In this document: piece by piece, positions 1-43,333 of the stretch
Position numbering within the stretch: the stretch's first letter is position 1
Layout of the letters: the number at the start of each line of letters is the position of its first letter
Origin: a virus
Length of the DNA stretch: 43,333 nucleotides
Strand: one strand, 5' to 3'
IMG/VR virus record: IMGVR_UViG_3300022837_000002
Made by a program: the position numbers and the translations under genes
The notes under the pieces: generated by a model
Database searches by the model: none
Told to the model about the DNA's origin: nothing
The model's input: only the letters and a program-made list of their open reading frames with translations

Positions 1-127
1 CTAGAACTTAAAAAGGTACTGCCTTTAGTCGAATATGATGCTGAATATACATCAGAAGTCTACTGGAGTCTTTCGGCTGAATATCGGGTCGGGCTATGAT
101 CATGACCACGACATGTGGGATGCGCAA
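1..127. repeat. Terminal direct repeat, copy 1. Identical to 43207-43333. Most likely an assembly overlap of a circular or circularly permuted genome.
   Basis: Both ends read ctagaacttaaaaaggtactgcc...catgtgggatgcgcaa. This copy holds the 3' end of CDS 43018..43305, with the stop at 97-99. Confidence 0.9.
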
Positions 128-191
128 AAAGAAGATTGGGTAAAAGTAAAATCTGAAATAGAAAAAAAAAGTAGTCATTTTTATTACACAT

Positions 192-211
192 AACTCGCCC
201 AAAGCGCACAA
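192..211 (+). promoter_or_regulatory. 20-nt intergenic repeat aactcgcccaaagcgcacaa, copy 1, about 60 nt upstream of the ORF at 253
   Basis: The same 20-mer with one mismatch lies at 479-498, about 65 nt upstream of the next gene. Confidence 0.45.
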
Positions 212-252
212 AACAGCGCAATTTTTAACACAAAACCGAGAAATAAAATGTT

Positions 253-468
253 ATGGAACAAAAAGAACAAGAATTTAAAACAGCTAAAGAAATGATTAAT
301 TGGTTAATAGATAATCAAGGTATTGAATTAGCAGATGGTTATGGTCGAAGATGGAAGTATGAAAACTTTAATTTCTACTTTAAAGATATTGGGAGAAATG
401 ATACATACAAAGAAGGCATTAGCTGTTTGCATTTATACGGAACACCTATTGGAATAGTAGGAGCTTAG
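253..468 (+). CDS. hypothetical protein (71 aa)
   Basis: ORF in the co-directional early block. No recognisable motif. Confidence 0.5.
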   Translation: MEQKEQEFKTAKEMINWLIDNQGIELADGYGRRWKYENFNFYFKDIGRNDTYKEGISCLHLYGTPIGIVGA

Positions 469-478
469 TATTAATGAC

Positions 479-498
479 AACTCGCCCAAAGTGCACAA
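479..498 (+). promoter_or_regulatory. 20-nt intergenic repeat aactcgcccaaagtgcacaa, copy 2, upstream of the resolvase gene
   Basis: 19 of 20 identical to 192-211. The position relative to the downstream start codon is the same. Confidence 0.45.
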
Positions 499-544
499 CA
501 ACAACCCTAGTAGCCTTTAACAACAAACAAAATCAAACACCAAA

Positions 545-985
545 ATGAAAAACATACTTGCCCTTGATATAGCCACTAAAACAGGCTGGAAAACCCGCAC
601 ATCAAGCGGAACATGGAACCTTAAGCCAAACAGAGGTGAAAGCGAAGGAATGAGAGTAGTCCGCTTTAAAGCCAAAGTAGCCGAACTAATCAAAATAGAA
701 GAAATCAACCTCGTAGCCTATGAGCGACCCGCAGGTATGCACAAATCTAGCATCATGGTGGCCTCAGAAATGGTAGGCGTCCTAAAAGACCTTTGCATTA
801 GCCAACAAGTTGACATAGCCTGCTACTCCGCTTCCGAAATAAAAAAAGCAGCAACCGGAAAGGGAAACGCAAACAAACAAGCTATGATTGATAAAGCCCA
901 AGAACTAGGCTACAATCCCATAGACGACAACGAAGCCGACGCTATCCACCTATACCTGCTAACGGCTAAAGAAATCAATCCATGA
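545..985 (+). CDS. RuvC-like Holliday junction resolvase
   Basis: 146 aa. Has an N-terminal ILALDIATKTGW acidic motif, LVAYERPA, and a C-terminal DDNEADAIHL, which is the RuvC-type D/E/D/D pattern. Confidence 0.75.
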   Translation: MKNILALDIATKTGWKTRTSSGTWNLKPNRGESEGMRVVRFKAKVAELIKIEEINLVAYERPAGMHKSSIMVASEMVGVLKDLCISQQVDIACYSASEIKKAATGKGNANKQAMIDKAQELGYNPIDDNEADAIHLYLLTAKEINP

Positions 986-1095
986 GCACCATAGCCGTTA
1001 TAACCATAGCCATCTTAAGCCAATGTATTCTCGTTTCATTAGGCCTTTGGATAAAGCAAAAATTTACCAAACCACCTAACAACGATTTTTTTTAA
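982..1095 (+). CDS. small hydrophobic protein, 37 aa (MSTIAVITIAILSQCILVSLGLWIKQKFTKPPNNDFF). Not in the ORF track.
   Basis: Its ATG overlaps the resolvase stop (ATGA). One predicted transmembrane stretch, followed by a hairpin. Confidence 0.3.
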   Translation: MSTIAVITIAILSQCILVSLGLWIKQKFTKPPNNDFF

Positions 1096-1100
1096 CCATA

Positions 1101-1119
1101 AAAACTACATATCGTAGTT
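1101..1119 (+). promoter_or_regulatory. AAAACTAC-N4-YGTWGTT motif, copy 1 (aaaactac atat cgtagtt)
   Basis: Perfect palindrome arms. One of 5-6 intergenic copies (3499, 8914, 24796 minus, 40332, and a partial one at 7093 minus). Confidence 0.5.
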
Positions 1120-1189
1120 TTTTTCCTACTTTACTACCTCTTACTATCAGACTAACCTAGCATAAAGGTTATGATCCAATGAACTACAG

Positions 1190-1223
1190 GCCGCTAGAAT
1201 GACTATCTAGACGGCTTTTTTTT
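1190..1223 (+). terminator. Intrinsic terminator-like hairpin plus T8, 18 nt upstream of the terL start
   Basis: Stem 1190-1197 pairs with 1207-1215 (8 bp, one bulged A). 9-nt loop, then tttttttt at 1216-1223. Confidence 0.6.
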
Positions 1224-1241
1224 ATCCAAAATCTCAACACC

Positions 1242-2747
1242 ATGTACTCACCTCAACAACAATTAATAGCCAAACTCAAAGCAAACCCCCTCTCATTCGG
1301 TAAAGTCATTATGCCCGATATGTTCAGCGACAAAAGCCCACCATTCCATAAGGCTATGATCAAAGCCTACCTAGACCCCACTACTAACAAAGTAAACATC
1401 CAAGCGCCCAGAGGACACGCCAAAACATCCGTCATGGGTGGCATCGTTCCCCTTCACCACCTCATTTTTGGACCCACAAAAACCAAATTCATCATCCTAA
1501 TATCTAAAACCCAAAAACACGCTAAACGACTCCTTCTTACCATCAAAAATACCCTAGAATACTCCGAAAACTTCCGAAAACTCTTTGGCTACTACGGCGA
1601 ACACTCCGCAAGCAAATGGACAGATGAAGAAATTCACCTCAAAGACGGCTCCGTTATAGCAGCCTTCGGAACCGGTCAACAAATTAGAGGACTAAAAAAT
1701 ATACACCAACGACCAACCCTAATTATCCTAGACGACCCAGAAGACGAAAATAATACCAAAACAGCCGAAGCCATGAAAGCTAATTTAGACTGGCTCCTAA
1801 AAGGTCTTGACCCCGCCGTAGATATAAAACATGGTAAAATAATCGTCATAGGTACACCCCTTCACCAATTATGTATGGTCGAATCCCTTCGTAACTATAA
1901 ACGTTGGAAATCCCTTCACTTCTCAGCCGAACTAGACCCCGATCGTAAACTAAGCCTTTGGCCAGAAAGGTATCCCTGGACAGAACTCCAAGCCATACGA
2001 CAAGACTACGAAACCAATAACCGCCTTTCCGTCTACTTCCAAGAATACCTTTGCTCCATAATACCCGACGACGATCGCCTATTTAAACCCGAATACATGC
2101 GATACTATACCCTAGTAAGCCTAAACACCAATAACCCCCGTAAAGCAACCATAACATTCCAAAAAACTGACAAAAATGGACTCCCTCACTCAAACCCAGA
2201 AACACACCCCTGCTCCATCTTCTGCGGCATAGACCCCGCCACATCAACAAACGCTAAAGCAGACTACACCGTAATCCTTTCCATCGCAATCATCCCAGAC
2301 GGACGAATACTAGTCCTACCCTACATACGCGCACGAATGGCCCCATCAGATACCATCGAAGCCATCGTTAAACACTACAAACGATACAAACCCATAATCA
2401 CATCCCTAGAAGCAACAGGCGCTCAAGAAACATTCCGAGACATCCTAAGAAAACGTAAAGACGTAAACATACCAGGCCTAAACGTTAAACACCTTCCAAA
2501 AGAATCTAAGAAAAAAAGACACCTCGACGTCCTAGAACCACCATTCAGCCAATTCCTTATAACCATACAACCCTCCATGAAAACCCTCTACGAGGAAGCC
2601 ATAACACACCCAAAAGGACGACACGACGACATCCTAGACGGACTATACTACGCCACCCTAAGAGCACAAAAACCTAAACATACACAAACATCACCCAACG
2701 AATTAACCCCAAAAAAACCTAAAACAGATACTTTCATGGGCGCATGA
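1242..2747 (+). CDS. terL: terminase large subunit
   Basis: 501 aa. Walker A-like APRGHAKTS, Walker B LIILDDPED, and a C-terminal RNaseH-like nuclease motif FCGIDPATS. Confidence 0.9.
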   Translation: MYSPQQQLIAKLKANPLSFGKVIMPDMFSDKSPPFHKAMIKAYLDPTTNKVNIQAPRGHAKTSVMGGIVPLHHLIFGPTKTKFIILISKTQKHAKRLLLTIKNTLEYSENFRKLFGYYGEHSASKWTDEEIHLKDGSVIAAFGTGQQIRGLKNIHQRPTLIILDDPEDENNTKTAEAMKANLDWLLKGLDPAVDIKHGKIIVIGTPLHQLCMVESLRNYKRWKSLHFSAELDPDRKLSLWPERYPWTELQAIRQDYETNNRLSVYFQEYLCSIIPDDDRLFKPEYMRYYTLVSLNTNNPRKATITFQKTDKNGLPHSNPETHPCSIFCGIDPATSTNAKADYTVILSIAIIPDGRILVLPYIRARMAPSDTIEAIVKHYKRYKPIITSLEATGAQETFRDILRKRKDVNIPGLNVKHLPKESKKKRHLDVLEPPFSQFLITIQPSMKTLYEEAITHPKGRHDDILDGLYYATLRAQKPKHTQTSPNELTPKKPKTDTFMGA

Positions 2748-2946
2748 AAAACCCCTCCCATTTATCCCAACTCAACTTTACACACACACGGGAGACCATT
2801 TTTTTTTACAAAAAATTTTTTTACCCATACCCAATTATAACACAATCATAACCCCATATAAAACCAAACCCCTCTCAAACCATTTAAAGCCACATCTATA
2901 CAACAGCTAATACAACCCAAAACCCCAAATTAACACTACTCCGTGT

Positions 2947-2986
2947 GCGGGTGATACGCACTAACACCCGTCCCCTCTTTTTTCGG
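2947..2986 (+). terminator. Possible intrinsic terminator downstream of terL
   Basis: Stem cgggtg 2948-2953 pairs with cacccg 2965-2970, followed by tcccctctttttt. The T tract is interrupted and the loop is 11 nt. Confidence 0.4.
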
Positions 2987-3495
2987 CTTACCTACCACCT
3001 TTACCCGTTGAAAATTACGTTGAACTAATCAAAGCGAACAGTACTATACGCTACTAAATGCCGATACAGTAGAATAAAAGACTTTTTAGCGTAGTAACGA
3101 ATAAACAAAAGTGCCCCTATTCAATTTAAACGATATTATACTATACTAGTTTACATAATCATATTTATACGACTATTAACCACAGTAAGCAAAAAGCGAA
3201 TAAGAATACAAGCCAGTATATACAGCATATAGCGCTAAATATGCGCATTAAAGCACTTTAAAGCGTCTTTTTACTGCTCTTATGTCCGCCCAAAATTAAT
3301 GAAGTAGAAGACACAAAGCACTCTTACAAATAACTAATGAATAACACACCTTTAAAAGGTAGTAAATGAATAATGGTGCTGATCTTTTTTTTTTACTTGT
3401 AGTAGTTAGTTAGTGTTATGTATGTAAGAGATGTTGTAAGAAACAACCGCCAGCGCTTGTTAAAGATATGTTTTTATATTTTTTATTGTAAAGAC

Positions 3496-3524
3496 TTGAC
3501 AACTACAAATAGTTGTTTTATATT
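3496..3524 (+). promoter_or_regulatory. Near-consensus sigma70 promoter TTGACA-N17-TATATT for the ArdC/RadC operon. Its spacer contains motif copy acaactac aaat agttgtt (3499-3517).
   Basis: -35 at 3496-3501, exactly 17 nt of spacer, -10 at 3519-3524, about 75 nt upstream of the ATG at 3599. Confidence 0.6.
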
Positions 3525-3574
3525 GCTCCTAGTTGCTTAAATAAAGCAGCCCAAAAAACACCAAACAAGGCTTA

Positions 3575-3597
3575 ACCAGCCAAAAACAAGAGCTAAA
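3575..3597 (+). promoter_or_regulatory. 23-nt leader repeat accagccaaaaacaagagctaaa, copy 1, immediately 5' of the ArdC start
   Basis: Identical 23-mer at 4578-4600. The flanking about 55 nt are also similar. Confidence 0.6.
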
Positions 3598-3598
3598 C

Positions 3599-4525
3599 AT
3601 GAAAAAATCTAACTACATAAAAAAAGACTATTACCAAACTATTACAGACAAGCTTATAAATGCAATCGAAAAAGCGGACGCTAATAATTGGGTAATGCCA
3701 TGGACGGGCGCAACGGGAAACCCGACGCGTTCAACGGGTGAATACTACAGGGGAGTAAATCATTTAGTACTAATGATCGAAGCAGAAGAAAAAGGTTTCT
3801 CTAATCCTAATTGGTTCACATTCAAGCAAGCAAAAGATTTAGGAGCGCAAGTAAAGAAAGGGGAAAAAGGTTCTCCAGTAGTGTATTATAAGTCTTTGAA
3901 AATTGACAGCGACGGAAAACCCGGGACAGTTGATGCGAAAGGCAACTATGTAAATAAAGAAGGTCAGTATACTATTCCACTATTAAAGGGATATACAGTA
4001 TTTAACGCAGATCAAATAGAAAATCTACCTGCGAAGTATGAAGTAAAGCCACCAGTTTTGAACGAAATTGAGCGAGACGCAAAAGCTGAAAAGCTAATAA
4101 GCGCAACGGGTGCAAAGATAACCCACAAAGTAGGAAGCAGAGCATACTACTCACCGAGCGAAGACTGTATAACCTTACCGATGGCAGAGCAGTTCAAGAC
4201 AAAAGAAGGCTATTATAGCACGTTGTTTCATGAGTTAATCCATTGGACTAAAGGCGACGAAAGAACGGGTAGAACAAAAAAATCAGGTGCTCAGGCGTAC
4301 GCATTTGAAGAGCTAGTAGCCGAAATAGGAACGTCTTTTATATGTAATAAACTGCAAATAAGCAGTAAAGAGCAATTAAAGCAAAATGCAAGCTATTTAA
4401 AATCTTGGTTACAACATCTTAAGAACGATAATAAATTCATTTTTAAAGCAGCAGCAGCAGCATCAGCAGCAGCCGAATTTATTTACAGCACAGAAATATC
4501 TATAAAAGAAACTGTAGCAGCCTAA
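3599..4525 (+). CDS. ardC: ArdC-like antirestriction protein: ArdC-N ssDNA-binding domain plus a zincin metallopeptidase (MPTase-PolyVal type)
   Basis: Motifs MPWTGATGNPTRSTGEYYRGVNHLVL and WFTFKQAKDLGAQVKKGEKG are ArdC-N-like. Motifs FHELIHWT (HExxH) and EELVAEIG are protease-like. Confidence 0.8.
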   Translation: MKKSNYIKKDYYQTITDKLINAIEKADANNWVMPWTGATGNPTRSTGEYYRGVNHLVLMIEAEEKGFSNPNWFTFKQAKDLGAQVKKGEKGSPVVYYKSLKIDSDGKPGTVDAKGNYVNKEGQYTIPLLKGYTVFNADQIENLPAKYEVKPPVLNEIERDAKAEKLISATGAKITHKVGSRAYYSPSEDCITLPMAEQFKTKEGYYSTLFHELIHWTKGDERTGRTKKSGAQAYAFEELVAEIGTSFICNKLQISSKEQLKQNASYLKSWLQHLKNDNKFIFKAAAAASAAAEFIYSTEISIKETVAA

Positions 4526-4536
4526 ATTCAATAAAT

Positions 4537-4555
4537 AGGGCTGAGAAGCAGCCCT
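4537..4555 (+). other. Perfect 7-bp hairpin agggctg-agaag-cagccct between ardC and the radC-like gene, with no T-run
   Basis: Read directly. It sits just 5' of the repeated leader. Confidence 0.5.
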
Positions 4556-4577
4556 ATAAACACCAAACAACGGCCTC

Positions 4578-4600
4578 ACCAGCCAAAAACAAGAGCTAAA
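4578..4600 (+). promoter_or_regulatory. 23-nt leader repeat, copy 2, immediately 5' of the RadC-like start
   Basis: Identical to 3575-3597. Confidence 0.6.
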
Positions 4601-4604
4601 AAAA

Positions 4605-5096
4605 ATGGATTTATTCAACCAGCTAAACGAGCTAAACGACCGAGCTTTACCAGCTTACAAACTGCCGAAAATAAAAGTAAGCTTTGCAAGAGAAGAAAAT
4701 AAAGTAGCTAAAAAGTTTTCTAGTTCACGTGAAGCAGCATCAATAGCGCGCGCATATTTAAAAGAATTAGGAACTCTTCAAATGCAAGAGAGTTTTTTAA
4801 TAATGCCGACGGATAGTAAATTAAAACCGTTGGGTATAATTGAAGTATCAAGAGGGTCTATAAATGCAACGCTTGTTGATATAAGAATAGTACTAGGTCT
4901 TTGCTTAGTATGTAATGCCGTGGGGTTTATCGCATTTCACAACCACCCGAGCGGTAATTTGTCGGCTAGTACAGAAGATAAGAATCTTACAAAAAATCTA
5001 GATAAGGCAAGTAAAATTATGGATATAAAGCTAGTTGATCATATAATCGTGACGGAAGCAGGCCACACTTCATTTAAAGACGAAGGTTTATTCTAA
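4605..5096 (+). CDS. radC: RadC-like JAB/MPN-domain protein
   Basis: 163 aa with the JAMM signature HNHPSGNLSASTEDKNLT (HxHPxG...S..D). Confidence 0.8.
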   Translation: MDLFNQLNELNDRALPAYKLPKIKVSFAREENKVAKKFSSSREAASIARAYLKELGTLQMQESFLIMPTDSKLKPLGIIEVSRGSINATLVDIRIVLGLCLVCNAVGFIAFHNHPSGNLSASTEDKNLTKNLDKASKIMDIKLVDHIIVTEAGHTSFKDEGLF

Positions 5097-5395
5097 TGAG
5101 TAAAGAAATAGGATTAACTATACTAAAACAGCTAGGGGGCAACCGCTTTCTGGCTATGACGGGCGCGAAAGGTTTAAACGTACAAGATAATGGCTTTGCG
5201 TTTAGACTGCCTAGAAACGCTAAAGACGGCATCAATTACGTTCAAATTTCGCTGAACGGGTTAGACCTTTACGATCTTGAGTTCAAGTCAATATGGAGAG
5301 GTAGAATAAAAGTCGTAAAAAGCTTCACAGACATTTACGACGATCAGCTAAAAGAGCTATTCACAGAAACAACGGGCTTAAATACAAGCTTATAA
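5096..5395 (+). CDS. hypothetical protein (99 aa), translationally coupled to the radC-like gene
   Basis: Its ATG overlaps the upstream stop (TAATG). No motif recognised. Confidence 0.55.
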   Translation: MSKEIGLTILKQLGGNRFLAMTGAKGLNVQDNGFAFRLPRNAKDGINYVQISLNGLDLYDLEFKSIWRGRIKVVKSFTDIYDDQLKELFTETTGLNTSL

Positions 5396-5423
5396 ACAAA
5401 ATCAGGGATAAAGAGGTAAAAAA

Positions 5424-5633
5424 ATGAGTACTAAACCGACTATATATAATTTTGGTGTATATGTTACTAATTACGCCAACCCCAACCCCACCCCCTCAAT
5501 AGTAGCTAAGGTAGTAAAAATGGGGGATGCTAATATAATAGCTTTCGCACTAACGAAAGCCGTAATAACTTCTCCTGTAACGTACAGCGTTAAACCCTTG
5601 TGTAACTCTAGGGTAATGGCAAAACAAAAGTAA
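5424..5633 (+). CDS. hypothetical protein (69 aa)
   Basis: An aaagagg Shine-Dalgarno lies 8 nt upstream of the ATG. Preferred over the antisense ORF 5471..5665. Confidence 0.45.
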   Translation: MSTKPTIYNFGVYVTNYANPNPTPSIVAKVVKMGDANIIAFALTKAVITSPVTYSVKPLCNSRVMAKQK

Positions 5634-5740
5634 ATGCTGACGTTTAGTATATGGTGAGTAGCCAACCACTAACTGAGCTACGAAGAACAAATGTTTAATC
5701 GGCTATTCACTATATTTTGTGTTAGCATTAGTTAATTATT

Positions 5741-6121
5741 ATGAAAAAGATACTATTAAATTTCGCAGACTATTCAGAAGCTTTGGAATGGAGTGAAAAA
5801 AAAGCAAAGAACTACAAATCAATGAATGATTTTTACACTTCCGATGAATATAAATCAGCATATCCATTGATTCGTAAAATGTATGAGGTAGAGCAAACTA
5901 ATTTTGCAAAAAAAGCCAAGTCAGAACTAAAAAAATCAGGTCTTAAAATATCAGATAAAGTAGTATATTATTTTGTAAGCCCGTTTTTTAATGTTACAAA
6001 TTATTCAGGAAATATTATTGAACGAAATGAAATACCGTATGTAAAATTAGATTTAGGGCAAAAAACAATGTCAGGTAAAAAATCTGTTAGGTGGCATAAG
6101 GGATTCGTGAAGTCTAATTAA
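5741..6121 (+). CDS. hypothetical protein (126 aa)
   Basis: ORF in the co-directional accessory arm. Confidence 0.5.
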   Translation: MKKILLNFADYSEALEWSEKKAKNYKSMNDFYTSDEYKSAYPLIRKMYEVEQTNFAKKAKSELKKSGLKISDKVVYYFVSPFFNVTNYSGNIIERNEIPYVKLDLGQKTMSGKKSVRWHKGFVKSN

Positions 6122-6212
6122 TGCAAAAAAAGAAGTAACCGAACTAACAAAGAAAATTAAATTAGCTCAAACGCTTTGGGCTTAATACAAAACACCAAAC
6201 CAAACCAAACCA

Positions 6213-6452
6213 ATGAACACAATTACAATTCCCGACACGTTAGAAGGCATTAACATAAATATTTATACTAATGCTTTGGAGGTTTACGAAGGTCGTAAAC
6301 TTTTAGGTAGGTTACACACTCACAAACCGAACGTAGTGGCTGAGATAGTTAGACTAGGATGCGCCCAAAGGCACATGACGTACACAGCGACAACATTCCC
6401 GCAAAAGTGCGCTATTCCACCAGCGCCCAAAGGGCTATTTAAGTTTTGGTAA
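6213..6452 (+). CDS. hypothetical protein (79 aa)
   Basis: ORF preceded by the leader acaccaaaccaaaccaaaccaATG. Confidence 0.45.
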   Translation: MNTITIPDTLEGININIYTNALEVYEGRKLLGRLHTHKPNVVAEIVRLGCAQRHMTYTATTFPQKCAIPPAPKGLFKFW

Positions 6453-6486
6453 AAAAAAAGCCCCTTAAGAATGATTAAAAGGGGCT
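6451..6486 (-). terminator. Intrinsic terminator for the minus-strand lipoprotein transcript
   Basis: Stem agcccctt 6459-6466 pairs with aaggggct 6479-6486. On the minus strand it is followed by a T-run, the complement of the A-run at 6451-6458. Confidence 0.6.
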
Positions 6487-6593
6487 ATAAGCTGCTTATT
6501 CAGCAGTATAATTATAACATAATGAACGAGTATAACTATTCATTCATTAAGTAGCAATAAGAAATTCTAACAGCTCTTGTTAGATGTTTGGAA

Positions 6594-6626
6594 AGCTCCC
6601 TGTTGGTTTCAGGGGGCTATTTTTTT
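6594..6626 (+). terminator. Intrinsic terminator for the plus-strand accessory operon
   Basis: Stem agctccctg pairs with cagggggct with one mismatch, followed by attttttt. Confidence 0.5.
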
Positions 6627-7059
6627 ATCTATTATCAAAAGCTCTTTCACAAGTAGAATACAAATTCAATACTTCTTCTTCAAGACGCTCATTCACTAAA
6701 ACAATATGGTGACTATCAACAGAAGCTACGTTGAAAGTTGTTCTACCAATTTGTAATAAAGTATCACTTAAGACTCTTCTTAAGATACCCGTTTCTGTTA
6801 ATATGACTGAGAAGTCTCTCATATCAAAACATGGCCCATCATAAACCAAAGCTTGATAAGAAAATTCAAGCTCAAAAAATGTGTACTCATAAACAGGACT
6901 GTATTCTCTTCTATGTAAGCTTTCTTGAAATCCACCGCTCGAATACCAATTTTTGGTAAATAAAATATCAGCTACGGTTAACGGCATTGGCTGATCATTT
7001 GATGTACTGCAAGAACTAACCAACAATATCAAAGAAATGAGAAGTAGTAGTTTTTTCAT
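6625..7059 (-). CDS. predicted lipoprotein (moron next to attP/int)
   Basis: N-terminus MKKLLLLISLILLVSSCSTS is a signal peptide with lipobox V-S-S-C. Opposite orientation to its neighbours, with its own terminator. Confidence 0.7.
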   Translation of the reverse strand: MKKLLLLISLILLVSSCSTSNDQPMPLTVADILFTKNWYSSGGFQESLHRREYSPVYEYTFFELEFSYQALVYDGPCFDMRDFSVILTETGILRRVLSDTLLQIGRTTFNVASVDSHHIVLVNERLEEEVLNLYSTCERAFDNR

Positions 7060-7110
7060 TTTTCCCTTAGTCTAAACGTGTTTTTATTACTATATGTAGT
7101 TGAATTATAA

Positions 7111-7353
7111 GTACCCCTTAAGTACCCATGTACCCCTTAAGTACCCCATTTAACGATTATAACGCAATTCTTTAACAACAAGGTGTTAGTTATTTTTTTA
7201 ATAAAGTCTAAAAAATGATGGTAGAGCCTATTTTTAGGCTAAATTACAGAATAATAGGAAAATACTGTTTGTTTGTATTTCTTAAGTCTAACGTATTGCA
7301 ATGCAATACTTTGTAAGTTTTATAAATAATACAAGTACCCCAATAGTACCCCC
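7111..7353 (+). repeat. attP-like field. Six same-orientation GTACCC(C) repeats in two clusters flank about 190 bp that contain the palindrome gtattgca-a-tgcaatac (7293-7309).
   Basis: Repeat starts at 7111, 7122, 7130 and 7141, then 7335 and 7346. The field abuts the 3' end of the integrase gene. Confidence 0.55.
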
Positions 7354-7363
7354 GATGTTGTTT

Positions 7364-8521
7364 TTACCCAATTCTGCTGACAACATCTTGTAATCTTGTT
7401 GCCAACACTTTGGCGTAAACTTCTGTTTGAGCTATGGATTCATGACCCATAAATTCAGATAATTCTTTTAACGGCATACCCGCATTAACCCAATGCGTAG
7501 CGCCCCCATGTCTAAGCACATGAAGACCCATTCTACCGCTCATTATTGATAAATCTGTAAGAGCTTCTTTTAATTTGTCGTGAAGTCTAGCATACTTTAA
7601 TGAATTATTTAATACACCCGTATGTGAATATTTTAAAAGAAGCTCAAGGGCAGGCTTTGCACTTTTTGAAATGGGAACAACTCGTACTTTCATGCCTTTG
7701 CCATAGAGTTTAATGGTATTTGATGTAAAATCAATATGAGACGCTTTAAGTCTTTTAAATTCAATATATCTCATACACTGAAAGAACATAAGCTCGTATA
7801 TAGCGTTTAAAATAGACCCGTAGGTCTCTCTATTGTACGGCAAGCTGTCCACGTAATAAAAATAAGTAGGTTCGGCCAGTCTCTTGTTTATGTAGCTAAA
7901 AACTTGTTGCAGTTGAGAGTATGTTAAATATTTGATTAAGCGTGTCTGATTTTCGCTATAACGCTTATTCATTTTATAATTTGGCTTAATCAACAACTGC
8001 AATTTATGTGCTGTTCTGTGTTCTATATAAGCTAAAAAACGGCTAATAAGAGATTTATACGCCGCGCAATAGCTCCTACTTTTACCAGTAGTGTAGTCTT
8101 CTAAAAGAGTGGTCCATAAATTATCATCTGTCGCTCTAGCGCTAAACTCTGATAAATTATTGTCTCTAACAAAAGCTTTTAATTTGTTTGAGTAACCTAA
8201 ATAGGTTAATTGCATTACTTGATCTCGCATTTCTGCTAAATAATCATTTAGCAAACTTATAATAGTTAAACCATCTTCATGCTTAACATACTCAGCGCCT
8301 TTAGAACCCGGATTGTCTGCAAAATCTCTCCAGGACTGTTTGGTGAGCTTCCAGGCTCCGCTATCGTAAGCTTTATTCATATCATGCTCTAGTTGTAATA
8401 GCGCACGTTTACTATATAAATTAACCTCAACGCTATGCTTTCTTTGGCGCCCCATGCGCTTAAACTTAATTTCGTAGCGATTACCGTTTTTTTTAAACAG
8501 AGCCATCCTTATCACCATCAA
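7364..8521 (-). CDS. int: tyrosine recombinase / phage integrase
   Basis: C-terminal catalytic pattern HVLRHGGATHW...GHESIAQTEVYAKV (HxxR...H...Y). The start may instead be at 8518 or 8506. Confidence 0.9.
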   Translation of the reverse strand: MMVIRMALFKKNGNRYEIKFKRMGRQRKHSVEVNLYSKRALLQLEHDMNKAYDSGAWKLTKQSWRDFADNPGSKGAEYVKHEDGLTIISLLNDYLAEMRDQVMQLTYLGYSNKLKAFVRDNNLSEFSARATDDNLWTTLLEDYTTGKSRSYCAAYKSLISRFLAYIEHRTAHKLQLLIKPNYKMNKRYSENQTRLIKYLTYSQLQQVFSYINKRLAEPTYFYYVDSLPYNRETYGSILNAIYELMFFQCMRYIEFKRLKASHIDFTSNTIKLYGKGMKVRVVPISKSAKPALELLLKYSHTGVLNNSLKYARLHDKLKEALTDLSIMSGRMGLHVLRHGGATHWVNAGMPLKELSEFMGHESIAQTEVYAKVLATRLQDVVSRIG

Positions 8522-8801
8522 TTTTTTTTAGCTTTGGTCTAGCTAGACCGTGAAGCAATTCGTTTAAGTTTATAAATCTATATTCAGGTCGATTCAAAAC
8601 CAATATTATTCTATTCCATCCTGTAGCAGTTATTTGATTACGAAGCTTATACATGGTTATCTGATTGCGATTTTCAAAACCCAAAACATCCGCAAGCTCT
8701 ACATCCCGATCTATACCAAATATTGACCTAAGTCGTCTAAGAAGTTCATGCACATCAACTTCAAAATCATCAAAAAACTCATTTTGAGCCTTGTTTTTCA
8801 T
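8493..8801 (-). CDS. XRE/Cro-CI-type HTH regulator (candidate lysogeny repressor)
   Basis: HTH-like ELADVLGFENRNQITMYKLRNQITATGW. First gene of the leftward unit, which diverges from the early rightward genes and overlaps int. Confidence 0.5.
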   Translation of the reverse strand: MKNKAQNEFFDDFEVDVHELLRRLRSIFGIDRDVELADVLGFENRNQITMYKLRNQITATGWNRIILVLNRPEYRFINLNELLHGLARPKLKKIDGDKDGSV

Positions 8802-8990
8802 TAGCCGTCCTAAAGATTTGTTTATTTATTGTTGTTTTTAACAACACATAATATAAAGTAAAAAACAAATCTTTACCATCAAAACAGCATAAAACAATTT
8901 TTCGCTAAAGAAAAAAACTACTTAGTGTTGTTATTTCTATTTAATGTCTTTACATTAGATTTTTGAAAATATCAATACATCCCTAAATAA
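8802..8990. promoter_or_regulatory. Divergent switch region with nested inverted repeats and motif copy aaaactac ttag tgttgtt (8914-8932)
   Basis: aaagatttgttt 8812-8823 pairs with aaacaaatcttt 8863-8874 (12 of 12). An inner hairpin gttgtt-ttt-aacaac lies at 8831-8845. Confidence 0.5.
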
Positions 8991-9374
8991 ATGTCTCTAT
9001 CCAAATTAATGAAGCAAAGTACGGGCAATAATGCTCGCTTTGTTAAAATGTTCGGAAAAGCCAAGCTAATCCGTTTCATAGCACGTAAATCATTAGCTCA
9101 ATTCAAGCTTCATTTACCATTTGTTGAAAACCCGTATCAATGGCTTAGCAACCGAATTGATATAAAAAAATTCATACAAAAATATGAAGCAGAATTTTCT
9201 GAATTACCTTTGCAGGAGTTTAAAAAAAACGAACTACTTAGCTTACTGGATGCCTTTTTGCATTGTGCCGTTGATGAAATGATAGAGGCAGCACTTGATG
9301 GTAAACCTGAACTAGGTTTAAAAAAAAAGGAGGGCGACCAAGCCCTCCTAACACCAAACCAAAAACAGAGCTAA
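8991..9374 (+). CDS. hypothetical protein (127 aa), first rightward early gene
   Basis: ORF only. No motif recognised. Confidence 0.5.
   Translation: MSLSKLMKQSTGNNARFVKMFGKAKLIRFIARKSLAQFKLHLPFVENPYQWLSNRIDIKKFIQKYEAEFSELPLQEFKKNELLSLLDAFLHCAVDEMIEAALDGKPELGLKKKEGDQALLTPNQKQS
9320..9349 (-). terminator. Textbook intrinsic terminator on the minus strand, antisense inside the 3' end of CDS 8991..9374
   Basis: Stem aggagggc 9328-9335 pairs with gccctcct 9342-9349 (8 of 8, GC-rich) with a 6-nt loop. The minus strand then reads 8 Ts, the complement of 9320-9327. Confidence 0.55.
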
Positions 9375-9405
9375 CTACTATTGGTTAGCTCACAATATAA
9401 GAAAA

Positions 9406-9801
9406 ATGGAATCAGAACTTCTACAACGAATTGAAACGAAGCTGGATAAGCTCCTAGAAATCACAAAAGCGAACGAGCTTACCGATAAAACACCGCTTTT
9501 CAGTAATTACTTGAAGGCTATTGGAACAACTAAAGAGCAAGTGAATCACCCCGAAGCAAAGGGTATGCCTAATATGATGACTTTAAGCCTAGCGGCTGAG
9601 TTTCTTTATGAGCGGCACGGCAAAATAATGAGCAGCGCCAAGTGGATGGCAAAAATTCGTTACGCTACAAGAACGGGTAAAATTGTAAGCTACAATGAAG
9701 AAGGGCAAGTAAAAAAAGACAAGAGGGGAACAAGATCGCTCTTAAAAACATCAGACATTTTGAAATGGCTTAAAAAAAGCCTGCCTGAAATCAACGCTTG
9801 A
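9406..9801 (+). CDS. hypothetical protein, possibly an excisionase/AlpA-like (HTH_17-type) DNA-binding protein
   Basis: Pattern MTLSLAAEFLYERHG...IVSYNEEG...LLKTSDILKWLKK resembles MerR-superfamily excisionase helices. Confidence 0.35.
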   Translation: MESELLQRIETKLDKLLEITKANELTDKTPLFSNYLKAIGTTKEQVNHPEAKGMPNMMTLSLAAEFLYERHGKIMSSAKWMAKIRYATRTGKIVSYNEEGQVKKDKRGTRSLLKTSDILKWLKKSLPEINA

Positions 9802-10751
9802 TGCAAAATCTAATAAATTTAGAAGGCCACCAAGCCCCACAATATTTAGCCAAAGAATACATCCAGGCTTACAAACGCAATGCAAAGCTGTATAGGATGG
9901 ATAGTTCTGGTATGCGCTTTTATTATCGCTTTGATAGAAATAATGAAGTGAGATTTTACGGCTCCGTAACAAGTGTAAAAAAACAAGTTACTGGCCTACC
10001 GAGAGCGATTATAGATAAAGAGATCGAAATGGGTAAGATTGCTTTTAACAAGTTCTTAAATGAGCGCTCTAAGCATGGTACATTTTTTCATACTCTAGCT
10101 GCTGAATTAACGATAACAGATCGCTTTGATTTAAAAAAGCTACCAACACTCTATAGAGATTTTATAACCTTAAATGGGCTATCAGAAGCTCAAACAAGTT
10201 ATTGGCCAAACGCTATTGCCAAAGGTTTGCAATCATGGGTTCAGTGTATGCAAGATTATGACATTCAGCCGATAGGCATAGAAGTTCCTTGCTACTCAGA
10301 CAGATTCGGTATTGCAGGCACTATTGACGTCGTTTGCAGTATGTACGATAAACTTTACAGTGAAGCAACACCGCTAGATAAGCGAAAAAGGGTTATTGCC
10401 ATTATAGACTGGAAGTCTGGTAATATCTTTGAAGATTACGCTTTGCAGTTAGAGTTAAATAAAATCACATGGGCTGAAAGCGTTTCATTCGCACCACAAC
10501 CCACGAAACTATTAAACTGGACCTGGAATGATTGGAGAGATAAACCCACATACAATTTAGTGAATCAAACAGAAAACGATTACACCAATGTACTAGGGCA
10601 TTATTTGGCTATTTATCGTGAGACAGGCACACTAAAGCCAAAATCTTTGAAGAAATACAGCGGTATTCTTCATAAAAAAGCAGACATGAGCAAATTCATG
10701 CAAATTACATCAGCCGAACAATTCATCAAACAACAACACCAAACCAAATAA
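9801..10751 (+). CDS. PD-(D/E)XK (RecB/Cas4-like) nuclease
   Basis: Motifs GIAGTIDVV ... IAIIDWKSG ... YALQLELN follow the D...DxK...QxxxY-like order. The ATG at 9801 overlaps the upstream stop (TGATG). The track starts at TTG 9798. Confidence 0.6.
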   Translation: MQNLINLEGHQAPQYLAKEYIQAYKRNAKLYRMDSSGMRFYYRFDRNNEVRFYGSVTSVKKQVTGLPRAIIDKEIEMGKIAFNKFLNERSKHGTFFHTLAAELTITDRFDLKKLPTLYRDFITLNGLSEAQTSYWPNAIAKGLQSWVQCMQDYDIQPIGIEVPCYSDRFGIAGTIDVVCSMYDKLYSEATPLDKRKRVIAIIDWKSGNIFEDYALQLELNKITWAESVSFAPQPTKLLNWTWNDWRDKPTYNLVNQTENDYTNVLGHYLAIYRETGTLKPKSLKKYSGILHKKADMSKFMQITSAEQFIKQQHQTK

Positions 10752-10755
10752 GATC

Positions 10756-11853
10756 ATGAAAGAAACAACAGAAGAAACAACACTCCAAAAAGTTGAAGAA
10801 AACTTAGTAGACGCTGAAAATATAGAGGTACTTCCTTCTATTGAAGAAGCGTTAGCCATAATTAAAGAACCTATCACAGACAAAGTTAAAACAGCGATAG
10901 CACAAGCGCTCAAAACTGAGCTTGTAGAGCTGCAAACAGTCGCGGGGTACAACAAGGCTGACAAAACAGTTAAGAGCTTAGTAAAGCTACTTTCGGGGAT
11001 GGAAAAAGAGCGAAAAAGATTAGTTGATCCTGCTGTCAAGTATCAACGAAGTATCAACGCCGAAGTTAAAACAATCAAAGAACAGTTAGAAAATGCTAGA
11101 GATCATTTAAAAAGCCATTTAAAGCTTATTGATGATGAAAAAGCACGAATTGAACTAGAATTAAAAAAAGAACGCGTATCGTTACTAACAAGTGCGGGAT
11201 TTTCATTCGATGGCTTTCATTATGCAGCAGGCGAAACTATGCTTTCAGCCGAGACCATTACTTCACTTACAGAAGAAGAGTTTAAAGCTGAATATGAGAA
11301 TGGTAAAGTCTTCATTGCAGATTTAGAAGCTAAAAAACAAGCTGAAATAGATGAACGCTTAGCTGAACAAGAAAAACTAGATAAGCAAAAAGCTGAATTA
11401 GATGCTCAATTAGCAAGTTTAGAAAAAGACAAAGAAGAATTAAGGCAATTAAGAGCAGAAAAAGAAAATAGGCTAAAAAAAGAAGGTCCAGGTTTAGAAT
11501 CAATTTCAAGTGGAGTAGATTTATCGAATGACTTTCCTAGCAGCAATGAGCCTATATTCAAACAACCAGTGCCAAGTCAAAATATCGAGCAAGCTAATCA
11601 ATCTGTCATAACTCAAGCTGGTAACTTAAAACCGATGTATGAGCCAGAGACAGAGACAGAGCAATACCCAGATGTAACAGAAGATCAAAATATTAATGAT
11701 GTGAGCGAAATCGAGGATCATTTTCAACAAGGTTTCATTAATTGCAAACAATTAATACTTAAAGAATTTAATTCAGGTATTAAAAAGAACCGCACAGAGT
11801 GGGTAATTTTCATTAGCCATCTTAAACCATCAGTGGCATTTAAAAATGGGTAA
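10756..11853 (+). CDS. coiled-coil protein of unknown function (365 aa)
   Basis: Long K/E-rich heptad-like stretches with an acidic C-terminal half. Lies in the recombination module. Confidence 0.5.
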   Translation: MKETTEETTLQKVEENLVDAENIEVLPSIEEALAIIKEPITDKVKTAIAQALKTELVELQTVAGYNKADKTVKSLVKLLSGMEKERKRLVDPAVKYQRSINAEVKTIKEQLENARDHLKSHLKLIDDEKARIELELKKERVSLLTSAGFSFDGFHYAAGETMLSAETITSLTEEEFKAEYENGKVFIADLEAKKQAEIDERLAEQEKLDKQKAELDAQLASLEKDKEELRQLRAEKENRLKKEGPGLESISSGVDLSNDFPSSNEPIFKQPVPSQNIEQANQSVITQAGNLKPMYEPETETEQYPDVTEDQNINDVSEIEDHFQQGFINCKQLILKEFNSGIKKNRTEWVIFISHLKPSVAFKNG

Positions 11854-12085
11854 TAAAAAAAAGAGTAATCAAAAAGAAGAGCTACTAGCTTATTTGAAAG
11901 AAAACAAAAGTATAACCTACTTTGAAAGTTTTTCTGAGATTGGTATTGCCCGTCTTGCCGCTAGAATTTCGGACTTAAGAGCCGAAGGGCATAACATAGA
12001 AACAATAATGAAAAAAGTTATTTCAAGCCAAACAGGACGTGAACATACTGTAGCTGTTTACTACTACAATGAGGCTAAAGAGTAA
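11846..12085 (+). CDS. small winged-helix/HTH DNA-binding protein
   Basis: GIARLAARISDLRAEGHNIET resembles the RLxxRIxDLRxxGxxI pattern of phage HTH proteins. Confidence 0.4.
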   Translation: MGNKKKSNQKEELLAYLKENKSITYFESFSEIGIARLAARISDLRAEGHNIETIMKKVISSQTGREHTVAVYYYNEAKE

Positions 12086-12512
12086 ACTAACAAGCTTAGC
12101 AAGCTTAAATAGTATGCTTGCTAAGTTTTCTAAAGAAGTGTTCGAACAATTCCCCGAAAAGGGAGATATAATAATTGAAGTTCACCGCGTACCCGCTGAC
12201 GTTACCAACGAAAAAGCTAGAAGATATTACTGGCTACTTTGTAGACTTATAAGAGATTTTCTAGTAGAATCCGGCTATAACAACTTTAGCGTTAATGATG
12301 TTCATGAGCTGAATAAAGATAAACACATGAGCGCTGAGTTCATTGATTATCTGACTATGCAAACCTACAACCAAGCCTCTAGCTCAACACTAGTAGAAGC
12401 TCACGAATGGGCGCCCATTTTTGAAGCAATAAAACTAGAGTGGGCACAAAGGGGCTTAAGCCTTCCCGATAGATATGATAGACAAGAAAAAGGTACTCCA
12501 AACTCTGCATAA
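12069..12512 (+). CDS. hypothetical protein, weakly NinB/Orf-like by size and context
   Basis: 147 aa. ARRYYWLLCRLIRDF is reminiscent of the NinB core. This call is weak. Confidence 0.3.
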   Translation: MRLKSKLTSLASLNSMLAKFSKEVFEQFPEKGDIIIEVHRVPADVTNEKARRYYWLLCRLIRDFLVESGYNNFSVNDVHELNKDKHMSAEFIDYLTMQTYNQASSSTLVEAHEWAPIFEAIKLEWAQRGLSLPDRYDRQEKGTPNSA

Positions 12513-12951
12513 TGAAGCAACCAAAAAAGAGTTACAAACATTTGAAACAGGCTTTTTAATAGAAATAGCAATACATCTGGATAGTCAAGACTACGAAAAA
12601 GCCGCACAGGCTGTATTGTTTATGCGAACCAACTACAGCTTATTATTTCAGTTATCAACCAATTCTACAGATGCTGAAATTGAACAGATGAAACAAAACC
12701 TTCAACAATCAAACGATGATCTAAAAGAAGAAAAACTATCTACTGTACCTAGCATTACCACCAAAATCAAAGCACTTACCTCCTATAAAGCCAACGATAA
12801 AACCGAACAAGATGTACTAAATTTTTGGCGTAATACAAACGCTGAATATGCTGAATACAACTTTACGGGGCTTAGCTCACATTTTTTAATGATGGTTTAT
12901 ATGGCAGGAATGGGCTTTGGTAAAGAACTTCAAAAACACCAAGCCAAATGA
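12475..12951 (+). CDS. hypothetical protein (158 aa)
   Basis: ORF overlapping both neighbours in operon fashion. Confidence 0.5.
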   Translation: MIDKKKVLQTLHNEATKKELQTFETGFLIEIAIHLDSQDYEKAAQAVLFMRTNYSLLFQLSTNSTDAEIEQMKQNLQQSNDDLKEEKLSTVPSITTKIKALTSYKANDKTEQDVLNFWRNTNAEYAEYNFTGLSSHFLMMVYMAGMGFGKELQKHQAK

Positions 12952-14015
12952 AACGACCAACACACTACCAAATTGTAGAACGATCTATCTACTTAGCTGA
13001 TGGAATGGCTCCAAAATGTGCATTAAAAGCAATTTGTGCTATTATTGAGTTTTTGGGCGCCAACTGTGGAAAACTACCATACCAGCGAGCGCTTGCAAGA
13101 TCACAAAATATTCATCTTCGCACCTTACAAAGAGGGTTAGATTGGCTTGTAAATAATGGTCAATTAGCTATCAAAAATAGCCGTTATATAGTGCCTTGTA
13201 TGATCACTATTCCCGCCGAAATGATGACCGAAACCATCATTAAAAGTGACGCACTAGTGACGCACAAACGACGCACTAATGACGCACTAGTGACGCACAA
13301 ACGACGCACTAGTGACGCACTAGTGACGCACTTGCAGAATGGCTATACCTTATATACTAAGAATATTAAAAACTATATAAAAAAAGCTACGTTTCACTTC
13401 GCTTTGGAAGGTTCAGCTGACGCCGAACTAACACACACTAATGCGGCCTTCGGCCTTGCTGAAAACAAGTTGAGTTTGGCCGTAGGAATGAGCCTAGACG
13501 AAGAACCGATTTATGCAGAGAATCAGGTTCTAGCTTCTAGCCAAAATTCTGAGCCAAGCAAAGCGCCCATTAACAGCCTTAAGTTTTCTAGTGTTGAACG
13601 TAACCCTAATCCACCGCTTAAAGCGTCTTCTAAACCCTCTCAAATTTCACGTTTAAGCGACGATAATTTGATAAACGATAAGATACAAGCCTCACCCCCT
13701 TCCGAGCCAGTCAGCGAAGAGCCAGCTAGCAAAAAACAACAATACGTAGCGAAACCAAAGGACGTAGAAATGGTTACAGCTTACGTTTTAGATTTCTTGA
13801 CCAAACAAATCAAATCTAAAAATGTTAGGCATAATCGTTACAAAGCGTCAAATAAAAGTGATTTAAGCGCTATATCAGAAGATTTCTTCGATTACTACGA
13901 ATCATGCGGCTGGCGGGTTGGTTCAAAACCCATGAAAAATTGGCGATCTGCTATGAATCGCTGGTTAATAACTACCAAAGACACAAATCCAATTTCCTCC
14001 AAAAATGCTAATTGA
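12948..14015 (+). CDS. replication initiator (lambda O-like organisation: N-terminal winged helix, internal iterons, disordered linker, C-terminal domain)
   Basis: HTH-like SQNIHLRTLQRGLDWLVNNGQL. Iterons lie inside the gene. A P/S-rich linker follows. The gene overlaps the helicase gene start. Confidence 0.65.
   Translation: MKRPTHYQIVERSIYLADGMAPKCALKAICAIIEFLGANCGKLPYQRALARSQNIHLRTLQRGLDWLVNNGQLAIKNSRYIVPCMITIPAEMMTETIIKSDALVTHKRRTNDALVTHKRRTSDALVTHLQNGYTLYTKNIKNYIKKATFHFALEGSADAELTHTNAAFGLAENKLSLAVGMSLDEEPIYAENQVLASSQNSEPSKAPINSLKFSSVERNPNPPLKASSKPSQISRLSDDNLINDKIQASPPSEPVSEEPASKKQQYVAKPKDVEMVTAYVLDFLTKQIKSKNVRHNRYKASNKSDLSAISEDFFDYYESCGWRVGSKPMKNWRSAMNRWLITTKDTNPISSKNAN
13248..13331 (+). 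repeat. Origin iterons: 8 copies of GACGCAC at exact 11-bp phasing
   Basis: Copies start at 13248, 13259, 13270, 13281, 13292, 13303, 13314 and 13325. They translate as DALVTHKRRT repeats. Confidence 0.8.
13349..13386. other. AT-rich tract adjacent to the iterons (candidate DNA unwinding element)
   Basis: The tract is cttatatactaagaatattaaaaactatataaaaaaag, with about 5 G/C in 38 nt. Confidence 0.5.
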
Positions 14016-15369
14016 TTTAAAAATAGAAAAAGCTATTTGTGGAAGTTTATTAACGGCGCCTTCGCAATTTTCTGCAATCGTCAAGGACACGCTAACCACT
14101 GATCATTTTGTGAATGATACTACAAAAATCATTTTTGAGGGAATTGATTACTGTTTTAATCAAAATAATTTACCCAATGTTTTTGACGTTGAAAATTATC
14201 TAAGCCAACGACACCCCAACAAGTTAAAAGAATTTGGTGGAGAGCGTTTTTTAATAAGTTTAGCGCAATATTCTACGCTAAACGAGCAGCAATTCAAATC
14301 ATGGGTTGAGCGCTTAATTGAGCTGTATGGATTACGCAAAATTCATTCAACATGTAGCAGCGTAACTACGCAAATCCAAGACGAAGATACAAAGCTTGAG
14401 AATGTTTTGGTTCAGCTTGAAATGCTATCACAGCATGTACTAGAAAGTGGCGCTGTTGGTTCAGTTTCACTCACAGCGGAACAAATTACTCAGCGAGACC
14501 TCACAAAAAAAGAGCCTGAACGATTGTTTCATAACAACACCGCTTTAGATAATATCTACCAAAATTGCGGGTCCAGAAGAGGACAATATGAAATAGTGAT
14601 GGGCATAACAGGACACGGTAAATCCCATTTTGCCATGCTCAGAGCAGCAGGTTATTTAGCAAATGGCTATAAAGTTCTTTGGATTCAACGCGAAGACACC
14701 GACAGCTCTAGCGTAAACAGAGCTAATTCTTATCTAGCAAACATAAGTCCAGACCCTAAGATGCTATTCAAAAATTTATATATTTCTGATAGGCTAAGTT
14801 ATATAGCTGATATTAAAAGAGAAGCTAGATTATTGTATTCAAAGGGTTGTCTTGATGTGCTAATTGTTGATTATGTACAGCGTGTCAAAGCAATAGGATT
14901 TAAAGGCAACGATAGACGTATGGTTGTAGATCACATATCTACTGAACTAGCTGATTTAGCCATAGAATTAAATATATTAGTTATAGCAGTTTCTCAACTA
15001 TCTAGGCGAAAAAACGATAACGGTTGGCGCTTAAAACCCCGTATTGATGATATGAAAGAATCCTCGCAGTTAGAACAAGATGCCTACATGGTTACGTCTA
15101 CCTTTTATCCAGGTAGGGTAGATGATTTAATTAAGCCCAATAATCTTGTGTTATGGTATGATGATAGTTTAAAGCCAAAAAACACCTTACAAATTGAAAT
15201 ACTTAAACACCGACATGGCCTGCCAAACGTGTACAAAAGTTTAGCTAATTTCAATCATCTAGGAATACTTCAATTTCAAGAAGCGCAAGCATCAAGTGCA
15301 AGGCATTTAGACGAAACAAAAGAAAAACCATTCTATTTAGTAGGAGACGATGATGAACTACCATATTAG
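14005..15369 (+). CDS. dnaB: DnaB-family replicative helicase
   Basis: N-terminal EKAICGSLL, Walker A GITGHGKSHF, Walker B LIVDYVQ, and AVSQLSRR. It ends in the acidic tip GDDDELPY. Confidence 0.88.
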   Translation: MLIDLKIEKAICGSLLTAPSQFSAIVKDTLTTDHFVNDTTKIIFEGIDYCFNQNNLPNVFDVENYLSQRHPNKLKEFGGERFLISLAQYSTLNEQQFKSWVERLIELYGLRKIHSTCSSVTTQIQDEDTKLENVLVQLEMLSQHVLESGAVGSVSLTAEQITQRDLTKKEPERLFHNNTALDNIYQNCGSRRGQYEIVMGITGHGKSHFAMLRAAGYLANGYKVLWIQREDTDSSSVNRANSYLANISPDPKMLFKNLYISDRLSYIADIKREARLLYSKGCLDVLIVDYVQRVKAIGFKGNDRRMVVDHISTELADLAIELNILVIAVSQLSRRKNDNGWRLKPRIDDMKESSQLEQDAYMVTSTFYPGRVDDLIKPNNLVLWYDDSLKPKNTLQIEILKHRHGLPNVYKSLANFNHLGILQFQEAQASSARHLDETKEKPFYLVGDDDELPY

Positions 15370-15736
15370 CGCAAATGAAACTGAGGAAATTTACACCGAT
15401 TGTTTGCGGAAGTTTAAAAGGTCTTTAAAAAAAGAGTGGACAAACGAGCAAAAAAGGTATTTCTTTTCTGATTTAATAAGTAAAATTATATATGAACAAT
15501 TATGTGAGCGATATTTCTTGGCAATCAAAAAAGAAGAAGCTAAGAATCTGCGTAACATGATAGATGATTTTTTGCAGTTAGCTAAGTTAAATGAGTATAA
15601 ACATTTTGTGTTATGCCAAAACTTACGATTAAATGTTATTGAGCAATTTGAAAAAAAGGTTATGCTAGTTAGAGCAAGCAAGGCTAACGGCACAGCCAAA
15701 CAAGTAGCCACCCATGTAAAAGGTTTCTTTAAATAG
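15350..15736 (+). CDS. hypothetical protein (128 aa)
   Basis: ORF co-directional and coupled with the helicase gene. Preferred over antisense 15391..15804. Confidence 0.5.
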   Translation: MMNYHISANETEEIYTDCLRKFKRSLKKEWTNEQKRYFFSDLISKIIYEQLCERYFLAIKKEEAKNLRNMIDDFLQLAKLNEYKHFVLCQNLRLNVIEQFEKKVMLVRASKANGTAKQVATHVKGFFK

Positions 15737-15738
15737 GT

Positions 15739-15975
15739 ATGAAAAAGCGTAAGAAGACTGGGGAAGCGGCATTGTTCGCTCATATATGGCAAGAGCGACC
15801 TCACTACTGCTTAGACTGTAGTAAGTGGCTAGGTGATCAAATGAGAACCTTTTTTTTCTCTCACAATAAAAGTAAAGGAGCTTATCCTGAACTTAGACTA
15901 GAACCGACGAATATATCCTTGCGCTGCATGCAATGCCACCACGAGTACGATAGCGGCATAAAAAAAGCCCGATGA
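15739..15975 (+). CDS. HNH-like zinc-finger nuclease
   Basis: Pattern CLDC...FSHNKSKGAYPELRLEPTNISLRCMQCHHEYD, with CxxC and CxxCH pairs around an H-N-H type core. Confidence 0.45.
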   Translation: MKKRKKTGEAALFAHIWQERPHYCLDCSKWLGDQMRTFFFSHNKSKGAYPELRLEPTNISLRCMQCHHEYDSGIKKAR

Positions 15976-15990
15976 TATTTTCACCGGGCT
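15961..15990 (-). terminator. Intrinsic terminator ending the minus-strand late operon
   Basis: Stem gcccg 15967-15971 pairs with cgggc 15985-15989. On the minus strand it is followed by a T-run, the complement of aaaaaa at 15961-15966. Confidence 0.5.
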
Positions 15991-16058
15991 AACCCTAGAT
16001 AAACGTGTACTAATACAGTACATTTTCAATAAACCACATTATGTTGTCTTAAGCAACA

Positions 16059-19000
16059 TTAATCTAAGCTTATTTCAACTTTACTTTGATTAACCCCGCC
16101 AAGAGCTACACGCTGTTTAGCTTGCTCGTTAGCTAGTCTTGAAATTTGCCTAACACGCTTATCAATCTGTTCATTAGTCATAGTAATTAAATTAGGCTTA
16201 TCAAGTATTATATCTCTGCGTATCTGTCTTCCTGAGTAGTAAATAAAATTGTAATATTGGTTCTCATTCATTACTCGACTCTGCCCTATCAAATCAATGT
16301 AAGACACGCTATTCGGATTAGGCGTAGGAATAAATAGGTTCTTATTTGTTAGAAAGCTAAATACAGGATGCTCTTTTTGAGTGCTGTAAAACCTGCCTAG
16401 CAAACCTTGAGCAGCGCTCCAATCATTGCGTATTGGCTCACCTAAGCGATTTATAACTGGATGCCTATCATTCACCGCAAAGGCTGATGGCGTAGATGCT
16501 GCTATCAATTCCTGAACCGTATCTTTAGTGTAAATTTTTGGGTCAAATATCTGGTTAACACTTCTAAATAAACTAGGCGTTGCTAATCGAACAGGCGTTG
16601 CTAATAGGTCTTTGACAATATTAACTTTTGAAGCGCCCTCTCTACTCACATTTTCTACCAACCTTGCAGCTCCACTAAGAAACGACATATTTAGCATAGT
16701 CTGAGGTATAAGTTTAAAAGCATAAAACAGTCTTGATTGCAAATCTTTATCATCAAGTTCTTTATAACGAACGGCATCTGAGTAATTACCTACAAGTGCT
16801 AAAAGTAAACCAAGTGGACTATCTTTATAGCTAAAATAAGTTTTCCCCATTTGGACAGTATATTCTTTCCAACCCGTTTCACCTAATTGTCTAGCTTTTT
16901 TATAATCAATAGGCCCTCTACCATGTATTCTAAACGATGGCTCATTATCTTCTGGATCATCAGTAAAAGCTATAGCAGCTAACAAAGAGAAAGCAATGGT
17001 TCCTGCCATGTTTTTCATTAAGATAATCTTATGCGCATCATCTAATGAATCATTAACATTGCGACGCTCAACATCGTTTTTAGCGTTCATATAGCGCCAT
17101 AAACCAATAACAGGAACATAATTAACTTGTTCGTTTAACACGTTTGCTACAATCGTAGTGAAAGGAATTGCTCCCAACCTAATTACCGTTGACGCAACTC
17201 TACTATTGGTTTTTTTATCAATTAAATTAAACCCCTGATTTATTCCCAATGCAATAGAACCCATCACCCCCTCTGGTGTTTGATTATATGTTGATGTTAA
17301 ACCAAATTTTACCGCATCTTCTTGCAAACTTTGATCTCTATTACGCTCTATCTGGTCATGCACAAAATGTTTGTAATCCCTAGTACCAGGTTCTAAACCT
17401 GCATTTGACGCTTCAATGTTAGCCTGCTCTCGGAAAGGTTCACCTAAAAGCTCTGAAAACAGTTTTTGCGCATCATCCCCTCGTAAACCTGATTTTTGAA
17501 CGGTTTTAGTAGCGGTGTAGTAAAAACGCATTTCCTCAGCACCTTTAAAAAACAACATATCCGAAGCGGCCATTACCCTACGAGTATATTTAAAGAAAGA
17601 AAGGGCAAATTGCAGTTTACTATCGGAGGTAGCTAACATTTCTAAAGTATCGCCACCCATTTGATCAATCTTCTGTAAACGAGTACCCGTTACAACACCT
17701 GTTTTTAGCACCTTTTCCGCTTCTGGAATACCTTTAATAAACCCTTTAAGAAGGCCTATCATTGGCGTATAACCCGATTTATTAAAAGGATTCATAGCCC
17801 ATAATGAGAAACCATTCAATAAAACATTAGCAAACGTAGAGCCAAAATTTACCACTTGCGTAGGAATACCACTAAGCATATTACTATAGGCAACACTTGT
17901 AGAAATATCCCACCAGCTTATCCCTTTTTGTTGAGCTATAAAACTCATTAGCTCAACCATTTTTTGATCTTTTGCCGAACTATCTACCATTAAGTTAACT
18001 TCTTTAGCCATTTGATCAATTTTGGCTAATGCTTTAGGGTCTGGCGACATTTCTAAAAATCTAGCTAATGAATCTCGTAAATCTGCCTGAGAAAGTGCGC
18101 CCAACCTAGATAAATCCATTAACTCATTAACAAATTTTGAAGCTCTTGTACCACGACTAGCTTTTTCGCCTTTGGTTTTTTTATCCATTTTTTTTAAAAA
18201 GGCTTCAATCTTCTTTTTTCTGGTATCTATAATTTCTTGCTTAAGTGTGGCGTCCACTCGCTCGGCCATTAACTCAGCTTCATTTGTATTCAAACCACCT
18301 TGCTCTACCAACTTTTTAAGTAGCGCCATACGGTTATTGGTATCTACCCCGTAATGATCGGTAATAAGCTCTTTCATTTTCATATCAAGATCAGTAAGCG
18401 CATCACCCATAGCTTTACGGACCAGCTTAACGCTAACTTCTCTATTGTTAAACCCATCAACGAGCGCTAAAGCCTGCTGCTTAACATCCTGTGATAAACT
18501 TTGGTCTTGTTGAATAGTATCGTAAACAGTATCTAAAGCCTCTTGATAACGGTCTGGGTTACGCACTACATCTAATATCATATCTATAGCAGGCCTATTA
18601 CTTTTTTCATTTTTAGTAGTAGGTAACTTAGATCGTATTTCCTGCATTAAAGCATTGGTAAATTCTTGTAGCGGTATGCTAGATGGAGAAGATCCCGCAA
18701 GTTGTTGCATAACGGATTTAGCTATAGCAACACGATAACGCTGCCAAATCCCATCCCCATCTTTTTTATTGTCTCTGTTTGGCTTGGCGCCTGATTCACT
18801 TAATTTCTTTTTTGCTTGGGCTAATTGTCCTTGCAGCCCTGAAAGTTCAAAGTATATTTTATTTATAACATCGTCTAGCTGTCCTAATATTTGTTTCTTT
18901 TGGTCTATTTCAGCTTTAATCCCTTCAATACCGCTGCCTACAGGTCTGCCTTCAAGTTCTTTAATCTGATCGGTTAACGCCTCGATTTGCTTAGTCAAAA

Positions 19001-22000
19001 GCTCTCTTTGCGCCTGCTGGGTATGTAATTCCGTTTCTAGTTGATTATTCGCATCTAAAAGACCGCCTACGGTCTCACTACTGCCCCTGAGCGCTGATTG
19101 TATTTCTGTAATTTCATCCATAAGGGATTTAATCTGCTGCTCTTTAGCGTCTACAACATCTTTACTAACCTGCGTAATTTCGGCATTGGCTGTAGTTATA
19201 TCACCCTCAAGAAGTGGCATAACTCTATTCGCTTTCTTTTGCATGGCCTTCTTAAAAGTAACAACAAAAGCTCTAGGGTTCAGTTTACTAAATATCTTTA
19301 TAGCATTTAAGGCCCTGCCGTACTCACCATAAATACGAGTTGTTTCGTCTACAAAATCCGCTAATTGATCATATAATTGCGATTGTTCTTGACCTTCTGT
19401 GGCATCTATACGCTCTTGATAGGCTAAAACAATCTGTTGAGCAAGCGTAACCCGTACACTATCAGATATTTGCTGTTCTGGATTCTTAACTGTAGCTACG
19501 GCATTTTCAAAACCGACCTTTGCCATAAATTCCCTAGCCGCAGCCAAAGTAAACTCATGCGGTTGACGACGGTAAAAATTACGCATTTCACGCTCGTATG
19601 CTTCACGAGCTTTGGCATCTGGAAGCAAGGCTTCACTCATTTCCTTGTATGTTTGGTGTTCTCCCAACATACCAGCATCTTCACGCTCTTGAAACGCCTG
19701 CTCGCTACCTACACGACCATCATTAGGCTTTACTCTATCTAATACCTCTGTAGCGTTATTAACATCTTCTTCCGTAATTATACCACCTGATAGAAGCTCG
19801 TCAATAGATCGGCCTGAATCATTATTAGCTATATCATCCATATTATCAATAGATACAAAGTCGTTAGCTTCCTGCATCTGTCTAACATGTGATTCAATCG
19901 TAGCATCATCATCAAATAAATTACTATCGTTTCGCGCCCTAATCTGTTGGTAAATAAGCTTTAAATATGGTTGCACCTCAAAGCCTGTTTGCTCAAGCAT
20001 TTTTTGACTAAAAGCGGAAAAAGTTCTAGCACCCGCTTCAATGTGAAAAGCGCCCATTTTAACCAATCTAAATAACTGAACGGGGTCAATCGGTAAACCG
20101 CCAGATATTTTGTTTAAGTCTCGGTTAAAGTCGGCTTTTGTTCGCTCGTAGTCGGAACGGTCGACGATGCTATTGGTTGCTCCGTAGGCATCGGCTTGCG
20201 GTTCGTCAACTTGGCTATTGCCTTCTTCGCCACTAGTTTCTGCTCCCTGCTGCTTTGCGGATCGTCCAGTATTAATTGCGCCCTGTAAGCTAGATTCAAC
20301 GCTTTTAAAGGTCTGTTCATTGGTTTTTTTAATTTGTTCGGTTTGTTCTTTGCTAAAGCCCGCTTTTTCTAAAGCTGCCTCAGCCTGTTCAGCTTTAAAA
20401 AATAAGTCTTGCTCTTTGTCTTTTTCAAAAACACCTTTCTCTTTTTCTATGAGAATTGCTTCTTTTTGCGCTAACCTAATTTGCTCATCTATACCTGCTT
20501 TAACCTTTTGAATGTAATCATTGGTTATTTCCACCTCGCCAAATCCAACTGAACCATTTATTTGACTACGTTGTGCGTTATTGAGTTTTTTTAATCTTTC
20601 CTCACGCTCAGTCCTTAAGTCGTCTACAACTTTATTAGCCTTAAACAATCGGTTATCATATTGACGCTGCATTTCACTACGTCTTCTTTCTAACGCAAGC
20701 GGTTTATCTTGCTCAAAACCAAAATTAACCTTAGTACCAATAAACTCACTAAAAGCGCCTAGACTTCTAAATTTGTCATTATTTTCAGGTTTCATTAAAA
20801 ACTTAAATAACTGATTTTCATGAGAGGTTGTAAGCTGTGAGTACATTTGTCTAACTCGACCAATCCTTTGGCCAATAGACATCATTAAATCCTTGTTATC
20901 GCCTTCTGCGGTTTCTTGGAAATTGCTTATTTCTTTTAATGTATCACCAGTCGTATCTAAATAAGAGAAATCAATCGCCCTAGAAGCAGCGCCAGTACCC
21001 TCAACTATTTTAGCTTTATCCTTAATAGCTTTTTTAGATTCTCCTTTTTCTCTCATTTCTCGATAAACTTTTGCCCTCTCTGATGGGGATTCCAAATCCC
21101 TACCAGTGTTTGATCTAACTGTAGCAAAATTCCTCGCCTCATCTTGAGTTCCGGTTAAAAAACGAGCAGGAGAAGACTCTTTCCCTAATCTTTTCATTGC
21201 TTCAAAACGATGATGGCCAGCTAAAACATAAATTTCACCATCAATATCTTTCCATAAAACAAGCGGGTCTAAATCCACATTGCTAAAATCATCAACAATC
21301 CTTTGAACCTTTTCTTCCTTTAATTTTTCCCTATTTTGGAAAAGCTTTTCATTTGTTCTCATTCTTTCAACAGGTACTAAAACCGTTGAACGATCTACGG
21401 GAAACATTTCGCCATCAATTTCTACTAAATTTTTGGAATCTTCATTTTCTTCTTTATCCAACTCTGTAGTCAACTCTTGATCTAGTAAAGTTTCTTGCTC
21501 AAGTTGTATCTCAGGACTTAATTCAGCTTCTGTCTGTACCTCATTATCTACCTGTACCTCATTATCTATTGGTATTGGTAGCATTGGTATAGACTCTGTG
21601 AATATCTCAGAAGAAGCAATATCAACCACCGCTTCATCATCTGTTAGCTCTGATATAGGTTCGTTTTCTTGTTCAGTTTGCGTTAAATCATTCAAGGATT
21701 CACTCTCGCCTTGAACATGATCTTCTAACGCCTGTAAACCACTAATAACATCTTGATCCGTTATTTCAGATTGACCGTTACTAATTTTTGCACGGCTTCT
21801 TTTTAATGAAGACACAATTATACCACCTGCGAAACCGATCACTCCACCCGCTCCGCCCGCTTCCATAACACCGTCTAAAAGTTGCCTGGATTCATCATAT
21901 TTTTTTTGTGCTACAAGATTCGTTAAAGATGATTGAAGCGTTTCCTGCATTAATTCCTCTAAACCACCTTGAAAACCATCGGCTAATATCTTAGCTGATT

Positions 22001-22928
22001 TATTCCCACTTAAGCGGTTAATACTATTAGCTATACCAGCAACACCCATTTTAGAAGCCACTTTTTTCATAGCACCGCTAGTCATAGCACCACCTCTAGC
22101 AAGTACTCTATTGGTTGGAATAGCTTCTGTAGAACCAATCATCCAATTATACACTTGCGCCTCAAAAGCATCTTGCTGTGTTGCACCCGATTTTATAGCG
22201 TTAGCGTATTCTTCGCCACCCATTGATGAAGAACCTAAAGCTAAAGCTCCTACTCCACCACCAGCCGCCCCTGCTAAAACAAAAGCGCCAAAAGAACCAA
22301 CGCCTTGAGGTACTACACTCAGCCAAAAACTTTCTTGCAATTCAGGGTTTGTAGGTAAAGCGTTTTCAAGACCCTTACCTATTCTATCCCCTAATTGAAA
22401 AAAATACCTCTCTTCGGGTTTCTGCTTTGAAACATCTACATCCTCGCCACCCGTAGCCTTGCTTAAAAACCGCTGTAAGCCAGCCGATACTAAAGCCGCT
22501 CCGTCAAGACCGTTGACTACACTACCCGCAATGCCAGGCATATTCTTTAAAACCGTTTTAGCTAGACCTGGTTTATCATCACCAGCCAAAATACGTTCAC
22601 CCTTATCGGCCAAGCCCGCTTGATTATAAGCAAGGCTTTGAGTAAAGGTTCTTGCAAACGATTGTATAGTACTGTTTGCAACATTTTTAAAACCGCCTAT
22701 TTCATTAGCATCCTGTTGCTGTTGTTCAGGCTCTGAAAAATACACACTTTGAAAACTAGAAATATCCTCACCCATACCCGTATAGCCCGATTCTTTTAAT
22801 CGGTTGTATAACAAGGTTTGGTTTTTTTCGGTTGAGAACGTGCTTTTAAAGCTCTCGTAATCGCCTAATCCAGTTACCTCATTTATTTGCAACTGTTTAT
22901 GCAATAATTCTAATTTGTCGGTAGACAT
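16059..22928 (-). CDS. giant virion-associated polyvalent protein (2289 aa) with a ParB/Srx-like nuclease domain
   Basis: ParB core LVLWKDIDGEIYVLAGHHRFEAMKRLG is encoded at about 21195-21260. N-terminal glycine-zipper segments (GAFVLAGAAGGGVGALALG, GGAGGVIGFAGGIIV), a long central coiled coil, and a hydrophobic C-terminal region of about 900 aa. It is the last gene of the structural operon. Confidence 0.7.
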   Translation of the reverse strand: MSTDKLELLHKQLQINEVTGLGDYESFKSTFSTEKNQTLLYNRLKESGYTGMGEDISSFQSVYFSEPEQQQQDANEIGGFKNVANSTIQSFARTFTQSLAYNQAGLADKGERILAGDDKPGLAKTVLKNMPGIAGSVVNGLDGAALVSAGLQRFLSKATGGEDVDVSKQKPEERYFFQLGDRIGKGLENALPTNPELQESFWLSVVPQGVGSFGAFVLAGAAGGGVGALALGSSSMGGEEYANAIKSGATQQDAFEAQVYNWMIGSTEAIPTNRVLARGGAMTSGAMKKVASKMGVAGIANSINRLSGNKSAKILADGFQGGLEELMQETLQSSLTNLVAQKKYDESRQLLDGVMEAGGAGGVIGFAGGIIVSSLKRSRAKISNGQSEITDQDVISGLQALEDHVQGESESLNDLTQTEQENEPISELTDDEAVVDIASSEIFTESIPMLPIPIDNEVQVDNEVQTEAELSPEIQLEQETLLDQELTTELDKEENEDSKNLVEIDGEMFPVDRSTVLVPVERMRTNEKLFQNREKLKEEKVQRIVDDFSNVDLDPLVLWKDIDGEIYVLAGHHRFEAMKRLGKESSPARFLTGTQDEARNFATVRSNTGRDLESPSERAKVYREMREKGESKKAIKDKAKIVEGTGAASRAIDFSYLDTTGDTLKEISNFQETAEGDNKDLMMSIGQRIGRVRQMYSQLTTSHENQLFKFLMKPENNDKFRSLGAFSEFIGTKVNFGFEQDKPLALERRRSEMQRQYDNRLFKANKVVDDLRTEREERLKKLNNAQRSQINGSVGFGEVEITNDYIQKVKAGIDEQIRLAQKEAILIEKEKGVFEKDKEQDLFFKAEQAEAALEKAGFSKEQTEQIKKTNEQTFKSVESSLQGAINTGRSAKQQGAETSGEEGNSQVDEPQADAYGATNSIVDRSDYERTKADFNRDLNKISGGLPIDPVQLFRLVKMGAFHIEAGARTFSAFSQKMLEQTGFEVQPYLKLIYQQIRARNDSNLFDDDATIESHVRQMQEANDFVSIDNMDDIANNDSGRSIDELLSGGIITEEDVNNATEVLDRVKPNDGRVGSEQAFQEREDAGMLGEHQTYKEMSEALLPDAKAREAYEREMRNFYRRQPHEFTLAAAREFMAKVGFENAVATVKNPEQQISDSVRVTLAQQIVLAYQERIDATEGQEQSQLYDQLADFVDETTRIYGEYGRALNAIKIFSKLNPRAFVVTFKKAMQKKANRVMPLLEGDITTANAEITQVSKDVVDAKEQQIKSLMDEITEIQSALRGSSETVGGLLDANNQLETELHTQQAQRELLTKQIEALTDQIKELEGRPVGSGIEGIKAEIDQKKQILGQLDDVINKIYFELSGLQGQLAQAKKKLSESGAKPNRDNKKDGDGIWQRYRVAIAKSVMQQLAGSSPSSIPLQEFTNALMQEIRSKLPTTKNEKSNRPAIDMILDVVRNPDRYQEALDTVYDTIQQDQSLSQDVKQQALALVDGFNNREVSVKLVRKAMGDALTDLDMKMKELITDHYGVDTNNRMALLKKLVEQGGLNTNEAELMAERVDATLKQEIIDTRKKKIEAFLKKMDKKTKGEKASRGTRASKFVNELMDLSRLGALSQADLRDSLARFLEMSPDPKALAKIDQMAKEVNLMVDSSAKDQKMVELMSFIAQQKGISWWDISTSVAYSNMLSGIPTQVVNFGSTFANVLLNGFSLWAMNPFNKSGYTPMIGLLKGFIKGIPEAEKVLKTGVVTGTRLQKIDQMGGDTLEMLATSDSKLQFALSFFKYTRRVMAASDMLFFKGAEEMRFYYTATKTVQKSGLRGDDAQKLFSELLGEPFREQANIEASNAGLEPGTRDYKHFVHDQIERNRDQSLQEDAVKFGLTSTYNQTPEGVMGSIALGINQGFNLIDKKTNSRVASTVIRLGAIPFTTIVANVLNEQVNYVPVIGLWRYMNAKNDVERRNVNDSLDDAHKIILMKNMAGTIAFSLLAAIAFTDDPEDNEPSFRIHGRGPIDYKKARQLGETGWKEYTVQMGKTYFSYKDSPLGLLLALVGNYSDAVRYKELDDKDLQSRLFYAFKLIPQTMLNMSFLSGAARLVENVSREGASKVNIVKDLLATPVRLATPSLFRSVNQIFDPKIYTKDTVQELIAASTPSAFAVNDRHPVINRLGEPIRNDWSAAQGLLGRFYSTQKEHPVFSFLTNKNLFIPTPNPNSVSYIDLIGQSRVMNENQYYNFIYYSGRQIRRDIILDKPNLITMTNEQIDKRVRQISRLANEQAKQRVALGGVNQSKVEISLD

Positions 22929-22943
22929 GTACTTTTAATCCTT

Positions 22944-23690
22944 TTAGTTAGAATCGTTGGTTATATCGCTTAAATCAAATTTTTTATTTGGTTGCAACGA
23001 ATCTACTTGTGCAGAACCATAATCTGGGTATTGACTTCTAATAATCTGCCCCTGCAAAATTGTATAGCGTCTTATAACATCAGAATACTCTTGCATTTCT
23101 TGCTTAGCTGAGGCTTTCATGGCGTCGCTAATTGATCTATCCGTAGATTCAGTAATACGTTTCGCATTATTGTATAGCTCTTGATATTCAGGTATAGATT
23201 CGGTAATGCGAAGTATATTATCAGATAGAGTATCTGAACCGCCACCGCTTGCAAATGGATTTCCACCCGCTGCCAGTTGTTTTTCTACAAATGATATTTT
23301 TTGCTGTAGCTCCTTTGTCTGATTATTAACCAATTCAGTCTGCGCCTGTGTTAATCCACCTTGTTTATTTAACATAGCCTCTCTAGCTTTACTAAATGAA
23401 GTGCTAGCATCATTTGCTTCAATAGAGCTAGTTTGTTGACGAAGAATATTGTCAGCCTCTGTTTGGTAAAAATCTTGATCTCTAGTTGAATTTAATTCTT
23501 GCTTTTCTCTCGTTTCTTGATTTAAAGCATTTACTCTTGATTCAGACAAGCTCTCTTGAGCCTTAACCAATTTATCTTGAACCTCAAGTTGTTTAGCTCG
23601 AAAATTTAAGTCTCGTACTTGCTGAATACGGCCTTCTGTAAACTGTCGCTCTCTAGCAAACACATTAGCAATACTTTGACCAAAATTCAT
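22944..23690 (-). CDS. coiled-coil virion protein (248 aa), possibly an internal or ejection protein
   Basis: Q/E-rich coiled coil. Position is immediately upstream of the giant gene. Shine-Dalgarno aaggggg. Confidence 0.4.
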   Translation of the reverse strand: MNFGQSIANVFARERQFTEGRIQQVRDLNFRAKQLEVQDKLVKAQESLSESRVNALNQETREKQELNSTRDQDFYQTEADNILRQQTSSIEANDASTSFSKAREAMLNKQGGLTQAQTELVNNQTKELQQKISFVEKQLAAGGNPFASGGGSDTLSDNILRITESIPEYQELYNNAKRITESTDRSISDAMKASAKQEMQEYSDVIRRYTILQGQIIRSQYPDYGSAQVDSLQPNKKFDLSDITNDSN

Positions 23691-24166
23691 TATTTACCCC
23701 CTTCTGCTAACAAGCCTTTTAAATCTCTATTAGATTGGCTCATAAAGCCATAGTTAAGCAAGGATGTAACCCCTCCTGTTATGCCCGCATCAATCGCTCC
23801 TGCGCGTAAACCCTTATAGCCTAGCTTAGTATTCTCTAATTGACCCAAAGCGCCCATACGCTGCCCTTCTAGCCCTCGCATGGTTTGAGTTATCTGCTCT
23901 TGAGATTGAGATTGCTGGTCCTGGTTAATTTCGTCCATCAAATTAGCATTGGCTGAAACGCCTTGTCTATTTAAAGAACGATTTATATTGCTATAGCCTT
24001 GATTAGCGCTAATAATTCGCTGCAATAATGGAGCGTAATAATCAGGGTTCTGCAAGGCACTAATCTGATTGTTCAAACTATCTGGAACCTTAGCATTTCG
24101 GGCCCCAAGTAAGCCACCCAATAAAGAACCACCCACTCCTATAGCTGTTGATGCTATTAAACTCAT
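23690..24166 (-). CDS. glycine-zipper membrane-active virion protein (158 aa), possibly an ejection protein
   Basis: N-terminus LIASTAIGVGGSLLGGLLGA. ATGA overlaps link it to its neighbours. Confidence 0.4.
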   Translation of the reverse strand: MSLIASTAIGVGGSLLGGLLGARNAKVPDSLNNQISALQNPDYYAPLLQRIISANQGYSNINRSLNRQGVSANANLMDEINQDQQSQSQEQITQTMRGLEGQRMGALGQLENTKLGYKGLRAGAIDAGITGGVTSLLNYGFMSQSNRDLKGLLAEGGK

Positions 24167-24795
24167 GAAACCACCTGAATCCCGTAATGTGTTGTTTTTA
24201 GTTTTGCTATTTCTTTTTTAGCGTCCTTAACAATTCTCGTCAATTCTCTATCGAAATAGGAAGCCTGAACCGTTAAATTTTTACTCATGTTAAAGAATTT
24301 TAAAGCATGGTAAACGCCGTAAAATTCAAAATCTGGGCTAGACAACCCTAAATCTTCTGAATAATCCGTAGAAGCTTGTATTCTCGGATCAAAGCCAAAC
24401 GTGTTCAACTGTAATAAACTACCCTGTATAAACCCGGATGAACCTATTAAAGCTAACTGCAAGCCATTTAAAGCATGATTAGTTGTGTAACTTACATTTG
24501 AAAGCCCTGCTGAGGTTATAGGGGGAATAAACACGCCATTATACCATACATCAAGTACACCAAAAGGCGTATAAGCTGCTGATGAAATATCGTCAAAACC
24601 AAGTTGATGCCTTAAGTGCCAACGGCCTCTGGTTATATCTAAGTCAGTTAAGGTTATGTCTGAGTGGCTACTGCGAATAAAACGTGATTTAAGCGCAAAA
24701 TCCCTATAACCGCTTTTAACATACTGAGCGATAACTTTGACAGGTTTTTCGGGATGTTCGTTCTGAACAATTTCAATAGCATTTGATAACGTCAT
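24163..24795 (-). CDS. hypothetical structural protein (210 aa)
   Basis: ORF in the late operon. Motif copy 24796-24814 abuts its ATG. Confidence 0.5.
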   Translation of the reverse strand: MTLSNAIEIVQNEHPEKPVKVIAQYVKSGYRDFALKSRFIRSSHSDITLTDLDITRGRWHLRHQLGFDDISSAAYTPFGVLDVWYNGVFIPPITSAGLSNVSYTTNHALNGLQLALIGSSGFIQGSLLQLNTFGFDPRIQASTDYSEDLGLSSPDFEFYGVYHALKFFNMSKNLTVQASYFDRELTRIVKDAKKEIAKLKTTHYGIQVVS

Positions 24796-24814
24796 AACAA
24801 CAATATGTAGTTTT
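24796..24814 (-). promoter_or_regulatory. AAAACTAC-N4-YGTWGTT motif copy (minus strand reads aaaactac atat tgttgtt, then ATG)
   Basis: Read as the reverse complement of aacaacaatatgtagtttt. Confidence 0.5.
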
Positions 24815-24936
24815 AAATATCATTTTAATATACCTATTCTATGGGTTTAATATAGCGTCTAGCTCCGTTTCAAAAGACGCTTGAACATTTTCTACGCTTG
24901 ATGCCTTCAATGTTGTTTGAGTCTTTTTTTATGCGT

Positions 24937-25164
24937 TTAGAAATCTGTATTATTATCGTAATCAACTGATGTTGGCTGTGGGTCGAATGAATCAAACACG
25001 GTTTTGTGTGCGATAAATTCAGCGCCTGAAAAAGTAGTTGTTTCGATCGCCACGCCTTCTGTATCCTCTGTTTTATACCAACACGGCACGAATGTTGCAA
25101 GCTGCGTATTTTCGGCTTGTAGTGCGATAATTTGTTCTTGCGTTAAAAAGTATATTTGTTTCAT
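24937..25164 (-). CDS. hypothetical protein (75 aa)
   Basis: ORF in the late operon. Preferred over the overlapping frame 24870..25100. Confidence 0.45.
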   Translation of the reverse strand: MKQIYFLTQEQIIALQAENTQLATFVPCWYKTEDTEGVAIETTTFSGAEFIAHKTVFDSFDPQPTSVDYDNNTDF

Positions 25165-25176
25165 GTTTATTTTTAT

Positions 25177-26340
25177 TTAAAGTTTGTTCACGTAAGCTGA
25201 AAGCGCCCAAAAATTCTCACCATCGCCAGACGTCGGAATAACTAAAACCTGCGTAGCGTTTAACGGTACGCAATATATTTTCCCATTAGGGGCTAAAACA
25301 CCGCCATAATATTTAGATGTTCCACTAATTGAGCCAAATAATTCTGTGGTATTATCGGTCGGGTCAATTACTAAAATCTGCGTAGCGGTCTCAGGTACAC
25401 AATAAATTTTTCCATTTGGCGCTAAAACGCCACCAATGTATTTAGATGTTCCACTAATTGAGCCAAATAACGCTGTCGTGTTATCGCTCGGGTCAATTAC
25501 TAAAATCTGCGTAGCGTTACGAGGTATACAGTAAATATTCCCATTAGGCGCTAAAACTCCTCCAGAATATTTTGTGAATCCGCTAATTGAGCCAAATAAT
25601 TCTGTGGTATTATCGGTCGGGTCAATTACTAAAACTTGCGTTGCGTTATCAGGTACGCAATAAATTTTTCCATTTGGCGCTAAAACGCCGCCAGAATATT
25701 TTACTGCTCCCGTAATTGAGCCAAATAACGCTGTCGTGTTATCGCTAGGGTCAATTACTAAAATCTGCGTAGCTTCACGAGGTATACAGTAAATCTTCCC
25801 ATTAGGAGCTAAAACTCCTCCTTGGTATTTAATTGCTCCCGTAATTGAGCCAAATAACGATGTCGTGTTATCGCTCGGATCAATCACTAAAACTTGTGTA
25901 CCGCTAAACGGTACGCAATAAATCTTCCCATTTGGCGCTAAAACACCGCCATAATATTTATTTGTTCCACTAATTGAGCCAAATAATTCTGTGGTATTAT
26001 CGGTCGGGTCAATTACTAAAATCTGCGTAGCGTTACGAGGTACACAATAAATCTTTCCATTTGGGGCTAAAACCCCGCCAATATATTTTAGTGAACCGCT
26101 TATTGAGTCAAATAGCTTTGTACCATTCGCATAATCTACACTTGCACTTAAACTTAACCCATCAAGTGGATTAACCCTAGTTTTTTTGCGCTCAAAATTA
26201 GTTTTAAGCGTTGCGCCAGTTACGTAAACCGTCTTATTTGCGTCAACTGTTGCAGTCGAATCATACGCTACTAGTCTATCTGCATCTGCAAAAAAACCCG
26301 TTTTCTGGACTAATAAACCCTCTATCGTTGTATTTGACAT
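25177..26340 (-). CDS. beta-propeller-like repeat protein (7 x 43-aa repeats), candidate receptor-binding or tail-fibre tip protein
   Basis: The unit LFGSISGTxKYxGGVLAPNGKIYCVPxxATQxLVIDPxDNTT repeats from aa 76 to the C-terminus. Confidence 0.6.
   Translation of the reverse strand: MSNTTIEGLLVQKTGFFADADRLVAYDSTATVDANKTVYVTGATLKTNFERKKTRVNPLDGLSLSASVDYANGTKLFDSISGSLKYIGGVLAPNGKIYCVPRNATQILVIDPTDNTTELFGSISGTNKYYGGVLAPNGKIYCVPFSGTQVLVIDPSDNTTSLFGSITGAIKYQGGVLAPNGKIYCIPREATQILVIDPSDNTTALFGSITGAVKYSGGVLAPNGKIYCVPDNATQVLVIDPTDNTTELFGSISGFTKYSGGVLAPNGNIYCIPRNATQILVIDPSDNTTALFGSISGTSKYIGGVLAPNGKIYCVPETATQILVIDPTDNTTELFGSISGTSKYYGGVLAPNGKIYCVPLNATQVLVIPTSGDGENFWALSAYVNKL
25215..26115. repeat. Tandem 129-bp coding repeats (about 7 units)
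   Basis: gagccaaataattctgtggtattatcggtcgggtcaattac recurs at 25331, 25589 and 25976. The offsets, 258 and 387, are multiples of 129. Confidence 0.85.
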
Positions 26341-26344
26341 AATA

Positions 26345-26851
26345 TTATAAAATTTTATTTGAACCTGAATTGTAAACTATGTAGCTAGCTTTGCCCTGCT
26401 TTGTTCCGTCTCGTAAATTAATCGGAACTACTCGGTATGAAACGGTATCTGTATCAGTCAACCCCGTATTAGTAAACGTATCTGTTGTAGAATCGCCTAC
26501 CTTTGTCATTGTACCCCGTTGCGATATGCTTCGATACACGTCTACTCTATCTACATTTATACCGCTTTCCCAACTTAACACGGCGTTATTTGCGTCAAAA
26601 TCTCGCACGCTTTTAAAGTTTGTAATAGCTCCGATTATGTTGTTAATCGGGTCTGGTGCAACGGTTGCGCTAACGTTAACAGTAAGCACTAGCACTACGT
26701 CAAACTCTACTAGCGCTTGAATGGCACTAGCTAAATCAACATTAAGCGCTAAAGCTGGTGCTCGTGTAATGCGCTCTAGTATAAAAGCGTCGCCCGTATG
26801 CGTGACAATTAAATCGTCCGTATGCGTCGCTAAAAAGCCTTGTTGCTCCAT
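26345..26851 (-). CDS. structural protein with an FN3/Ig-like C-terminal domain
   Basis: The stretch VLSWESGINVDRVDVYRSISQRGTMTKVGDSTTDTFTNTGLTDTDTVSYRVVPIN shows an FN3-like strand pattern. Confidence 0.4.
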   Translation of the reverse strand: MEQQGFLATHTDDLIVTHTGDAFILERITRAPALALNVDLASAIQALVEFDVVLVLTVNVSATVAPDPINNIIGAITNFKSVRDFDANNAVLSWESGINVDRVDVYRSISQRGTMTKVGDSTTDTFTNTGLTDTDTVSYRVVPINLRDGTKQGKASYIVYNSGSNKIL

Positions 26852-27211
26852 TTATGCAGGGATTGAAACGGTTACGGTTGAATTTACCACTTGATAGCTT
26901 CCTGCCGTTGCAAAAGTTTGAGTAGAGGGCAGCGCAGCAAAACCAAGTAAATCGCCACCAGTAGAGGCTGTGTAATACGCTAAATGCGTTACATCACTTC
27001 CAGCCGCAATTGCGCTAACGATTGCTGAATTAGATTGAGTAAGGACACCAGCGGCAGGTGTCCCCCAACTAATAGCCCCCCTAGTTCCAATGCTTGTATG
27101 CGTGGCGTTTGGCGCTCCGTCTGTTGCAGCTACATACGTAGCCACATTTTTCCAACCGCCACCCAATAGCGAATTTTTACCTGCATCAGTTATCGTTATT
27201 GCTATCGACAT
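26852..27211 (-). CDS. hypothetical tail-fibre-associated protein (119 aa)
   Basis: N-terminus SIAITITDAGKNSLLGG resembles tail-collar fibre N-termini. This call is weak. Confidence 0.35.
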   Translation of the reverse strand: MSIAITITDAGKNSLLGGGWKNVATYVAATDGAPNATHTSIGTRGAISWGTPAAGVLTQSNSAIVSAIAAGSDVTHLAYYTASTGGDLLGFAALPSTQTFATAGSYQVVNSTVTVSIPA

Positions 27212-27338
27212 TTCTTAACTCCTTTAGCTCTTTTTGTAGATTAGTATTTTGCTCTTTTAAAGCTTTGATTGCTTCCAAAGCAAGTGACTTTGTTTTAATA
27301 TCTTGCGTGAAGTTATCTTCTAGTTGTTCGATTGTCAT
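27186..27338 (-). CDS. small coiled-coil protein, 50 aa (MTIEQLEDNFTQDIKTKSLALEAIKALKEQNTNLQKELKELRNVDSNNDN). Not in the ORF track.
   Basis: Fills a gap in the late operon and overlaps the start of the downstream gene. Preceded by aaccaaaccaaataaaaccaATG. Confidence 0.35.
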   Translation of the reverse strand: MTIEQLEDNFTQDIKTKSLALEAIKALKEQNTNLQKELKELRNVDSNNDN

Positions 27339-27356
27339 TGGTTTTATTTGGTTTGG

Positions 27357-27497
27357 TTATGATGTCCAAGCTGTTATAAGCCCATTTTTTATCGTTACTG
27401 TTCGCTCTGTTGCGCCACCGTCTAATACTGTTCTCGTAGCTGTAAGACCAGCTGAGCCGTTTAGACTTAAATAAACAAAAGCTACTTGGTCTCTCAT
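27357..27497 (-). CDS. small protein, 46 aa (MRDQVAFVYLSLNGSAGLTATRTVLDGGATERTVTIKNGLITAWTS). Not in the ORF track.
   Basis: ATGA overlap with the stop of the 879-aa gene. Confidence 0.35.
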   Translation of the reverse strand: MRDQVAFVYLSLNGSAGLTATRTVLDGGATERTVTIKNGLITAWTS

Positions 27498-30133
27498 AAA
27501 GTTATATTACTTTCAATAAGACCATATTTATCTAAAATACTAAGCAAGTTCTCTAAAGACGCTTGTATTGCATCTAATCTAAGTTCACTTACTCCATTTG
27601 TAGGCACACTAATAGTTATAGTATGAGGTTTAGAAGTGTGAGAAAATGAACCAGATTGACCCCAGAATTGCATGCCATTTGTTGAAGAGTTTACAGACAA
27701 GTTATTTGAATTACCAAAAGATGCTATATCTTGTTCTCCAAATATTGACAACAAAGTCTTAGCGCTTGATGCCCCCTTAAAGTCTATTTTTCTGCCATCA
27801 AACGCTACCACTCCATTTGTTTGGGAAAACCCTCCCGAAGACCCAAAGTTTATTCCACCATTAGTTACATTAAGCTGCCCATCTGTATCGATCGTTAAAG
27901 CGCCACTAACCGTAAGGTCGCCTAGCGAGCCGCTTGTTGCATTTATCTCACCTTTAATAAAGGCAGAGCCATTTGATAATACTCGGATATTTGAGGTAGC
28001 TGTGGTTTGACCTGCTTCCCCAGCAAAAAAACCTGCTGTACTCATTACAGCGCCACCATTTGTACCGTTTAAAGCGCCTTCAACAGTTTCAAATCTACCT
28101 TCTGTACCTGTGAACGTGACTGCTTCAACTATTTTACCTTTACCTATTAGTAAATCATCACCATTGTAATGTATAAACTTTTTACCTTTACCAACAGCAA
28201 ATTGATATTCATTACTAGCTGCGCCCAAATAAAAGCCCGAGCCTGTACCAACCAAGCTTGGCTCGTAAGAATTACCACGAATAAATCCATTCCCACCGAC
28301 AATAATTCTATCATTGACAGTTAAAAAGCCTGTTGTTGCTCTAAGACTAGATAAATCATCTCCTATAATCTTATTGGCGTTAATTGAACCTGTTTGGAAA
28401 TCGCCATCTACAATGAGAGTAAATTCTCTTATCCATGCGCTACCATCCCATACGTGGGGTAAATTCCTTGCTACACCGCCTACCTGCGTATCTTTAAGCC
28501 ATCTATCGCCAATGACATACGTTCCTCCTGTTGGGGCTGTGGCTCCCTTATATAATGCTATACCGCTAAATGTGCTACCATCAACAGCGTTAGCTACATC
28601 ACTAATAAATGTTGAATTACCAACAACAATAGCCGATACCGCATTTATTACATCTGCGTTTAGCTCGTCTGTTGTAACGCTATTATTTGTTAAACGACCA
28701 CCGTCAATCGTTGTTGTACCGTCATCGTTTATGCCACCAATAAGGCTATTAATAAACGTGGCCTTACCAACAAGATAGATATCATCAGCGCTTATCTTAA
28801 TGTTATTTGTTGGGTTATCTCCACTAATAGAATTTAAGGCTATGCTAACAACATTATTGTCATCAACACTTGCCGTTAAAACTTGCGTAGCTTGAATGGT
28901 AGTTACCGCTTGGACAAGCCCAGTACTACTATCGCCAACTGCACTAGTTAGGTCAGCCGTAGCCTTTCTCAATCCTGTCGTATTATCCTCACCAACCGAT
29001 AAGTTTAATGCCGTTATAGCTGCATTAGCAGTATTCAACGCACCTAGCGAAGCTTTTAGGTCGATTTCGGCTTCATTGGCGCTGACTCTACCTGTTATAT
29101 TCGTATTACTCGCTATCCCATTATTAGTAAATACTGTATTTATTGATGCTATTGCACCCACATTACTAGTGCTTAAATTAAATGCGCTTGTTGCGGTGCC
29201 ATTTGCACTTTGAGCAAAAATAAGGACTTCACTCGGCTGAACTAATAATTGAGCTTGATAGAAAGCATTATCAAACAGTACTTTTGCGCCTTTATACGCT
29301 ACAATATACTGCGACTGAATCGGTATAGACGTAGCGCCAGCACGTGTTAGTGCTGAAACAACAATATCATAAACTTCCCTTCCCGAAACTAACATTAATC
29401 TAGTGCCAGCTGGTAAATCGACCCTAAGCGGCATTGTCGTATATGCGCTCAGACTAGTAACTTCTGCGTCAATATCCGCCCCTAATTTTAAAATAGCATT
29501 AGCGTTAAAGCCTCCTATTATTTCATTCAAAGCTGCATCGTTGTCAGTATTTTTTGCTGCAAATAAACCAGTCGCTATCTGCTTCGGGAAAACGCTTACA
29601 AAAGGTGCGGCAGGGTCTGAAATTCTATCTACATTTGTGTTTTGAACAACGCTAAAAAGCTCGGTATAATTTACGATGTCGTAAGCCTCATCTGAATCAA
29701 GCCATGCCTCCAAGGTCTTACTAGTGATTGTATTGCGGGCTTTATCATAGTAAAAAATACGGGGTTCAGGGTCTTGCTCTGTGTAATCAATTTCATAATC
29801 ATATTGGCCGTCAGCAACCGTAAATCGTGTTCGATCTCTTAGAATGACTTGAATATCAGACCACTCAACAAGAACATCCGTCTGTATGTTTGTAACCTCA
29901 ATTGCGCCCACCACTTCTTTTACTTCTACGGGTCTAACTAAGGCTTGTGCGGTAGACCTCGCTAAAGAAGCTAATTGGCCAGCTCGATTAGCGAAATCAG
30001 TAGCGTTTCTCGCTTTAATATCATTGGCTTCTAACACATCATAGATTCCATCTACAATACGCTGCTGCTCGGCATTAAATGAGCTAGTATTTTGTGGGCG
30101 TAGCGGGGTTCTCTGGTTTCTATTCTTCGACAT
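27494..30133 (-). CDS. tail fibre / tailspike-like protein (879 aa)
   Basis: Size, G/N/T/S-rich beta-rich C-terminal two-thirds, and position in the tail gene block. Confidence 0.5.
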   Translation of the reverse strand: MSKNRNQRTPLRPQNTSSFNAEQQRIVDGIYDVLEANDIKARNATDFANRAGQLASLARSTAQALVRPVEVKEVVGAIEVTNIQTDVLVEWSDIQVILRDRTRFTVADGQYDYEIDYTEQDPEPRIFYYDKARNTITSKTLEAWLDSDEAYDIVNYTELFSVVQNTNVDRISDPAAPFVSVFPKQIATGLFAAKNTDNDAALNEIIGGFNANAILKLGADIDAEVTSLSAYTTMPLRVDLPAGTRLMLVSGREVYDIVVSALTRAGATSIPIQSQYIVAYKGAKVLFDNAFYQAQLLVQPSEVLIFAQSANGTATSAFNLSTSNVGAIASINTVFTNNGIASNTNITGRVSANEAEIDLKASLGALNTANAAITALNLSVGEDNTTGLRKATADLTSAVGDSSTGLVQAVTTIQATQVLTASVDDNNVVSIALNSISGDNPTNNIKISADDIYLVGKATFINSLIGGINDDGTTTIDGGRLTNNSVTTDELNADVINAVSAIVVGNSTFISDVANAVDGSTFSGIALYKGATAPTGGTYVIGDRWLKDTQVGGVARNLPHVWDGSAWIREFTLIVDGDFQTGSINANKIIGDDLSSLRATTGFLTVNDRIIVGGNGFIRGNSYEPSLVGTGSGFYLGAASNEYQFAVGKGKKFIHYNGDDLLIGKGKIVEAVTFTGTEGRFETVEGALNGTNGGAVMSTAGFFAGEAGQTTATSNIRVLSNGSAFIKGEINATSGSLGDLTVSGALTIDTDGQLNVTNGGINFGSSGGFSQTNGVVAFDGRKIDFKGASSAKTLLSIFGEQDIASFGNSNNLSVNSSTNGMQFWGQSGSFSHTSKPHTITISVPTNGVSELRLDAIQASLENLLSILDKYGLIESNITL

Positions 30134-32357
30134 TAGGCAACCTCACTCTAAAATAAACGCTATCTATTGTCTCAAAATAAGCCAGTAAAAGCTGAACAGA
30201 TTGTACTTTCACGTTATTCACAAAGCGTATAACATGCGTATCTCCGTCCGAAGTAAGTGTTACCGCTGTATTACCACCGCTAGGAGTTAGTTCTATCCAA
30301 TTTCCCCCATCAAATCGGTAAGAAATACTCTCCCCTCGTGCGATATTTCCGCTATGAATCTGCCCTCGAATAATAGCTTCATATAACCAAAATTCCCCGT
30401 TATCGCTATTAAATGTGTAATCGTATGTTACTAGGACTATTGGCTCGCTATCATTGCTACTAAACATCTCAACCAGCTTTGGACCCGTAGAGACATATAA
30501 ATTGGAATCCATTATAGCTGAACCTTTTATCGTGGTATTATCCACCGATAATGAGCCTGAATAAGGCACGTAAAAATCCCATCTTTGGCGCGAGAAATCA
30601 TACATCCATGCTTTGCACTTAGTGCTATTGTACTGGCCTAAAATACACAACCGCCCTTCTCTAGGGTCATAGGCTAACTGCATAGAATTGCGCCTAGCTT
30701 CGGTTATATCTCTATAACCTACATTGGAAGAGTACCCACCGCTATGTACAGAGCTGCTAATGGTAGTTATAGCTGAGCCTGTGTTCAAATAAATCCCGCT
30801 ATGATCTGCGTGGCAAATACCGTAAGGCGTTGCACATACGTGATTCTGTGAAATTGCGCCAAAGCCGTCAAACTCACTCTCTATGTATAATCCAGCCGGA
30901 TTTATTCTATATGTTTTACTCTCTGTATATGCGTAAAGTCTACTCTCAAAAGTAGCTATAGCTGTAACGGGTTCAGGTAGCTGAATAAAATCATTCAGTA
31001 TATTAAATGAGCTAGGCGATCCCGCAACACTTCTAAAAATTAAACCTTCTGTAGTGTCGAAAAATCTGTTAGTACCAACACCCGAAACAAAAAGGTACTC
31101 ATTTACTTTAACGCCTTGCGTGTAATTTAATCCATTTTCTTCTAGCGTCTCGGGAATACCGCTATTACTCTCGTATGTAGCGCCTGCAAAACCATCATCA
31201 TAAAAACTTATAGACTTAACGCCACCGCCAGCCTCGATATTCGGCATGGTTTCAGTAGCTCTGCCACTGAGCCTAAAATCTGCCACAGCCCTAGATTGCC
31301 ATTTTTCCGTTTGCTTTTCATCATCAAAAGAAAAAAACTTGACAAACTTAAATAATTCTTCTGGTGTACTTTCTAAACTTGACGCTTCGGCTCGATAAAT
31401 ATTCACGCCCGTTACGCGGTGGCTCATGCCATTAGGGTAATCATTTAACCCATTGGTGTAAGAAGTTGGTGGAAATGCTATAAATAACTCAACCTCTATG
31501 CCTAGTGCATTTTGAGCTAATTTAATAGTATTAAAATATGAAACTCTAGATCGACCGTCTCCGCGTCGCGTTTCAGATGTCTTTTCTGAATAACTTCTAA
31601 TTAAAGGGCTTTCTTGATACCCGTCATAAATAAGACTAACAGCGTAAGCGTAACTTTTACCCTCTTTAAATACGGTTAGCATCGTTTCATCATCCGTAAA
31701 CTCATAAACTTTACCTACCCTAGAAAATGTATCGACGCTATCAGTTACCGTACCATCACGAGAAATAATTCTATTTACTTTAGTACCACTAGATATAAAC
31801 GAAATAGCAACTTTTTCTAAATTGGTAGGGTTACTGTCATCTGTACTTACTTGTCTATAGGCACCTTCTTCCACATGATAAATATGCCCTTCTACATTAA
31901 TAAAGGCATTTAGTTTATTATCCTCGATGAAATAGCCGTCAACCGTACCATTCAAAACCTTTCTATCTATATAGCTAATATGCTTGGTTGAATTTACCTT
32001 TCCACAAGTAGCAATAAGCCTTCCATCTATCGGGATAAACTGCTGAACCTGAGTTGTATTTGGTGTACTACCTACGTCGGTAATCGCCGCTCCGCTATAT
32101 AATTTAATAGCGCCAGACGAATAATTTTGGCCAATAATCTGCTGCTTTGCTTGCGCTAAAAATGTACCCAACACATCAGCCACAAAATTAGTTGAGTTAG
32201 CAGCATCAGGGCTACCGCTAACCGCGCGCACTTGCCCAGATAAACCGCTATCGGCATTTTCTGCAAATGGATAAAATCCTTCTCTAGGGTCTCGCTCGGA
32301 AGCGTTTAGTAATATCCCTTTGTCAAAGTTAGTTATCTTGAGTAGGCGCTTGGGCAT
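30120..32357 (-). CDS. large tail protein (745 aa), possibly nozzle or tail tubular B-like
   Basis: Size and order relative to the capsid genes in podovirus-like modules. No motif confirmation. Confidence 0.35.
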   Translation of the reverse strand: MPKRLLKITNFDKGILLNASERDPREGFYPFAENADSGLSGQVRAVSGSPDAANSTNFVADVLGTFLAQAKQQIIGQNYSSGAIKLYSGAAITDVGSTPNTTQVQQFIPIDGRLIATCGKVNSTKHISYIDRKVLNGTVDGYFIEDNKLNAFINVEGHIYHVEEGAYRQVSTDDSNPTNLEKVAISFISSGTKVNRIISRDGTVTDSVDTFSRVGKVYEFTDDETMLTVFKEGKSYAYAVSLIYDGYQESPLIRSYSEKTSETRRGDGRSRVSYFNTIKLAQNALGIEVELFIAFPPTSYTNGLNDYPNGMSHRVTGVNIYRAEASSLESTPEELFKFVKFFSFDDEKQTEKWQSRAVADFRLSGRATETMPNIEAGGGVKSISFYDDGFAGATYESNSGIPETLEENGLNYTQGVKVNEYLFVSGVGTNRFFDTTEGLIFRSVAGSPSSFNILNDFIQLPEPVTAIATFESRLYAYTESKTYRINPAGLYIESEFDGFGAISQNHVCATPYGICHADHSGIYLNTGSAITTISSSVHSGGYSSNVGYRDITEARRNSMQLAYDPREGRLCILGQYNSTKCKAWMYDFSRQRWDFYVPYSGSLSVDNTTIKGSAIMDSNLYVSTGPKLVEMFSSNDSEPIVLVTYDYTFNSDNGEFWLYEAIIRGQIHSGNIARGESISYRFDGGNWIELTPSGGNTAVTLTSDGDTHVIRFVNNVKVQSVQLLLAYFETIDSVYFRVRLPNVEE

Positions 32358-34644
32358 TTAAACCTCGATTAGTGTAAAGCATTAAGGTGTCTTGGTAGAG
32401 CTGACGCAACAAACCCACTCTATTAATATTTATTTGAGAAGTAGTATTTGCAGCTTGAAGCTCATTCGATTTATTTTGCACAAATAGCCCCACATTTTGC
32501 CCATAAATCTGTGCTTCTGCATTAAAAATTGTAAGGGCTGTTTGCGTATTGGCTACTTTTGCCTGCAAATCATTAGCCGCACTTACCACCCTAAGTTGGT
32601 CGGATTGAATTTTTGCTAGACGTATTAGCTCTAGGTCTTTACTCATGTTCGCTTGCTCAATCGCCGCTTCGGCTTGCGCTTCTGAAATAGCCGCTTGCAG
32701 GGTATTAGCCGCATTACTAATTGCTACTTGATTAGCATAATCGGAGTTACGGACAAGTATCTGTAATTCATTGGCTTTATTTGAGAGCGCTACGCTATCA
32801 GCTTGCCCAGCATTTTGTAGAGAGACCTGAATATCTTTGGTAAGATTCGCTGCCGCTATTTGATTAGCGTTATTTGAACTCGTTAGCAATCGCTGTAATT
32901 CATTGGCTTTATTTTGCAGCGTAACCTGTGTAGCGGCAGAAGCGTTGGCCAAGTTCACATTAACGGCTAATTGAGAATCTTGTAATTTACCCCTCACATC
33001 TGCATCAAACTTTTGTAATACCCCTTGAAGGGAACCGCTATAAGTAGTTAATACGCCTTGAAATTCTGCGTTAGCCTTATCTACGTCTGCTCGGTACTCT
33101 GCAAGCAAACTACTAATAGCTTGATTTCTGGCCTGTAAACCTTGCGCTAATCCCTGAAATTCTGCCGCCCGATCTTGGGAACGTAGTTGATTACGAGATA
33201 ATTTTAATTCTTCATTGGCTCGCTCTAGGCTAGATTTAACTTCTTCCGCACGTAGTCGAAGCTGGTCGGAGCTTAACCCCGCTTGATTCTGAGCTACTTC
33301 TAAATTACCAAACTGGACACGAACACCTCTGTCGGACAAGTCTAGCTCTCTATCTTTAAATCCACCCTCTACATTACGCACTTGACGCTCTAGCTCTAAT
33401 CTAAACTCGTCTAGCTTGACTTGATGGCTTTGTATATCGTTCTGTATATCTGACTGAAAACGCTGAACAAGCGTATTCGCCTGCGCCGTGAGAGCTGCGG
33501 CTACTTCTGTATCATCATTATCAGCTAGTCGGTTTGTTATGTTCGTAAGAACAGCCGTAAAGTCGGATAAAGTAGTTTTAGTGTGAGAGGGTACGGCAAC
33601 GCCGTCTTGATAATTTTCATCCGTACCAGTTGTGGCTGTTATATCCGAGCCGTCAACAACGTAAGACAAGCTAGTGGGAGCAAAGCTATTTAGCGTCTCA
33701 CTAATATTGCCACCCGCTTCATTACCTGTATTCGAGGTATCAGCTGTAGCTAATTTTATTCTATCTACTATTAAACCAATTTTTGTAGCATCACTGAGTA
33801 ACGCTGTAACCAATGTACCGATATTGGTATTTTTGGTAATAGTACCAAAGGAGCCTAGCGTAGGTAGGCTGCCAACTGCGGGAACCGTAACAACGTCGTT
33901 GGAAGCGTCGGTACTAGAGCCATCGGATTGATTACCTACAGCTACAACCGAAGCATTAGAGACACTAGCGTCCTCATTAGTAACGTCAAGGTCATTAGGC
34001 TTAGTAATACTTGCAGCAGTAGCGCTAGAGCCAGAAATAGCAGGATTTGATGCGTCAATCACAGAACCTACTGAATCCCCCGTAACAGCCGCGCTAGTTA
34101 CATCCGTTATAGTAGGAGTAGTCGGCTCATTACTGGTTACAAACCCGCTAAAATCAAAATTCAACGCGTCTATATCGGCACTAATAATAGATTGCAATTC
34201 TACAATAGCTGCGCGGATTATAGACGCTTCTTCTAACTCGTTTGGTAGCCAAGTAATTTCATTACCAGACATATCTATTACAGCAACAGATAATAAATAA
34301 GCTTTTGCATTTTCTGTAGAAGGAATAGTATAGAGCTTTTGATTTAAGTAATAATATCGTGGAGATAGTATTGTCGCGCTATTCATGCTATCTGAATCGT
34401 TTAGCTCTGGAACTTGTGAAGCTTCGGCTAATAATGCTTGCCTAGACCCATTATGAACGCTTAAAATAATGTCATTAACTGATACCGTTAAGCCCGCAAC
34501 CGGAACAGTATGCTGAGTAGCTAATTTAGAAATATCTTCAAGCTGTATAAGTCTAAAATGTATCTTAGCACTAGCATTAAGCGCCTCCGCTGCGTTAGTT
34601 GCGTTAGCGCCTATATACTGCTGTAGTCGGGTTAATAGGCTCAT
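32329..34644 (-). CDS. structural protein (771 aa) with a globular N-terminal domain, a T/S-rich linker and a C-terminal coiled coil with NKANELQ repeats
   Basis: The repeat NK(A/S)NELQ...ANQ(I/V)A appears three times near the C-terminus. First gene after the lysis cassette. Confidence 0.4.
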   Translation of the reverse strand: MSLLTRLQQYIGANATNAAEALNASAKIHFRLIQLEDISKLATQHTVPVAGLTVSVNDIILSVHNGSRQALLAEASQVPELNDSDSMNSATILSPRYYYLNQKLYTIPSTENAKAYLLSVAVIDMSGNEITWLPNELEEASIIRAAIVELQSIISADIDALNFDFSGFVTSNEPTTPTITDVTSAAVTGDSVGSVIDASNPAISGSSATAASITKPNDLDVTNEDASVSNASVVAVGNQSDGSSTDASNDVVTVPAVGSLPTLGSFGTITKNTNIGTLVTALLSDATKIGLIVDRIKLATADTSNTGNEAGGNISETLNSFAPTSLSYVVDGSDITATTGTDENYQDGVAVPSHTKTTLSDFTAVLTNITNRLADNDDTEVAAALTAQANTLVQRFQSDIQNDIQSHQVKLDEFRLELERQVRNVEGGFKDRELDLSDRGVRVQFGNLEVAQNQAGLSSDQLRLRAEEVKSSLERANEELKLSRNQLRSQDRAAEFQGLAQGLQARNQAISSLLAEYRADVDKANAEFQGVLTTYSGSLQGVLQKFDADVRGKLQDSQLAVNVNLANASAATQVTLQNKANELQRLLTSSNNANQIAAANLTKDIQVSLQNAGQADSVALSNKANELQILVRNSDYANQVAISNAANTLQAAISEAQAEAAIEQANMSKDLELIRLAKIQSDQLRVVSAANDLQAKVANTQTALTIFNAEAQIYGQNVGLFVQNKSNELQAANTTSQININRVGLLRQLYQDTLMLYTNRGLNAQAPTQDN

Positions 34645-34649
34645 TTGTA

Positions 34650-34889
34650 TTAATCCTTGTCTATTTCTTTAGCTTCGTTAATAACATCCTCAGCGGTGCT
34701 GTATTGGCCTTTAAAAACCAAAACCACCGCGTATACAATGGTTAAAATCTGTATGTAGCTATCGGGAATTTCTGGAAAGCTAAAAGAAGCAGCTGTACCA
34801 CCAAGCAGCACACCTCCAACGTTTCTAATTGTTTTTCCCAGCTTTGGGGTTTTGCTTAAAAGCTTTTTAATGAATTTCATTAGTATCAC
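34650..34889 (-). CDS. holin-like membrane protein (79 aa, two predicted TM segments)
   Basis: TM candidates VGGVLLGGTAASFSF and YIQILTIVYAVVLVF, with a charged C-terminus. Lies next to the endolysin. Confidence 0.5.
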   Translation of the reverse strand: MILMKFIKKLLSKTPKLGKTIRNVGGVLLGGTAASFSFPEIPDSYIQILTIVYAVVLVFKGQYSTAEDVINEAKEIDKD

Positions 34890-34890
34890 C

Positions 34891-35235
34891 TTAGTTTTTC
34901 TTTTTTAAGTCATAATCTTGGTAGAGTCTTTGAATCCCTTCATCATACTTGTCAAATTTGTTCTCAAATCGCTCTAGCGTACTGTTTATGTCTTTGAGTG
35001 TCTGAATAATTACGGCGTTCATTTCTATTTGAAAGTCCTCAATCTGGTCTACATTTTTTTCCAATTCTTTTATAGACTTGAAATTCATTTCAACTGAACT
35101 TTCAACACCAGCTAAGCGGGTGGTAATTACGCCATAATCAACGGCAATGATAATTACTGCTATAAAAATAGCGTAGGAATGGTTTTTTATCCATTCTATT
35201 AGGCTACCTTCATTTTTTACGTTTAAATCTCCCAT
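34891..35235 (-). CDS. N-terminal single-TM coiled-coil protein (114 aa), holin or i-spanin-like lysis accessory
   Basis: TM segment YAIFIAVIIIAVDYGVITT followed by a coiled coil. Overlaps the endolysin gene end. Confidence 0.45.
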   Translation of the reverse strand: MGDLNVKNEGSLIEWIKNHSYAIFIAVIIIAVDYGVITTRLAGVESSVEMNFKSIKELEKNVDQIEDFQIEMNAVIIQTLKDINSTLERFENKFDKYDEGIQRLYQDYDLKKKN

Positions 35236-35639
35236 AATCCAGCCTTCATCATTGCAGCCATTTTTTTGGCTCTCATTGGAGTTTGATTAGCCCACTTTGA
35301 ATTAAGCATCTCAATAGACGCTTTAGCGTAGTCTTTTTGCTTAATCGCCTCAAGCATCATTCTGAATTTAAGTAAGCCGCTGCTTCCCATCTGAAAAGCC
35401 ATTTGTACGATCACGCTCTGGCGTACCTCGTCTAATTCATCAAAAAACTCAAATCTGGCTAAATCTGCATATAATTCAGTTACTTGATGCTCAAGAAGGG
35501 AAGTAGCGGCACTTTCAGTGATACCAGCATCTACGTTAAAGCCGTAGCCAATTGTCTGAGCGCCTGTAGTGCATCGGTATAGCTTACCGCTAAAGCCCTC
35601 AAAAACCTTGAGCATGTCAAGAGTTCTATTTATTTTCAT
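35223..35639 (-). CDS. GH24 (T4-type) lysozyme / endolysin
   Basis: Aligns with T4 lysozyme: FEGFSGKLYRCTTGAQTIGYGF, IVQMAFQMG and SKWANQTPMRAKK. Catalytic pattern E14-x8-C23-x5-T29. Confidence 0.85.
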   Translation of the reverse strand: MKINRTLDMLKVFEGFSGKLYRCTTGAQTIGYGFNVDAGITESAATSLLEHQVTELYADLARFEFFDELDEVRQSVIVQMAFQMGSSGLLKFRMMLEAIKQKDYAKASIEMLNSKWANQTPMRAKKMAAMMKAGLWEI

Positions 35640-35680
35640 TTGGTAAAGTCTATGCTTAATTGATTATTAATAATGGAGAA

Positions 35681-35702
35681 AGGGGGTCATAAATGCCCCC
35701 CT
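35681..35702 (-). terminator. GC-rich hairpin downstream of the capsid gene (partial terminator or attenuator)
   Basis: aggggg pairs with cccccct around a short loop. On the minus strand it is followed by tttctcc. Confidence 0.45.
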
Positions 35703-35731
35703 ATACTCCGCAAAGGTGCTTGCGCACATTG

Positions 35732-37054
35732 TTACCCAATCTTCATAATAGCATGACGCTTCATGTGTTGTAGGGCAATACCCGCATCTGAGAAATACTC
35801 GTCCTTAACGCCGTCATAAGCGTTTTCCGTCTTAATATTGGTATTAAAACGATCAGGACGAAAGTAACGGTATTCAATACACTCTAAATCTGGAAGCAAT
35901 ATCCAATTCTCATAAGGCGTACCTCTAAGAATCTCTAGCTTAACCAGCTTTAAAGTAAGATTACCTGTCTCTAAGTAACGTACTCTCGAACCATACTTGT
36001 CTTCCTCGCCTGCCGTAATATTAATCTGCCATTGCGATTTTTGCAGCATTACCAAAGAAGACAAATAATTCATTGCACCTGGTCCACAATAAGCCACACG
36101 AATACCGTCTTCCATTGTGTACTGACTTAGTTTGTCGGTATCAGTGCCAAAATCGCTAAACGTGTAGTTATCAGGGTCGATAGTAAAGATGTTTTGCTCC
36201 GTACCCGTAGTAACACCGTAACGCTCCATTGCAGGAATAAATCCTTCTGTAGTTCGTACTACTTTGCCCTCTTTATCTAGTGTATGGCCTAAGAAATTCT
36301 CGCCAGCGGCACCAATACCACCAACACGAGCGCCTAAAAGAACCTTACGCTGTAAACGCATCTTGTGCAGAAGCATTTTATCACGACGTAAACGCATAAG
36401 CTCATCAGCCGATTTTTTACCATTGTATTTCAAGCCTTTCAAGGCGGCCTCTTTAAGCGTACCAGTTACCTCAATAGGTGTTCTAGTAATCTCTGTTGAG
36501 TTCCATACAATTCTTGGCTGTGTACCGTAAGCCTCTGGAGAATGAGAACCTTCCCCTGCTGCATGGGATATAACCATTAAAACGTCATTGTCCGCTAAAG
36601 CGGCTATACGTTGGTTAACAGCAGCAGGATTCGTTATCGCTGTTAGCGTTACTTGTCCATTCCCACTATTAATATCACGAACTCGCGCAATACCCTTTTT
36701 AGTTGTTTTAGCTGCGTTCCAAACTTCAACAAGCAAACCCTCTAGGGAAGCGTCTAGCTTTAGGCCTACTAAGCCATCCACTACAAGAGCGTCTCTAGTA
36801 GCACCCGGATCACCGTCGTCTGTCCAAGCGCCAGGAGTGGCTTTGTTTATCGTCATTTCCTGACGATACCAAAGACTATCGTCTTCAAACATTTTGAAAT
36901 CCGCATCATCAGTTTTAACCTTTCTATCAATTAAATCTGTCAATAACGGTGTTGCATCTGGGCGTAATTCCTTTACATCCGAATCCATGTTGAGATCAAA
37001 CTCGCGACGTTCGGTATAAATAATGCCCATATTTGCTAGCGTTTCTGCTGACAT
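35732..37054 (-). CDS. major capsid protein (by position and size)
   Basis: 440 aa. Immediately follows the scaffold-like gene and is followed by a hairpin. No motif-level confirmation. Confidence 0.6.
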   Translation of the reverse strand: MSAETLANMGIIYTERREFDLNMDSDVKELRPDATPLLTDLIDRKVKTDDADFKMFEDDSLWYRQEMTINKATPGAWTDDGDPGATRDALVVDGLVGLKLDASLEGLLVEVWNAAKTTKKGIARVRDINSGNGQVTLTAITNPAAVNQRIAALADNDVLMVISHAAGEGSHSPEAYGTQPRIVWNSTEITRTPIEVTGTLKEAALKGLKYNGKKSADELMRLRRDKMLLHKMRLQRKVLLGARVGGIGAAGENFLGHTLDKEGKVVRTTEGFIPAMERYGVTTGTEQNIFTIDPDNYTFSDFGTDTDKLSQYTMEDGIRVAYCGPGAMNYLSSLVMLQKSQWQINITAGEEDKYGSRVRYLETGNLTLKLVKLEILRGTPYENWILLPDLECIEYRYFRPDRFNTNIKTENAYDGVKDEYFSDAGIALQHMKRHAIMKIG

Positions 37055-37089
37055 AATATTTTCCTAAATATGTGTTTTTTTAAAATTGT

Positions 37090-37998
37090 TTATCCCCATA
37101 CACTGCGCTGCACTGTCTTCTTAGCTGAACCTGAACCAGTAATAGGTTTAGGGCTCTTCTTTTTAACGGTGGTTTGCTGTTTTGAAGCTGCTGGCTGCTT
37201 ACCTTTTTTGATCTTGTATAGCTGAACTAAATCAGCTAAATCAGGTTGCTTGTCATTGAAGGTTTCAAAAAACTCTTTAACATCATTTTCTGCAAACCCA
37301 AACTTAGATCGTAAATCTGTTTGAATCTGCTGAACAGCTTTTTCTCCTTCCTGCTTTTGCGCTCTAGTCTGCGTTTCAGCCTGCTGTAATTTGTCTTGTA
37401 GTTCTTCTTTTAAATCGGTGTACTCTAAACGGTCTTCTATGTAATTTTGACGCGTTTTTTCGTATTCCTCTCTTTCTTCATAACTCGCATTAGCGCCTGG
37501 TTTTTCGGGGCGTTCAGGGCGCTTAAGGTTCTGTAGCTGCTTGTTTATTGCCTCTGGACTATCTTTCGATACAGTTAAGCCAACGGATTCACCCTTTAAC
37601 ACTTTGTCTATTTTATCCAAAAGCTCAGGTTGCTTCTGAATACTATCAGCAAAGTCTAACACTTCTTTAGATATGCTACCTGTTTGGGCTTTATATTGGT
37701 CGTAATCGCTTTTTAGTCTGTCATATTTACTCTGCCATTCCCGAAGTTTTTCGGCAGGCTCTGGTTCCTCTTGATCGTCGTCTTCATTTGAATCTTCATC
37801 TTCTGAATCATCTTCATTTTCTGAATCATCTTCATTTGAATCGTCTAAATCATTAGCATCCTCATTGTTGTCTGTTTGCTCTTCTTGGGAGCTGTCGCTT
37901 GCTTGATCGTCCGCATTATCCGAAAGGATTTCTTCCGAATCTTGGATTTCACTAACACTCTGTTCGGCTTCATCTGTAGCCCAAATACTTGCGTCCAT
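37090..37998 (-). CDS. scaffolding protein
   Basis: 302 aa. Highly acidic D/E/S-rich N-terminus, central coiled coil and basic C-terminus. Lies between the portal and capsid genes. Confidence 0.6.
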   Translation of the reverse strand: MDASIWATDEAEQSVSEIQDSEEILSDNADDQASDSSQEEQTDNNEDANDLDDSNEDDSENEDDSEDEDSNEDDDQEEPEPAEKLREWQSKYDRLKSDYDQYKAQTGSISKEVLDFADSIQKQPELLDKIDKVLKGESVGLTVSKDSPEAINKQLQNLKRPERPEKPGANASYEEREEYEKTRQNYIEDRLEYTDLKEELQDKLQQAETQTRAQKQEGEKAVQQIQTDLRSKFGFAENDVKEFFETFNDKQPDLADLVQLYKIKKGKQPAASKQQTTVKKKSPKPITGSGSAKKTVQRSVWG

Positions 37999-38003
37999 TT
38001 AGT

Positions 38004-40301
38004 TCACCTTTGCTGTTGGTTGTTTTGAAGGGGGGTTTGAAATTCATTGACAGCCTTATCCATTGAAACGCGGCCATCATCTAGTATTTTATCATTCTCT
38101 CGCATAGCTTGAACCTCACCATCCTTTAGCGTGGACTTAAATTTTTCTAGCTCTGTTCGCTGTCTTGCGTGGAATAACTCTCGCTCTCTGGTCTGCATAT
38201 CTCCTTTGAGCTTGTCTATTTCTTCCTGTTGCGTTTGCATTTGCTGCTGCATTTGCTGCATAATTGCCATACGCTCCATAATCTTATCTTTATCAGGGAA
38301 ATCAGCCTCTTTGAGAACCGCTTCTTGATCTACTAATCTTAGATTGTACAGCTCTTTAGCTTGCTCAAATCTAGCCCAACGGTTTGACGGTAGTGTAGAA
38401 CCACTTATAAGCCTAACGTCGGCTTTCATGGTAGATAAATCGTTCAACCTGTCCACTACCTGACGGCTTAATTCATCATAGATAGGTTGGTTAAGTGTGG
38501 TTTGAACCTCACTCTTATAATTCGCATCAAAGGTTCTAATAATTTTATTTTCGCTGTAGGTAACCTGTGTCAATTCAAACATTACTTTACCCAATAGAGT
38601 AAGGCCATGTTCTATCACATCACGCTTTGAGCGCATACGACGCTGACCAAATTCTTCAAAAGCTAGTGTTGCATGGTAAGTTGGCGGCGCCGCACTAGAA
38701 TCACCAGCCATCAAGTCATAAACACCAATAATTTGCTTCATTTTCATCTCAGCGCTCTTAAGAAGCTCGTAAACCTGACCTGAAAGCGGTGGAACCTGAA
38801 TAGGTACGGGTTGGCCAAAGTCTAAGTCTATTTCAACCGTTCCAAAGCCCGCCTTAGACATCTGTTCGTTAATAGCTTCAATATCACTTCCTGTAGGCAC
38901 TAAAAGTTTAGGACTGGCTGAATTAGCTGCATGAGCCATAACTAAGCTGCTAAGCTTATTGTAGAAGCGTTGCAAACCTCTAACATGCTCTACATCACCT
39001 TTAGGGTATGGGTTTCTAGAATGACGGTTCATAACAGGTATAACAGGTATTTGTGAAACCTCTATAATCTGTTGATCAATCTCATGTGAATCAATACTAA
39101 TAATTCGCTTAACACGACCTACTTCATAGTTTTGCTCTCTTAAAAGGCCTTCTTGAATAAGTTGCTCTTTTACATCTTGAGCGCTAACAAAATTGAACGT
39201 AATTGTTGAATCTGGAATAACAGCTTCTGGCATATCACTCATTTCTTCTGGACCAGGCACTAAGGTTGGATTGCCTGTGTTTTCATCCATAGCGTAGTGA
39301 GCAAAGTAATCACCGCTTTGGCTCTCGCCTTGCTGTGTGGCTAATTCTGTATAGGTTTGAACCATTTGCTCAGATAGCATAGGGCGATCTTCCACAACAA
39401 CAATAGTTAAGCCTTCTAAATACTCTTGCTTAGCCTGTTCGTCTTCAAATAATTGCGTTCTCTTATTCGGAAAGTCCTCTAGTTCACAGCGCATTACCTG
39501 TATTTTTGTGTAGCGCTCTATAACCTCGTAAAAAACTTCTTCCTCTAAAGTGGAATCTATGCCATGAGTTGTAGAACCTATATTACCCGTAATATATTCT
39601 TCGGGAGACATGTAGTTGTTCTGTATACTTGGGCGCCTAATAGCCTTTGATTGAGTAAGCTTTTCTAAGTCCTTACGCTCAATAAACCCCTTATAATGAT
39701 CTAGTACTTGGCTTTCGCTGTATTCTGTTGCAATAAGTATATTATGGGCGTCTCTAGCAAAACGGTCTCTTGAAGCAGGGTCTATATAAACGCTCAAAGG
39801 GTCTATAGCCTGAAAATGAACCTCTCCCCTACCACCATCAGCATCAGGGTCTCCCCAAGCAAGCCATACACCCATCCCAGCATTACAAAAATCATCCGCA
39901 TGTGCTTCTAAATGTTGTTTACCGTTATTTTGCACCCATAAATACTCTAGGATATTACTTACTAAATCCGCTATACGGCCATCCGAATCTTCTGTACCAA
40001 TAGCCTGAAAACGTGGGTCATTAGAGGTAATAATGGAAATTAAATTATCTATTAAAGGCAATACTAGATTCCAACTAATAGCAGCGTGTCTACGCTCTGC
40101 TAATGTGTCTAATTCTTCCTTTGTAAACTGAGCGCCGTCTCTAAATTTGTAGTTTATTAATGCGTTTTTAGCATATTCATCTCTGGAAGAAGAGTATTCT
40201 TCTAACAGTTTTTTCGATAGCTGAGCTTCGTTAAAAGCCTTATTATCACTCTTTTGCAGGCCATAAGCCGTTTTTGTAGAAAATATTCCCATAAAACCCA
40301 T
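38004..40301 (-). CDS. portal protein (by position and size)
   Basis: 765 aa. First gene of the late operon, upstream of scaffold and capsid. Has a C-terminal Q-rich coiled coil. Confidence 0.6.
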   Translation of the reverse strand: MGFMGIFSTKTAYGLQKSDNKAFNEAQLSKKLLEEYSSSRDEYAKNALINYKFRDGAQFTKEELDTLAERRHAAISWNLVLPLIDNLISIITSNDPRFQAIGTEDSDGRIADLVSNILEYLWVQNNGKQHLEAHADDFCNAGMGVWLAWGDPDADGGRGEVHFQAIDPLSVYIDPASRDRFARDAHNILIATEYSESQVLDHYKGFIERKDLEKLTQSKAIRRPSIQNNYMSPEEYITGNIGSTTHGIDSTLEEEVFYEVIERYTKIQVMRCELEDFPNKRTQLFEDEQAKQEYLEGLTIVVVEDRPMLSEQMVQTYTELATQQGESQSGDYFAHYAMDENTGNPTLVPGPEEMSDMPEAVIPDSTITFNFVSAQDVKEQLIQEGLLREQNYEVGRVKRIISIDSHEIDQQIIEVSQIPVIPVMNRHSRNPYPKGDVEHVRGLQRFYNKLSSLVMAHAANSASPKLLVPTGSDIEAINEQMSKAGFGTVEIDLDFGQPVPIQVPPLSGQVYELLKSAEMKMKQIIGVYDLMAGDSSAAPPTYHATLAFEEFGQRRMRSKRDVIEHGLTLLGKVMFELTQVTYSENKIIRTFDANYKSEVQTTLNQPIYDELSRQVVDRLNDLSTMKADVRLISGSTLPSNRWARFEQAKELYNLRLVDQEAVLKEADFPDKDKIMERMAIMQQMQQQMQTQQEEIDKLKGDMQTRERELFHARQRTELEKFKSTLKDGEVQAMRENDKILDDGRVSMDKAVNEFQTPLQNNQQQR

Positions 40302-40331
40302 GTTTTATAGAAAATAAAACTATTTCACTTA

Positions 40332-40350
40332 AAAACTACAATGTGTAGTT
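40332..40350 (+). promoter_or_regulatory. AAAACTAC-N4-YGTWGTT motif copy (aaaactac aatg tgtagtt) in the portal/SSB divergent region, followed by tataat at 40351-40356
   Basis: Perfect 8-bp palindrome arms, read directly. Confidence 0.5.
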
Positions 40351-40382
40351 TATAATGTTGACAAAAACTTAAAACAACCATT

Positions 40383-41054
40383 ATGCCAGTAGGAAATTCA
40401 AAAAAGAGAATCTATTACAGCGTTTCTAAAGACACTGCAAAAATAAAGACTAAAAACGGTGATAACGTACTTGAATACGATTATCTGGAAGGACGATTAA
40501 AAAGCGTTCAATACCAACCCGCAGAAAATATAAACGGCACAAAAATAGGTGCAAGATTTGTATTTATTTTTAGCGACGGGCTGCAAGAAGAAGTTTTCCA
40601 AGCAGGAGTAGGAGCTAGCTACATTCATTTTATACTAGGAGCCCTTGATGCTAATGAGGCTATTAAAAATTCCATAAAGCTAAGCCCGTATCTGAGAACG
40701 ATTGTAAACAAAAGTACGAATGAATCGCGTGTAGGCATAGCTATGTCTGTTTGGAACAATAATAAAATGCTTCGCTATGGTGATGACTTCTATAATAGCT
40801 TAGCAGAAATTAAACAGATCAACGTCTCTGGTGAATTACACTTCGATAAAACAGATCGCATCAACCAAATTCGCACAATCGCCGAAAAAGTAAATGCAAA
40901 GTACACTATGGCGTGGTCTCAATCTGAGAAAGGAATCAGTAATCAAACCTCGTCAGTTGATCAAGAGCGTTTTGATGATGATGATGATACAGAGTTCGCT
41001 GTTACAGTAGCTAGTAACGCTTCTACAAATGAAGATGATGATTTGCCATTTTGA
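40383..41054 (+). CDS. SSB-like protein with a canonical acidic C-terminal tip
   Basis: 223 aa ending ...NEDDDLPF. Compare bacterial SSB DDDIPF. The size is similar to T7 gp2.5-type SSBs. The OB fold was not verified. Confidence 0.5.
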   Translation: MPVGNSKKRIYYSVSKDTAKIKTKNGDNVLEYDYLEGRLKSVQYQPAENINGTKIGARFVFIFSDGLQEEVFQAGVGASYIHFILGALDANEAIKNSIKLSPYLRTIVNKSTNESRVGIAMSVWNNNKMLRYGDDFYNSLAEIKQINVSGELHFDKTDRINQIRTIAEKVNAKYTMAWSQSEKGISNQTSSVDQERFDDDDDTEFAVTVASNASTNEDDDLPF

Positions 41055-41707
41055 GAAGACGCCAAAACGTACTCCGTTACCTTGAAGAGTTGTACCCACG
41101 TATGCCCGAAAGGGCTTATGAAGTTATAGGCTATACGGGAAGACTTAACAAGGAGTTAATCAGATCAATACCCGACAAAAAAAGGGTTTGGTGGATGCGT
41201 GAACTTTTAACCACAAGATGGATTGATGTTCGAGACGCTATGGCTATTGAAATCATTCGTTTTGAACGGCTAGACGTAGATCAATTCGGTGAAATGTACC
41301 GAAGCGATCAAAAAAAACCCGGTGCTACACTCACCGTAATGCTTAAGAACCCCATATTTGCCCTTGATTTGAAACAACAAATAGAAAAAGTCCTTGAAGA
41401 ACAAGGCCTCACCAATGAATACCTAATTGGTAAGCTAAAACAAGTGATAGAGATATCCGAACTTAAAGGTGATCTTACAAATATGCGTCATGCTATCATG
41501 GACACATTAAAAATTACGGGTGCTATTTCGCCCGCAAAACCTATGAGTAAATCAGGAAGGTTGGAGCAAGCCAACAGAGAAGATGCACTAGCTTTTCAGG
41601 ACACCCACAAAATGCTAGAGCAAGCTAACCTGGATGATGATATAGAGGACGCAGACATTATAGGCTATGATGCTGTTGAAGATGAAGATGAAGATGAAGA
41701 AATCTAA
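41051..41707 (+). CDS. hypothetical protein with an acidic C-terminal tail. A small-terminase role cannot be excluded.
   Basis: The track start is TTG, overlapping the SSB stop. An alternative ATG reads MPERAY. The protein ends DEDEDEEI. Confidence 0.45.
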   Translation: MRRRQNVLRYLEELYPRMPERAYEVIGYTGRLNKELIRSIPDKKRVWWMRELLTTRWIDVRDAMAIEIIRFERLDVDQFGEMYRSDQKKPGATLTVMLKNPIFALDLKQQIEKVLEEQGLTNEYLIGKLKQVIEISELKGDLTNMRHAIMDTLKITGAISPAKPMSKSGRLEQANREDALAFQDTHKMLEQANLDDDIEDADIIGYDAVEDEDEDEEI

Positions 41708-41990
41708 TTTAAAAGGAACGCTCGACTCTTTAATAGACATGGCAATAGTATTAGAGATTTACGAGCCATCTGATACCAGTTATGACCCTATTGAAGATAC
41801 TCAAGTCATATCTAAGCTTATTAAATCGGTGGATGAATTACGCAGGGCAGAGACAGCCTATGTGTACAACATAAACCAAAACAGTAAGAACGCAGGCAAC
41901 AAGTCAGAGCTAAGAGAACGATTTAAAAAAGTTCAGCTTAATCTGCTAAGACTAAGCATAGCCCATAACATAGAATGTGATTCGATATAG
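41667..41990 (+). CDS. hypothetical protein (up to 107 aa, start ambiguous)
   Basis: Five in-frame ATGs fall within a GAAGAT hexamer repeat. The last is at 41694. Confidence 0.45.
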   Translation: MMLLKMKMKMKKSNLKGTLDSLIDMAIVLEIYEPSDTSYDPIEDTQVISKLIKSVDELRRAETAYVYNINQNSKNAGNKSELRERFKKVQLNLLRLSIAHNIECDSI

Positions 41991-42110
41991 TCTAGTGATA
42001 ACAAATAGCGCCTTAGTGGGTTTTGATCGGTTCACTAGGATTACACTTTCATAAAAGCCCCAAAAAGGCTAAACCATCATTAAATCAAAAATGACACCAA
42101 ACCAAAAACC

Positions 42111-42455
42111 ATGATAGTAAAACGTCAAACTGGAATACCTGCAATAACACATAACGATTTTAAAAAGTATTGCAAATTAAAAGGTAAAACAATGAATAAG
42201 GTTTTTAATGATCTGTTAATATACAACATTGGTAATTACGGGCTAAACTACCATCAAATACTAAGTCCAAACCTAAAAGATTCATTATCTAAATTAAGTA
42301 GGCGAGTACCAAATCACATAGATAAAAAGAATTTTTGCGTTTCAACGAATAAGGTAACTGGCAAATTAATTGACGATTGCCTTAAAGACCGTAAAATTCC
42401 CTTCTCGTATTTGATTAGGGCAATCATCTATACAGAAATAAAAATTTACATTTGA
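42111..42455 (+). CDS. hypothetical protein, possibly with a ribbon-helix-helix N-terminus
   Basis: IPAITHNDFKKYCKLKGKTMNKVFNDLL follows a strand-helix-helix-like pattern. This call is weak. Confidence 0.35.
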   Translation: MIVKRQTGIPAITHNDFKKYCKLKGKTMNKVFNDLLIYNIGNYGLNYHQILSPNLKDSLSKLSRRVPNHIDKKNFCVSTNKVTGKLIDDCLKDRKIPFSYLIRAIIYTEIKIYI

Positions 42456-42467
42456 AGGTTAGTTCAC

Positions 42468-42836
42468 ATGAAGAATAAAAAACTTATTAAAAGATTATTA
42501 GCTCAAATTAAATTAATTCAAAGAAAGCTTAATATTCTTGATGGAGACGCTAGTTATAAATTAGATAAGATTTCTAATCTTGCTGGGAATATTGATAATA
42601 GATTAGATGAGCTTAGAAAAGAGAAAAAGCAATCTGAGACAGCAGAAGTTGAGTTTGAATTAAGTGCCAACGGCAAAGTATCGCTTCTGTTAGAAAATGC
42701 AAATTTTGAGAATATATCTACTTGTAATCACTTTTTAGAAGTTCGCAACATTGATAATATTATTGGCTCTTGCAAAGCTGGTATCAACCCTAGTAAGATT
42801 AAGCGAATCTTTATAGAAATGCAGGAGCCGAAATGA
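42468..42836 (+). CDS. hypothetical protein (122 aa)
   Basis: ORF with an N-terminal coiled coil. Stop and start overlap the next gene. Confidence 0.5.
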   Translation: MKNKKLIKRLLAQIKLIQRKLNILDGDASYKLDKISNLAGNIDNRLDELRKEKKQSETAEVEFELSANGKVSLLLENANFENISTCNHFLEVRNIDNIIGSCKAGINPSKIKRIFIEMQEPK

Positions 42837-43021
42837 CTAAACAAGAACAAGTAAAAGTTATTGATATGCTAGAAGAAGCACATAACAGATTAATAAGACT
42901 AAAGATTCGTGTTGCAGAAGGTACAATTAGCGCCGAATTTATCTGCGCCGGAATCTCCGATATTCAAGGAGATTTAAAATCACACGGGCAAACGGTAGCA
43001 CGAAATGAGGTTGAACTATGA
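42833..43021 (+). CDS. hypothetical protein (62 aa)
   Basis: ATGA-type overlaps on both sides. Confidence 0.45.
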   Translation: MTKQEQVKVIDMLEEAHNRLIRLKIRVAEGTISAEFICAGISDIQGDLKSHGQTVARNEVEL

Positions 43022-43305
43022 CTAATCAAATGAGAGGCGAAATATACGAAGTGCTTAAACATATAGCATACGACATAAACAACCATCCTGACACGTTAAG
43101 AGTTAAAGTGGATGAAAGCTTCGATCATGGACTTGGTACTGAATACCAACACAGCTATGAGTTGCATCCATGCGGGCAGGAAATGGAACTTGCTCAATAC
43201 GTTGAGCTAGAACTTAAAAAGGTACTGCCTTTAGTCGAATATGATGCTGAATATACATCAGAAGTCTACTGGAGTCTTTCGGCTGAATATCGGGTCGGGC
43301 TATGA
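43018..43305 (+). CDS. hypothetical protein (95 aa)
   Basis: ORF whose 3' end lies inside the terminal repeat. Confidence 0.5.
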   Translation: MTNQMRGEIYEVLKHIAYDINNHPDTLRVKVDESFDHGLGTEYQHSYELHPCGQEMELAQYVELELKKVLPLVEYDAEYTSEVYWSLSAEYRVGL

Positions 43306-43333
43306 TCATGACCACGACATGTGGGATGCGCAA
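43207..43333. repeat. Terminal direct repeat, copy 2 (identical to 1-127)
   Basis: Direct comparison of both ends. Confidence 0.9.

Follow-up and report, generated by a model that had tools for sequence, protein, structure and literature searches.

The phage genome

The stretch of DNA analysed here (the window, 43,333 nucleotides, IMG/VR record IMGVR_UViG_3300022837_000002) is a circularly closed phage genome of ~43.2 kb (~43,205 bp), the two ends of which (1-128 and 43206-43333) are identical, with a G+C content of 38.6%. It encodes a P22-type portal (PF16510), TerL, an ArdC-type anti-restriction protein, a RuvC-like resolvase, a tyrosine integrase, an exonuclease, a DnaB-type helicase, an endolysin and a 2289-aa polyvalent protein (16059-22928) with ParB-like and DarB-like segments. 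A variant contig of 46.6 kb (99.3% identity) carries ~1.7 kb of additional DNA between window positions ~43305 and ~494. Among 50,697 phage records the TerL most similar to that of the window is 27% identical, so that the phage stands without a close cultured relative. The same phage was found again at 99-100% identity in JGI, ENA and Logan assemblies, and it alone was returned when IMG/VR and the JGI metagenomes were queried with terL, ardC and the 102-aa and 114-aa proteins described below. A scan of one genome collection found neither a prophage copy nor a host, and Rfam and tRNA scans of the window gave zero matches.

The gene leaders of the phage are 44% A, a loose Shine-Dalgarno core is present at just 12 of 47 genes, and 38 nt of intergenic DNA (5689-5726) recur at 100% identity in Cellulophaga phage phi18:3, again in intergenic DNA that carries no annotation, which is the sole DNA-level link to a cultured phage. 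Together these sequence features hint at a host within the Flavobacteriia; the host is probably Bacteroidota-like.

Three further features of the genome are recorded here in their own right. Within the 387-aa structural gene at 25177-26340 lies a coding tandem repeat (25237-26114) of 6.8 copies of a 129 bp (43 aa) unit, 79% matching. The 851 bp that follow terL (2748-3598) hold no ORF of at least 50 aa and no Rfam match, and may serve as an origin or for packaging, or encode a non-coding RNA; a 13-mer in this gap, CGTTGAAAATTAC at 3006-3018, occurs twice in the same gap of a relative (L169) and in degenerate form in another (L170). Finally, the 304 bp that separate the lipoprotein-like gene from the integrase gene contain five copies of (A)GTACCCC, at 7109-7147 and 7333-7352, which are probably arm-type sites for the integrase and would mark attP.

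A recurring inverted repeat confined to intergenic DNA

The original prediction was of a 19-nt operator-like motif that recurs at regulatory positions, and this recurrence was borne out. The motif has the consensus AACWAC-N5-GTWGTT, or AAAACTAC-N4-YGTWGTT in its 19-nt form, and is present in five copies, to which two weaker matches and one related element may be added:

1101-1119, plus strand: candidate operator copy 1, AAAACTAC ATAT CGTAGTT, a perfect dyad between A and T runs
3499-3517, plus strand: candidate operator copy 2, ACAACTAC AAAT AGTTGTT, ahead of the ArdC-type anti-restriction operon
8914-8932, plus strand: candidate operator copy 3, AAAACTAC TTAG TGTTGTT, in the divergent region between the HTH and integrase genes (minus) and the early replication operon (plus)
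24796-24814, minus strand: candidate operator copy 4, AAAACTAC ATAT TGTTGTT, abutting the ATG of a 210-aa gene
40332-40350, plus strand: candidate operator copy 5, AAAACTAC AATG TGTAGTT, midway along the 80-90 nt that separate the divergent portal (late) and SSB-like operons
7085-7103, minus strand: weak copy, TCAACTACATATAGTAATA, read as TCAACTAC ATAT AGTAATA, agreeing at 10 of 12 half-site positions
16030-16050, no strand assigned: weak candidate, AACCAC ATTAT GTTGTC, with 2 mismatches, in the gap where the early and structural operons converge
8831-8845, no strand assigned: everted hexamer pair, GTTGTT-TTT-AACAAC, 30 nt upstream of the HTH gene start

The strict pattern AAAACTACNNNNYGTWGTT is found at 1101-1119 (+), 8914-8932 (+), 24796-24814 (-) and 40332-40350 (+), as well as at 1103-1121 (-), which is the reverse complement of the 1101-1119 copy itself, and it has 0 matches in 100 dinucleotide-preserving shuffles. 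The 3499-3517 copy departs from the strict pattern by one flank base and was found by the 17-mer AACTAC-N5-GTAGTT at 1 mismatch. Intergenic DNA makes up 3358 of the 43333 bases (7.7%), and all five strong copies (0.077^5, or ~3e-6, for the five) and both weak ones fall within it. Inverted pairs of AACWAC number five, all of them intergenic and all at a spacing of 5; the remaining spacings between 0 and 11 yielded none. The intergenic location, constant spacing and dyad symmetry originally claimed for the motif are thereby upheld. Its half-site centres are 11 bp apart, or one helical turn, and are separated by an A/T-rich spacer. Few 7-mers are enriched in intergenic DNA, AACTACA and AAACTAC being two of them, and the motif is the sole intergenic-enriched sequence family besides A/T runs, A/C-rich translation leaders and the GTACCCC repeats near the integrase gene. 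Among the matches listed in a scan of IMG/VR for the motif, all were single and scattered.

The two weak intergenic candidates come from a position-weight scan. One of them corresponds to a partial copy that had been placed at about 7093-7111 on the minus strand; the copy is real but its position is 7085-7103, ~8 nt away. It lies 25 nt upstream of a 144-aa lipoprotein-like gene, adjoining the putative attP arm repeats, and may be due to chance, since ~2.5 two-mismatch matches are expected genome-wide. The everted pair at 8831-8845 is the only one in the genome at spacings 0-8 and may be a second type of operator or an autoregulatory site. Palindromes of the form TGTTGT..ACAACA, which resemble it, occur in the relatives L170 and L177.

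Position relative to genes and predicted promoters

The genomic contexts first described for the copies were confirmed. Distances from the five strong copies to the downstream start codon are 122, 81, 58, 0 and 32 nt. The 1101 copy is the one at 122 nt, which stands ahead of terL and precedes a terminator-like hairpin by ~70 nt, and the 8914 copy is 58 nt from the start at 8991 and 112 nt from the start at 8801. At 3499 the motif fills the spacer of TTGACA-17-TATATT (3496-3524), which ranks first among the sigma-70-like matches of the first 10 kb, and at 40332 it fills that of a predicted TTAAAA-16-TATAAT (40329-40356); these promoter matches, at two of the five sites, are based on a consensus that may not be that of the host, and sigma-70-like matches as a class are not above shuffles. 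At 24796 the motif runs right up to the ATG of the 210-aa gene, a start also chosen by an independent gene call, and this gene heads the distal structural operon, the last gene of which encodes the 2289-aa polyvalent protein. In this position the copy could act solely downstream of a promoter. A Bacteroidota sigma-A promoter (-33 TTTG / -7 TAnnTTTG) was considered and set aside, as only 1 of 58 occurrences of TAnnTTTG is intergenic and none is at a motif site.

The AAAACTAC half of the motif, which is the better conserved, is on the upstream side relative to the gene at 3/3 informative sites, a bias that is not significant (p = 0.125). In the portal direction a second element accompanies the motif:

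40308-40317, minus strand: TTATTTTCTA box, 16-17 nt past the candidate operator and 12-16 nt before the portal ATG

This box is invariant in five relatives, in which its distance to the motif is fixed at 16-17 nt, and elsewhere in the window it has no repeats beyond chance. It is probably the core (-10/-7-like) element of a late promoter, in which case the 40332 copy would be centred near -40 of that promoter. The 223-aa protein encoded on the other side of this copy (40383-41054) has no family match and ends in DDDLPF, an acidic tip typical of SSB.

The terminator-like hairpin between the 1101 copy and terL deserves a separate description. It spans 1188-1225, is followed by a run of 7-9 T, has a folding energy of -13.7 kcal/mol and ends ~17 nt short of the terL start codon. 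In three relatives (L169, 1541-1575; L170, 129-165; L171, 1978-2012) the same place is taken by hairpins of -13 to -15 kcal/mol that have other stem sequences, and the conservation of such an element suggests that terL may be subject to read-through or antitermination control.

Conservation of the motif in relatives

Portal homologues 82, 60, 58 and 57% identical to that of the window were retrieved from Logan assemblies, and their contigs (L153, L154, L155 and L156) were compared; the relatives that keep the motif are represented by contigs of 3-8 kb only. At the portal site, identity to the window over the 17 motif positions is 17/17 in L153, 14/17 in L154, 14/17 in L155 and 11/17 in L156, against 62, 42, 32 and 31%, respectively, for the rest of the portal intergenic region. 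L153 thus carries the exact 17-mer upstream of its portal gene, the sites of L154 and L155 read AACTAC ACCAT GTAGTA and AACAAC AAATT GCAGTT, and that of L156 is degenerate. A second position is covered by L169, which comes from the same sample as L153 and has a TerL 84% identical to that of the window. Here AAACTACATATTGTTGTT lies 116 nt upstream of terL, with 15/17 motif positions identical versus 82/156 (53%) in the remaining region, and the genes upstream of terL are unrelated to those in the window. As the motif is kept upstream of both portal and terL while its flanks and neighbouring genes diverge, we consider it, on this comparative evidence, to be under selection. The right half of the L169 site has changed from GTAGTT to GTTGTT, a substitution that stays within the W degeneracy and breaks the dyad pairing, which is the pattern expected of a protein that reads duplex DNA and not of a folded strand.

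With greater divergence the motif was lost from view. TerL relatives at 69% and 64% identity have no copy within the short upstream DNA available, and it is absent from IMG/VR portal relatives at 35% identity, which are not syntenic and have terL upstream of the portal gene. In L172, a 49-kb contig of which 17.5 kb were covered and whose TerL, portal and ArdC are 52, 38 and 36% identical to those of the window, the window motif was not found in the part covered. This part holds a different palindrome, ATTACA-N3-TGTAAT, with 6 matches at up to 2 mismatches versus 0.56 expected, 5 of them intergenic, and its sites include the portal-divergent region and the region upstream of the ArdC operon. 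Equivalent positions occupied by a different sequence are as expected of a regulator and its sites that co-evolve. Among the sites of this palindrome are those at 3722-3792 and 11653-11667, one of which lies flush against the ATG of an excisionase-like HTH ORF missing from the gene calls, much as the 24796 copy abuts a start codon in the window.

A small HTH protein as candidate binder

Two proteins had been named as possible binders of the motif. For the one described as RHH-like (114 aa, 42111-42455) no search gave any support, and no motif lies near its gene. The other has become the leading candidate:

8493-8801, minus strand: 102-aa protein with a modelled CI/Cro-type HTH, whose gene points away from the early operon and overlaps the integrase start

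Searches of Pfam (E <= 0.1), PHROG, the PDB and cultured-phage sequences with this protein returned no significant match, and a word-based homology search found only the protein itself. With a full HMMER search a few small homologues came to light, 54, 40, 39 and 35% identical, two of which resemble PF07022 (Phage_CI_repr) at scores below the 22-bit gathering threshold (P0244, 19.8 bits; P0242, 15.5 bits). An AF2 model from the single sequence was poor (pLDDT 56); on an alignment of five sequences the model is a five-helix HTH with a pLDDT of 82.5, which exceeds 90 for residues 20-70. In the PDB its first match is the CI of phage 186 (2fjr; probability 0.96, E 0.15), with many XRE-type HTH domains next in rank, and its top BFVD matches, weak ones with E from 0.02, are named CI or immunity repressors. 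On the strength of the model we assign the protein a CI/Cro-type HTH fold. The order of HTH gene and integrase gene is kept in L175/L176 and L177, and the homologues P0241 and P0242 likewise adjoin integrases. This model and this immunity-repressor-like synteny speak for the earlier choice of 8493-8801 as an HTH candidate.

The DNA around the homologous genes was also inspected. Upstream of P0241 (the 40% homologue) are three sites that share the centre and left half of the window motif, AAAACTACATCATGTATAT, AAAACTACATAATGTATCA and TTACTACATAGTGTATT; the 7-mer ACTACAT occurs 3 times there versus 0.33 expected, a count reached in 10 of 2000 shuffles. The module of the 39% homologue in L177 has other palindromes upstream, such as GCAACAC-G-GTGTTGC, which fits co-evolution of protein and site and is not proof of it. 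In the window itself, the region 8802-8990 holds one canonical site and the everted hexamer pair and lacks a three-operator cluster, versus three sites in L176. The identification of this specific protein as the binder is accordingly a tentative one, to which we would give slightly less than even odds.

A model of the motif as a probable dispersed operator

We propose a model in which the motif is a dispersed operator, one for each transcription unit, bound by a dimeric HTH protein that is most likely the 102-aa protein acting as lysogeny repressor, and we put the probability of this model at roughly 60%. The broader statement, that the motif is a regulatory operator bound by some phage-encoded factor, can be made with good confidence. 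An operator for a dimeric regulator was also how the motif had originally been read, and that reading gains support from its fixed spacing, its dyad, its exclusively intergenic location, the failure of its copies to form consistent hairpins, its conservation amid diverging flanks and the different palindrome of L172. We infer that a protein binds, which one it is, that binding represses, and where the promoters lie. The operator would be ~17 bp of double-stranded DNA in which the 6-bp half-sites AACWAC and GTWGTT are bound by a dimer of the phage HTH protein. One such operator would head each unit, namely the divergent portal and SSB-like operons, terL, ArdC, the early replication genes, the distal structural genes and, weakly, the lipoprotein gene. 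In a lysogen the 102-aa protein would occupy all sites, leading to the silencing of every lytic and accessory unit. At 3499 and 40332 the bound repressor would occlude core promoter elements, and at 24796 it would form a roadblock between any upstream promoter and the start codon.

The fixed distance of 16-17 nt between the motif and the TTATTTTCTA box would equally suit an activator, and it is here that the main rival to our model arises. A different regulator of the phage could bind the sites as a temporal switch, shutting off early and accessory units (ArdC, SSB) from within their promoter spacers and activating late genes from near -40 of the portal promoter. The spacing to an invariant box in five relatives, which would place the centre of the motif at about -40 as for a class-II activator, is consistent with this, as is the presence of sites before both early-type and late-type units. 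In lambdoid switches CI-type and Cro-type proteins often use the same operators. The candidates for the switch are a Cro/Cox-like protein of 127 aa (8991-9374), one of 131 aa (9406-9801), an HTH_39 winged-helix protein (11846-12085) and the 114-aa protein at 42111-42455. The HTH_39 protein has a significant Pfam match (E 3.6e-16) and a 44% homologue in L172, whereas the 127-, 131- and 114-aa proteins show no evidence of a DNA-binding domain. Furthermore, no motif adjoins the 42111 gene, L154 keeps the motif and has no detected homologue of the 114-aa protein among the five genes beside its portal, and the position of the portal promoter is itself a prediction. On balance we regard a temporal switch of this kind as unlikely, and as clearly the strongest of the alternatives.

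A host transcription factor, either a global or an SOS-type repressor, might instead have been recruited to couple all units to the physiology of the host. The same site is indeed found in phages with different upstream genes (the window and L169), and the higher-GC L172, probably a phage of another host, has another palindrome. The HTH-integrase modules of L176 and L177 come with differing variants of the palindrome, however, which is more typical of phage immunity specificities, the motif matches no known host regulator motif, and the one genome collection scanned held no prophage copy; we consider a host factor improbable.

Action through nucleic-acid structure or as a promoter element, be it in the form of weak terminators that work in both directions, of RNA hairpins covering start codons or of a site for an alternative sigma factor, is the least probable explanation, to which we give hardly any weight: copies 1101, 3499 and 40332 do fold at -6.4 to -7.2 kcal/mol, a T run follows 1101, the 24796 copy abuts an ATG and the AAAACTAC half is upstream of the downstream gene wherever orientation can be judged, but that orientation is informative at 3 sites only (p = 0.125), three of the five copies pair AACTAC with GTTGTT and so have a central T:T mismatch, copies 8914, 24796 and 7085 (-2.9, -0.9 and -0.6 kcal/mol) fold no better than shuffles, the changes in relatives do not preserve pairing, distances to start codons vary from 0 to 122 nt, Rfam gave zero matches, and no RNA polymerase or sigma-factor gene was detected among those of the phage. 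A hairpin or intrinsic terminator was rejected on the same mismatched stems, shuffle-level folds and pairing-breaking changes. We also rejected the idea that the 2289-aa protein is a virion RNA polymerase with hairpin promoters, as it matches ParB-like and DarB-like polyvalent families and the motif forms no consistent hairpin.

The repressor model can be carried one step further. A CI-like protein of only ~100 aa might run the whole genome of a phage of a Bacteroidota-type host through exactly one dyad per unit, combining occlusion in promoter spacers, a roadblock at a start codon that would resemble a mycobacteriophage stoperator in function and differ from it in its symmetric site, and possible late activation from about -40, with immunity specificities that diversify among relatives (AACTAC, TACAT, AACAC, ATTACA). 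We offer this extension as speculation, with a chance of being right somewhat below even that of the temporal switch.

Comparison with known systems

To our knowledge, transcriptional control is little characterised in temperate phages of Bacteroidota-like marine hosts. For a phage without a cultured relative the present analysis provides a testable regulon map of five to seven sites with a named candidate repressor, and such a map would open the promoters, the immunity groups and the lysis-lysogeny switch of this lineage to study; the operator and repressor pair could also double as a regulatory part. In mechanistic terms, a known theme, that of repressor sites dispersed over the genome, would be extended to a new phage group, a new mechanism not being established.

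As in the CI-Cro systems of lambdoid phages, 434 and 186, the site in the window measures ~17 bp, its outer half-sites being conserved and set one helical turn apart, with a variable centre rich in A/T. A site likewise lies where a small HTH gene and the early operon diverge, and the fold predicted for the candidate is of the CI/Cro type. At two of the five sites the motif may also overlap -35/-10 elements, as predicted from consensus matches. The window differs in having a single operator per region, not clusters of three, and in that sites also stand ahead of accessory operons, terL and the late structural genes. With only 102 aa, the candidate has no separate C-terminal domain for oligomerisation or RecA cleavage, and its relation to PF07022 is below threshold.

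The P2/186 lysogeny module, in which the repressor gene is co-oriented with int and faces away from the early operon, is matched by the order of integrase gene, small repressor-like HTH gene and divergent early operon in the window. P2 C, at ~100 aa, is of comparable size to the candidate; it binds direct repeats, in contrast to the inverted repeat of the window. Streptomyces phage phiC31 has a 17-bp inverted repeat at many intergenic positions that is bound by the phage repressor. The window likewise presents a 17-bp inverted repeat across intergenic positions of a temperate phage genome, with binding predicted in our case, and differs from phiC31 in host phylum, repressor family and site sequence.

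The operator and stoperators of cluster A mycobacteriophages (L5, Bxb1, TipsytheTRex) are repressor sites found genome-wide in promoters and short intergenic gaps (PMC9283540, PMC6550527). Stoperators are asymmetric 13-mers, present at more than 20 per genome, that act in an orientation-dependent manner and are bound by a monomer with two DNA-binding domains (PMC9283540), whereas the window site is a dyad present in 5-7 copies and the candidate binder has a single HTH domain. An orientation bias with transcription may be a further likeness, although the 3/3 informative sites of the window fall short of significance. As with stoperators, one recognition sequence is dispersed over the whole genome, and the copy at 24796 stands at a gene start, where it may similarly serve as a roadblock to transcription.

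Follow-up and report, generated by a model that had tools for sequence, protein, structure and literature searches.

The ArdC protein of plasmid R388 is needed in the recipient and counteracts HsdRMS, its ArdC-N domain binds ssDNA nonspecifically, and its E229A variant, predicted to be protease dead, is still active in anti-restriction (PMC7213743). ArdC is also among the gene families of plasmid leading regions (supplement, PMC11541004). RadC has been predicted to be a nucleic-acid-processing enzyme and occurs fused to the ArdC module (PMC3239186), and descriptions of such RadC-ArdC fusions date from 2011 and 2017; in these papers, no biochemical activity of a RadC-type JAB protein came to light (PMC3239186, PMC5512222). 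That phages carry ArdC and RadC and that the two are associated is already known and not new. Here, we describe ardC, radC, and a third gene, orf99, which follow one another on the plus strand of a 43,333-nt window (the whole stretch of DNA that was analyzed). All three ORFs were confirmed. The first-pass annotation had regarded them as a candidate anti-defense island, and this holds in that a recognized anti-restriction gene, ardC, is present, but a dedicated three-gene unit is not conserved. The combination had also been called uncharacterized, which is correct for orf99 but not for the ArdC-RadC link, since the latter is known from the published fusions.

The window is the complete genome of a temperate phage of about 43.2 kb. 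The arm carrying the three genes had been placed between the packaging gene and attP, and this is correct because it is flanked by the TerL gene (1242 to 2747; PHROG 38, 1.9e-76) on one side and, on the other, by arm-type direct repeats GTACCCCTTAAGTACCC on the attP side (repeat family D14, at 7111, 7130, and 7335) and the minus-strand gene of a tyrosine integrase (7364 to 8521; Pfam Phage_integrase 7.6e-19, PHROG 1). Downstream of orf99 the arm continues on the same strand, with short gaps, through orf69 (5424 to 5633), a conserved hairpin element (5635 to 5731), orf126 (5741 to 6121), and orf79 (6213 to 6452); the products of these three ORFs had no family match in Pfam, PHROG, or NCBIfam. 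The TerL of the phage is at most about 29% identical to that of any phage record. Several hints suggest that its host may belong to Flavobacteriia. No matching prophage was present in the species-representative genomes searched, which yielded only ArdC relatives at 36 to 44% identity. The genome contains no tRNA genes and no Rfam matches, and Shine-Dalgarno sequences precede 13 of 41 ORFs against a background of 7%, an ambiguous host signal.

The ardC gene (3599 to 4525, plus strand) encodes a 308-amino-acid protein with an ArdC-N domain and a zincin metallopeptidase domain, as the first-pass annotation had proposed. The assignment is borne out by Pfam (ArdcN PF08401, 2.5e-34, profile positions 1 to 123 of 123; MPTase-PolyVal PF18818, 2.4e-43), by PHROG 7245 "anti-restriction protein" (2e-80), and by a phmmer alignment to R388 ArdC (PDB 6I89/6SNA) that is collinear over residues 8 to 299 versus 6 to 288 with an E value of 5.6e-64. 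The two-domain architecture is thus shared with ArdC of the IncW plasmids R388 and pSa. The zincin motif is intact, with HELIH at 211 (H211-E212-x2-H215) and FEELVAE at 236, and the metal ligands H201, H205, and E229 of the R388 protein, as well as its E202 and E228, correspond to H211, H215, E239, E212, and E238 of the phage protein, all of them conserved. Mutation of the HExxH motif would be a weak test of the anti-restriction function because the R388 E229A variant retains it. An anti-restriction role for the phage protein would follow from this close, full-length homology. However, R388 ArdC belongs to a conjugative plasmid, which arrives in the cell as ssDNA, and the phage protein to a temperate phage, whose dsDNA does not arrive in this form; the mechanism that operates in conjugation may therefore not transfer. 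A total of 57 phage records matched ArdC, so phage homologues already exist.

The radC gene (4605 to 5096, plus strand) encodes 163 amino acids, and its assignment to the RadC/JAB family likewise held up. The product matched Pfam RadC (PF04002, 1.1e-32) with 112.9 bits against a cutoff of 22.1, over profile positions 5 to 121 of 121, and aligned with PDB 2QLC (3.1e-11) at the HNHPSG motif. The JAMM motif is intact, with E63 in QESF and H112-x-H114-x7-S122-x2-D125 (H112-N-H114-PSGNLSA-S122-TE-D125). The protein lacks the N-terminal HhH domain PF20582, as do its closest homologues of 144 to 166 amino acids, while the 228-amino-acid proteins among the matches carry it. It scored below the NCBIfam long-form cutoffs (NF000642 and TIGR00608; 99.4 bits versus 180 and 84.2 versus 133.85) and matched the C-terminal half alone of each of these profiles. 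The predicted product is a short, JAB-only RadC of the kind found in mobile elements and not the long form; we take it to resemble the Escherichia coli cryptic-prophage paralogues YeeS, YkfG, and YfjY. In all, 40 phage records matched RadC.

The arm might serve the DNA metabolism of the phage: ArdC would handle ssDNA in the manner of an SSB or in association with a primase, and RadC would be a nuclease for repair or recombination. The nonspecific ssDNA binding of ArdC-N fits this function, several phage records annotate ArdC homologues as "DNA primase," the TraC1 primase has the same C-terminal MPTase domain (PMC5512222), RadC is a predicted nuclease with links to HhH, primase, and DinG helicase domains (PMC3239186), and the same plus-strand arm contains a gene for a RuvC-like resolvase (545 to 985). 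However, the "DNA primase" annotations are unverified name transfers, the only characterized close homologue, R388 ArdC, is an anti-restriction protein, and the arm lies apart from the replication module with DnaB and iterons (8991 to 15736). In addition, the sister phage L011, which is 70% identical to this one, can dispense with radC: it has kept ardC and orf99, and three small, unrelated ORFs occupy the place of radC. We therefore consider a function in DNA metabolism unlikely, with about one chance in five of being correct.

The three proteins had also been suggested to act together, and we found little to favor a single complex or pathway of ArdC, RadC, and the orf99 product that acts on incoming DNA or host defense proteins. 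The genes are adjacent, on one strand, and behind one promoter, fusions of RadC with ArdC exist elsewhere (PMC3239186), and the trio is intact in six near-identical metagenomic relatives. These relatives, at 95 to 100% amino acid identity, represent one lineage, however, and three-gene co-occurrence was not found beyond it; the next relative, L011, is without radC, and its orf99 is immediately followed by a homologue of orf79. In 11 independent orf99 contexts outside this lineage, no RadC was present within 5 to 8 kb, and ArdC was present only in L011. Conversely, orf99 was absent from 10 bacterial ArdC loci and 3 short-RadC loci, the phage records matching ArdC and those matching RadC did not overlap, and the relatives of orf99 mostly stand alone amid unrelated small ORFs. 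The claimed translational coupling was found for one of the two junctions: the stop codon of radC and the start codon of orf99 overlap (TAATG, 5094 to 5098), whereas ardC and radC are 79 nt apart, with a hairpin and a repeated leader in the gap. On this evidence joint action of the trio is improbable, at roughly one chance in eight.

A near-consensus promoter with an operator-like motif in its spacer had been noted upstream of ardC, and both elements are present. The -35 sequence TTGACA (3496 to 3501) and the -10 sequence TATATT (3519 to 3524) are separated by 17 nt and located 75 nt upstream of ardC on the plus strand, and the palindrome AACTACAAATAGTTGTT (3501 to 3517) fills the spacer. In a consensus scan this was the top sigma-70-type match within positions 2700 to 9100, with 11 of 12 positions matching. 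At least one 11/12 match appeared in 78% of Markov-simulated genomes, and we rejected the match as statistical evidence because it is within chance; the promoter is instead credible by its position and conservation. The block from 3456 to 3524 is identical to L011 at 59 of 69 positions, compared with 69% identity for the ardC coding sequence and 57 to 61% for the flanks, and the palindrome within it is perfect in L011. Promoters of Flavobacteriia depart from the sigma-70 consensus, and, with a host hinted to belong there, the TTGACA/TATATT match may count for less than the palindrome.

Further copies of the palindrome (AACTAC-N5-GTAGTT) were found in intergenic positions at 1103 to 1119 (plus strand), 8916 to 8932, 24796 to 24812, and 40334 to 40350. 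All copies are at operon heads, five with that of the ardC arm; two copies are exact, versus 0.03 expected, and copies with one mismatch were also found. At a second site (40329 to 40356) the layout is the same as at ardC, with TTAAAA-16-TATAAT around the palindrome. As the palindrome also precedes terL and one gene of the structural operon, it is no specific marker of an early class. The conserved promoter and palindrome support regulated expression of the arm, which may be early.

The same palindrome bears on the possibility of lysogenic conversion or superinfection exclusion, in which the prophage would express the arm as a module that defends the lysogen against other invading elements. 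The moron position beside the integrase gene, attP, and a minus-strand lipoprotein gene (6625 to 7059) would suit such a module, and a further action of polyvalent-protein domains, against competing elements, has been proposed (PMC5512222). The presence of the palindrome at four other operon heads, including those of terL and the structural-operon gene, nevertheless suggests that the arm is controlled together with lytic functions. Moreover, relatives of ArdC and orf99 are found in strictly lytic phages and plasmids, and none of the six arm proteins or the adjoining lipoprotein matched a PADLOC defense model at an E value of ≤0.01. Defense of the lysogen is very improbable, at slightly under one chance in ten.

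Hairpins followed by CA-rich leaders mark the gene junctions of the arm, in keeping with a mosaic makeup. The ardC 5' leader (3533 to 3598, plus strand; RNA fold z = -3.7) begins with a hairpin (3533 to 3549) and continues with an unstructured CA-rich repeat (copy 1, 3550 to 3597), and the ardC-radC spacer (4538 to 4600, plus strand) has the hairpin GGGCTGAGAAGCAGCCC (4538 to 4554) and copy 2 of the repeat (4553 to 4600). Within these copies, 22 nt at 3576 to 3597 are duplicated exactly at 4579 to 4600, so that they precede both ardC and radC, with 0 such duplications expected by chance. A structured regulatory RNA was considered for the 48-nt repeated leader but was not borne out: nothing beyond a generic hairpin at the 5' end folds, covariation is absent from the small GGC/GCC stem, and many genes have comparable CA-rich leaders in front of them. 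The hairpin GGGCTGAGAAGCAGCCC lacks a T-run and was not scored as an intrinsic terminator in the consensus scan. The first terminator-like site on the plus strand downstream of the ardC promoter is at 6594 to 6618 (a hairpin with a 9-bp stem, 6 GC pairs, and a T-run behind it; tail ATTTTTTTAT), and the transcription unit therefore probably comprises six genes, with orf69, orf126, and orf79 in addition to ardC, radC, and orf99.

The third gene, orf99 (5096 to 5395, plus strand), encodes 99 amino acids and was rightly described as uncharacterized. It matched PHROG 9437, which has no function given, over its whole length (1.3e-27), had no Pfam or NCBIfam match at an E value of ≤0.01, and found nothing at an E value of ≤10 in a sequence and profile search of the PDB. 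Across 41 sequences the residues Q12, G14, T22, G23, D57, Y59, and T93 are invariant, and the protein carries the family motifs QLGG...MTGAK...DxY...TG. The AlphaFold2 model (pLDDT 88.7) has the topology aa-b5-a. When it was compared by Foldseek with the PDB, the best E value was 0.19 and the TM score did not exceed 0.39; PP7 coat protein and Pur-alpha, which appeared among these weak matches, were rejected as noise. A Foldseek search of BFVD returned uncharacterized viral proteins only. The predicted fold thus appears to be without a relative among solved structures. The family comprises at least 7,175 representative clusters at 50% identity and 63 phage records. All 78 longer members that were scanned matched PHROG 9437, and their fusion partners in Pfam and PHROG were DUF3008, DUF5661, KTSC, and unnamed PHROGs only, so that no function could be transferred to orf99 from these members. 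Some members carry 2 to 3 copies in tandem, from which an oligomer is predicted.

Relatives of orf99 were found in 894 plasmids, of which 747 are conjugative. Most of these plasmids are from Escherichia, Salmonella, and Shigella and few backbones were typed (IncX and IncI2), and the independent lineages are therefore probably far fewer than 894. In four plasmid backbones the orf99 relative lies upstream of relaxosome genes and in the same orientation, the downstream genes being ddp1/MobP1 in IncX, mobC in IncI2, traM in Pantoea, and a relaxosome protein gene in Edwardsiella; in two of the four it heads a run of small ORFs that ends at the relaxosome genes. The homologue is WP_001181903 in IncX and WP_000427403 in IncI2. 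From the positions of these genes, rather than from mapped nick sites, we infer that the homologues are in the leading region, and IncX plasmids have two oriTs (PMC3402527). Four orf99 plasmid accession numbers were compared with the supplementary data of Samuel et al. 2024 (PMC11541004) and had no match there, a literature search with the accession numbers found nothing, and an early conjugation transcriptome study did not mention IncX, IncI2, or R6K plasmids. In two uncultured phages (L012 and L014), the arm diverging from the terminase opens with the orf99 relative.

We put the chances at about even that, in the region from 3456 to 6618, one operator-controlled promoter drives a mosaic accessory arm whose entry-phase or anti-defense genes are independent of one another. 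The genes of such an arm would be independently mobile and would act at phage DNA entry or at the start of replication. A phage regulator may bind the palindrome and so hold the arm off in the lysogen, and transcription by the host RNA polymerase would follow on injection or induction. ArdC would then use its DNA-binding domain to neutralize restriction of type I (HsdRMS type), with no need for proteolysis, as R388 ArdC does in the recipient. RadC may process a nucleic acid or nucleotide-linked substrate alongside ArdC, as the published fusion proteins suggest. The orf99 product would function alone, as a small establishment or anti-defense factor that binds a host protein or ligand. More tentatively, and with odds against it, orf99 may stand for a new and very widespread family of small effectors that act in the entry phase and have a fold unseen in solved structures. 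Such proteins would neutralize a common host defense or stress response from phage early or accessory arms and from beside the transfer origins of conjugative plasmids (IncX, IncI2, and others), either as stand-alone proteins or, within larger phage proteins, as a C-terminal module.

ArdC and RadC add little here, as a plasmid-type anti-restriction protein in temperate phages is already annotated in databases. The real lead is orf99, because its family also appears to adjoin the transfer origins of conjugative plasmids. With more than 7,000 clusters and the 894 plasmids, which include IncX and IncI2 plasmids of Escherichia and Salmonella, the family has yet to receive a Pfam or NCBIfam model. 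IncX and IncI2 plasmids spread mcr-1, blaNDM, and qnrS. The recurrent positions of orf99, at the plasmid relaxosome and in the phage terminase arm, make it a testable candidate for a shared establishment or anti-defense factor. If this is true, phage early regions and plasmid leading regions would have one more tool in common, and orf99 would offer a small target that bears on how resistance plasmids spread.

Compared with known systems, the arm has a positional counterpart in T7. The early-region anti-restriction gene 0.3 of T7, which encodes the DNA mimic Ocr, precedes the RNA polymerase gene, and in the T7-like marine phages HTVC011P and CRP-804 ArdC homologues are located upstream of this gene, which is consistent with an entry-phase role for ArdC. 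The likeness between Ocr and ArdC is positional only, with no relation in sequence or fold, and ardC of the present phage is in an accessory arm and not at a genome end. For orf99, the existing entry PHROG 9437 does not include the plasmid distribution, fusions, or predicted fold reported here. As in the RadC-ArdC fusions of Iyer et al. 2011/2017, radC adjoins ardC in this phage, but as a separate gene. Unlike the plasmid leading regions of Samuel et al. 2024, the phage arm has no oriT, T-strand, or ssDNA promoter; as in the islands described there (PMC11541004), however, a known anti-restriction gene is accompanied by small ORFs, and the expression on entry that is expected of those islands is likewise proposed for the phage arm.

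The first-pass annotation had proposed that three adjacent plus-strand genes form a candidate anti-defence island whose products may act together; the observation itself was confirmed, the interpretation was supported only in part, and the reading of the trio as a system failed. All three open reading frames (ORFs) were present where they had been placed. The product of ardC (3599-4525) matched Pfam ArdcN (2.5e-34), Pfam MPTase-PolyVal (2.4e-43), and PHROG 7245, "anti-restriction protein" (2e-80). It aligned end to end with the crystal structure of ArdC from plasmid R388 (E 5.6e-64) and retained every metal ligand and catalytic glutamate that the structure defines, which upholds its assignment as an ArdC-N/zincin protein. 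The RadC/JAB identity of the second gene, radC (4605-5096), also held, with matches to Pfam RadC (1.1e-32) and PDB 2QLC (3.1e-11) and a complete JAMM motif (H112-x-H114-x7-S122-x2-D125); the protein, a short form, lacks the HhH N-domain and scores under the NCBIfam RadC cut-offs. ArdC and RadC are members of known families in a known type of location, and a link between them has already been published in the form of gene fusions (PMC3239186; PMC5512222), with no biochemical activity given for RadC-type JAB domains in either paper. The third gene, orf99 (5096-5395), had no match in Pfam, NCBIfam, PADLOC, or PDB sequences; it matched PHROG 9437, a family without an assigned function, and it is indeed uncharacterised. 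Translational coupling was seen between radC and orf99, whose stop and start codons overlap (TAATG), but not between ardC and radC, which are 79 nt apart.

The initial 127 bases of the window recur exactly at its far end, and the window is therefore a circularly assembled genome of ~43.2 kb (G+C content, 38.6%). The terminase large subunit (TerL, 1242-2747), a minus-strand tyrosine integrase (7364-8521), the P22-type portal and DnaB helicase encoded by near-identical relatives, and the 11-nt iterons in the window together indicate a temperate tailed phage. Relatives with 95 to 100% amino acid identity were found across several JGI, IMG/VR, and Logan assemblies; no close cultured phage was found among phage records (best TerL identity, ~29%), nor was a matching prophage found in the species-representative genomes searched. 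The iterons comprise ~9 tandem copies of AGTGACGCACT (13234-13343) inside a 355-aa ORF (12948-14015) directly 5' of a DnaB-like gene, and the array is probably the replication origin. On the minus strand, the structural arm contains one 2,289-aa ORF (16059-22928) and a 387-aa ORF (25177-26340) with six tandem 129-nt (43-aa) repeats (25237-26181; identity, 76 to 87%). A minus-strand gene for a predicted 144-aa lipoprotein (MKKLLLLISLILLVSSC...; 6625-7059) separates the accessory arm from the attP arm repeats (7111-7351); no family match was found for it, and it is a typical moron candidate.

The top sigma-70-type match of the region, TTGACA-17-TATATT (3496-3524, 11/12), lies 75 nt 5' of ardC. 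Since 78% of simulated genomes contain an 11/12 match, the match by itself was ruled out as significant evidence, and the promoter is credible because of its context: its position, its conservation in the 70%-identical sister phage L011, the palindrome in its spacer, and the recurrence of that palindrome. The 3456-3524 block was identical to L011 at 59 of 69 positions, compared with 69% for the ardC coding sequence and 57 to 61% for the flanks, and L011 carries a perfect copy of the spacer palindrome, AACTACAAATAGTTGTT. Five copies of AACTAC-N5-GTAGTT were found (1103-1119, 3501-3517, 8916-8932, 24796-24812, and 40334-40350), all at operon heads, namely those of terL, ardC, the replication arm, a structural-operon gene, and the arm after the portal gene. 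Two exact copies were seen versus 0.03 expected, and at 40329 the palindrome is likewise flanked by a -35-like hexamer and a perfect -10 hexamer. A single phage regulator probably uses the motif as its operator. The claim of a regulated sigma70 promoter is thus backed by a conserved promoter and palindrome, but its "early" class does not follow from the palindrome alone, which is also found 5' of terL and the structural-operon gene.

The first terminator-like hairpin and T-run 3' of the promoter on the plus strand is at 6594-6618, and the transcription unit would therefore probably comprise six genes: ardC, radC, orf99, orf69 (5424-5633), orf126 (5741-6121), and orf79 (6213-6452). At the gene junctions in the arm, a CA-rich leader comes after a hairpin, a punctuation that L011 shares, and the ardC (3550-3597) and radC (4553-4600) leaders have 22 identical bases in common. 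CA-rich leaders (ACACCAAAC...) without a Shine-Dalgarno sequence also occur at 6189-6212, 10729-10757, and 42087-42115 and in L011 intergenic regions. These junctions fit cassette exchange, and each may serve as a translation leader and recombination joint of gene cassettes. Between orf69 and orf126 is a conserved long-hairpin element of ~95 nt (5635-5731), which is also present in sequences L035-L048 and had no match in Rfam. Thirteen IMG/VR contigs, Cellulophaga phage phi18:3 among them, carry exact copies of its 28-nt core, TTTAATCGGCTATTCACTATATTTTGTG; a 92-nt non-coding element shared with this phage is the sole DNA-level link to a cultured phage and hints weakly at a host among the Flavobacteriia. 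In contigs that extend into the downstream flank, the ATG of an unrelated gene follows ~10 to 25 nt 3'. The 3' arm is invariant, with only one compensatory pair; the element could act as a promoter or leader, or else as a structured RNA. The 850 nt 3' of terL (2748-3598) contain a single ORF of at least 40 aa (a 40-aa ATG ORF, 3418-3540), with a C/A-rich 5' end and, near 2947-2985, a weak hairpin and T-run; Rfam gave no match, and the stretch is a candidate pac/cos site or small-RNA locus.

The sister phage retains the promoter, ardC, orf99, orf79, the lipoprotein-side gene, and int, with 71% identity in ArdC and 70% in orf99, and has three unrelated small ORFs in the place of radC. Outside the lineage of this phage, orf99 had RadC within 5 to 8 kb in 0 of 11 independent contexts and ArdC only in L011; besides L011, these contexts included a Salmonella plasmid contig, an Ensifer prophage-like region, three uncultured phage-like contigs, IncX, IncI2, Pantoea, and Edwardsiella plasmids, and phages RcSpartan, Pm86, and pT24. 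Conversely, orf99 was missing at each of the 10 ArdC loci searched in bacteria and at each of the 3 short-RadC loci, and the 57 ArdC and 40 RadC phage records had no record in common. Rather than a system, this particular trio is a mosaic specific to one lineage. In six near-identical metagenomic relatives, ArdC and orf79 were 100% identical to those of the window, and RadC, orf99, and orf126 were 95 to 96% identical, an unevenness that suggests recent recombination inside the arm.

What deserves attention is orf99, the single lead with real upside; its family is very large and unnamed, and occurs both in the accessory arms of phages and in presumed oriT-proximal regions on conjugative plasmids. 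Searched against 1.84 billion proteins, a 41-homologue profile returned at least 7,175 representative clusters (E <= 0.001). Homologues were found by tblastn in 63 phage records; the phages are lytic, temperate, or jumbo and infect bacteria ranging from Pelagibacter to Pseudomonas and Tenacibaculum. Plasmids carry the gene too: 894 have a homologue, and 747 of these are predicted to be conjugative. The confident AlphaFold2 model (pLDDT 88.7) has an aa-b5-a topology, with no significant structural match in the PDB and matches limited to uncharacterised viral models; seven invariant residues, including Q12, D57, Y59, and two TG motifs, hint at a defined binding site. Among the best 150 representatives of the family, about half are longer; the domain forms the C-terminal module in most of these, at times in two to three tandem copies, preceded by lysine-rich regions or DUF3008, DUF5661, or KTSC domains. 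Many of the family proteins P0090-P0228 are lysine-rich multidomain proteins of 180 to 887 aa with recurring ESVNE-like linkers. Such multidomain or tandem proteins may be polyproteins or oligomer mimics, or possibly gene-calling artefacts.

R388 ArdC is required in the recipient cell, counters type I HsdRMS, and binds ssDNA non-specifically, and its metal-site mutant E229A is still functional (PMC7213743). From the homology we infer the same anti-restriction role for the phage ArdC, although phage DNA enters double-stranded. In the T7-like marine phages HTVC011P (Pelagibacter) and CRP-804 (Roseobacter), an ArdC homologue lies 5' of the RNA polymerase gene, the region that Ocr occupies in T7, and this position supports an entry-phase role. 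The homologues are at 559-1545 and 1-909, respectively; the latter carries the annotation "MarR family transcriptional regulator," apparently in error. For orf99, the homologue comes first in the arm diverging from the terminase in two uncultured phages, and in Pasteurella phage Pm86 it is part of an insert of two genes that run on the other strand. On four plasmid backbones it lies 5' of the relaxosome genes in the same orientation, and on the IncX (which have two oriTs; PMC3402527) and Pantoea plasmids it is first in a run of small hypothetical ORFs ending right before them. Taken together, the data point to a module that works on its own and that many mobile elements use as they become established. 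Judged from the positions of the relaxosome genes, the plasmid homologues lie where leading-region genes would be expected, in the orientation that transcription from the transferred strand calls for (PMC11541004).

Follow-up and report, generated by a model that had tools for sequence, protein, structure and literature searches.

Position of the giant gene and genome context

The window (the whole 43,333-nt stretch of viral DNA analysed here) contained on its negative strand an ORF at 16059..22928 that starts with ATG and encodes in 6870 nt, 15.85% of the window, a protein of 2289 aa, hereafter the giant; its parts are all given below on that strand. An AAGGA sequence precedes the ATG by ~11 nt, 15 nt past the stop of the preceding gene. 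The giant gene is the final gene of the negative-strand virion block, which starts with a P22-like portal gene (38004-40301) and a gene for an SU10-type major capsid protein, both of podovirus types, and also holds a lysozyme gene. A terminator-like hairpin at 15966..15990 (-), with a 10-bp stem including 6 GC pairs followed by a T-run, sits 3' of the giant's stop codon and would close this late operon. Copies of the gene 99% identical to it, with the reading frame intact, were found in three other metagenomes (one 44.8-kb JGI contig and two IMG/VR contigs); relative to the JGI ortholog, 22 codons differed synonymously and 22 non-synonymously, and the indels were in-frame only. An earlier note on this DNA had described a single gene of about 16% of the genome, at the virion-operon end and in the position held by ejection or internal-core proteins in podoviruses, and these data agree with it. 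Its early-operon genes were also found, i.e., ArdC-N+MPTase at 3599-4525 and RadC at 4605-5096. An integrase gene at 7364-8521 indicates that the phage is temperate.

The two genes next upstream of the giant (22944..24166, -) encode candidate partner ejection proteins, as suggested by their translations and synteny: one of 248 aa, Q/E-rich and helical-looking, and one of 158 aa with Gly-rich hydrophobic ends. Neither presented family matches in profile searches. The 158-aa protein is homologous to the product of a 249-aa gene two positions upstream of the giant's minimal ortholog P0012, so that synteny is kept. The earlier note had described three small glycine-zipper or coiled-coil proteins here; of these, only the 158-aa protein has the Gly-rich hydrophobic ends, and the third, of 210 aa, is neither Gly-rich in this way nor Q/E-rich and helical-looking.

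Domain organization of the giant protein

The N-module (aa 4-430, 21639..22919) is Gly/Ala-rich and a predicted membrane anchor, as judged by hydropathy, co-occurrence and a motif match to phage N4. Its two hydrophobic segments, aa 201-231 (nt 22236-22328) and aa 354-375 (nt 21804-21869), correspond to the glycine-zipper-like membrane segments previously proposed. The motif at aa 320-374 aligned to residues 387-441 of the N4 gp50 N-terminal domain with 33.9 bits, versus at most 13.5 in 2000 shuffles, and by hhalign with a probability of 84% (E 7.6e-6); the likeness is limited to this 55-residue motif and includes a high composition-bias term. No significant similarity was detected between the N-module and the N-terminus of P-SSP7 gp16. 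Next to the N-module is an acidic low-complexity linker (aa 431-514, 21387..21638) without family matches; it contains an NEVQVD repeat where isolates differ by a 6-aa indel (aa 455-460 relative to the ortholog).

Profile searches and structure modelling confirmed aa ~515-640 as a ParB/Srx domain (core at nt 21009-21386), followed by a subfamily-specific helical extension to aa ~760 (20649..21386 in all). The core motif GEIYVLAGHHRFEAMKRLG (aa 564-582, nt 21183-21239), which includes G571-H-H-R574, lies where the earlier note had placed it, near nt 21200-21240. The domain matched the profile phrog_1033 (E 8e-14), and the PHROG matches included 'ParB-like partition nuclease' families; TIGR00180 (parB_part, E 1.2e-5) and Pfam ParB_N (14.5 bits) matched under their curated cut-offs. 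Among PDB sequences the domain matched Spo0J (5e-5), in an alignment spanning Box I to Box III, and sulfiredoxin (1.5e-4). The AF2 model had a block-mean pLDDT around 90 or above over most of the core, with the helix-turn-helix region after it modelled poorly. All Foldseek matches of this model in the PDB were ParB, Noc, PadC or Srx structures (E 8e-5 to 7e-4 and probability 1.0 for each of the best 19); sulfiredoxin superimposed with a TM score of 0.75 and an rmsd of 2.7 Å. The Pfam search gave no match to the DdrB-like ParB model, the type typical of polyvalent proteins, and found no MPTase, MuF or LPD domain in the giant.

The nucleotide-pocket positions G-x-x-R, Q-x-R and N...R are kept in the giant, in P0009 and in gp43 of Salisaeta icosahedral phage 1 (SSIP-1). 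Relative to Spo0J, GERR is changed to GHHR and the Box III 'EN' to 'SN'; the residue preceding the Gly of GHHR is Ala in the giant, whilst P0009 has Ser there and SSIP-1 gp43 has Gly, in no case Asp. The Glu of the 'EN' box is the catalytic residue of the ParB CTPase, and Asp belongs to the DGHHR motif of nuclease-type domains. With the former replaced by Ser and the latter by Ala, neither activity is therefore readable from the sequence.

Three helical segments follow. In a long helical hairpin or coiled-coil spacer (aa 741-896, 20241..20708), AF2 placed helices at residues 237-286, 299-351 and 356-392 of the modelled segment, and heptad-like stretches were found at aa 744-791 and 813-840. 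M1 (aa ~910-1022, 19863..20201; AF2 pLDDT about 90) is a small helical domain recurrent in giant phage proteins (phrog_10089 'DarB-like', phrog_938), which matched aa 1966-2063 of Sinorhizobium phage PBC5 gp22 (E 3e-20) and was present in 21 of 80 IMG/VR relatives. M2 (aa ~1062-1300, 19029..19745) had phmmer matches to many family members, precedes the C-module in most of them and occurred in 52 of the 80 IMG/VR relatives; heptad-like helices are located at aa 1239-1328. The more than 600 aa of coiled coil claimed earlier was an overestimate, since a crude heptad scan gave ~330 aa and a large part of the middle is made up of conserved helical modules.

The hydrophobic C-terminal region of ~900 aa noticed before turned out to be a conserved all-alpha C-module (16104..18731) formed by an extension (aa 1400-1629) and a core (aa 1630-2275) with two hydrophobic helices (aa 1913-1931 and 1968-1986). 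The alignment with P-SSP7 gp16 (hhalign probability 97.8%, E 8.6e-13, 404 columns) shows that this module is homologous to that ejection protein. Its AF2 model (pLDDT 74, pTM 0.69) had no fold match in the PDB, and its sequence had no match in Pfam, PHROGs or the PDB; the BFVD matches included polyvalent proteins and, from marine T7-like phages, 'internal virion proteins', among them those of S-CBP3, S-CBP2 and a pelagiphage. Comparisons with T7 gp16, T7 gp15, the N4 gp50 C-terminal domain and phi24B gp47 detected nothing, these being single-sequence hhalign runs and weak tests.

Relatives of the giant protein

The C-module was found in at least 1,915 cluster representatives (E<=1e-3), nearly always C-terminal, in phage proteins of 600-6000 aa. 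In all 62 complete ORFs it formed the C-terminus or lay near it, followed by no more than 50 aa in 51 of them and never by more than 253 aa. With 2289 aa, the giant is close to the median of this family and not of exceptional size. Of 158 family proteins, at least 25 have both the N-module and the C-module, as do 18 of 80 IMG/VR loci. A homolog holds the same late-operon position in relatives L001, L003, L005 and L015, and the 8 kb upstream of the homolog was more than 80% co-directional in 46 of 57 IMG/VR loci. The record of one named relative was deposited as Podoviridae and includes a P22-type 'stabilization protein'.

Three minimal relatives (P0011, P0012 and P0016) align colinearly with the giant except for aa ~430-1108, which they lack. 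One of these, the syntenic 1315-aa protein P0012 of locus L015, lacks the ~680-aa stretch holding ParB, and by this comparison the acidic linker, ParB/Srx domain, helical hairpin and M1 were shown to form an insertion between the N-module and M2, which we regard as putative cargo. The ParB type of the giant was present in only 3 of 80 family loci (IMG/VR), and 14 large relatives bear ART-PolyVal, Kinase-PolyVal, MuF_C, LPD23, ddrB-ParB, RadC, Acb1 and DarB-type helicase or methylase domains.

Proposed function and alternative explanations

The gene probably encodes the large internal-virion (ejection) protein of this phage, of the T7 gp16/IVP-D class as in P-SSP7 gp16, with a ParB domain as cargo, i.e., a delivery chassis plus an insert. 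The sequence comparisons showed the predicted chassis to comprise the Gly-rich, membrane-inserting N-module, M2 and the ~650-870-aa C-module. The function of most of the protein, left open in the earlier note, is thus narrowed to an ejection-protein chassis with inserted cargo, and homology and synteny support that note's view of the giant as an injected polyvalent protein: the C-module homology to P-SSP7 gp16, the hallmark PolyVal domains in C-module carriers and the N4 motif in the N-module. From these we infer packaging and ejection. The giant would be packaged in the capsid and expelled at infection through the short tail with the small upstream proteins. The N-module, and perhaps also the two hydrophobic helices of the C-module, would insert into the inner membrane, as has been shown for the N-terminal domain of the N4 vRNAP; the ParB domain would then refold at the cytoplasmic face, held by the linker precisely where the phage DNA enters. 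There it may bind a nucleoside triphosphate, through its G-H-H-R phosphate motif and the Q-x-R and N...R boxes, together with DNA, an activity that would stay off in the capsid, which is free of NTPs, and start in the cytoplasm. As for its precise role, likewise inferred, holding or protecting the incoming genome is favoured over nuclease action.

Nuclease action is nonetheless a possible, if rather unlikely, role: the protein would be delivered in the same way and ParB would be an NTP-regulated DNase or nickase that degrades or nicks host DNA, or nicks the phage genome to start replication. The G-H-H-R of the giant resembles the (D)GHHR of nuclease-type ParB domains, and the partition-nuclease families among the PHROG matches point the same way. 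Iyer et al. reviewed ParB domains that nick DNA or act as DNase or NTPase (Osa, Bce_0392, GmrS) and predicted such a role for those in polyvalent proteins (PMC5512222). Against this, Asp does not precede the Gly, the DdrB-like model did not match, the best sequence and structure matches were CTP-binding ParB/Noc and ATP-binding sulfiredoxin rather than nucleases, and a nuclease packed beside its own phage genome would require tight control.

It is improbable that ParB acts inside the capsid, holding one end or loop of the packaged genome on the internal core, organising the DNA spool and linking the release of proteins to that of the DNA, without any enzymatic function in the infected cell. 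ParB domains are DNA-associated, the catalytic Glu of the CTPase box is missing, and in the pre-ejectosome of cyanopodophage A4 a ring of genomic DNA is bound by ejection proteins (PMC12002296); but the conserved pocket positions argue for a ligand absent from capsids, the rarity of this ParB type in the family implies no general requirement in core assembly, and the minimal syntenic ortholog does without it. Very improbable is a late cytoplasmic protein outside the virion, e.g., a ParB that segregates a plasmid-like prophage or organises replication. The parB_part match and the temperate nature of the phage would suit it, but a scan of the larger ORFs in the window revealed no ParA-type ATPase, the integrase makes a partition system unneeded, relatives swap ParB for ARTs, kinases or helicases, and the domain forms part of a 2289-aa polypeptide that also has membrane segments and a gp16-like module and is encoded at the end of the structural operon. 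A conventional tail tape measure, an identity raised in the earlier note, is large, helical and late in the structural module like the giant but is hardly credible here, given that no tape-measure, tail-tube, sheath or chaperone family was found in Pfam, PHROGs or NCBIfam, that the portal and capsid proteins are of podovirus types, that the C-module has a homolog in the ejection protein of a podovirus and that the named relative was deposited as Podoviridae with a P22-type 'stabilization protein'.

Comparison with known systems

The probable ejection protein described here resembles gp16 of the Prochlorococcus phage P-SSP7 (1245 aa) in its homologous C-terminal module, its Gly/Ala-rich hydrophobic N-terminal region and its place as the large last member of an ejection-gene cluster (PMC8954989). 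P-SSP7 gp14, gp15 and gp16 are listed as ejection proteins, and gp16 homologs keep membrane-spanning elements (PMC8954989). The assignment of P-SSP7 gp16 itself started from 'synteny and size'. Unlike the giant, P-SSP7 gp16, a protein half as large, lacks any ParB or M1 insertion, and its N-terminus has no detectable homology to the N-module; P-SSP7 belongs to the T7-like phages of lytic type and encodes an RNAP of its own, whereas the portal of the window phage is P22-like, its capsid protein is SU10-type and it has an integrase.

[quoted passage not shown] Its N-terminal domain, which shares the N-module motif, inserts into nanodiscs and, by way of the linker, keeps the ejected enzyme attached to the inner membrane (PMC13434306). 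Hardies et al. counted the C-terminal domain of N4 gp50 as an IVP-D homolog (PMC4819975), but it has no detectable similarity to the C-module; the N4 cargo is an RNA polymerase instead of ParB, and its packaging and ejection were shown by experiment, whereas for the giant they are predicted.

The closest phage ParB was that of SSIP-1 gp43 (2319 aa), with the same subfamily extension and 30% identity over 220 aa (E 3e-18). This is also a very large multi-domain protein, annotated as a virion structural protein, and its ParB_N scores above the Pfam cut-off; it differs in a ParB near the C-terminus, a DNA methyltransferase domain and the lack of N-, M1-, M2- and C-modules, and SSIP-1 is listed without tailed-phage taxonomy. 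The ParB of the giant matches chromosomal and plasmid ParB/Noc/PadC (CTP-binding) and sulfiredoxin in fold and nucleotide-pocket motifs; unlike ParB/Noc/PadC, it has no found ParA partner and no clear helix-turn-helix or dimerisation domain, and it is embedded in a predicted membrane-associated virion protein.

The phage polyvalent proteins (P1 DdrB and DarB, H66 gp60, phi24B gp47) are likewise giant multi-effector proteins of late operons, predicted or shown to be packaged and injected (PMC5512222; PMC4819975; bioRxiv 10.64898/2026.04.10.717836). Their hallmark PolyVal domains are borne by relatives of the giant, and M1 also occurs in the 'DarB-like' giants of phage PBC5. Unlike them, the giant has only one recognisable enzymatic domain, a ParB that is not DdrB-like, and lacks MPTase, MuF or LPD Pfam matches; phi24B gp47 has no similarity to the C-module. 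IVP-D homologs host domains destined for the cytoplasm (PMC4819975) and ParB domains occur in phage polyvalent proteins (PMC5512222). Since both ejection proteins hosting cytoplasmic domains and ParB-bearing polyvalent proteins are already published, the giant would join a known kind rather than represent a new system.

Gene, operon and conservation

The giant protein is encoded by an uninterrupted ORF with an ATG start (2289 aa, 16059..22928, negative strand). Its 6870 nt represent 15.85% of the 43,333-nt window, as the earlier note had estimated in assigning about 16 percent of the genome to this single gene. The start codon follows the end of the preceding gene by only 15 nt and has an AAGGA sequence ~11 nt before it, and a terminator-like hairpin is present 3' of the stop. 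A 99% identical ortholog of 2284 aa was found on a 44.8-kb JGI metagenome contig, and two further copies on IMG/VR contigs. The giant and the JGI copy differ by 22 synonymous and 22 non-synonymous codons, and the indels are all in-frame; the gene is real and under selection. Through these contigs, essentially the same phage recurs in three metagenome assemblies besides that of the window (JGI 3300025425, IMG/VR 3300005933 and 3300025502); among the copies, the NEVQVD repeat of the acidic linker varies by a 6-aa indel (aa 455-460). For half of the window there was no megablast match among GenBank phages, tblastn of the whole protein matched only five phage records, and a word-index protein search retrieved nothing with the ParB segment and a single relative, P0009, with aa 480-1100. 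Two scans of GTDB genomes gave no relatives that could point to a host.

The giant is the last gene of the virion operon, a negative-strand block extending from 40301 to 16059. The operon comprises genes for a P22-like portal (Pfam, 4e-46), an SU10-type major capsid protein, three proteins of 745-879 aa with no family assigned and, at its end, three small proteins followed by the giant. Searches of PDB and NCBIfam with the neighbouring 745-879-aa and small proteins gave no match. PADLOC gave no match either. Within the operon, a 138-aa lysozyme-like protein (35223-35639, negative strand) matched the endolysin, 'baseplate hub/tail lysozyme' and 'internal virion lysozyme motif' PHROGs (E 6e-16 to 8e-11). 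T7 bears a muralytic function on gp16; in the window this function seems to be encoded by the separate gene at 35223-35639. A 387-aa protein (25177-26340, negative strand; Pfam DUF6923, E 2e-11), encoded in the operon ahead of the three small proteins, is probably a propeller-like receptor-binding or fibre protein; it presents seven near-identical repeats of ~38 aa, with the unit GGVLAPNGKIYC[VI]P..ATQ[IV]LVIDP[ST]DNTT.LFGSI[ST]G..KY.

The rest of the window includes genes for an integrase, DnaB, RuvC, TerL, an ArdC-N+MPTase-PolyVal protein and RadC; the phage is a temperate, podovirus-type one without a close GenBank phage relative. TerL and RuvC share the positive-strand block 545-2747 / 3599-6452 with ArdC-N/MPTase-PolyVal and RadC, and this block is separate from, and divergent to, the portal-to-giant operon (16059-40301, negative strand). 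Because TerL and RuvC lie in the same block, the 'early operon' to which ArdC and RadC had been ascribed is not established. The ~850 nt (2748-3598) between TerL (1242-2747, positive strand) and the ArdC-N/MPTase gene (3599-4525, positive strand) lack any ORF reaching 41 aa and gave neither a tRNA nor an Rfam match; this interval could be an attachment region, the border between transcription units or a pac/cos region. Across the window, GC skew is most negative at 1000-3000 (-0.42).

Homology of the C-terminal module to podovirus ejection proteins

A phmmer search with aa 1400-2289 against 1.84 billion cluster representatives gave 1,915 matches at E<=1e-3, of which 739 reached E<=1e-30; nearly all lay at the extreme C-terminus of proteins of 600-6000 aa. 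The same region had no match in Pfam or PHROGs. The AlphaFold model of this C-module, built from 31 sequences, was mostly helical (pLDDT 74, pTM 0.69). Its fold was not matched in PDB (best E 0.09), and sequence searches of PDB, single or profile, returned nothing. Against predicted viral structures, two groups were matched with E values of 1e-15 to 1e-7: polyvalent proteins with MuF_C, ART-PolyVal, LPD3 or nuclease domains, and 'internal virion proteins' of the Synechococcus phages S-CBP3 and S-CBP2, a pelagiphage and a Prochlorococcus podovirus.

Profile-profile comparison (hhalign) aligned the C-module with gp16 of the cyanophage P-SSP7 over 404 columns (probability 97.8%, E 8.6e-13), the two having in common motifs such as GP.D...R..L...GW.PYS.K.G..Y.SY. 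In P-SSP7 the accepted ejection proteins are gp14, gp15 and gp16 (PMC8954989), and Hardies et al. placed gp16 in the extended T7 IVP-D family of internal virion proteins, a link that rests on their analysis (PMC4819975). The C-module profile gave no signal with P-SSP7 gp15, nor with T7 gp15, T7 gp16, the N4 gp50 C-terminal domain and phi24B gp47, the last four being weak, single-sequence tests. Besides this homology to P-SSP7 gp16, the giant resembles the gp16/IVP-D class in position, being the largest and last gene after small proteins in the late operon, and in its predicted membrane-spanning segments at aa 201-231, 354-375, 1913-1931 and 1968-1986 (from hydropathy only). The first two are the Gly/Ala-rich hydrophobic N-terminal segments described in the earlier note.

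Two other candidate functions were rejected. No tape-measure, tube, sheath or chaperone match was obtained for the protein or its neighbours in Pfam, PHROGs and NCBIfam, so that the conventional tape measure admitted in the earlier note as a possible outcome did not materialize. A virion RNA polymerase was discarded as well, for there was no match to a polymerase family in Pfam or PHROGs.

Family members and polyvalent relatives

Fourteen large C-module proteins were inspected with Pfam. Their domains were ART-PolyVal (three members), ddrB-ParB (two), Kinase-PolyVal, MuF_C, LPD23 and RadC (one each), AAA_34 + Helicase_C_4 (four), ResIII (six), Acb1 (two) and 2',5'-RNA-ligase-type (two), as well as Eco57I and N6_Mtase methylase domains; a DdrB-like ParB in the relatives P0025 and P0014 was not confirmed by Pfam. 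The giant thus shares its C-terminal chassis with polyvalent proteins. It has no hallmark PolyVal or LPD Pfam domain itself; it lies among late genes and carries one enzymatic-type domain (ParB) and the helical domain M1, common to DarB-like giants.

A scan of IMG/VR yielded 115 relatives, and 80 loci were retained. The 62 complete ORFs ranged from 1104 to 3922 aa (median 2372), and the window protein is unexceptional in length among them. In all 62 the C-module was at or near the C-terminus, followed by at most 50 aa in 51 of them and by no more than 253 aa in any. Of the other modules, M2 was present in 52, M1 in 21 and the N-module in 18 of the 80 loci, and the ParB type of the giant in three, two of which are the same phage; in the third, L045, ParB is again upstream of M2. 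The upstream 8 kb was more than 80% co-directional in 46 of 57 IMG/VR loci, and in four annotated contexts (L001, L003, L005, L015) a homolog closes the late operon, with an endolysin next in two. Most of the relatives (L020-L097) present, immediately upstream, an ORF of 400-580 aa tightly coupled by overlap or a gap under 25 nt, which may encode a partner of the gp15/gp20 type. For the window and L015, the gene upstream of the giant or its homolog is only ~248 aa long.

Modular organization of the giant

Three relatives of 1220-1315 aa (P0011, P0012 and P0016) are colinear with the giant across the N-module (aa 4-430), M2 (~1109-1230) and the C-module (~1587-2275). The locus of P0012, L015, is also syntenic, containing homologs of the window's 745-aa (30120-32357) and 158-aa (23690-24166) proteins; apart from these two, the loci of distant relatives showed no similarity to other structural proteins of the window. 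Because of this colinearity and synteny, the giant corresponds to the minimal ejection protein with two additions: an insertion of ~680 aa (aa ~431-1108) and a longer helical spacer before the C-module. The insertion contains the acidic linker, ParB, a helical hairpin and M1, a helical domain of ~110 aa that the giant has in common with the 'DarB-like' giants of Sinorhizobium phage PBC5. The coiled coil of more than 600 aa proposed in the earlier note was too high: a crude heptad scan gave ~330 aa, and the middle of the protein holds conserved helical modules.

The N-module profile matched aa 158-442 of gp50, the N4 virion RNA polymerase, at 33.9 bits; among 2000 window shuffles that preserved composition, the highest score was 13.5. 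With hhalign, aa 320-374 of the giant aligned with N4 387-441 (84% probability, E 7.6e-6). The motif in common reads approximately EE..Q......N..AQ....D....L..GV, with a hydrophobic, Gly-rich stretch after it. PBC5 gp22 was also matched by the N-module profile; P-SSP7 gp16 was not significant. One relative, P0054 (2675 aa, metagenomic), presents an SLT_3 lysozyme domain at 65-151, the N-module at 597-921, ParB at 976-1098 and the C-module at 1780-2587; the chassis is the same, headed here by a muralytic domain like that of T7 gp16, and N-module, ParB and C-module follow one another as in the window protein.

The ParB/Srx domain

The ParB assignment made in the earlier note was borne out by the modelled fold, and profile matches were significant by E-value. 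The PHROG 'ParB-like partition protein' (phrog_1033) matched the giant with an E of 8e-14, and the PDB sequences matched were Spo0J (5e-5), sulfiredoxin (1.5e-4) and then Noc, ParB, SerK and SbnI. Two models fell below their curated cut-offs, TIGR00180 (E 1.2e-5, 25.2 bits against 58.45) and Pfam ParB_N (14.5 bits against 26.3). When aa 505-1110 were modelled with AlphaFold, block-mean pLDDT was ~90 or above over most of the ParB core, and the fold was the alpha+beta one of the ParB/Srx group: the top Foldseek matches in PDB were exclusively ParB, Noc, PadC, Srx, SerK, SbnI and KorB (probability 1.0), sulfiredoxin superposing with a TM of 0.75 and an rmsd of 2.7 A.

The core motif quoted in the earlier note, GEIYVLAGHHRFEAMKRLG, corresponds to aa 564-582 (nt 21183-21239). 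It includes the phosphate-binding G-x-x-R signature with its invariant Arg, G571-H-H-R574, which aligns with GERR of Spo0J and GCHR of sulfiredoxin and is also kept in P0009 and in gp43 of Salisaeta icosahedral phage 1 (SSIP-1). Likewise, 'FQNR' of the giant aligns with the 'QPR' box and 'SNTGRDL' with 'ENLQREDL'; since GHHR, FQNR and SNTGRDL all align with ParB boxes, the nucleotide-pocket positions are largely retained. The Glu of the ParB CTPase box serves hydrolysis; the giant has Ser at its position. A Pfam scan of the whole giant gave no match at E<=1 to ddrB-ParB (PF18763), the form typical of polyvalent proteins. After the core, the region at the position of the helix-turn-helix and dimerisation domains was poorly modelled and is followed by unrelated modules. 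A partition ParB of the ParABS kind was rejected: no ParA-type family was found among the window ORFs of 200-400 aa scanned, an integrase is present, and no helix-turn-helix or dimerisation domain is clear after the core.

The nearest phage relative of this ParB is SSIP-1 gp43 (2319 aa, L017 2864-9823; 30% identity over 220 aa, E 3e-18), which is listed in GenBank as a virion structural protein and also has a DNA methyltransferase domain. The two ParB domains belong to one subfamily and share a helical extension, which reaches about aa 760 in the giant; unlike that of the giant, ParB_N of gp43 is above the Pfam cut-off. The taxonomy of the SSIP-1 record is 'Viruses' only, with no tailed-phage lineage, so gp43 would be a polyvalent-type protein outside tailed phages.

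Proposed role and comparison with known systems

These results support, with corrections, the interpretation of the giant as an injected polyvalent protein. It would be packaged in the virion and expelled through the short tail; its hydrophobic segments may then anchor it in the inner membrane, presenting ParB to the cytoplasm at the site of DNA entry, where NTP, absent from the capsid, would switch it on. We favour a ParB that would hold or protect the incoming DNA, because its closest matches are the NTP-binding ParB/Noc/Srx proteins and the nuclease-type Asp is absent. Iyer et al. (PMC5512222) proposed for such domains a role in nicking or degrading DNA, a rather unlikely alternative here. 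That ParB acts only inside the capsid is very improbable.

A more specific joint reading, which we regard as quite unlikely, makes ParB a CTP/NTP-gated DNA clamp at the ejectosome and the C-module a general packaging-and-ejection chassis. Attached to the ejectosome at its inner-membrane end, ParB would close on the emerging genome's leading end and hold, ratchet or shield it against RecBCD-type and restriction nucleases. If so, such a 'DNA-entry clamp' would be a use of the ParB switch not known from any virus, and the C-module (~650 aa, at least 1,900 clusters) would let phages plug in arbitrary cytoplasmic effectors.

The giant offers a concrete example of how a temperate short-tailed phage may deliver, right where the genome enters, a domain that binds DNA in a nucleotide-dependent manner. 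Of greatest use among the new points is the link that the unmodelled C-module (at least 1,915 clusters) makes between marine T7-like gp16 and polyvalent anti-defence proteins; the module could be a handle for mining metagenomes for injected effectors. The value is that of incremental annotation and sharper hypotheses: the concept is already published and no new principle is involved. Virion-delivered polyvalent proteins bearing ParB have been described (PMC5512222), and a giant polyvalent protein of podovirus phi24B was detected by proteomics and proposed as an ejection protein (bioRxiv 10.64898/2026.04.10.717836). Ejection proteins with cytoplasm-destined domains are also published, the IVP-D homologs hosting the N4 vRNAP and the H66 gp60 methylase (PMC4819975). 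The giant adds to these a member with a rare, non-DdrB ParB cargo on a P-SSP7-gp16-type chassis, from a phage lineage without a cultured relative. In N4, the N-terminal domain of gp50 inserts into nanodiscs and contains helices that span the membrane (residues 224-278); it is connected to the enzyme by a low-complexity linker, and the enzyme, anchored at the inner membrane, regains its fold in the cytoplasm (PMC13434306). [quoted passage not shown]
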